From positions 5,640,001 through 5,672,000 of the forward strand of contig NZ_CP074694.1 of assembly GCF_018398935.1 (NCBI RefSeq): DNA of 32,000 nt. The letters are read 5' to 3'. Shown here piece after piece: positions 1-32,000 of this stretch. Every line of letters begins with the position of its first letter. The stretch's first letter is position 1. The notes below the pieces were generated by a model. That model saw only the letters and a program-made list of their open reading frames with translations. It did no database searches and was not told where the DNA came from. The position numbers were made by a program, and so were the translations under genes. This DNA comes from Telmatocola sphagniphila (GTDB taxonomy: Bacteria; Planctomycetota; Planctomycetia; Gemmatales; Gemmataceae).

Positions 1-737
1 AAGCCGATTCCGCACTATTCAAAAACCTCAATCCAACCATCCCCGATTACCCGAATCTGAGAGTCGAACAAGTCAAAACCTGGACGAAACAGTACTACGC
101 CTGCGTCCACGCCATCGACCGGAATGTGGCCAAAATCCTCGCGAAACTCGACGACTTGAAGCTCGCGGAAAATACGCTCGTGATCTTCACCAGCGACCAC
201 GGCTACAACATCGGCCATCACGGCATCCACAGTAAAGGTAATGGTAACTGGTGCACCACCGACAATAAGGGGGTACGGCCCAATATGTGGGACACCTCTC
301 TGCGGATCCCGGTTATCATCCGCTGGCCGGGGGTCATCAAGCCGGGCACGGTTTACGAGGAATGGTTCAGCAACCAGGATCTGTTCCCAACGCTTCTCGG
401 CGCTGCCGGGGTCGAAATCCCAAGAGATTGGCAGGGAAAAGGGCACGATCTCTCGACTCTGATGCGCGGCAAACCGTACCAAAAGCGCGAAGTCCTTTTC
501 GGGCAATACGACATTTCGAACACGGCTTCGCAGAGAATGCGGATGATCCGGACGAAAGATTGGAAGCTCGTTCGCCACTATGAAGTGGAAGGGCAGGATG
601 AACTCTTCGATCTGAAGAACGATCCCGGGGAGCTTCGGAATTTGTATCGGGAGGAACAGCAAAAGGCCGTCCGGGAGCAATTGCAGATGAAGTTGATCGA
701 ATGGATGAAATCGATTGAAGACCCCGCCGCTAAGTAA
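1..737 (+). CDS. Sulfatase (arylsulfatase family), C-terminal part; 5' end lies outside the window
   Basis: Frame 3 is open from position 3, upstream of the tracked Met at 126 (ADSALFKNLNPT...YYACVHAIDRNVAKIL). It continues into LVIFTSDHGYNIGHHGIHSKGNG and RMIRTKDWKL, typical of the C-terminal half of type I sulfatases. Stop TAA at 735-737. The N-terminal CxPxR active-site region is not in the window. Confidence 0.88.
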   Translation, partial: ADSALFKNLNPTIPDYPNLRVEQVKTWTKQYYACVHAIDRNVAKILAKLDDLKLAENTLVIFTSDHGYNIGHHGIHSKGNGNWCTTDNKGVRPNMWDTSLRIPVIIRWPGVIKPGTVYEEWFSNQDLFPTLLGAAGVEIPRDWQGKGHDLSTLMRGKPYQKREVLFGQYDISNTASQRMRMIRTKDWKLVRHYEVEGQDELFDLKNDPGELRNLYREEQQKAVREQLQMKLIEWMKSIEDPAAK

Positions 738-914
738 GACAAGCTGACGATTACTCCCAGTTCTACTTGTTCGTTAACGCGGTTGGGTTCGGGTATGGGC
801 AAGTGGAAATATAATGGTCCCCAAATCTGATTTTCGGGGATTGCCTCTTCGGCTTCGGCTTAGAAGCTGAATACTTCGCTTGGGCAGACACCGCTAGGAT
901 TTTCAACCATCGAC

Positions 915-1955
915 TCACTTCATTGCCGCCAGCTTCTTCCGAGTTTCACTCAGTACCTCCGCCAGCTTGACAGGTATTCCCCCTTGAGATTTGCTTTTAT
1001 GAACCGCTTCCATGAAAGTAAATATCTCGATGGTTTCCTCTGCGGTCACAGGCGGCTGACGAAAGCGTACAAAATTGGCAATTTCGATAGCCAGGCCCTT
1101 ATATGCCATGTACTCGCCGTGCGGTGCGACCCATTTGGTCGGCACGTCATAGCCGTAGTCTCCGGATGGCGATATTCCCTTGTCTCCGAAGACCATCGCC
1201 CGATAGGTGATGGCTCCCTTCTTGATTCCGCGATAAGTGCCGACTCTACCGTCTTTCCAGACTCCCGTGGCGAACTCGGCTTCTTCGGTGCATGCCCGGG
1301 TGACCGAAGTGCAGCCAGGGCCCATGATCGTATAGAGAGTTTCCACACCGTGCACAGCTTTCCAGATGGTATCGGGGTGCAAAGGATCGTTCGGGCAACC
1401 GCCCCAGACACTACAACCCTGGACTTTGCCGACTTCCGGATGGTTGCGCATGCCGATAAATCCCGGAACGAAGCGGTGTTGAGAGCAGGAGAAAAGCGGC
1501 GTGTGGTTAGACTTCGCCAGATCGAACAGAGTGAGGACATCGGCGAGGGAAGTGGCCATGGGTCGGCCGATATAGACCGGTTTGCCCGATTTCACAACTG
1601 CCTGGAATTCCTTCAAATGCGCTCGGCCATCGAGGCTCATGATCAAAATGGCATCGCTACGTTCGACCACTTTGTCGATCGAGTCAAAAATCTCGACTCC
1701 CTGCTTTTTCATTCCTTCCACCCATTTTGGCAACGACTGAACGCTCTCTTCAATGTCCGGGCTGCCTCCGGGATAGGCCGCGACGACTCGGATTCCCTGC
1801 AGTTCAGCGGGCGCTTTCGGATTGTGAAATTGCGAGGTGAAATCGAGAGCCTGATAATTGTCGAGACCGACGATGCCGAGTTTCACAACCGGCTTTTCAG
1901 CGCCTTGGGTTGTGGATGTGAAAAGTAAAAGAAAAACAAAGAGACTGTAACGCAT
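915..1955 (-). CDS. Secreted Gfo/Idh/MocA-like oxidoreductase (putative)
   Basis: 346-aa ORF with an ATG start and an N-terminal signal-like segment MRYSLFVFLLLFTSTTQGA. A Rossmann-type start KLGIVGLDNYQALDF follows, as in planctomycete Gfo/Idh/MocA-like proteins. It lies 9 nt downstream of the preceding minus-strand gene. The family call comes from motif resemblance only. Confidence 0.6.
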   Translation of the reverse strand: MRYSLFVFLLLFTSTTQGAEKPVVKLGIVGLDNYQALDFTSQFHNPKAPAELQGIRVVAAYPGGSPDIEESVQSLPKWVEGMKKQGVEIFDSIDKVVERSDAILIMSLDGRAHLKEFQAVVKSGKPVYIGRPMATSLADVLTLFDLAKSNHTPLFSCSQHRFVPGFIGMRNHPEVGKVQGCSVWGGCPNDPLHPDTIWKAVHGVETLYTIMGPGCTSVTRACTEEAEFATGVWKDGRVGTYRGIKKGAITYRAMVFGDKGISPSGDYGYDVPTKWVAPHGEYMAYKGLAIEIANFVRFRQPPVTAEETIEIFTFMEAVHKSKSQGGIPVKLAEVLSETRKKLAAMK

Positions 1956-1964
1956 GAATCGCCC

Positions 1965-4388
1965 TTATTTTTTCTTCAGGCACTCGAAGTTGATGTTGCC
2001 TTCCGAGACGACCGCGTAACGTCCGTCCTGAAGTGCGGTGCCTCGAATGATTATCGCCGGCATCTCGTTGGAGTTTACTTCCTTGGTGCAGGTGATCCGC
2101 ATATTGACCGAAGTTTGTCCGGGGGGCACCGTGACGGCCTCGGCCTTCAATACACCGGCGAGTTCTTCCGGGAGCTTGAGTTCGAGCTTGACCGGGACTG
2201 GCAATTTTGCCGAGCGCAGGACCTTAACGGGTATCTGAACACTCTCGCCCGGACGCAGTGCGATCTCCCGGAGACCAGGATCGACTTTCAGAATCGCCCC
2301 TTCAATCGACATCGTAATGCGGCCGAGCATGGGAGTGACCAGATAACGAATTTTTCCCTTCGCATCGGGAACCTTGACAACGCCGATCAGTTCCATTCTC
2401 GATGTGCGAGTGGTCTCCAGCCACTCCGGCATAAAGCAGGGGTAGAAAGCACGATTCTCGGAAGCGGGGACGATCATATCTGGACCGTTGATACCTTGCC
2501 GCTGGTAGGATTGGATGGAGTTCATTTGCAGGCTGACTTCCCCTTTGAAGTCGTTGATCCGTTCCAGAATCACTTCGGCCGGATGCGTGCTGCCACGGTG
2601 GACTTTCCGTCCGCCATCCGCTTCCACATCAATGAGCTTCAAGCGGGGAACCAGCGTGGTAGCCATCAGCAGGGAAGAGGTACGTTCTTCATCGGGATAC
2701 TTTGCAGCCAGATTGCCCGAGAGTGATGCGAAAGCGACGTGAGAAATCGTAGCCGCCGTACCAGTAATCGTCACCAGACTCGCCATGGCCGGGGCATTAT
2801 CTGCGGCGGTGAGGGCGATCTTGAGTTCCGATTTGTCCGGCGGGATAACCAGGTTTGCCGGCACGGTAACGCCTTCCGGTAATCCTGTAATCCGAAGCGA
2901 GATCGGTTCTTTGAATCCGCCGATTCGATTGGCCTTTACCAAGAATTCGCCCGTTCCGCCGATTTGAAGATTCAAACGGGCCACCGTGGTCACTGCGAAA
3001 TCGGGAATGACTTTCTCGACGAGCAACCGATAGAGGGAAGTCTTTTTTCCGACCTTCCCGGATTGATCGGAAACCACGAGCGTATACATCCCGTCCGCAG
3101 GCAATTGCAAAGTTAACCCCGCATCAGTGGTGCCAGGCAGATCGTCATTCTGGGAGACTTGCTTCCCATCGGGACCGAGTATGCTCAAGACCAGATCCAA
3201 TGGCGAGCCGAACCGACGAGCTTCCGCGGCCAGATTCCAGACCTCACCTTTTTTGCCTTCGCAGCGGAACCGGGCTTCCGTTGAAGCGCCCTCGAAAATG
3301 CCGGTGATACTTGCGGGAACGTGGAGGATCTCGTTGCTCGCTTTACTGGCAACAGACTGAGATATGGAACTCAGAGGTATCCCAAAGGCGGGTGTGGTTC
3401 CGAACTTGGTCTCGAGGCGATGAGTGAGAAAATTTTGTTTCGGATCTTCCGGGAAAGTCACTTTCTGCTTAATGGATTCCAGCTTTGGCTGCCCCGTAGC
3501 CAGACCCAGTCCGAGGAACTCGATTTCCTGTATGCCTCCCCGCTTTCCTAGTGCAGGAAGAGTGGCCAACACCCGCGGTCCAGCCGTCAAAGTTAGTCGA
3601 TAGACGAAGGAGCGATCCCCGCGAAAATCGAAGTCGTTAATGCTCAGGGTGTATTCCACACCGGCCTTGGCCCAGAAGGTTAAGGCTAAGTCCTGGCCTT
3701 CGGTATCGATTCCGTCAACAACTAACTGCCCGTGTGCATCGCGAACGGCGAGTGCGACATTCATATTCACGCCGAGCCGACGCGCAAAAACTTCACAAGT
3801 TACCGGTCCATCCTTGGCCGCCGTGAAACGGTAACGGTCCACTTCTTCGATTCGCGACAACCGGCCATTCACTGTGACAGGAAGAGCTGGGAGTTTCTGC
3901 CCGACCTTGGAAGTGGAATCCTCAACAACCTCGGGTTCGGTTCCGACCCAGAAGATTCCTGTCTTCTGACACACTCCGCTGGCGCCGGCCACGGCCCAGT
4001 AGACTGGTCCTGCAGGAAACCCTTCGGGGATCGTTAACTTGGCAGGTATCTCCCGAGGCAAGGGCAGAGGAGTGATATAGGCTTTAGCGCCGAACCAATA
4101 CGGGGGAGGCGGGATCAAAATCGGCCCAGGTTCCCCGGAAGTCTGAAGTTTGATGCGCGAATCTAAAACAAAGAACTGGAGATCGGGCGTCCAGTCGTAG
4201 CCGCCCAACTGAACGTCGCTGGTCGTACCGGCGCGGCCTCCCGGCGGATAAAGATATCCCGGTTCGGGTGCCCGCAGATCCGCAGTCTGTTTCTTGTTTT
4301 GTGCAATCGTCAGGCCAGGCAAGCCGAGTGTGATCGCAAAGGCCGCAGCAAAAATAATCTGAGAAGAATTTCGATGCGATAAACGCAC
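1965..4388 (-). CDS. Secreted protein with two pre-peptidase C-terminal (PPC)-like beta-sandwich domains; function unknown
   Basis: 807-aa ORF with a GTG start and signal peptide MRLSHRNSSQIIFAAAFAITLGLPGLTIAQ. Two segments have the PPC-like pattern (VDRYRFTAAKDGPVTCEVF...YTLSINDF...VYRLTL and EARFRCEGKKGEVWNL...LDLVLSILGPDGKQVSQNDD...YTLVVSD...LYRLLV). It starts 15 nt downstream of the DUF1501 gene on the same strand. Confidence 0.65.
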   Translation of the reverse strand: MRLSHRNSSQIIFAAAFAITLGLPGLTIAQNKKQTADLRAPEPGYLYPPGGRAGTTSDVQLGGYDWTPDLQFFVLDSRIKLQTSGEPGPILIPPPPYWFGAKAYITPLPLPREIPAKLTIPEGFPAGPVYWAVAGASGVCQKTGIFWVGTEPEVVEDSTSKVGQKLPALPVTVNGRLSRIEEVDRYRFTAAKDGPVTCEVFARRLGVNMNVALAVRDAHGQLVVDGIDTEGQDLALTFWAKAGVEYTLSINDFDFRGDRSFVYRLTLTAGPRVLATLPALGKRGGIQEIEFLGLGLATGQPKLESIKQKVTFPEDPKQNFLTHRLETKFGTTPAFGIPLSSISQSVASKASNEILHVPASITGIFEGASTEARFRCEGKKGEVWNLAAEARRFGSPLDLVLSILGPDGKQVSQNDDLPGTTDAGLTLQLPADGMYTLVVSDQSGKVGKKTSLYRLLVEKVIPDFAVTTVARLNLQIGGTGEFLVKANRIGGFKEPISLRITGLPEGVTVPANLVIPPDKSELKIALTAADNAPAMASLVTITGTAATISHVAFASLSGNLAAKYPDEERTSSLLMATTLVPRLKLIDVEADGGRKVHRGSTHPAEVILERINDFKGEVSLQMNSIQSYQRQGINGPDMIVPASENRAFYPCFMPEWLETTRTSRMELIGVVKVPDAKGKIRYLVTPMLGRITMSIEGAILKVDPGLREIALRPGESVQIPVKVLRSAKLPVPVKLELKLPEELAGVLKAEAVTVPPGQTSVNMRITCTKEVNSNEMPAIIIRGTALQDGRYAVVSEGNINFECLKKK

Positions 4389-4403
4389 GGCTTAGCTCCG
4401 GTC

Positions 4404-5735
4404 TTAACCCACCAGATCGGTAATGACCCGGCCGCCGTTGACGATTGGCACGGGACGGCCCAGCGGGGTATAGTACACTTTGCTGCTATCGACTCCCATC
4501 TGATGGAAGATCGTGCGAAGAATGTCCTCCACGCTGACAGGGTCGGCGACCGGCGCAGTGGCGTTCTTATCCGTCGCTCCGATGATCATCCCCGGTTTGA
4601 TTCCGCCTCCGGCAAAAAGCACGCTCTGTGCGGCCGACCAGTGATCGCGCCCCGCCTGGGCATTCACCTTCGGAGTTCGGCCCATCTCCCCCATCATCAC
4701 CACCAGCGTTGAGTCCAGCAAGCCCCGTTGATCGAGATCAGTCACTAATGCGCTAAAAGCCCGATCCACGCTGGGGATGAGATCTTTTTGCAGACTCGGA
4801 AAGCAAGTGAAATGGGTGTCCCAACCACTATGGTCGATCCCGACAAAGCGGCAACCGGCTTCCACCAGCCGGCGTGCGAGCAGCGCACACTGACCGAGAG
4901 TTGTATGGCCATAGGTTTCGCGAAGTTTGGCCGGCTCGTCCTTGATTTCAAAGGCCTTGCGTGCCGCCGGCGAATTCATGAGATCGCGCGCTTTTTCGTA
5001 GTAGGTGGCCATCGTTCCAGCTTTCCCGGTACTCGCGCGCTGGGATTCAATTCCCTTCAATAACTGTTCCCGGCGATGCTCGCGTTGGGCGTCGATACCT
5101 TCCACGGCAATCAGGTCTCGGACTTCGAAATCCGGTTGGACGGGATCGCCCTCGATCACAAAAGGCGAGTGCTCCGCCCCATAGAATCCTGCTCCACCGG
5201 CGGTCATCGGATGTGGCATGTTTATGTACGGGGGGACGCTTCCTCGCCCCCCCAACTCTCGGGAGATCACCGAACCAACGGAGGGATAAAGCACGTTGTT
5301 CGGCTTACGACTATTAGTACCGTCGGCAAAGTCGGCCTTCATTCCCGTCATCACATAGTGATAACCGGTCGTATGACCGTTGTCCTGATGGCTGTGACTG
5401 CGCAAGATGGTGTATTTGTTGGCGATTTTCGCACAGTTGGGCAGGTGTTCGCAGATGAAGGTCCCGGGAACATTCGTGGCGATCTGTTTAAACGGCCCAC
5501 GCACTTCGACTGGGGCATCGGGCTTCATATCCCACATGTCTATCGTGCTGGGGCCGCCTTCCAGGAAAAGGAAGATGCAGGATTTGGCCTTGCACGTCTT
5601 ATCGGTTCCCGCCAAGGCCTGATACTGAAGCAGGCGCGGCAAGGTCAATTGAGAGATCAGACCGACACTGCCGACACGCAACATCTCCCGGCGGGACATT
5701 CTTGTTGCTTGTGGAGACCTTCGAGATAAGGACAT
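4404..5735 (-). CDS. DUF1501 family protein (sulfatase/alkaline-phosphatase-like), Tat-signal bearing
   Basis: 443 aa. AAGGAG lies 6 nt upstream of the ATG at 5735. Twin-arginine motif MSRREMLRVGSVGL. Motifs CIFLFLEGGPSTIDMWDMKP, GWDTH and VVMMGEMGRTP...GRDHW are typical of DUF1501. Confidence 0.9.
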   Translation of the reverse strand: MSLSRRSPQATRMSRREMLRVGSVGLISQLTLPRLLQYQALAGTDKTCKAKSCIFLFLEGGPSTIDMWDMKPDAPVEVRGPFKQIATNVPGTFICEHLPNCAKIANKYTILRSHSHQDNGHTTGYHYVMTGMKADFADGTNSRKPNNVLYPSVGSVISRELGGRGSVPPYINMPHPMTAGGAGFYGAEHSPFVIEGDPVQPDFEVRDLIAVEGIDAQREHRREQLLKGIESQRASTGKAGTMATYYEKARDLMNSPAARKAFEIKDEPAKLRETYGHTTLGQCALLARRLVEAGCRFVGIDHSGWDTHFTCFPSLQKDLIPSVDRAFSALVTDLDQRGLLDSTLVVMMGEMGRTPKVNAQAGRDHWSAAQSVLFAGGGIKPGMIIGATDKNATAPVADPVSVEDILRTIFHQMGVDSSKVYYTPLGRPVPIVNGGRVITDLVG

Positions 5736-5877
5736 AGAAGCTCCTTCGCTGCCATCCAGAATCTTGATTTACTAATGGAGATTCCAACTATTTTCGAATA
5801 TCCATCCGTCTCCTGATCTTCCGAACAAAAGATGGAAATAGCATTTCACCTAAATGCGCCGACAACTCCTTCGCACA

Positions 5878-8280
5878 CTAGCGAATGTAGAGAAATTCTT
5901 TGCTGTTCAGGAGAGCCCAGAGCACATCTTCCACTGCACTACGGCGATCACCATCTGCAAAAATTTCCACTAACCTAGTTCGCTCCGCAGCGTGCGGTGG
6001 CCGACCCAGCGCCTGGAGAAACAATTCGTCGACGATGACTTCCGGCTTCTTGTCCGAATCGGAGAGTTTGCGGGCCGTGCCAGTTCGAGCACGAACTTTC
6101 GCTGCAATCTCGGGAGAATTCATCAAATGCAGGGCCTGGGTAATGCTCGGATCGGTGCCGCGTTCGCATTCGCAGACACTGAACCGAATCGGACGACCGA
6201 AGATCTGGAGGAAATACGACGGCATGCGATTATCCCAAACCTGGATAGCGCGATAACCTTCCGGCCAGCCATTGAACTTTTCCGCGAGACCAGTCACCTG
6301 GCTAATCGAATCGAGTAAAACTTCGGCCGGCATCGGTTTGAGTGTGGCATGCGAAAAATTCTGTTCATCGCTGGCATTCTGCTCAAGAGATCGACTGCTT
6401 AGCTGGTAGACTTGCGACATCAACATCGTTTTGGTGAAGGCTTTGAGATCGTATTTCTGATTGCGTAAATGAGTTGCCAGAGCCGCCAGAAGTGGTTCGT
6501 TGGAAGCAGGGTTGGTTATCCGAATATCATCGATGGGCTCCACGAGGCCCCGGCCAAAATAATGAGACCACAATCGATTGGCAAGGGCACTAGCGAAGTA
6601 CGGATTCTCCGGGGATGTCATCCACTCCGCCAACAATTTACGACGATCTTCTGAAGGCGGGAAGGCTCGGGCTACACCCCCCAATGGCCGTGCGGGTATG
6701 GTAGTCGCGGCCCCGGCTCGCTTCGAGACTTTCGGACCCAGATCTATGCCGTTTTTCCAGACGACGGCTTCCGAACCACCGGGCAAGAGTTTGCGCGACA
6801 CACCGGAGAACAGACCCGCCAATGCCCAATAGTCCTCCTGCCCCCAGCGTTCCGAAGGATGGTGATGGCACTCGGCACATTCAATTCTCACACCGAGAAA
6901 TATCTGGCTGATGCCGGTCGCGGCTTTTTCCGGTGTCTCGAGAGATTTAAAAAAGGCGGCGGGGCCTTCGGAGGCAATATTATCATGGGCAGTCACAATT
7001 TCCCGGGCAAACGAGTCGTATGGGCGATTTTCCGCAAACTGCCGACGGAGCCATCGGGTCATGGCCACGGCTCCTTGAGGAGTCACCACATCCTTGTCGA
7101 GTTTCAAAATATCCGACCACTTTTGCGTCCAGTAATCGGCATACTCGGGTCTCTGCAGGAGGCGATCAATGATTTTCTCGCGCTTATCCGGAGCCTTATC
7201 GGCGAGAAACTTGCCGGCTTCCTCGGCCGTAGGCAGTGTACCGATAGTGTCCAGAAAGACCCGGCGCAAGAACATGGCGTCCTCGGCCGGTTGGCTCGGC
7301 GGAATCCCAAGTCGTTCGAGTTTATCCCAAACATGCTTATCGATGAAGTTGGTCTCCGCCGGTCGAGGGAATTTCACGCCCGGTCGCGGCAGGGTGATGC
7401 GGGAGACAGTAACCTGTCCCATATATCTGACCAGAATCGCCGCCTCACCAGGGTTCTGGCCGGAGGTGATTTGGCCTCGGCTATCGACACTGGCAATGTT
7501 TCCGGCGTTCGATGCATATTCGGCCTCGGTGGTCACGCATCGTTGCGATCCGTCTGCAGAAATCGCAGTCACTCGCAATTGCTGGGTGCCGCTCAAAGCC
7601 AGTGTTTTCTGGCTCGGCTCGACTTGAATCGCTGTGATGGCGGGCAGAGGCGAATCGGCGAACAGGCTTCCTTCTTGGATCCATCGAAGCAACCGCCGGT
7701 AGTGCAAACTCTCCTTTTCAATCTTACGGCCACCGCCGTGAGACATTTGGCCGGTGGCTTTTAAGAGCAGCAGGCTATTCTCAGGCGAAGCTGGGAATAA
7801 TCTTCGTCCGCGAGCCTCCGCGGTAATGGCTCGATAGTCGGCTTCCGGGTCGTGGCCAAAGACACTCAGTTTGAACCCGGCCTGTCCTTCGGCCTTGCCG
7901 TGGCAGCCGCCGCGATTGCACGACGCTTTGGTCAGAATGGGGATGATCTGTTGTTCGAAGGAGACCGGTCGCGGCGATTTCAGTCCACGGACTTCTACCT
8001 GAACTCTGGCCGTTTCCTGACCTATTCGAATCAGAATTTCCGTTTGGCCTTCCGATTTCGGTGTGACTAAGCCACTTGAGTCAACCCCTGCGATTGCTGG
8101 ATTCTTCACTTCATAGCGGGCTGTTCGTGTACCATCGCCGTTCGCGAGTGTCACGAGCAACTGTTGACAGGCCTCGGGATTATCCAGCACCACTGCCGAT
8201 GGAGTCACTTGGATCGCTGCAGTTACCGGAGCGCACCCAATCAGCACATAAAAGAGTATGGGCAGGCTCAGTTTGGACAT
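5878..8280 (-). CDS. DUF1549/DUF1553 (PSCyt2/PSD1) protein with N-terminal Big_2-like domains
   Basis: The ORF is open to a TTG at 8331, but the ATG at 8280 starts directly at a signal peptide MSKLSLPILFYVLIGCAPVTAA. DUF1549 motif FIDKHVWDKLERLGIPPSQPAEDAMFLRRVFLDTIGTLPT, conserved RIECAECHHHPSERW, and DUF1553 motif NPYFASALANRLWSHYFGRGLVEPIDD. Ig-like Big_2 segments precede these motifs. Confidence 0.88.
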   Translation of the reverse strand: MSKLSLPILFYVLIGCAPVTAAIQVTPSAVVLDNPEACQQLLVTLANGDGTRTARYEVKNPAIAGVDSSGLVTPKSEGQTEILIRIGQETARVQVEVRGLKSPRPVSFEQQIIPILTKASCNRGGCHGKAEGQAGFKLSVFGHDPEADYRAITAEARGRRLFPASPENSLLLLKATGQMSHGGGRKIEKESLHYRRLLRWIQEGSLFADSPLPAITAIQVEPSQKTLALSGTQQLRVTAISADGSQRCVTTEAEYASNAGNIASVDSRGQITSGQNPGEAAILVRYMGQVTVSRITLPRPGVKFPRPAETNFIDKHVWDKLERLGIPPSQPAEDAMFLRRVFLDTIGTLPTAEEAGKFLADKAPDKREKIIDRLLQRPEYADYWTQKWSDILKLDKDVVTPQGAVAMTRWLRRQFAENRPYDSFAREIVTAHDNIASEGPAAFFKSLETPEKAATGISQIFLGVRIECAECHHHPSERWGQEDYWALAGLFSGVSRKLLPGGSEAVVWKNGIDLGPKVSKRAGAATTIPARPLGGVARAFPPSEDRRKLLAEWMTSPENPYFASALANRLWSHYFGRGLVEPIDDIRITNPASNEPLLAALATHLRNQKYDLKAFTKTMLMSQVYQLSSRSLEQNASDEQNFSHATLKPMPAEVLLDSISQVTGLAEKFNGWPEGYRAIQVWDNRMPSYFLQIFGRPIRFSVCECERGTDPSITQALHLMNSPEIAAKVRARTGTARKLSDSDKKPEVIVDELFLQALGRPPHAAERTRLVEIFADGDRRSAVEDVLWALLNSKEFLYIR

Positions 8281-8860
8281 GAACTTCTCACAAGGAGATT
8301 GGTTCGGCGAGGTAGGAGGGAGTATCGTCAATTAGTCTAACGGTGAAGTCGAATTAATACTAGTAAATTGATGGCAAACTTTGATCGTGATATTTCATCG
8401 ATTGATTCGGTCGATCGATCGGTTCCGGTGGTTCTCTTCATTGGAAATTGAATCGAAGCTTGAAGAGCGCACAAGCAAGCACCGAAAAAACCCAGCCTCG
8501 GGTAGTGAAGTCATAGCATTTCTGGGCTGGCGGAGCAAGCGGTGCTTCACTCAAGAAAAACAAGAATAGAAGCCAATCACCCAATTTTTGGGCAGCTTGG
8601 CTATCGAGCCCTTTCTGATCGGGTCTCGTTTTCAAGAGTAACTCATTAGACCGAGTTCTTTCAGTCAACAATTCCGGGACTTTAGGGCTTGCTGCCACTA
8701 CTCCTTTTGCCTGGACTGAAGTTAAAGAATCTTTAGTAGTTTTAGGCCTGCATTGCCGATTCGATTTGATCGCGATAAGTTGTCCTTCTGCTTACTGCCG
8801 TTCTTTCCGCTTTTGAAACTGCATTCACGGAGCGCGTTCGTCGAGTTTGACACGTTCTCC

Positions 8861-11800
8861 ATGAGGCGGGCCATGAAATTCAAATCTGTAGTTTCGTTCG
8901 GTGTTACGATGTTGTTTTGCTTGTTGCTAAATGCGACAGGTCAGGCAGCGAATTTCTCCGATTCCGAGGACAATTTTTTTGAAAAAGACATCCGTCCTCT
9001 TCTAGTTGAAAAATGCGTGGGCTGCCACGGCGACTCTAAATCCAAAGGTGGACTTACTCTGAACTCGAGGGCGGCCGTCCTTCGCGGTGGAGATTCAGGT
9101 TCGGCCATTGTTCCCGGCCAACCCGACAAGAGTCTACTGATTAAAGCCGTTCGGTATCAAGGCGACCTCCAGATGCCTCCGAAAGGTAAGCTAACCAACA
9201 AGCAGATTGAACTTCTCGAAAAATGGGTGAAACTGGGTGCCCGCTGGCCTGGCGTGGATTCGACACCCGTTCCGGGCAGCCATTTTACCATTACGGAAAA
9301 ACAACGGCAGTTCTGGTCTTTTCAGACGGTAAAGTTTCCACCATTACCCGCGTTCCGAGATTCAAGTTGGGCCAAGTCGGAAATTGACCGATTGATCCTG
9401 ACGGGACTGCGTGCGAAGAATCTTGCCCCGGCCGCGCCAGCCGACAAGCGCACTCTCCTTCGCCGGGCGACTTTCGACCTGATCGGCCTTCCTCCGAAGC
9501 CAGAGGAAATCGAAGCATTTCTGAAGGATGATTCGCCCGAGGCTTTCGCGAAAGTCGTGGATCGTCTGCTGGCTTCGCCCCACTACGGCGAACGCTGGGG
9601 CCGCCACTGGCTGGATGTCGTCCGCTATGCCGATGCGCGGGATTTGATTCAATTGCCGAAAGAGAGCGACTTCCGGGAAGCCTGGCGCTATCGGGACTGG
9701 GTAGTCGACTCGTTCAATCGAGATATGCCTTATACGGACTTCGTTCGTTCGCAAATCGCTGGCGACCTCCAGCCTTCGACTCGTCCCGATCGCTTCAACA
9801 AGGAAGGCCTGGTTGCAACCGGGATGTTGGCCATTGCGGATTTCGTTCCCGGCGATGTCGATAAGAATCAAATGATCGCGGACTACGTCAATGACCAGAT
9901 CGATGTGGTCGGCCGGGCATTTTTAGGGCTCTCGATCTCCTGCGCCCGCTGTCACGATCATAAATTCGATCCGATTTCTACCGAAGACTACTACGCGCTG
10001 GCCGGTATTTTTTTCAGCACTCGAATTATCCCTGGCCCCGTTCCCGGGAATACTCCACTCGTCAAAGTTCCATTACTTTCGCCGAATGAGATCGAACAGT
10101 TGAAATTGCGAGCCGCCGCGGACGAGACGCGCCGAAAAGAACTCGAACGGTCGCTTTCCGATGCGTCCACGAGCGAGTACCGCAACTACTTGCGAACGCT
10201 GCTCGACGAACAGTCGGCCCGATACATTCTGGCTGCACACGATTGTCGCACTCTGGACAAGCCGTCAGCCGTTGTTGTGGCGAATCGGCTTGGCCTTCAC
10301 AACGGATTGTTGGCGGAGTGGATCGCTTTTTTAGCTCGAGTTGAGAAACATCCTGAGGCAGGCTACCCGGCCCTGCTTCGCGAAATCGCTGCCGATAAAC
10401 TCTCGGACCCTGCATTGGTGCGCGCCGCCTTGGAAGTTCAAAATGCTCTTTCCGGATCCGTTCAGCGCGACCGGGATCAAGCTGGCCGCGCACCTGAAAA
10501 ATACGCTCTGGATCATTCCTTACTGTTTCAATTTCGCGCGGACGATCCCCGAATCGCATTCGACGAGGTCAAGCGAATCGCTTTCTGGCCGAACTTCTCC
10601 GGCTTTTGGCTAAACGCTTCTCCGCCGGTTCCAAAGAACTCCCCGGAGACTGCGTACGCTAAGATCGGTCAACATCAAAAACCAGTCATCCGATTCCAGG
10701 GTCAGTCGGTGTTGGCAGTCGAGCGTCCAGTTCCTCCGATGGGGTCTCTTTTCATCGTCTTCCGGCCATCGCCGGAATCTCGAGCCGGTGAGCGAATCGT
10801 TGGTTGGGAAGATGCCGACAGCGGCCAGCATGGGCTAGGTTTGATGACTGACTCGAAAGGTCGGCTCCACGCAATCCTCCGTAAGAATGGGCTATCGGGC
10901 GATTTAGTGGATAACCATGCGTGGAATGGCTTCGAAACTGTCTGCATTAGCTGGGGACCGGGCGGTACGACTATGCGCCGCAACGCAGTCGATGTTTCTT
11001 CGAAAACGATTGATGGAATTTCCTCGGATCCGAAAATCACGGCTTTGGCGATTGGCGGGCCCGGCTCCGGAAACGGCCCGCGCTTCACCGGGGATATTGC
11101 GGAATTGCGCGTTTACGACCGACCTCTCAGTGATTCGGAACGACTACTGGTCGATGACGAGCTCCATAAAACGTGGTTCGAAGCCGACGGCCCTAGAGTG
11201 CCTAAGCGGGATGCATTCGATGAGTTGGTCGTGGAAATGCTCTCCACGCGAGGGGCATTTTGGCCGCCCGTGGAAGAACGAATTAAACTTCTGCCTGCAG
11301 AAGTGCAAAAGCGGTTTGAAACGACGAGTCGCGAGTTAAATCTTCTGCGAAATAAACCTGCTGTGGAAGTTCCCATGGCAGTCGCCGTACAGGACGGCGG
11401 CCCTAAAGGGACGCGTCACGAAGGCTTTAAAGACGCTACCGTATTCCTTCGCGGCGATTCGAAACGACTTGGTAAAACGATACCTCGCGGCTTCCCGAAA
11501 GTACTAGCGGGAAACCAAACAGAAAAAATCATCGAAGGGAGTGGTCGACTCCAACTTGCCGACTGGCTGACCCACTCCACAAACCCGCTCACGTCCCGAG
11601 TGATGGTCAACCGTATTTGGCAGCACCACTTCGGTGAAGGTCTGGTCCGCACACCAAACGATTTCGGTGAACGGGGCGAACGGCCGACGAACCCCGAGTT
11701 GCTGGATTATCTCGCTACAAAGTTCATCGAATCGAAGTGGTCTGCGAAAACCATGCACCGGCTTATTATGCTTTCGGCGGTCTACCAGCAAAGCTGCACT

Positions 11801-12349
11801 AACAGCCCCGACGCGATGTCCCGCGATCCGGAAAACCGGTTGTTCGGACGTATGAACCGTCAGCGACTGGAAGCCGAAGCCATCCGCGACAGCCTGCTGG
11901 CGGTAAGCGGACGCCTGGATTCAACGCTGGGCGGAGCGCCCTTCTCCGATCTGGCCATTCCTCGCCGCACACTTTACTTGATGTCGTCCCGGACGGCAGC
12001 GAATACCTCCGATTTCGGACGACTTTTCGATGCTGCCGATCCTAGCATGATTGTGGCCCAGCGTGGCCAGTCGGTTGTCGCCCCGCAGGCGCTTTTTTTT
12101 CTGAACGATCCCTTCGTCCGAGGAGTTGCAAAAGATTTGGCGGCCAGGATCCGGAAAGAAACACCCGAAGACCCCGAGGCCCGCATCGAACATCTTTATT
12201 CCCTGACCTTGGGTCGCAAGCCCGCGAAAGTGGAGATTGAATTCGGGAAAAAACTGCTCCTTCCATCTACTCACCATGACAGTCCCGACCCGTTAGAGCG
12301 CTACTGCCTGCTGATTTTAAGTTCGAATGAATTCCTTTTCATGGATTGA
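8861..12349 (+). CDS. Planctomycete cytochrome-c domain / DUF1549 / LamG-like / DUF1553 protein
   Basis: The tracked ORF starts at a TTG (8753). The ATG at 8861 (or 8873) gives [29 protein letters not shown], a clean signal peptide. CxxCH heme motif CVGCH at 9014-9028, DUF1549 ([23 protein letters not shown]), [11 protein letters not shown], a LamG-type segment ([19 protein letters not shown]) and DUF1553 ([29 protein letters not shown]). Confidence 0.9.
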   Translation: [1162 protein letters not shown]

Positions 12350-12394
12350 TATGAGCTACTGGGGATTAAAACCGATTCAGAACCGAGAGGGGAT

Positions 12395-13795
12395 ATGAAC
12401 AAAAACTCTAATGTTGCGAGGCAGCCGAATCGCCGCGAGATGCTGCAACGCGTCGGTGCTGGGTTCGGTTCGCTCGCACTGTCGGCCTTACTGGCCGAGG
12501 AAGCGCATGGGGCGGATTCGGCCGACCCCCTCGCTGTTCGCAAGCCGCATTTCCAAGCGCGGGCTAAACGGGTGATCTTCCTCTTTATGCCGGGCGGTCC
12601 GTCGCAAGTAGACACCTTCGATCCCAAGCCGGAACTGACGAAATTCAACGGCAAATCATCGCCTAAACTTTACCTCGGTCAGAAGCGAAACCTGCTGGCG
12701 TCCCCGTGGAAATTCCGGAAACATGGCCAATCGGGCCTCGAAGTGAGCGAACTCTTTCCGTGCGTCGCGAAGCAGGTCGACCGACTTTGCATTCTGCGCG
12801 GAATGGTCGCCGACGATGTCAATCATCCCGGCGGATGCCTGCAGATGAACACCGGGGAGCGAGTCGCCACTCGTCCCAGTCTCGGTTCCTGGGTGACCTA
12901 TGGCCTCGGCACCGAAAATCAAAATTTGCCCGGTTTCATCGCCATCGGTCCCGGTCCGCTCATCGAGGGAAACCGCCAGTATGGTGCGGCTTTTCTTCCC
13001 GCGGCCCATCAGGGAACATTCGTATCGGATATGAAGAACCCGATCCGAAATCTGAAGAATAATCAAGTATCTCCAGAGCGTCAACGACTGGAGCTTGACG
13101 CCCTGCGCCGACTGAACGAATTTCATAGGATCGATCGTTCCGAAGACAGCCGTCTCGCAGCACGCATCGAATCCTTCGAACTCGCGTATCGGATGCAGAC
13201 CCAGGCGCCCGACGCTTTTGACCTCACGAAGGAAACCGACAAAGTGCAATCGCTTTATGGCGTCGACCGCAAGGAGACCGAGACGTTCGGTCGCCAGTGC
13301 CTGTTGGCGCGACGACTCGTTGAAAGGGGTGTGCGGTTCGTGCAGCTCTACCATACGAGTGGAGGATTTCAACCCTGGGACCAGCATAGCGACTTGAAAG
13401 GAGGTCACGAGAAAAACGCCCTGGCGACGGATCGGCCGATCGCCGGCCTGTTGGAAGATCTCCAAGCGCGTGGACTTTTAGAAGACACTCTCGTGATCTG
13501 GGGCGGTGAATTTGGCCGCACGCCGGCCGCCGAAGGGAAGGACGGAAGAGACCACCATCCCTATGGGTTCACCATGTGGCTGGCCGGAGGTGGTGTGCGC
13601 GGCGGCCTGGCACACGGAGAAACCGACGAATTTGGATGGGATGCAGTACAAGATCGCGTGCATATTCATGACCTTCACGCGACAATCTTGCATCTATTGG
13701 GACTCGATCACGAAAAGCTGACCTACCGCCACGCCGGACGAGACTATCGACTCACGGACGTCAGCGGCGTCGTCGCGAAAGCGATTCTAGCTTGA
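12395..13795 (+). CDS. DUF1501 family protein, Tat-signal bearing
   Basis: 466 aa, starting 45 nt after the PSD gene. Twin-arginine motif NRREMLQRVGAGFGSLALSA, then VIFLFMPGGPSQVDTFDPKP and WGGEFGRTP...GRDHHP. It is a paralog of the 4404-5735 product. Confidence 0.9.
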   Translation: MNKNSNVARQPNRREMLQRVGAGFGSLALSALLAEEAHGADSADPLAVRKPHFQARAKRVIFLFMPGGPSQVDTFDPKPELTKFNGKSSPKLYLGQKRNLLASPWKFRKHGQSGLEVSELFPCVAKQVDRLCILRGMVADDVNHPGGCLQMNTGERVATRPSLGSWVTYGLGTENQNLPGFIAIGPGPLIEGNRQYGAAFLPAAHQGTFVSDMKNPIRNLKNNQVSPERQRLELDALRRLNEFHRIDRSEDSRLAARIESFELAYRMQTQAPDAFDLTKETDKVQSLYGVDRKETETFGRQCLLARRLVERGVRFVQLYHTSGGFQPWDQHSDLKGGHEKNALATDRPIAGLLEDLQARGLLEDTLVIWGGEFGRTPAAEGKDGRDHHPYGFTMWLAGGGVRGGLAHGETDEFGWDAVQDRVHIHDLHATILHLLGLDHEKLTYRHAGRDYRLTDVSGVVAKAILA

Positions 13796-14373
13796 ACACC
13801 TGATCTGCAGACAGTTTACTCCTTCCGGTCAACAGGCCGCTCGGTATTCAAATTGCGGCCACGAGCCCGGTTCCCGACGGAGGATACTGCAACGTTCAGC
13901 TGTGGAGCCGATGAGTATCCTGTGACAAGCAACAAGTCTTTAAGCCCCGGAGCTTATGGCAGGGATCGCTGAGGCTTCTCGGCATCCAGGCCAAAGAAGT
14001 GGTAACTGGAGAGTGCAAGTTTTTGCCAATCCGTTTCGAGGCCGTGTCCTCTTAAATCGTTGCGCCGAGCCTTCGTGCTAAGGTGCTAAAGGATCGAGTG
14101 ATCCAAAAAGAAAACACTTCTGAGCCTTTCTCAGCGTTTTAGCCGATCATCACTCAATTGTTCGTTGTCCTCGAAAGATTCGATGCATCGGATGTCTGGC
14201 TCTGACCCATCCAATCTTAACCACCTTTGTGTGGCTCAAGTTATTTTGAGCTCATACGCATTCGCTTCGCAAAGTAAAAGTATCGAGTGAATTTCCCTAC
14301 CGCCAGTGGACAATTCGTTTCTAAGATACTGCCATAGCTGCCAATATCATCCGTTGCCAGAGAAGCCTAACAA

Positions 14374-15825
14374 ATGATCCCTCTCGACGACGCCTATGTG
14401 GATGCTGCCGCCCCGAATGCCGAAGCGATCAAAAATGGTCGCAGTCTGGTTCTCAAAAACAAGTTTATCGCATTTCATATCTCTGAAGATCAATCGATCC
14501 TCTTCGGAGAGTGCCAGGGGAGCGGTAAAGAGCCTTACCGTTGCTCGTGCGATTTCATCCGCGAAGATAAACCGACCCATCGCTGTTCCTGTCCCAGCCG
14601 GCAGTTCCCCTGCAAGCACTGTCTAGGGCTGATGTACGCCTACGTGCAGAAGAAAAGCTTTAAAACCGCTGCCGTACCTGAAGATTTGCAGGCTAAACGA
14701 GAGAAATCCCAGGCTCGGGTAGAGAAGAAGCAAACCGAGGTGGAGAAACCGAAGCAGGTGAACCTGGGAGCACTTGCCAAGAAAATCAAAGCTCAGTTGG
14801 CGGGCATCGACATTCTGGAAAGATTAACGGCCGATCTTATCCGAGTAGGTATCGGCAACATGAATGCCAAGCTGGCTTCTTCCATGGAGGAGCAAGCCAA
14901 GCAGCTGGGCAATGCCTATCTGCCAGGAGCTCAGTCCGCCCTGCATGCCTACACTAAATTATTCGCAGGTGAAGAGGGCACCTTCACCGACCAGCCCAGC
15001 CAGGCCCGAGAAAAAATCTACAGTGAAGCCTTGGATCACCTTAGCCGACTGCACACTCTGGCCAAACAAGGCCGTGCGTACTTGCAGCGTCGATTAGAAG
15101 ATTCCGAACTGAAACCGGAAATCGATACCGCCATAGCTGCCTGGCTCGGCCATGCCTGGCAGCTCAGCGAATTAAAAGAGGCGGGACTGGTGGAGGTCGA
15201 TGCCGAGCTGGTTCAACTCGGCTTTAACACCCACGATGATGTCGCCCGAAAGGAATACATCGACACGGGTGTTTGGATGACGCTGAGTAATGGTCGGATT
15301 CGCATAACCCAAAATTTCCGACCCTATAAGGCTTTGAAGCATATCAAGAGCGACGATAGTTTCTTTCAAGTCGCGCAAGTACCACAACTCTACATATATC
15401 CGGGAAACGTCAATCCCCGCGTTCGCTGGGAAGGCATGGTTCCGAGGCCATTGACCCCCCAGGATCTCGAAGCGGTCCGAAAGCATGGGCACTCCGATTT
15501 CTCGGCCGTGATCAAGGAAGTGAAAGGCCATCTCAAGGGGCCATTAGCGGATAAACAACCGATTTATGCTTTGAATTTCAAGCATCTAGGCCGAGTGGGC
15601 GAAACCCTGGTCGTCGAGGACGTTACGGGAAATCGGCTCGTCTTGACCGATACGGGAATAAGCGAAGAACCGCCGAGTTGCCATCTCCTGTTGCTGCTAC
15701 CGGCCGACCTATTTCAAGGGAATACGCTTATTGCCCGCTTCCGTCATGATCTGGATACTCGTAAACTCCAGATCAAACCGCTCAGTCTGGTTAGTCGAAC
15801 ATCCATTATTCGCTTAACTCTCTGA
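14374..15825 (+). CDS. SWIM zinc-finger domain protein (YehQ-like), first gene of the five-gene operon
   Basis: 483 aa. SWIM signature CxCx6CxH = CSCPSRQFPCKH at 14584-14619, within YRCSCDFIREDKPTHRCSCPSRQFPCKHCLGLMYAY. A K/E-rich linker and a roughly 330-aa C-terminal domain of unknown function follow. Confidence 0.85.
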   Translation: MIPLDDAYVDAAAPNAEAIKNGRSLVLKNKFIAFHISEDQSILFGECQGSGKEPYRCSCDFIREDKPTHRCSCPSRQFPCKHCLGLMYAYVQKKSFKTAAVPEDLQAKREKSQARVEKKQTEVEKPKQVNLGALAKKIKAQLAGIDILERLTADLIRVGIGNMNAKLASSMEEQAKQLGNAYLPGAQSALHAYTKLFAGEEGTFTDQPSQAREKIYSEALDHLSRLHTLAKQGRAYLQRRLEDSELKPEIDTAIAAWLGHAWQLSELKEAGLVEVDAELVQLGFNTHDDVARKEYIDTGVWMTLSNGRIRITQNFRPYKALKHIKSDDSFFQVAQVPQLYIYPGNVNPRVRWEGMVPRPLTPQDLEAVRKHGHSDFSAVIKEVKGHLKGPLADKQPIYALNFKHLGRVGETLVVEDVTGNRLVLTDTGISEEPPSCHLLLLLPADLFQGNTLIARFRHDLDTRKLQIKPLSLVSRTSIIRLTL

Positions 15826-15868
15826 TTCCGTCTTTTGCTTCGCAAGAATTGTCCTGGGGTTTTCGCCA

Positions 15869-17659
15869 ATGAGCATCGCACTACTCACTCAGGTCTACGA
15901 CGAAACCCGCCGACTGGCGATTGCCGGCAGCGTGGTCGCGCCGGGGGATTTTCGACTCAAGAAGTTGATTACTCCGCTGGATCAAGCAGGTGCCAAAGCC
16001 CCTGTCTTCAGCAAGGTGGCCGAGGGGGTGAAAGCGGTTGTCGATTCGAATGATAAGACTTCCGCACAAGCTCTACTCGATCTCGCCACCCTCGTTAATG
16101 CCATTCTTTACACTCAGGGCGAAACTGGAATCGTCAGCCCTCTGGAACGGATCGAAACGACCGACCTGGGATTGCAAGTGACGCAAACCAGCGCGCGGGT
16201 GCTGAAACCCTTGATCGAAGCCTTGACCACAACCGGCTCCGGTCGATTAGAGATGATCAAGGAGGCATTCGCACAAAATGCGTTTCGCGATTTGCGACTG
16301 ATTCAACCTTCCGTCGTTGCCATCGATGATGTGTTTGCCGAACTAGCAGAGTTTGTCGCAGAAAAAATTCTTCCTCTTTATGGCAAAGCAATCCTCCCCT
16401 CGCTGAAAAGCACTTTTAACCTGAAGGGCAAAACGGGACATGGCCGACGTTTGAAATTGATGCATGCTCTCGATCCTGCCAATACACGGGAGCTCGTTAA
16501 ACAGGCTCTGGAGGAAGGTTCTAAAGAAGTTCGAGTCGCAGCCATCGAATGTCTGGGAGCCGAACCAGACGACATCGCTTATTTACTGGAACAAGCGAAC
16601 GCGAAAGCTTCAGAAGTTCGATTCGCTGCCTACTCAGCTTTGGCCGGAATAGATAATGATGCGGTACTGCCCTCATTACAAAAAGCAATTGAAGGTAAAG
16701 ATCTCTCGCAGGCGGTTTTGTCGCTGAAAAACTGCCTCAATGCCAAATTCCTGCACTACCTCTTGGGTCGAATCGAAGAATCGGTGACGGAGTTACGCAA
16801 GGAAAAAGACAAGAAAAAGATCAGCCAGAGTATTGATCGACTGCTCTATCTGCTCTATTGCCTGGAAGAGCGCCAGGATGCCCAGAGCGAAGAGTTACTA
16901 CTCAAGCTTTTCGCCGATAGAGACAAACTGCTAACTATTCGAGGCGAGACAACTTCCGGCCGGGACTTGAATAAGCGTGTTGTTTCCGTCCTCGCGCGAG
17001 GGACTCCCCATGCGCGGGAAACGCTCATCGAGAATCACGAATCATTGGACCTCGAGGATCTGAAAACCTGTTTCCAGGTCGCTCTGGAGGAATTGCCCCC
17101 CGAGAAAGTCTTCGAGATGTTTTCCCCCTACGCTTTGGGCAAAGGCGATCCCAAGAAGAAGAATCCGAAGCTGGAGAAAGTGTCGGGCGTCTTAGAAAAA
17201 CTAGCCATCCTGGATCAGCTATATTTTGGCACTAGGAAACTTCTAAACTCTGAGGCAAAAATTTCGCTCGATCCTCGTTGGCTGGATGTTGCCGTCCAGG
17301 CAAAGAAATCCAGTCTTGTCAGCCAACTAGCAAGACCTGGACATGCTGCAGCGAACGCGTTTCTGTTTGAAAGTTTTCAAAAAGCTTTAGAGAAATCGAC
17401 GTATTCTAGCGAATGTCCTCAAATTGTGGAAGGCATGGCCCGCGCTCAACATCCCGAGGCCACGGATGCCCTGATCACGATGCTCGAAAAACTTGGGGAC
17501 AAATTTAGCTATTACTACTTCTACCATTTGGAAGATATCGTCTCCCGACTCCCCACATCGGCAGTGCCCAAGCTCGAAGCCCTGGTTCCCAAATTACCCG
17601 AACGGCTGGCGGATAACTTACTGATGAGCCTGCAAAAGCTGCGTGAAAAAGCTGACTAG
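15869..17659 (+). CDS. HEAT/ARM-like repeat protein, function unknown
   Basis: 596 aa, all-helical-looking composition. HEAT-type repeats include SKEVRVAAIECLGAEPDD, SEVRFAAYSALAGIDNDAVLPSLQKAI and HPEATDALITMLEKLGD. It starts 43 nt after the SWIM gene and ends 44 nt before the ATPase gene. Confidence 0.7.
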   Translation: MSIALLTQVYDETRRLAIAGSVVAPGDFRLKKLITPLDQAGAKAPVFSKVAEGVKAVVDSNDKTSAQALLDLATLVNAILYTQGETGIVSPLERIETTDLGLQVTQTSARVLKPLIEALTTTGSGRLEMIKEAFAQNAFRDLRLIQPSVVAIDDVFAELAEFVAEKILPLYGKAILPSLKSTFNLKGKTGHGRRLKLMHALDPANTRELVKQALEEGSKEVRVAAIECLGAEPDDIAYLLEQANAKASEVRFAAYSALAGIDNDAVLPSLQKAIEGKDLSQAVLSLKNCLNAKFLHYLLGRIEESVTELRKEKDKKKISQSIDRLLYLLYCLEERQDAQSEELLLKLFADRDKLLTIRGETTSGRDLNKRVVSVLARGTPHARETLIENHESLDLEDLKTCFQVALEELPPEKVFEMFSPYALGKGDPKKKNPKLEKVSGVLEKLAILDQLYFGTRKLLNSEAKISLDPRWLDVAVQAKKSSLVSQLARPGHAAANAFLFESFQKALEKSTYSSECPQIVEGMARAQHPEATDALITMLEKLGDKFSYYYFYHLEDIVSRLPTSAVPKLEALVPKLPERLADNLLMSLQKLREKAD

Positions 17660-17703
17660 GAATTTACCTGGAATTGCATCGAACAACTCTTGAGGCGATC
17701 TAA

Positions 17704-18828
17704 ATGGCAAAGAAAAAGGCGGAAGAAGCGACCTCATCCAATTCTGGCTCGCAGATGCTGCGGGCTCCCGCAGAGATTCTCTACGCTACCGAGCTTGAAC
17801 AACTGGCCAAAGAGGATAAATTCGAACGTCCGCCCGGCTGGCGTTTGTCCGCTCGCGCCGTGCTGACCTATATCTGCGGCGGTAAATCGGGCTCGATGGA
17901 GATTACGCCCAAATACATCGGCAATAAACGCATTGTCGAAATCGCCATCTCCACACTAGTGACCGATCGATCGCTTTTACTTTTGGGCGAACCGGGAACT
18001 GCCAAATCCTGGCTTTCCGAACATCTCGCAGCTGCCATCAATGGCGATTCAACCAAGGTGGTGCAAGGCACCGCCGGTACGACCGAAGAACAGATTCGTT
18101 ATTCGTGGAACTATGCGATGCTGATCGCCAAGGGCCCCAGCCACGACGCCTTGATTAAAAGTCCCATCTTTCGTGCGATGGAATCAGGCACCATCGCCCG
18201 CTTTGAAGAAATCACCCGCTGTGCTGCCGAAGTTCAGGATGCTTTGATTTCCCTGCTTTCTGAAAAGCGCCTCTCATTGCCTGAATTGGCGACGGAAGTT
18301 CCTGCGAATAAAGGCTTCTCGATCATCGCCACGGCCAATACTCGCGATCGCGGCGTTAACGACATGTCTGCGGCCTTGAAACGACGCTTCAACATGATCG
18401 TGCTTCCCAGCCCCTCAAATCTGGAAACCGAGATTCAGATCGTCCGTAAGCGAGTTCAGGAACTCGCCGTCAGTCTAGAGCTGAAAGCGAACATCCCGAC
18501 CGAAGACGCCGTGGCTCAAGTGGTCACCATCTTCCGCGAACTTCGAACGGGTCAAACGCTCGACGGCAAGAATAAGCTGAAAGTGCCTTCGGGGGTACTA
18601 TCCACAGCCGAGGCCATCTCCGTTCTGGCTAACGGCATGGCTCTCGCGGGTAACTTCGGAAATGGAGAAGTCTCCGCTCACGATCTGGCGGCCGGTCTTC
18701 AAGGGGCCGTCGTAAAGGATGAGGAAAAAGATAAGGTCATCTGGCAGGAATATCTTTCGAATGTCGTGAAAAAACGTGGCTCCGAATGGTTGCCGCTGTT
18801 CACCTCTTGCTCGGAGCACAATTCGTGA
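17704..18828 (+). CDS. MoxR-type AAA+ ATPase (AAA_5-like, YehL-like)
   Basis: 374 aa with GAGG upstream of the ATG. Walker A LLLLGEPGTAKS (GEPGTAKS at 17986-18009). Walker B region IARFEE at 18193-18210, followed by ITRCAAEVQDALISLLSEKRL and FSIIATANTRD...ALKRRF. This is collinear with the MoxR core (DEINRA...vqsaLLeamqE...ViATqNP...DRF). Confidence 0.88.
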   Translation: MAKKKAEEATSSNSGSQMLRAPAEILYATELEQLAKEDKFERPPGWRLSARAVLTYICGGKSGSMEITPKYIGNKRIVEIAISTLVTDRSLLLLGEPGTAKSWLSEHLAAAINGDSTKVVQGTAGTTEEQIRYSWNYAMLIAKGPSHDALIKSPIFRAMESGTIARFEEITRCAAEVQDALISLLSEKRLSLPELATEVPANKGFSIIATANTRDRGVNDMSAALKRRFNMIVLPSPSNLETEIQIVRKRVQELAVSLELKANIPTEDAVAQVVTIFRELRTGQTLDGKNKLKVPSGVLSTAEAISVLANGMALAGNFGNGEVSAHDLAAGLQGAVVKDEEKDKVIWQEYLSNVVKKRGSEWLPLFTSCSEHNS

Positions 18829-21164
18829 GTTCCTGGCGTATCCCCGTCTTCGGCGTTCGCCATCTCTCCCCCTCCGGAGCGTGGCACCTGCGTCGATTTC
18901 TCGACAAAGTTCGGCCGAAGGTCGTACTTATTGAGGGATTGGACGATGCCGGGCCGCTCGTCAGCGACATCACTCTGCGCAATACCAAGCCTCCCATAGC
19001 CATTCTTGCGTACACCGATTCGCAGCCGGTGCGAACCCTGGTTTACCCGATGGCCCGTTACAGCCCGGAGTATCAGGCTCTGCAATGGGCTAAAGAGAAT
19101 AAAGCGACAGTCGAGTTCATCGATCTTCCCTCCGACATTTTTCTCGGCCTGCAAGACATCGAGTCGGAGCGTAATGAGCAGTTCCGCAAGAAAAGAGAGG
19201 AAGCAGAACCAGAGAGTACGGAGAAAGAGGAAGAAAATTCGCAGAGCCGCTGGCGACCCGAACGAGGGGAATCCATTTATCAACGCATCGCGGCCCGCTG
19301 TGGCGAACCCGATTACGATACCTACTGGGAACGCCGGTTCGAGCACAATCTCCAGGACGACAGCTACCGACTGGCGGCGTTTGAATTGGGTAAGGCCCTT
19401 CGCGACGAAGAAGATCCCCCGATCTGGCGAGCGGAAAATCTGGTTCGCGAAAGCTATATGCGACGGCGCATCGAGGAGGTGATTTCCAAAGGAGTGAAAG
19501 CCGAGCAGATTGTGGCCGTGGTCGGAGCGTTCCACGCATCGGTGCTCAACGGCGATTATCCGGCCATGACCGATGAAGAACTGTCCCGCTTGCGCCGACG
19601 CTCGAGCAAGCTCACACTGATGCCCTATTCGTATTACAAACTCTCCACGCAATCGGGCTATGGGGCCGGCAATCATGCCCCGGCCTATTTTGAGTTACTT
19701 TGGGACAGTCTCCAACGCCGGGAACTTCAGGAACTGCCTGGCGAATATCTCTCCCAAGTTGCCCGGCATCTGCGCGAACGGGGAACTCATCGATCGACGG
19801 CGGAAGTCATTGAAGGTGTGCGGCTGGCCAGAACGCTGGCGGCATTGCAAGAGGGTTCCGCAACAACGCTCCGAGATTTACGCGATGCGGCGGTGACCCT
19901 CATCGGTCATGGTGAAGCCCTTGTCGTGCGGGAGGCTTTGGCCGATATCGATATCGGCTCGGCCATCGGCGAATTACCCGAAGGCGTGAGCCAGACCTCG
20001 ATTCAGGAAGATTTCGCCCGGGAACTCTCCCGCTTGAAACTGGAGAAATATCGCACATCCACCGTTCAGGATCTCAAACTCGATTTGCGTGAAAATCGTC
20101 GAGTCCACAGCGAAGAAGCGGCCTTTCTCGACCTGAATCGCTCATCGTTTTTCCACCGACTTCTAATGCTCGGCATTCAATTCGCCACTCCGGTTTTGCT
20201 TCGACAGCAATCGACGACCTGGGCCGAGCATTGGCAGTTGAAGTGGACACCGGAATCCGAAATTGCGCTGGTAGAAGCCGTCTTACTCGGCGAGACCGTC
20301 GAACTGGCAACTGGCTTTCAATTCAAAACTCTCCTGGAAAACTGCAAAAACATCGGAGAAGCGAGTGATCTGGTGACGAAAGCCTGCCAGTGCGGGCTGA
20401 TGGCCTCCATGGAACTGGCTCGGCAACGCCTACAGGAACTTGCGGCCACCAGTACCGATATGAAGGTTATTGCCCACGCGACTTTCCAACTGAGCCAGGT
20501 GATTCGCTACGGGGATGTTCGCCGGTTCGATCCGGCCCCACTCCTTCCCCTGATGGAACAATTATTTGTCTCCGGTAGCCTCGCCTTACATTCGGCGGCC
20601 AATTGCAACGATGATGCCGCCAAGGAAATTGTTGTGGCCATCGAGGAGTTGAATCGAGTGAGCCTGGAACATCACGACCTTGTCGATGAGGCTCTCTGGC
20701 TGGAACAACTGCGGAGGCTATCCGATGCCGATGATCGCAACCCGCTTCTCTCGGGATTTGCCTGCGCGACTCTTCTGGAACGGAATCTGATTGAGAACGC
20801 AGAGTTGGTACGCGAGGTGTCGCGCAGGCTCTCCCCCGGTGTGCCCGCGGATCTCGGAGCCGGCTGGTTCGAAGGGCTCGCCAAGCGCAATCGGCATTCC
20901 TTGCTGGCCCGCCAATCACTTTGGGAAGCCCTGGATAGCTATATTGCTTCACTTGATCCGGATCAGTTCAAGCGAGCCCTGGTGTTCCTGCGTCGAGCGT
21001 TTGGCGCATTCAGTCCTCGTGAAAAACGGCAGATCTGTGAGAATCTCGCCCATTTCTGGGGTGTCGATGAAGAGAAAACCTTCGATGCCGTCGCCAAACC
21101 GCTGAGTGAAGAAGAAGAGAAGACCCTCAAGGACCTTAACGAACTCGATTTTGGGGATTTCTAA
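18825..21164 (+). CDS. DUF5682-like large protein (YehM-like) with an N-terminal TraB/PrgY/Tiki-like domain
   Basis: The frame is open from the ATG at 18786, but an in-frame GTG at 18825 overlaps the ATPase stop (GTGA). That start gives (M)SSWRIPVFGVRHLSPSGAWHLRRFL, the N-terminus I recall for this family. The rest is an about 530-aa helical region ending in the acidic tail SEEEEKTLKDLNELDFGDF. Confidence 0.75.
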   Translation: MSSWRIPVFGVRHLSPSGAWHLRRFLDKVRPKVVLIEGLDDAGPLVSDITLRNTKPPIAILAYTDSQPVRTLVYPMARYSPEYQALQWAKENKATVEFIDLPSDIFLGLQDIESERNEQFRKKREEAEPESTEKEEENSQSRWRPERGESIYQRIAARCGEPDYDTYWERRFEHNLQDDSYRLAAFELGKALRDEEDPPIWRAENLVRESYMRRRIEEVISKGVKAEQIVAVVGAFHASVLNGDYPAMTDEELSRLRRRSSKLTLMPYSYYKLSTQSGYGAGNHAPAYFELLWDSLQRRELQELPGEYLSQVARHLRERGTHRSTAEVIEGVRLARTLAALQEGSATTLRDLRDAAVTLIGHGEALVVREALADIDIGSAIGELPEGVSQTSIQEDFARELSRLKLEKYRTSTVQDLKLDLRENRRVHSEEAAFLDLNRSSFFHRLLMLGIQFATPVLLRQQSTTWAEHWQLKWTPESEIALVEAVLLGETVELATGFQFKTLLENCKNIGEASDLVTKACQCGLMASMELARQRLQELAATSTDMKVIAHATFQLSQVIRYGDVRRFDPAPLLPLMEQLFVSGSLALHSAANCNDDAAKEIVVAIEELNRVSLEHHDLVDEALWLEQLRRLSDADDRNPLLSGFACATLLERNLIENAELVREVSRRLSPGVPADLGAGWFEGLAKRNRHSLLARQSLWEALDSYIASLDPDQFKRALVFLRRAFGAFSPREKRQICENLAHFWGVDEEKTFDAVAKPLSEEEEKTLKDLNELDFGDF

Positions 21165-21169
21165 CCACC

Positions 21170-22399
21170 ATGTCTCTTGAAAATCTTCAGCGCTGGCGGC
21201 TCATACTCGGCAAGTCTTCCGAGGATTCCCTCCGTTCGAGCGCTGGACGAATGGGTCATTCAGGCGGCCTTCTGAGCGGCGATATGGCCGACATCGATGA
21301 TGCCCTCGACGTCGTTTATGCCGAAGACGACGGGATCGACCTCACCCGGGAAGAATGGGAGAACGACTCCGGTTCCAAGCGCGGGGCGGTCAAGGGAAGA
21401 ACCTATCCCAAGGTGGCGCGCTGGCTGGGGGAAGTGCGTCGGTTGTTCCCCACGGATATTGTGACTCTGGTACAGAAAGACGCGATCGAACGCAAGGGCC
21501 TGAAACAACTTCTGTTCGAGCCGGAAATGCTGGCCCAGGTCGAACCATCGGTCGACCTGGCTTCCATGGTACTCTCCCTCAAAAATCTGGTGCCGGAAAA
21601 GGCCAAAGCTGCCGCCCGCGATCTCGTCCGACGAGTGGTGGAAGATCTGCGAAAAAGGCTGGAATCGCGAATGCAGCAGGCCGTGCGCGGCGCGCTCAAC
21701 CGCAATCAGCACAGCCCCTTTCGCAGCCTGGCCAATCTGGACTGGCAGAGGGTGATTCGTCAGAATCTCAAAAACTATAATCCCGAGTTGCAAGCATTAA
21801 TCCCAGAGCATTTTTCGTTTTTCAGCCGTCAACAGAAGCGCAATGAATGGAATGTCATCATCGCCATGGATCAATCGGGCTCCATGGCTTCTTCGCTGAT
21901 CTACGGCGGCGTCATGGGAGCGATTCTGGCGAGTATGCTGGCTGTGGAAACGCATGTGGTCGCATTCAATCACGAGGATGTCGTCGACCTGACGGCCGAG
22001 ATGCACGATCCAGTGGACCTGCTTTTTGGCATACAACTGGGCGGGGCCGAGGATTACTGGAAAGCGACCTGCTACTGCGAACAGTTCATGCATACTCCGG
22101 CAAAAACGCTCTATATACTCTTGGCCGACCTGTATGATACCAGCCCGAATCAGCCGAAGTTTGAAAAAAGGATAGAACAGTTAATCGAAGGCGGGTTAAA
22201 GGCTGTCACGCTGCTGGCGATCAGCGATCAAGGGAAGCCCTCTTATAATCACGAGTTAGCCAAGAAATTGACGAACCTTGGCATGCCCTGCTTCGGCTGC
22301 TCTCCCGATCGGCTACCGGATTTGTTAGCCGCCGTGCTTAAAGGACAGGATTTGAACGTATTCGCCAGCCAGGCTGAATCGTCTCAGTCTCCGCGCTGA
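21170..22399 (+). CDS. VWA (von Willebrand factor A) domain protein with an intact MIDAS start motif (YehP/CoxE-like)
   Basis: 409 aa, starting 5 nt after the previous stop. N-terminal LQRWRLILGKSS. MIDAS DxSxS = DQSGS at 21869-21883, within NVIIAMDQSGSMASS. Later LYILLADLYDTS matches the distal VWA motif. Confidence 0.85.
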   Translation: MSLENLQRWRLILGKSSEDSLRSSAGRMGHSGGLLSGDMADIDDALDVVYAEDDGIDLTREEWENDSGSKRGAVKGRTYPKVARWLGEVRRLFPTDIVTLVQKDAIERKGLKQLLFEPEMLAQVEPSVDLASMVLSLKNLVPEKAKAAARDLVRRVVEDLRKRLESRMQQAVRGALNRNQHSPFRSLANLDWQRVIRQNLKNYNPELQALIPEHFSFFSRQQKRNEWNVIIAMDQSGSMASSLIYGGVMGAILASMLAVETHVVAFNHEDVVDLTAEMHDPVDLLFGIQLGGAEDYWKATCYCEQFMHTPAKTLYILLADLYDTSPNQPKFEKRIEQLIEGGLKAVTLLAISDQGKPSYNHELAKKLTNLGMPCFGCSPDRLPDLLAAVLKGQDLNVFASQAESSQSPR

Positions 22400-22590
22400 G
22401 TCCCGGGAACAAGCAAGAGCTTCATTTGCCAGCTTTTTATCATCCCGCTTGAGTAAACCAGGTGGAGAATCGTCAAGAAGTTTTGGGGATCGAAAGACTG
22501 GACTGACCCACGAAAATGGACTCCGATTTAAGCTCAATATGCTAACTTGGGAGATTCGTATGGAGAAGACATTCCGATCCAAAGCACCCT

Positions 22591-23166
22591 ATGGCCGTTT
22601 ATGGCCGCGCAAGACTTCACGACTTGAGAGGAACAGTCAATCGACTTCCAAGTTTGCGACCAACTGAATTGGATAAGGATTCGAAAGAGATACCTTTGGC
22701 TGCGACGGGAGCTGATGGAGGAGGAAAATCTCTGACCCCTGCGCTGACCCCTGAATCTGATTTTCGGAGATTAGTCTCAAAGTCGTTTGATGATGCTGAA
22801 GTCAATTCACTGCTAACGAGTGGTGAACGTAAACTCTTGCAGGTTATGGCTTTTGATGAAGCTAGAGGACGGGAGATAGCAGAAGAAAAGAATGCCCCCT
22901 CACGGGCTCGATCCGTGGACCCGCTGATTAAGAGTCAGGATTGGCAAATTGTAAACGTCGATCTGTCAAAGCTTTACGATATAAACAATTCAAACAGTAG
23001 CTATTCTGGTAGCAATGACCAAGCGAAGGCGTGCGGCACGGTGCGAAAAGATCTGATCGTCCTTTCGCCCGAACTCCGGCGAGTTATCGAAGCTTGGCCC
23101 AAACTGACGGAAGAGTTTCGCAATGCGATCCTCTTGATCGTTAAAGCAAACCTTCCGGCATCATAA
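22591..23166 (+). CDS. Hypothetical protein (ORFan-like)
   Basis: 191-aa ORF in an AT-richer stretch. The N-terminal half is low-complexity. The C-terminal LSPELRRVIEAWPKLTEEFRNAILLIVKA looks like a genuine helical motif. The start codon is uncertain. Confidence 0.4.
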   Translation: MAVYGRARLHDLRGTVNRLPSLRPTELDKDSKEIPLAATGADGGGKSLTPALTPESDFRRLVSKSFDDAEVNSLLTSGERKLLQVMAFDEARGREIAEEKNAPSRARSVDPLIKSQDWQIVNVDLSKLYDINNSNSSYSGSNDQAKACGTVRKDLIVLSPELRRVIEAWPKLTEEFRNAILLIVKANLPAS

Positions 23167-23448
23167 TCTAAAAAATGGCTATCGCGTTCGCCCATGGCTA
23201 CCTGGCGTACTTACGCCTGCGGTCGTAGGCTGCTGAAAAGAGGCAGCAAGTCGGAGGATGACCGGCTATTAGCTCTCTCCGCCAAATAGGAAAAGGCCTC
23301 GGCTCCTAGGGGGGTCTCTTCACACTTGAATATTCATGGCACCCGATGCCAACCGAATCGTATCCCTACCATCGATATTGAGTATCGTGAATCTCATCTT
23401 TAGCACTAGCAGATAGGGATGAACCTTCTCAGAGGTCTCCTTTAAGAG

Positions 23449-24099
23449 CTACGATACTAGGAATCCCCCGGGTGTTCCGCCTTCTGCAGCGTCGTCCGGT
23501 TTAGTGGCTACGCCGTCCATCCACACGGGTCGCTTGAATGTCCAATCGGGCAACTCGGTAGGTAAGGCGTATCCTTCAGTCGTCATCTGCTGGACTAACT
23601 CCTTCACCCGCTTTTCGGACTGACATATTACATGAATCACATCGTGGTGATCGGTCTGCAATATTTGGCGGGCGTGATCCGGAATGAAGAACAAGTCGTC
23701 GTCGACGCACCACCCGAAAGCCATGAAAGTGAACAGCGTGGCAATGAGCTTGTTCTCTTCATGCCGCTCGTACCGGACGGCACCAGCCCAGCCATCTGGA
23801 ATGCCTGCTCCGCGGAGTACAACATCTCGAACACCCTCATTGCAGGATCGCGAGGTGCTCGCCATTGGCCAGCCTCCCGAGCGGGGCCAGAGTAGGCCCG
23901 AACGCCATTCGTCCAAACCTTCTAAAAGGGAGGCTGCGAAGTTCGTCCAAGTTGCCGGATCAGAAGGGAACGTCCAGAAGCGAGAGTATTGTGTGGGTGG
24001 TAGAAAGCTCAAACAGCCTGAATCGGGGTATCGTGGATCGACACCAACGCCCTTTCTCGTTGTCCAAGTCCAGAACTCCGCCTCACTGATGGGTTGCAT
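23449..24099 (-). CDS. Hypothetical protein (Trp-rich, no recognisable motif)
   Basis: 216-aa ORF and the longest in this interval. Its overlapping plus-strand ORFs are Ser/Arg-rich, consistent with off-frame translation. I recognise no family. Confidence 0.4.
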   Translation of the reverse strand: MQPISEAEFWTWTTRKGVGVDPRYPDSGCLSFLPPTQYSRFWTFPSDPATWTNFAASLLEGLDEWRSGLLWPRSGGWPMASTSRSCNEGVRDVVLRGAGIPDGWAGAVRYERHEENKLIATLFTFMAFGWCVDDDLFFIPDHARQILQTDHHDVIHVICQSEKRVKELVQQMTTEGYALPTELPDWTFKRPVWMDGVATKPDDAAEGGTPGGFLVS

Positions 24100-24507
24100 C
24101 CGAGTTACCCAACCAAAACTACGAGAATACGATTCGGGGCGGAGTCGCGTTAGGGCTTCTCCAGAATTAACAAGTTACATCAAAGCCTGCGATCCCTATC
24201 TTTAACTATACGGTAACCTTCACTGCTCTGGATAGTTCGTCGATTCAGCAAAGCAGCGTATCAGGAGATCTTGGCCCTGTAGGCTCCCGATCAAAGTTCG
24301 GAGCTATCATAGATTCCGATTCGTCGAAGACATCCATCACGTTCGCCGATCCGTCTTTGACAAGGTGTCTCGATCCGTAGCCTGCAATGGTTCCTTCGTT
24401 CCATCGCGATGCCCAGATATGACTTAAAGGAGATTATTCGGTTGCAAAAAATCGGCGAATTCGGAGACGCTCAGGTTCAAAATAGTCAACACCACGAGGA
24501 GAATGTC

Positions 24508-26544
24508 ATGAACGTTTTGAGGTTCAGTATTGTGTGGATCCTGAGCTTGAGCTTCTTGCTCGGAGCGATCCACGCAGACGAGCCGACGAGACCGGAAGCC
24601 GACCCAGCGATAGTGCTGATTGATCGACTTGTGCAGGTGGATCAGCAAGATACTGGCTATTCCGGCAGTACATCTGGTACGGCGTTCCTTCCCCTTGGGC
24701 GGAACGAATCCCATACTATGCTGCTGGGTCAGCGGCCCCGGGTTCAATCCGACGCTATGCGATCGTTGGTGAAACTCGGCGTCAAAGCCATCCCATCGCT
24801 GCTCGACCACCTCTCCGACGACCGACGTACCAAGATTGTGATCGAACACGCCGGCTTTTTCGGCGGTTTCTTTCTCACCCAGGATCAGGGAGAAAAGGCC
24901 GAGGAGAAATTTGGTGAAGGGTTCAGTGCCGGCAAACGCTATTGTGTGCGTGTAGGGGATCTTTGTTACGTCGCACTCGGGCAGATCGTCAACCGTGGAT
25001 ATTTTGCCGTCCGCTATCAACCAACAGCCATCATTTACGCCACCTCCGTGCCGCATTGCAAGCAACTCCGTGCCGATCTGCTCAAGGAGTGGAAGGGACT
25101 ATCAGCCGAGACACACCGCAATTCGCTAGCCAAAGATCTGGAATCAGATTCCGAGTACGTCCGAGTCGGAGCTTCAGTTCGATTGGCGTATTATTACCCA
25201 GTGGAGTTCGAGACGCTCGCTATCAAACAGCTCGGACGCCCTACGTACGATGTGTTCGCGGTGGAGAAACTGGTCCGAGATGAACTCTACCCGGCCAAGT
25301 CGGCAAAGGATCGAAAAACGCTCGTGGATGAATTTGTCAAGAAGCACGGCGAGAGCGCTCTCGAAGGCATTCGCTGGAATCTGTTTGAGGATCTGGACTC
25401 CCTGGAGGCCGACGAAGAAGGGAGGAGAAGTCCAAAACTCGACCCCAAGTACAAAACCCGTGAGTGCCTGATGGATGTGTTTGGTCTACCCGCCAATGTC
25501 AAGAGTCAAGATCGGCCAAAGACCCAACCGCTCTCCTACACCACCCAAGCCCGGTTCGTCCAAACTTTGCTGTACGATCCTGGGGAAAAGCTCGATCAAG
25601 CCGTTCGCGACCTGCTGGCGAAGACCGAGGATGATTACATGGCCGAGGGTTGCCTTGACCGGCTGGTAGGTCGTGGATACGACGCTGCTATTGAAGAGTA
25701 CCTAAGACGCCGTCTACCGAAAGTGAAGGAGCGAAATCGAGAAGAACTCAAGAAGTACGAAGCAAAGCTCGGTTGGACCCGACTCCACGTCGCAGTAGAA
25801 CTGAACGTACCCGAATTCATTGAGACCGCGTTAATGGGCAAGATCGACGTGAACGCCCGCAGCAAGGATGGCCGGACGGCGTTGCATCTGGCCGCGGCAG
25901 CAGGTAATGGCGAAGCGGTCGAATTGCTTCTGAAATCGAAAGCCAACCCCAACTCGAAAGATGGTATCGGCCGGTTGGCGGTGCAACTGGCAAGCGCCGC
26001 CGATCATCCCGAAGTCGTCCGGAAACTGGTCGCGAGCAAAAGCGAGGTGCCAGACGTGCTGACCGCTGCGACTGTCGGAGATGCGACCCGCCTCGGCGAT
26101 CTGCTCAGAGGCAAGAGTCACCTGGTGAAGGAACGAAACGAATCGGGCTACACGCCGCTGCATATAGCGGCCCGCGAAGGTCACGACGAGTCAATCCGCG
26201 TACTGCTCCAGGCGGGGGCCGATGTTAATGTATTAGCCGTTGAGACGAACAATTATGAATCAGCGTATGGGTGGACTCCGCTCCATCTAGCCGTAATGAA
26301 CGGCAAAGCTAGTACTGTAAAACTGCTCCTTGAAAAGGGAGCCAACGTAAACGCCGCCGACAAGGGCGGAAAGCTGACCCCATTGCATTATGCTGCGTGG
26401 GCCGGAGACGCCGAACTGGTGAAGATATTACTAGCTGGTAAAGCCGATCGGGGAGCGAAAGACACTCGAGGCCGTATGCCACTCAACTTAGCGACGGAAC
26501 GGAAACACACGATGGTGGTCAAGTTGCTCAAGGAATCGAACTGA
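24508..26544 (+). CDS. Secreted protein with an N-terminal unknown/HEAT-like region and a C-terminal ankyrin-repeat array
   Basis: The tracked ORF starts at 24409. The ATG at 24508 is preceded by AGGAG and starts a signal peptide MNVLRFSIVWILSLSFLLGAIHA. The C-terminal ~270 aa hold several ANK repeats (DGRTALHLAAAAGNGEAVELLLKSKANPN, SGYTPLHIAAREGHDESIRVLLQAGADVN, GWTPLHLAVMNGKASTVKLLLEKGANVN, LTPLHYAAWAGDAELVKILLAGKAD). Confidence 0.85.
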   Translation: MNVLRFSIVWILSLSFLLGAIHADEPTRPEADPAIVLIDRLVQVDQQDTGYSGSTSGTAFLPLGRNESHTMLLGQRPRVQSDAMRSLVKLGVKAIPSLLDHLSDDRRTKIVIEHAGFFGGFFLTQDQGEKAEEKFGEGFSAGKRYCVRVGDLCYVALGQIVNRGYFAVRYQPTAIIYATSVPHCKQLRADLLKEWKGLSAETHRNSLAKDLESDSEYVRVGASVRLAYYYPVEFETLAIKQLGRPTYDVFAVEKLVRDELYPAKSAKDRKTLVDEFVKKHGESALEGIRWNLFEDLDSLEADEEGRRSPKLDPKYKTRECLMDVFGLPANVKSQDRPKTQPLSYTTQARFVQTLLYDPGEKLDQAVRDLLAKTEDDYMAEGCLDRLVGRGYDAAIEEYLRRRLPKVKERNREELKKYEAKLGWTRLHVAVELNVPEFIETALMGKIDVNARSKDGRTALHLAAAAGNGEAVELLLKSKANPNSKDGIGRLAVQLASAADHPEVVRKLVASKSEVPDVLTAATVGDATRLGDLLRGKSHLVKERNESGYTPLHIAAREGHDESIRVLLQAGADVNVLAVETNNYESAYGWTPLHLAVMNGKASTVKLLLEKGANVNAADKGGKLTPLHYAAWAGDAELVKILLAGKADRGAKDTRGRMPLNLATERKHTMVVKLLKESN

Positions 26545-26986
26545 CTGCCTGAATCGAGCAAACTGGGAAAGCAAGTAAATGACCCCGTTGCTAAGTTTAC
26601 GAGCTTTTAATTGTCACGATTTAAACTATCAGCAACGCCACCCGAGCTCGGTCCATTTTGTACCTGAGTATTAACTGACCAAGAGACCATGCAACGCATA
26701 GTCCCGGTACGAAACCCCGTGCAAAACGGGCTCGGAGTTACGACAGTCGAAGACTATGAACTCGCTAGCCTACCTCGGAATCCTGGATTCGCAAATAGCC
26801 CGGAACTGCGAAATTGATTCCCAGACAAATAGAGATTCTTTGCTTTAGTCGCTAGATAGGACAGACATTATAATCCCCTTGCTTTGTCGGCTCAACGGCC
26901 AGCTAGCGTCGACTCGAAATCGCGAATTTACTCTTTAACTTCAATTAACCGAAGGACAGGGGTTTTTTGCCCTTGCGCTAAGCGAA

Positions 26987-27361
26987 TTAACTCCGCCTAT
27001 TGGGTCGTGGGCATCCGTCGTCCGCCCATTTCTTGAATGCTTCCAGGCTCCACTGAACGGCTCGACCAATCCGAATCGGATTCGGCATCTCTCCCTCCGT
27101 TTGCATTCACCTGATGAATCGGGATGACACGTTTAATAGCTTTGCCGCATGCCGCGCATCGATCAACAATCCTTCGTCTGTCGGTGGTTCCTCGTCACCG
27201 AAGAGGGCGTTCCGGGAGGCTCGAAGGCGTGCTTGTCTCCCGGCATCTTCTTCGGTACCCTTCTATATGATCTGCCGGATTGCCGGGACAAGCAATTCCA
27301 CCAAGTTTTTCGCGGCATCGTCGTACAAGGTAATCGACAGTTGAATTTGGATAGTTCTCAT
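26987..27361 (-). pseudogene. Decayed excisionase/AlpA-type helix-turn-helix gene with two in-frame stop codons
   Basis: One minus-strand frame reads MRTIQIQLSITLYDDAAKNLVELLVPAIRQII-TAG(27265-27263)-KGTEEDAGRQ...DEGLLIDARHAAKLLNVSSRFIR-TGA(27109-27107)-MQTEGEMPNPIRIGRAVQWSLEAFKKWADDG...-TAA(26989-26987). The segment AAKLLNVSSRFIR[*]MQTEGEMPNPIRIGRAVQW matches the excisionase-family HTH pattern (aa.llgvs..tiyrW...G.lP..riGr.vrw). The TGA sits where the conserved Trp (TGG) is expected. Every piece is under 60 aa, so none appears in the ORF track. Confidence 0.5.
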
Positions 27362-27939
27362 GGCGTTATGGTGTTCTCTGCGTGATTATGATGGCAGGCT
27401 CGGAAACACAACTTGCGAATTTATCGGAGCTTTTGAAGCCGCACTGCGTTCGGCTTATCAAAGTTATACGTTAACGCGCCTTCCGATTTCGATTGCCTTT
27501 AACCGAGTTTGGCTCGTTTCGTACGGCCTTAATGGTACTGCTAAAGGAAGAACATCTTCCTCGGCTTCCTCGAAGCGCGATGATTTGCTGTTACCGTTTG
27601 TATTAACGATAATACAAGTCGGGTGAGCCCTATTGATTTGGTCCTGAACACTCTACCTAAATTCCTGGCATTTTTGCGACATAATCTATGAGTGAGTGAA
27701 ACTTAGCTTTCGCTGCTTTCGGTTTACTTCACCCGCAGCTCCCCTCCGAAAGGCACTCGTCGTCTGATTTAGCAGTTTGGCGATACTCGAATCGCCCTAA
27801 TGGCTATCCCATTGGAGCCCTATAAATCTTCTCTAAATTTCCGCCCTTTTTGCGTCATTACCCTTGAGAGAAGTCTAGCTTTGGCTTCTTTCCAATGGGC
27901 CTCACTTGGGGCTTCACCTTACCCCTTTTCAACACAAGA

Positions 27940-27962
27940 CAACCACCGATCCTCGGCGGTTG
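27940..27962 (+). promoter_or_regulatory. Imperfect GC-rich hairpin followed by a T-rich tract, just upstream of the first small ORF of the RavA/ViaA cassette
   Basis: CAACCACCGA-tcc-TCGGCGGTTG forms a 10-bp stem with one mismatch. It is followed by TTTCGTTTC, then GGAG at 27973-27976 and the ATG at 27984. It could be a leader or attenuator, or the terminator of an upstream transcript. Confidence 0.25.
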
Positions 27963-27983
27963 TTTCGTTTCTGGAGACAACTC

Positions 27984-28265
27984 ATGCTAATTTCGATGTC
28001 CGTTCCCGTTTCTATTCCTGTGCTGTCGCTCGAAGATCGCCAGCAGGCGTTCGTGACGATTCTGCCCCTGTTGGAGACGAAGGCTCGTTTTGCCTTTCGC
28101 GATGTGCCCTCTCGGCACGATCGCGAAGACGCCGTGGCCGAAGTCGTCGTTCTGGCCTGGGAGCATTTCCGGCAATCCCGGCCCCTGCCCGCCTCTCTCT
28201 TCATTCAGCAGATTCCGCTGTTCATCGCCACCGTCCGGCAACAGCTCTCAGTTCGCCCGGTTTAA
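27984..28265 (+). CDS. Small hypothetical protein (93 aa)
   Basis: GGAG lies 7 nt upstream of the ATG and third codon positions are GC-rich. The product is MLISMSVPVSIPVLSLEDRQQAFVTILPLLETKARFAFRDVP...EDAVAEVVVLAWEHFRQS.... The EDAVAEVVVLAWEHF segment faintly resembles sigma-70 region 2, which is too weak for a call. Confidence 0.5.
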   Translation: MLISMSVPVSIPVLSLEDRQQAFVTILPLLETKARFAFRDVPSRHDREDAVAEVVVLAWEHFRQSRPLPASLFIQQIPLFIATVRQQLSVRPV

Positions 28266-28297
28266 ATCTTACCCTCTCTTCCAAAAAGGACTTTCTC

Positions 28298-28492
28298 ATG
28301 TCGCGACGCGTTTTGCTCGAAGAGTTTCATCTGTCGTTTTTGATTCTCGCCGATACGGCCGAAGCCGAAGTGCAAAGAATCCGCCGACAGCTGAATCGCT
28401 CCCGGTTCCAGGCCCTGCTCCGTAGAACTCTGCTGCATTTCTTCCGGAAGTATCGGGCTCTCGATTCAGTCGTCTTCAAACTGTCCCGGTAG
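28298..28492 (+). CDS. Small hypothetical protein (64 aa, basic, helical)
   Basis: AAGGA lies 8 nt upstream of the ATG at 28298 and codon usage looks coding. The product is MSRRVLLEEFHLSFLILADTAEAEVQRIRRQLNRSRFQALLRRTLLHFFRKYRALDSVVFKLSR. It forms the 3' part of the tracked 27800-28492 ORF, whose upstream part I reject. Confidence 0.45.
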   Translation: MSRRVLLEEFHLSFLILADTAEAEVQRIRRQLNRSRFQALLRRTLLHFFRKYRALDSVVFKLSR

Positions 28493-28566
28493 AACTGCAT
28501 CGCGGTGTCTGCCAATTTGCCTTTCTTCCTATCGCCTACTTCTCAACCTCACTCAGGAGTAATCCC

Positions 28567-29697
28567 ATGAAAACCCTCGTTCCCGACTGCGCGGCGCTCC
28601 AGGCCCATTTCGCCTTGCTGCGCTCAGAACTGGCTTCTGGCCTGATCGAACGCGACGAAGAGATCGATCTCTGCCTCACCGCTCTGATCGCCCAAGAGCA
28701 TCTGCTCTTGGTCTCGCCGCCCGGCTGTGCCAAGTCCCTACTGCTCGATTCCCTGTTGAAGGCCACCGGCGGCTCCAAGTTCTCGATCCTTTTAACCAAG
28801 TTCACCGTCCCCGAAGAAGTCTTCGGTCCGATCTCGATTCAAGGGCTCAAGGAAGACCGCTTCCAGCGGATCACCACCGGTAAACTGCCCGAAGCCGACT
28901 TCGCCTTCATCGATGAAGTCTTCAAGGCTTCCTCGGCGATCTTGAATACTCTTCTGAAGATCCTCAACGAACGGACCTTCGATGCCGGCGAAGGTTCTTT
29001 GCGCAAGGTTCCCCTGAAGCTCTGCGTGGCCGCTTCCAACGAATGGCCGGCCCCGGAGAGTACCCAGGAACTGGCCGCCCTGTTCGATCGCTTTACTCTG
29101 CGCAAGAGTCTCTCCCCGATTCGCTCGCAGTCGGGTCGGAAGAAATTGCTCTGGAATCGGGATCATACCCCGAAGATCTCGGTGCACTTGAAACCGACCG
29201 ATCTTGAAGCCGCCCGTCGTTATGCGCGGGAACTGGAATGGTCGATTCCAGCTCAGGAAGCCTTCGAGGCCATTCTCAAAGACCTGACCAAGGAAGGCAT
29301 TCAGCCGGGAGATCGCCGCCAGTTCAAAGCGGTCGGCATCGTGCAGGCGTACGCCTTCCTGCAAGGGGCCGAGCAGGTCGAACCGGAGCATCTGGAGGTG
29401 GCCGCCCACGTGCTCTGGGACGATCCCAAGGAACAACCGGCTAAAGTGGCTCAGGTCATTGCCCGGATTGCCAACCCGATCGGTATGCGGCTCAATCAGC
29501 TGCTGTTGGAAGTGGAACAGGTTCTGTCCACAACCGATGTTCGCAAGCTGCCCGAGACCGCCAAGGCCGCGGCCAAGCTCGGCGAGATCGACAAGCAGCT
29601 GAGTGAATTGAAGTCCAATGACCGGGTCACCCGAACCCGGAACTACGTTCGCGAACAGCTCCGACAACTCAAACTCGCCTCGCTGGAGGCGATCTAA
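28567..29697 (+). CDS. ravA: RavA-like MoxR-family AAA+ ATPase, short form without a LARA domain
   Basis: 376 aa with AGGAG upstream. It is collinear with my recollection of E. coli RavA. [36 protein letters not shown] matches [96 protein letters not shown] matches [81 protein letters not shown] matches [20 protein letters not shown]. Walker A at 28714-28737. Confidence 0.85.
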   Translation: [376 protein letters not shown]

Positions 29698-29713
29698 CCC
29701 CTAGGAAAAAACC

Positions 29714-31084
29714 ATGAATGCCGAAGAACTCCGTAAACTCTTCGATCTCGATCGCCCGTTACCGCCTACGGCTTCTAATGCCGAAACTTCTTCCCCTTTC
29801 CATTCCGCTCCGTCTTCAACAACTCCTTCTGCGAATCCAACGGCCCTGCAGGTCGATTCCTGGGGGCTGCGTCGGAGCAACGATCTGCTGCGGGATTCTC
29901 CCCGCTTGCAATCGTTCGCCCTGGACGAGTACGCCATCGCCGATTTTCACACGGCGGCTTTTGAACCGGAACCGCAGCTGTTGGAGGATTGCCAGGATCC
30001 GGCCCGCCGGGCCTTCCTGATGGAGCTATTCCAGACCCCGGAGTACCAAGCTCTTCACGCCGGGACCCGACTGGATGAAGTCTCCTCCGAGATCGCCACC
30101 CTGCACTTCGCCGAACAGTTCGCCGCTCTCCGGAATGCGGCTACCACGGCCGAACCCGAGATCGCCACATTAAAAGCGGTCAGCCGGGCGGTGCTGGCCG
30201 CTCGCGAAGAGGTCGACCAGTGCCGGGAAGCGATTACTGCTCTCGGCGGCGGGCTCGGTCCGGGAACGCCGGGCTCGGTCGATCCCAAAGGGATTGCTCA
30301 GCTGTTCCAGCGGGTGCGCCAGGACCCCACGTTGCGACGGATCTGCGAACTGGCCGGTCGTTATCGGCGATTGGCCCAGTCGAGCCAGCGTCGCAAATGC
30401 GCGCACGGTCAGGATGACTTGGTCGGAGTGACTACCTCAGGAGACTTGGCTCAGTTGCTGCCGCACGAGCTGGTCCGCTTGGGAATTCCCGAGTTGGAAC
30501 TGGACACCCTGCGCCGTCTGGCCGAACGGCAGTGCCTGGCCCGGGACTACCAGTCCTTGGAACCGGTGGGCAAAGGTCCGATCGTGGTGGTCATCGATGA
30601 ATCGGGCTCGATGGCTGGGGATAAAGTGCAAACGGCCAAGGCTCTAGCCTTGGCTTTGGCCTGGATCGCCCGGCAGCAGCGACGCTGGTGTGGCCTGATT
30701 GCCTACTCGGGCGATACCGGCGAACGGCTGTTGTCTTTGCCGCCGGCGCGCTGGGACGAATCGGAACTGCTCGACTGGCTGGGAGCCTTCCTCGGAGGCG
30801 GTTCGACCTTGGATGTTCCGATCGTGGAACTGCCTTGGATGGTGGAACAGCTCTGGGCTCCCCCGGGCATTACCGATGTCTTGATTCTGACCGATGCCAT
30901 CTGCTCGATTCCGCTGGAGTTGCAGCAGAAGTTCCTGGCCTGGAAGCGCTTGGTTTCGGCGCGGGTGATTTCGTTGATCTTGGCCGACACCGCGGGGGAC
31001 CTGGCGGCGTTGAGTGATGAAGTCCATCTGGTTAAATCGCTCGAAGTCACCGAGAACGCCCTTGGCTCTGTGCTGTCGATCTAG
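29714..31084 (+). CDS. viaA: ViaA-like VWA domain protein (partner of the RavA-like ATPase)
   Basis: 456 aa, starting 16 nt after the ATPase stop. LLPHELVRLGIPELELDTLRRLAERQCLARDY parallels remembered E. coli ViaA [32 protein letters not shown]. MIDAS DxSxS = DESGS at 30596-30610 within IVVVIDESGSMAGDK, then GGGSTLDV and VLILTDA. The N-terminus is Ser/Pro-rich. Confidence 0.8.
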   Translation: MNAEELRKLFDLDRPLPPTASNAETSSPFHSAPSSTTPSANPTALQVDSWGLRRSNDLLRDSPRLQSFALDEYAIADFHTAAFEPEPQLLEDCQDPARRAFLMELFQTPEYQALHAGTRLDEVSSEIATLHFAEQFAALRNAATTAEPEIATLKAVSRAVLAAREEVDQCREAITALGGGLGPGTPGSVDPKGIAQLFQRVRQDPTLRRICELAGRYRRLAQSSQRRKCAHGQDDLVGVTTSGDLAQLLPHELVRLGIPELELDTLRRLAERQCLARDYQSLEPVGKGPIVVVIDESGSMAGDKVQTAKALALALAWIARQQRRWCGLIAYSGDTGERLLSLPPARWDESELLDWLGAFLGGGSTLDVPIVELPWMVEQLWAPPGITDVLILTDAICSIPLELQQKFLAWKRLVSARVISLILADTAGDLAALSDEVHLVKSLEVTENALGSVLSI

Positions 31085-31108
31085 CCTTGTTTTTTTATTT
31101 GGTGTGAA

Positions 31109-31152
31109 AGCCTGCGGATCTTCCTTCGCAGAAGGTTCCGCGGGCTTTTTTT
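31109..31152 (+). terminator. Rho-independent terminator-like hairpin after the viaA-like gene
   Basis: AGCCTGCGGA (31109-31118) pairs with TCCGCGGGCT (31137-31146) in a 10-bp stem with one G-U wobble. An inner CTTC/GAAG stem is present. A T7 run follows immediately, ending at 31152. Confidence 0.7.
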
Positions 31153-31190
31153 CTGTTTATTTCTCAGTCTTGAAGTGAAAGGAACTCCCT

Positions 31191-32000
31191 ATGAGTGCTT
31201 TGATCAAAACCAACATTATGCCGAAGGTTACTCCGGGAGCTCGCCTCTTGGGCGAGATCATTACCTGGACCGCATCCGGGGCCAGCGTTCGGCACAGCGA
31301 CTTGATTCGAGCCCTGAAGGAAGTCGGCCTCGATGAAAGCGTGGCCCGGGAGTTAGCGCCCCGGCACGCTTTTGCCCGGGCCTGTCGCAAGCTGTCCGAA
31401 GCCCGCATCATTCGGCAGATTGCCGAAGACGAGGCCTCGATTCAATTCCAGTTTACCCAGGAATCGAAACAGGGGGACCGCTTCAGCTACGACTTCGAGA
31501 CCCTTCTGACCCTGACCAAGAAGACCGGGCAGGTGCACTGCGACAAAGGGGAATTAGCTCTATTGGCTCAGGAAGAGCTGGATCGCTGTATTGCCGTGCG
31601 GACCGGCAGCGATATCACCCGGATCGTACAGAAGCTCTTCGAACGGGAAGCCGATCTTTTCCCGATTCGGCCTCAGGGCGGAGCCTACTTCGTCCCGCAG
31701 TTGCATGCCGGCTTCATCGATCGGGTGCAGAGCTTGTTGAAGCAACTCAATGGTCAGATGCTGCGCTTCCCGGTACCGGAAGGAACTGCCAGCGGCGACG
31801 TCTCGGTCAAAGAAGCGGTCGCTTCGGGATTATCGGCTCTGATTGCCGAGCATGAGGAAGCGATTGCCTCTTTTGGCGAAGATACTCGGCCCGATACAGT
31901 AGAACGAGCCGCCGAGCGGATTCGCAACACTAAGTTCAAAGTCGAAGCCTACGCCGCTCTCTTGGCCGATCAGAAGCATCAGCTGGAACTTTCCCTCGCC
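31191..32000 (+). CDS. Hypothetical protein, 3' end outside the window (not in the supplied ORF track)
   Basis: The ATG at 31191 opens a frame that stays open to the window end (270 codons). It reads MSALIKTNIMPKVTPGARLLGEIITWTASGASVRHSDLIRALKEVGLDESVARELAPRHAFARACRKL...ADLFPIRPQGGAYFVPQLHAGFIDRVQSLL.... Third codon positions are GC-rich. I cannot confidently name a family. Confidence 0.65.
   Translation, partial: MSALIKTNIMPKVTPGARLLGEIITWTASGASVRHSDLIRALKEVGLDESVARELAPRHAFARACRKLSEARIIRQIAEDEASIQFQFTQESKQGDRFSYDFETLLTLTKKTGQVHCDKGELALLAQEELDRCIAVRTGSDITRIVQKLFEREADLFPIRPQGGAYFVPQLHAGFIDRVQSLLKQLNGQMLRFPVPEGTASGDVSVKEAVASGLSALIAEHEEAIASFGEDTRPDTVERAAERIRNTKFKVEAYAALLADQKHQLELSLA

Follow-up and report, generated by a model that had tools for sequence, protein, structure and literature searches.

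What is done by a compact set of five genes that brings together a SWIM zinc finger, HEAT repeats, a MoxR-type AAA+ ATPase, a DUF5682 protein and a MIDAS-bearing VWA protein? The set lies on the chromosome of the planctomycete Telmatocola sphagniphila (Gemmataceae), in a stretch of 32,000 nucleotides (hereafter, the window). An earlier reading made from the letters alone (the sequence-only reading) had suggested a link to conflict systems.

A conserved five-gene operon

The five genes are packed on the + strand at positions 14374–22399 of the window:

14374–15825, + strand: g1 (S), ORF of 483 aa, SWIM zinc-finger protein
15869–17659, + strand: g2 (H), ORF of 596 aa, HEAT-repeat protein
17704–18828, + strand: g3 (M), ORF of 374 aa, YehL-type MoxR AAA+ ATPase
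18825–21164, + strand: g4 (D), 779 aa with a GTG start, DUF5682 protein
21170–22399, + strand: g5 (V), ORF of 409 aa, CoxE-type VWA/MIDAS protein

The ORF coordinates match exactly the same-strand arrangement previously claimed for this set, with junctions of 43, 44, −4 and 5 nt in order from g1 to g5, and the spacer upstream of g1 measures exactly 578 nt, as had also been stated. The GTG start of g4 and the stop of g3 overlap by 4 nt. The longest ORF of g4 opens at an ATG at 18786; the NCBI protein KIH39_22615 has 779 aa and is 100% identical to the GTG-start version. Within the operon, no internal terminator or promoter signals were detected above shuffled expectation. All five proteins are soluble, with no transmembrane-like segments in any of them.

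A gene-neighborhood census, proposed in the sequence-only reading as a check, found the five genes co-conserved: of 58 loci with sufficient flanking DNA in Planctomycetota, Bacillota and Fusobacteriota, 52 retain the order S-H-M-D-V. Four Pirellulales loci have M-D-V, with S and H not nearby. Since the five genes recur in several phyla with order and strand unchanged, the arrangement is more than chance, and we conclude that they form a genuine, tightly packed operon. The tight junctions and the order kept across phyla also support the earlier view of a single transcription unit encoding a multi-component, ATP-driven system. Because the distribution is patchy and the DUF5682 proteins of Planctomycetota and Bacillota are 45–55% identical, the cassette appears to have been transferred horizontally. 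Horizontal transfer is a trait common to accessory and conflict systems.

Two independent kinds of natural gene fusion were found among related clusters. SWIM is fused to DUF5691 in Hymenobacter, a single lineage, and DUF5682 is fused to VWA in two proteins: the C terminus of one (P0387) aligns to g5 with 33% identity (E 7e-60), and the other (P0386) carries a VWA domain at the DUF5682 C terminus, a weaker case. These fusions, the order and strand conserved across phyla and the overlapping reading frames of g3 and g4 leave a negligible probability that the five genes are just neighbors with unrelated functions. Nothing observed speaks for that view, and the conserved order and gene fusions have effectively refuted it already.

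Domains and motifs of the five proteins

Pfam searches recovered SWIM, AAA_5, DUF5682 and VWA_CoxE among the five products, as the sequence-only reading had anticipated. The features discussed below are:

14584–14619, + strand: SWIM Zn-ligand motif of g1, C71-S-C73-PSRQFP-C80-K-H82, four ligands invariant in 15 orthologues
17986–18009, + strand: Walker A motif of g3, G95-EPGTAK-S102, invariant in 15 sequences including E. coli YehL
18837–19709, + strand: N-terminal domain of g4 (residues ~5–295), predicted Tiki/TraB/ChaN-superfamily fold with a putative hydrolase site
21129–21161, + strand: acidic-aromatic C-terminal tail of g4 (…L-N-E-L-D-F-G-D-F), disordered yet conserved
21869–21883, + strand: MIDAS motif of g5, D234-Q-S236-G-S238, invariant in 16 sequences

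At the level of sequence, the ATPase, MIDAS and SWIM motifs are thus intact; the Walker A (GEPGTAKS) and MIDAS (DQSGS) strings pointed out earlier are both present and invariant in the alignments. The ATPase g3 (Pfam AAA_5, 135 bits) belongs to the YehL branch, one of seven recognized MoxR subfamilies (PMC3893208). Its Walker B (F-E168-E169), sensor-1 (N212) and R227-R228 are also invariant in 15 sequences including YehL, and orthologues in other phyla are 67–78% identical. The bpMoxR model of Pfam gave 28.8 bits over a 51-residue stretch of g3, compared with 174 bits for the other MoxR protein in the window. Among sequences of solved structure (PDB), midasin AAA modules match g3 best (E 3e-13).

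The VWA protein g5 matches VWA_CoxE (PF05762, 115.5 bits, residues 167–383). An alignment of 16 sequences revealed a conserved N-terminal RWRLILG region and, beyond the MIDAS motif, an invariant D320. In the same alignment, the usual MIDAS Thr (GGGT motif) is replaced by Glu in g5 (GGAEDY, 22040–22057), a change confined to the planctomycete clade. The protein ends ~25 residues past the VWA_CoxE match, and orthologue lengths are uniform (386–436 aa).

The SWIM protein g1 (Pfam SWIM, PF04434, 20.9 bits at residues 55–90, cut-off 19.6) combines the finger with a linker rich in Lys and Glu and with a C-terminal domain that is conserved; the 15 aligned orthologues are 32–64% identical. It is homologous to the "SWIM zinc finger family protein" of gene clusters in Rhizobium, Deinococcus and Methylosinus (E 7e-17 to 2e-23), and the string C-[ST]-C-PSR-x-FP-C-K-H occurs in these genera and in Hymenobacter. 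The next protein, g2, occupies the operon position of the DUF5691 gene in the Rhizobium, Deinococcus and Methylosinus clusters. Pfam assigned it HEAT_2 (38.6 bits, residues 208–276) and gave DUF5691 21.9 bits, under the cut-off of 27; among 20 orthologues or paralogues of g2, HEAT_2 was found in 14 and DUF5691 in two at E ≤ 0.01 (best E 7e-6). An hhalign comparison with four DUF5691 proteins gave E 0.003 over 127 columns at 10% probability. We regard g2 as DUF5691-like, a putative divergent counterpart of that family. It is the most variable subunit, 15–45% identical to its orthologues versus 67–78% for g3, and occurs as tandem paralogues in three loci (L041, L046 and L071).

The midasin matches and the SWIM finger raise the alternative of a nucleic-acid-directed remodeler, a "split midasin" acting on ribonucleoprotein or DNA-bound/damage complexes with the SWIM finger as reader. 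In its favor, the closest sequences to the ATPase are those of midasin AAA modules, a MIDAS domain is used by midasin as well (Rea1 analogy, PMC7159879), and g1 is a basic protein (pI 8.8) whose linker is rich in Lys. The related E. coli cluster, moreover, comes after WGR and DUF4132 genes, and proteins of these types are members of the DNA-damage regulon in Deinococcus (PMC8533742). However, nothing argues for this alternative directly: Pfam found no nuclease, helicase or RNA-binding domain in the five proteins, and WGR and DUF4132 genes are absent from the window and from 80 cassette loci. SWIM domains also bind proteins. We consider such a role improbable.

The protein g4 belongs to DUF5682 (PF18934, 489 bits), whose relatives make up over 3,000 clusters when grouped at 50% identity. 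In the AlphaFold2 model of g4 (pLDDT 80, pTM 0.71), the alpha/beta N-domain is followed by a middle part of mixed structure and then by an alpha-solenoid at the C terminus. Across 36 sequences, from E. coli to Planctomycetota, the N-domain keeps G10-x-R12-H13, E37, D41, Y79-x-x-E82-Y-Q84, R208-E209 and G234-x-x-H237 invariant. The Tiki/TraB/ChaN superfamily is defined by a pair of GxxH motifs together with a conserved Glu and a conserved Arg, and g4 has these elements in the superfamily's order, co-linear with the motifs of the E. coli TraB-family protein YbaP; the corresponding hhalign matches are short and of low probability. Pfam family Cofac_haem_bdg (ChaN, Tiki superfamily) matched 10 of the 36 DUF5682 members (best E 8e-5; best score 23.2 bits against a cut-off of 27.7) and TraB_PrgY_gumN matched seven (best E 1.6e-4), all under curated cut-offs; in a control with the C-terminal half of DUF5682, no Pfam family exceeded 3 of 38 members. 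Foldseek comparison of the model with BFVD gave one match at E ≤ 0.001, a "TraB family protein" (E 3.1e-4, prob 1.00) with a modest TM-score of 0.33/0.43, and matches in the PDB were not significant. Judging from motifs and model, the N-domain quite likely adopts the Tiki fold. We infer from the conserved residues that it is catalytic, a putative hydrolase of peptidase or esterase type; the recognition of a probable hydrolase domain in DUF5682 is among the additions of this analysis.

At the other end of g4, residues 769–779 have pLDDT below 50 in the model, and yet, within the Planctomycetota/Bacillota/Fusobacteriota clade, conservation reaches 90% or more at L771, F774, D775 and F776. They are absent from other clades.

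Genomic surroundings and a proposed machine

The operon had been described as adjoining an ORFan and mobile-remnant stretch. ORFans are indeed present, together with an ankyrin protein, but the mobile remnant did not hold up: near the operon there is no transposase or integrase domain, tRNA, flanking repeat or GC anomaly. Immediately downstream come ORFans and another MoxR/VWA module, this one of bpMoxR type. Genes flanking the cassette are ordinary and not conserved; the 80 loci contain no recurrent defense neighbor and no target-enzyme or cofactor-pathway gene conserved beside it, and no substrate gene linked to it was found. Against PADLOC-DB v2, S, H, D and V gave no match and M matched IetA at E 0.0014 over 29 residues; 119 flanking proteins gave sporadic matches only, occasional ones including JetD and TerY. 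Phage records yielded a single match among 50,697, and plasmid records 43 among 72,556, mostly on large non-mobilizable replicons. The Methylosinus copy is on a plasmid, amid IS elements and toxin-antitoxin genes. Of 5426 complete E. coli genomes, 5353 (98.7%) have one chromosomal copy of yehLMPQ.

These data bear on the reading of the cassette as an NTP-dependent anti-phage or anti-invader system, with MoxR and VWA as a threshold switch, SWIM-HEAT as invader sensor and the Tiki-like domain of DUF5682 as effector, a protease or hydrolase. Four conflict systems have been described whose core is a MoxR-vWA pair (PMC7159879). The patchy phyletic pattern with clear cross-phylum transfer, the fast-evolving and tandemly duplicated g2, the H-NS silencing of E. 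coli yehL and yehM, the Methylosinus plasmid copy, the downstream bpMoxR-type module with its ORFans and the occasional JetD and TerY matches would all fit. However, the cassette corresponds to none of those four systems, and its VWA protein is without a variable effector domain; PADLOC finds nothing for the five proteins, the 80 loci have no recurrent defense neighbor, and the family is essentially absent from phages. The system is also core and single-copy in E. coli, and an ATPase 67–78% identical across phyla is unusual for arms-race components. A role in immunity is therefore unlikely.

Another alternative is a cofactor- or metal-insertion chaperone like CoxD/CoxE, NorQ/NorD, CbbQ/CbbO or the chelatases BchI/D/H and CobS/T/N; DUF5682 would then be a large ligand-binding subunit whose ChaN-like domain holds haem, tetrapyrrole or metal and performs no hydrolysis. 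Chelatases consist of an AAA+ protein, a VWA protein and a large third subunit, a combination mirrored here, and ChaN itself binds haem without being an enzyme. The VWA protein is of CoxE type, the best sub-threshold Pfam match of the DUF5682 N-domain is the haem-binding ChaN family, membership of the E. coli core genome suits a cellular function, and characterized MoxR-VWA pairs are mostly maturation factors (PMC3893208, PMC7159879). Against this, the structural match of the N-domain is a TraB protein, and the SWIM and HEAT subunits are left unexplained. The paired GxxH with Glu/Arg is the signature of catalytic superfamily members (TraB, Tiki, EreA). Furthermore, cox, nor, cbb and bch/cob operons do link their targets, unlike the cassette, beside which no such gene is conserved in the 80 loci. 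We rate this alternative, too, as having a small chance of being correct.

The reading we favor, at roughly 45%, is that the five genes encode one self-contained, ATP-driven cytoplasmic machine in the YehL branch that remodels and processes an endogenous substrate encoded at an unlinked site. The gene set looks more like a cellular machine than a mobile anti-phage system; ordinary variable flanks, the lack of PADLOC matches, near-absence from phages and core status in E. coli suggest a role in cellular maturation or quality control, not immunity. Pointing the other way are the patchy distribution with its signs of horizontal transfer, the H-NS silencing of yehL and yehM, and the four Pirellulales loci that have M-D-V but neither S nor H nearby. 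Because fusions join SWIM with DUF5691 and DUF5682 with VWA, the division of labor is probably between two sub-modules arranged around the ATPase. In one, the CoxE-type VWA/MIDAS protein would work with DUF5682, its Tiki-like N-domain followed by the alpha-solenoid. In the other, the SWIM zinc-finger protein would work with the HEAT/DUF5691 protein as the target-recognition part, a role we assign to them because they are the fastest-evolving and sometimes duplicated part. SWIM-HEAT would bind a protein or nucleoprotein substrate whose gene lies elsewhere in the genome; driven by ATP, the MoxR hexamer would pull on an acidic peptide via the MIDAS of the VWA subunit. The pull would remodel either the captured substrate or DUF5682, after which the substrate would be processed at the Tiki-like site of DUF5682.

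A bolder and rather doubtful extension is that yehLMPQ/DUF5682 cassettes form an unrecognized class of AAA+ processing machine, a bacterial "split midasin" whose MoxR ring and MIDAS adaptor would pass a SWIM-HEAT-chosen substrate to a Tiki/TraB-type hydrolase. If true, a Tiki-superfamily enzyme would for the first time be seen coupled to an ATPase motor, and a machine that almost all E. coli carry would gain its first function. A YehL-branch machine is encoded in ~99% of complete E. coli genomes. The predicted DUF5682 active site (H13, E37, R208/E209, H237), which is concrete and mutable, together with the sub-module wiring makes the system testable in that host. Two clade features may guide interaction studies: the MIDAS Thr-to-Glu change, found only in planctomycete members, and the acidic DFDF tail of DUF5682.

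Comparison with known systems

This cluster type is already known to be widespread and domain-annotated, and the window provides one more copy, from a planctomycete. The order SWIM-DUF5691-AAA-DUF5682-VWA, with the same five components as in the window, is independently annotated in Rhizobium, Deinococcus and Methylosinus; Hymenobacter, where SWIM and DUF5691 are fused, has an annotated cluster of this kind too, and further matches were found in Streptomyces, Nocardia and Nonomuraea. The Rhizobium proteins are 56% (M), 37% (V) and 28% (D) identical to those of the window and have the same SWIM motif. In those annotated clusters the second gene is a true DUF5691 gene, whereas that of the window scores as HEAT_2 with a weak DUF5691 match. 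Together with cassettes of Bacillota and Fusobacteriota, that of the window forms a distinct clade (D 45–55% identical).

The window system is one of the yehLMPQ-type clusters, already domain-annotated in RefSeq. E. coli YehL is 41% identical to g3 over 356 aa (E 2e-83), YehM 24% to g4 over its full length (E 5e-29) and YehP 32% to g5 over 394 aa, also full length (E 3e-64). YehM keeps the putative active-site residues of DUF5682 and is without the acidic DFDF tail. The likeness of YehQ (614 aa) to g1 is limited to the zinc-finger motif; homology was not significant by BLASTP or hhalign. The E. coli order is M-D-V-SWIM, as opposed to S-H-M-D-V, and instead of a HEAT/DUF5691 gene the cluster has WGR (yehF) and DUF4132 (yehH, yehI) genes upstream. 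Hence the match to yehL-yehM-yehP-yehQ proposed in the sequence-only reading stands for the three full-length homologues, which are orthologous in architecture; for YehQ it comes down to the SWIM motif, and gene order differs. Its statement that these genes have no assigned function agrees with our literature search, in which no paper on the function of DUF5682, DUF5691 or yehLMPQ was found.

The vWA-MoxR ternary conflict systems comprise VMAP, iSTAND, FtsH and beta-propeller types (Kaur et al. 2020, PMC7159879). Common to them and the window is a MoxR and vWA core with extra conserved partners, and both the iSTAND-type vWA and g5 have a CoxE-like N-terminal helical domain (PMC7159879). The third components that define these systems (PMC7159879), VMAP, inactive STAND, FtsH and beta-propeller, were in contrast not found by Pfam in the five proteins, and the variable effector domain C-terminal to vWA, another feature of ternary conflict systems, is absent from g5. 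SWIM, YehL and DUF5682 are not mentioned in PMC7159879. We rejected the window cassette as a published ternary system, none of the four defining third components being present. The link suggested earlier was thus not borne out, with no defining component and no defense-island signal found.

With CoxD/CoxE, RavA/ViaA, NorQ/NorD and CbbQ/CbbO, the window shares a MoxR AAA+ ATPase and a MIDAS-bearing VWA protein, the latter of the CoxE Pfam family. These pairs adjoin their client enzyme; the window cassette differs in having three extra conserved subunits and no linked client. The g4 N-domain shares paired GxxH motifs, Glu, Arg and a YxxEYQ element, ordered as in YbaP, with the Tiki/TraB/PrgY/GumN/ChaN/erythromycin-esterase superfamily, and differs by a ~100-residue charged insertion and by being joined to a ~480-residue helical region. 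To our knowledge, no member of this superfamily works with a MoxR-VWA pair. Finally, Midasin/Rea1 resembles the window system in that AAA_5-type modules act with a MIDAS domain. Midasin is one eukaryotic polypeptide of 4,700–4,900 residues with six AAA modules, whereas in the window the ATPase and the MIDAS are carried by separate small proteins.

The five-gene operon and its products

Positions 14374-22399 of the window, which derives from the Telmatocola sphagniphila chromosome (Gemmataceae, Planctomycetota; contig of 6.59 Mb), are filled by five ORFs, all on the + strand, with junctions of 43, 44, -4 and 5 nt and a 578-nt spacer 5' of the operon. These values reproduce the five-gene arrangement described in the sequence-only reading, and Pfam recovered every domain named there (SWIM, HEAT_2, AAA_5, DUF5682 and VWA_CoxE). 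The genes, with their products S, H, M, D and V, are as follows:

14374-15825, + strand: g1, ORF for S, SWIM protein (Pfam SWIM 20.9 bits, barely over the 19.6 cut-off)
15869-17659, + strand: g2, ORF for H, HEAT/DUF5691-like protein (HEAT_2 38.6 bits; DUF5691 sub-threshold)
17704-18828, + strand: g3, ORF for M, YehL-type MoxR AAA+ protein (AAA_5 135 bits)
18825-21164, + strand: g4, ORF for D, GTG start per NCBI annotation (DUF5682 489 bits)
21170-22399, + strand: g5, ORF for V, CoxE-type VWA protein (VWA_CoxE 115.5 bits)

D is 100% identical to NCBI KIH39_22615. The GC content is unremarkable, and a scan of the operon for internal promoters and terminators gave fewer sites than shuffled sequence. 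No Rfam match was detected anywhere in the window, and NCBIfam provided a family-level match for none of the five proteins, all of which are soluble by hydropathy.

When the sequences of all five proteins were searched against PDB chains, M alone gave matches, to midasin and 2r44; among solved structures, the midasin AAA modules are nearest to it in sequence. In the alignment of M orthologues, Walker A (GEPGTAKS), Walker B (FEE), the sensor-1 Asn and an RR pair are all invariant. The V alignment likewise shows an invariant DxSxS, a later invariant Asp (D320) and an invariant N-terminal RWRLILG region. The usual MIDAS Thr of GGGT is retained in V of Bacillota, Fusobacteriota and E. coli; in four aligned Planctomycetota proteins it is replaced by Glu, and the SDLYEGG that follows the GGGT site becomes ADLYDTS. 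The substituted site was located by alignment:

22040-22057, + strand: GGAEDY site of V (g5 residues 291-296)

In S orthologues, C71, C73, C80 and H82 are invariant, and a Lys/Glu-rich linker and a conserved C-terminal domain are present. A nucleic-acid-directed remodeller is a reading of the operon that we consider quite improbable.

Conservation and genomic setting

A profile scan with a DUF5682 alignment, using one genome per GTDB species, revealed at least 589 encoding stretches. The best 80 of these were analyzed, and every ORF in them was searched with the five window proteins; they come from Gemmataceae, Isosphaeraceae, Pirellulaceae, Planctomycetaceae, Paenibacillus/Cohnella, many Clostridia and Leptotrichia. 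Among these best 80 of at least 589, all five genes were present in 53 of the 58 loci with adequate DNA on both sides, and the co-linear order S-H-M-D-V was kept in 52 of the 58. The exceptions are four Pirellulales loci (L009, L010, L020 and L021; Pirellulaceae, Rhodopirellula, Aporhodopirellula), which contain only MoxR-DUF5682(-VWA), with SWIM and HEAT genes absent within 10 kb, and one locus in which S and H are inverted. Two to three tandem HEAT/DUF5691-like paralogues lie 5' of the ATPase gene in three Lachnospiraceae/Oscillospiraceae loci (L041, L046, L071). In L043, L044, L071 and L080, DUF5682 and VWA are separated by unrelated genes; the inserts scanned (L044, L071, L080) include RtcB, GNAT, HSDR_N, AAA-ATPase_like/PD-(D/E)XK and GyrI-like families.

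Identity to orthologues decreases from M (67-78%, across phyla) through D (44-68%), V (43-68%) and S (32-64%) to H (15-45%). DUF5682 relatives, nearly all of 730-800 aa, fall into 3,127 clusters when grouped at 50% identity (E <= 0.001; 1.84 billion representatives searched). Because identity between Planctomycetota and Bacillota is high (45-55% for D), the cassette has evidently moved between phyla as one unit. Within lineages it behaves as a stable chromosomal function.

Flanking genes are not conserved among the 80 loci (the best of at least 589), and those that recur are ordinary: histidine kinases, ABC transporters, aldo-keto reductases, regulators and ClpA/Aat. Of 50,697 phage records, a single one, an unannotated faecal contig, contains DUF5682; 43 of 72,556 plasmid records do, and most of these are large replicons that are non-mobilizable. 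The E. coli cluster yehLMPQ is present in 5,353 of 5,426 complete genomes as one chromosomal copy, and yehL and yehM are H-NS-repressed. PADLOC models gave no match for the five proteins, and only isolated defence-model matches were seen among 119 immediate flanking proteins from ~35 loci. We regard a conflict system as unlikely.

The stretch beside the operon had been described from sequence as one of ORFans and mobile remnants. The ORFans are indeed there, together with an ankyrin-repeat gene:

22591-23166, + strand: ORFan, no Pfam match
23449-24099, - strand: ORFan, no Pfam match
24409-26544: 711-aa ankyrin-repeat protein
27800-28492, + strand: ORFan, no Pfam match

The mobile elements, in contrast, did not materialize: scans of the window for mobile-element borders revealed neither a tRNA nor flanking repeats, and the genes adjoining the operon encode no transposase or integrase domains.

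A second MoxR/VWA module, unrelated to the operon, lies 6 kb downstream (window 28567-32000, + strand):

28567-29697, + strand: bpMoxR-type ATPase (PF20030, 174 bits)
29714-31084, + strand: 456-aa protein with a weak VWA_2 match
31191 to past the window end, + strand: DUF6744 protein

Going by the Pfam name of its ATPase, this module would fall among the conflict systems that Kaur et al. (PMC7159879) call "MoxR-vWA-beta-propeller"; the portion covered by the window showed no beta-propeller.

Directly upstream of the cassette (window 8753-13795) are a PSCyt/PSD (DUF1549/DUF1553) gene and a DUF1501 gene. The same pair precedes the cassette in Aquisphaera insulae (L012:1776-5363; DUF1501 44% identical) and in no other locus. 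PSCyt and DUF1501 are highly paralogous planctomycete families. With Aquisphaera alone sharing the pair and the families so paralogous, we rejected a functional link to the cassette; the pair is probably residual local synteny or chance.

The DUF5682 subunit and proposed wiring of the complex

The AlphaFold2 model of D (pLDDT 80, pTM 0.71) comprises an alpha/beta N-domain (residues ~5-295), a mixed middle region and a C-terminal alpha-solenoid. When the full-length model was compared with the PDB by Foldseek, alpha-solenoids alone came up, and these weakly (E >= 0.017). From E. coli to Planctomycetota the N-domain retains G10-x-R-H13, E37, D41, Y79-x-x-E82-Y-Q84, R208-E209 and G234-x-x-H237, a set that we take to be the signature of the Tiki/TraB/PrgY/ChaN/erythromycin-esterase superfamily. 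When 36 N-domains were scanned individually against Pfam, only two secondary families recurred, both of the Tiki clan and both scoring below curated cut-offs: Cofac_haem_bdg (10 of 36, best E 8e-5, in a constant region and register) and TraB_PrgY_gumN (7 of 36, best E 1.6e-4). As a negative control, the C-terminal 480 residues of D were scanned, and no family matched more than 3 of 38 members.

Alignment of the N-domain with YbaP, an E. coli TraB-family protein, by hhalign and profile merging placed YxxEYQ, the R and the second GxxH co-linearly; the hhalign alignments to the YbaP/TraB profile are short, motif-level and of low probability, the YbaP profile being shallow (>= 59% identity). The N-domain profile gave no match in the PDB. 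A separate N-domain model (pLDDT 78.5, pTM 0.80) had no significant match there either, with erythromycin-esterase-like 3b55 and HopBA1 at ranks 10 and 13, and its sole match in BFVD at E <= 0.001 was a marseillevirus "TraB family protein" (E 3.1e-4, probability 1.00). Together, we consider a Tiki/TraB-type fold probable, and the domain may be catalytic. A cofactor-insertion chaperone, in which a ChaN-like subunit would bind the ligand, is to our mind a doubtful alternative.

At its other end D carries an acidic-aromatic tail:

21129-21161, + strand: tail of D (g4 residues 769-779)

The tail, [DE]-F-D-F-x-[DE]-[ILF], is disordered in the model; its sequence is conserved in the Planctomycetota/Bacillota/Fusobacteriota clade, whereas the proteins of Rhizobium, Deinococcus, Hymenobacter, Methylosinus and E. 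coli lack it. The tail may serve as a docking peptide, and we put forward the MIDAS or the AAA+ ring as its putative binding partner.

Genes of the set are naturally fused in two ways. On a plasmid of Hymenobacter sp. HDW8 (L084:4183-7212), SWIM and DUF5691 are joined in a single protein of 1,009 aa; SWIM proteins match its first ~490 residues, CSCPSRVFPCKH included, and DUF5691 its residues 623-740. In the cluster representatives P0387 and P0386 (1,049 and 1,097 aa), DUF5682 carries a complete V at its C terminus; P0387 residues 738-1044 match V residues 83-390 (33% identity, E 7e-60), and the MIDAS of P0386 looks degenerate (DNSIGS). The existence of both fusions argues for putative S-H and D-V sub-modules surrounding the ATPase.

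Proposed function and relation to known systems

The interpretation of the operon as a five-component MoxR system, widespread, domain-annotated and functionally uncharacterised, was right; the operon in the window is one more member, and an ordinary one. We favor, at slightly below even odds (about 0.45), an ATP-driven remodelling and processing complex. SWIM-HEAT would pick a substrate encoded elsewhere in the genome, MoxR-VWA would exert force via the MIDAS, and the Tiki/TraB-like domain of DUF5682 would then act on the substrate. Through these predictions, a family long without an assigned function becomes testable.

The same five genes, independently annotated as SWIM/DUF5691/AAA/DUF5682/VWA, occur in records of Rhizobium etli, Deinococcus taeanensis and Methylosinus trichosporium. 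The E. coli K-12 cluster consists of yehL (MoxR), yehM (DUF5682), yehP (VWA) and yehQ (SWIM). Alignments of M, D and V with YehL, YehM and YehP are full-length, whereas S and YehQ have the zinc-finger motif alone in common; hhalign gave nothing significant for the SWIM family against YehQ or the HEAT family against YehQ and YehI. In K-12 (L001, 2196474-2204289), yehLMPQ is preceded by yehF (WGR), yehH (pseudogene), yehI (DUF4132) and yehK. WGR and DUF4132 proteins reportedly belong to the Deinococcus radiodurans DdrO regulon (radiation/desiccation response), and MolR is assigned to the LexA regulon (PMC8533742). A DNA-damage link is possible for the E. coli version only.

YehL defines one of seven recognised MoxR subfamilies, of which YehL and RavA alone are represented in E. 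coli K-12 (PMC3893208). A literature search with DUF5682, DUF5691, PF18934 and the yeh gene names found no functional study. What defines the four vWA-MoxR ternary conflict systems is a VMAP, inactive STAND, FtsH or beta-propeller partner, together with variable effector domains on vWA (PMC7159879); the operon has none of these features, and SWIM, YehL, TraB and DUF5682 are unmentioned in that paper. To CoxD/E-type maturation chaperones, the likeness of the operon is confined to its M-V pair.
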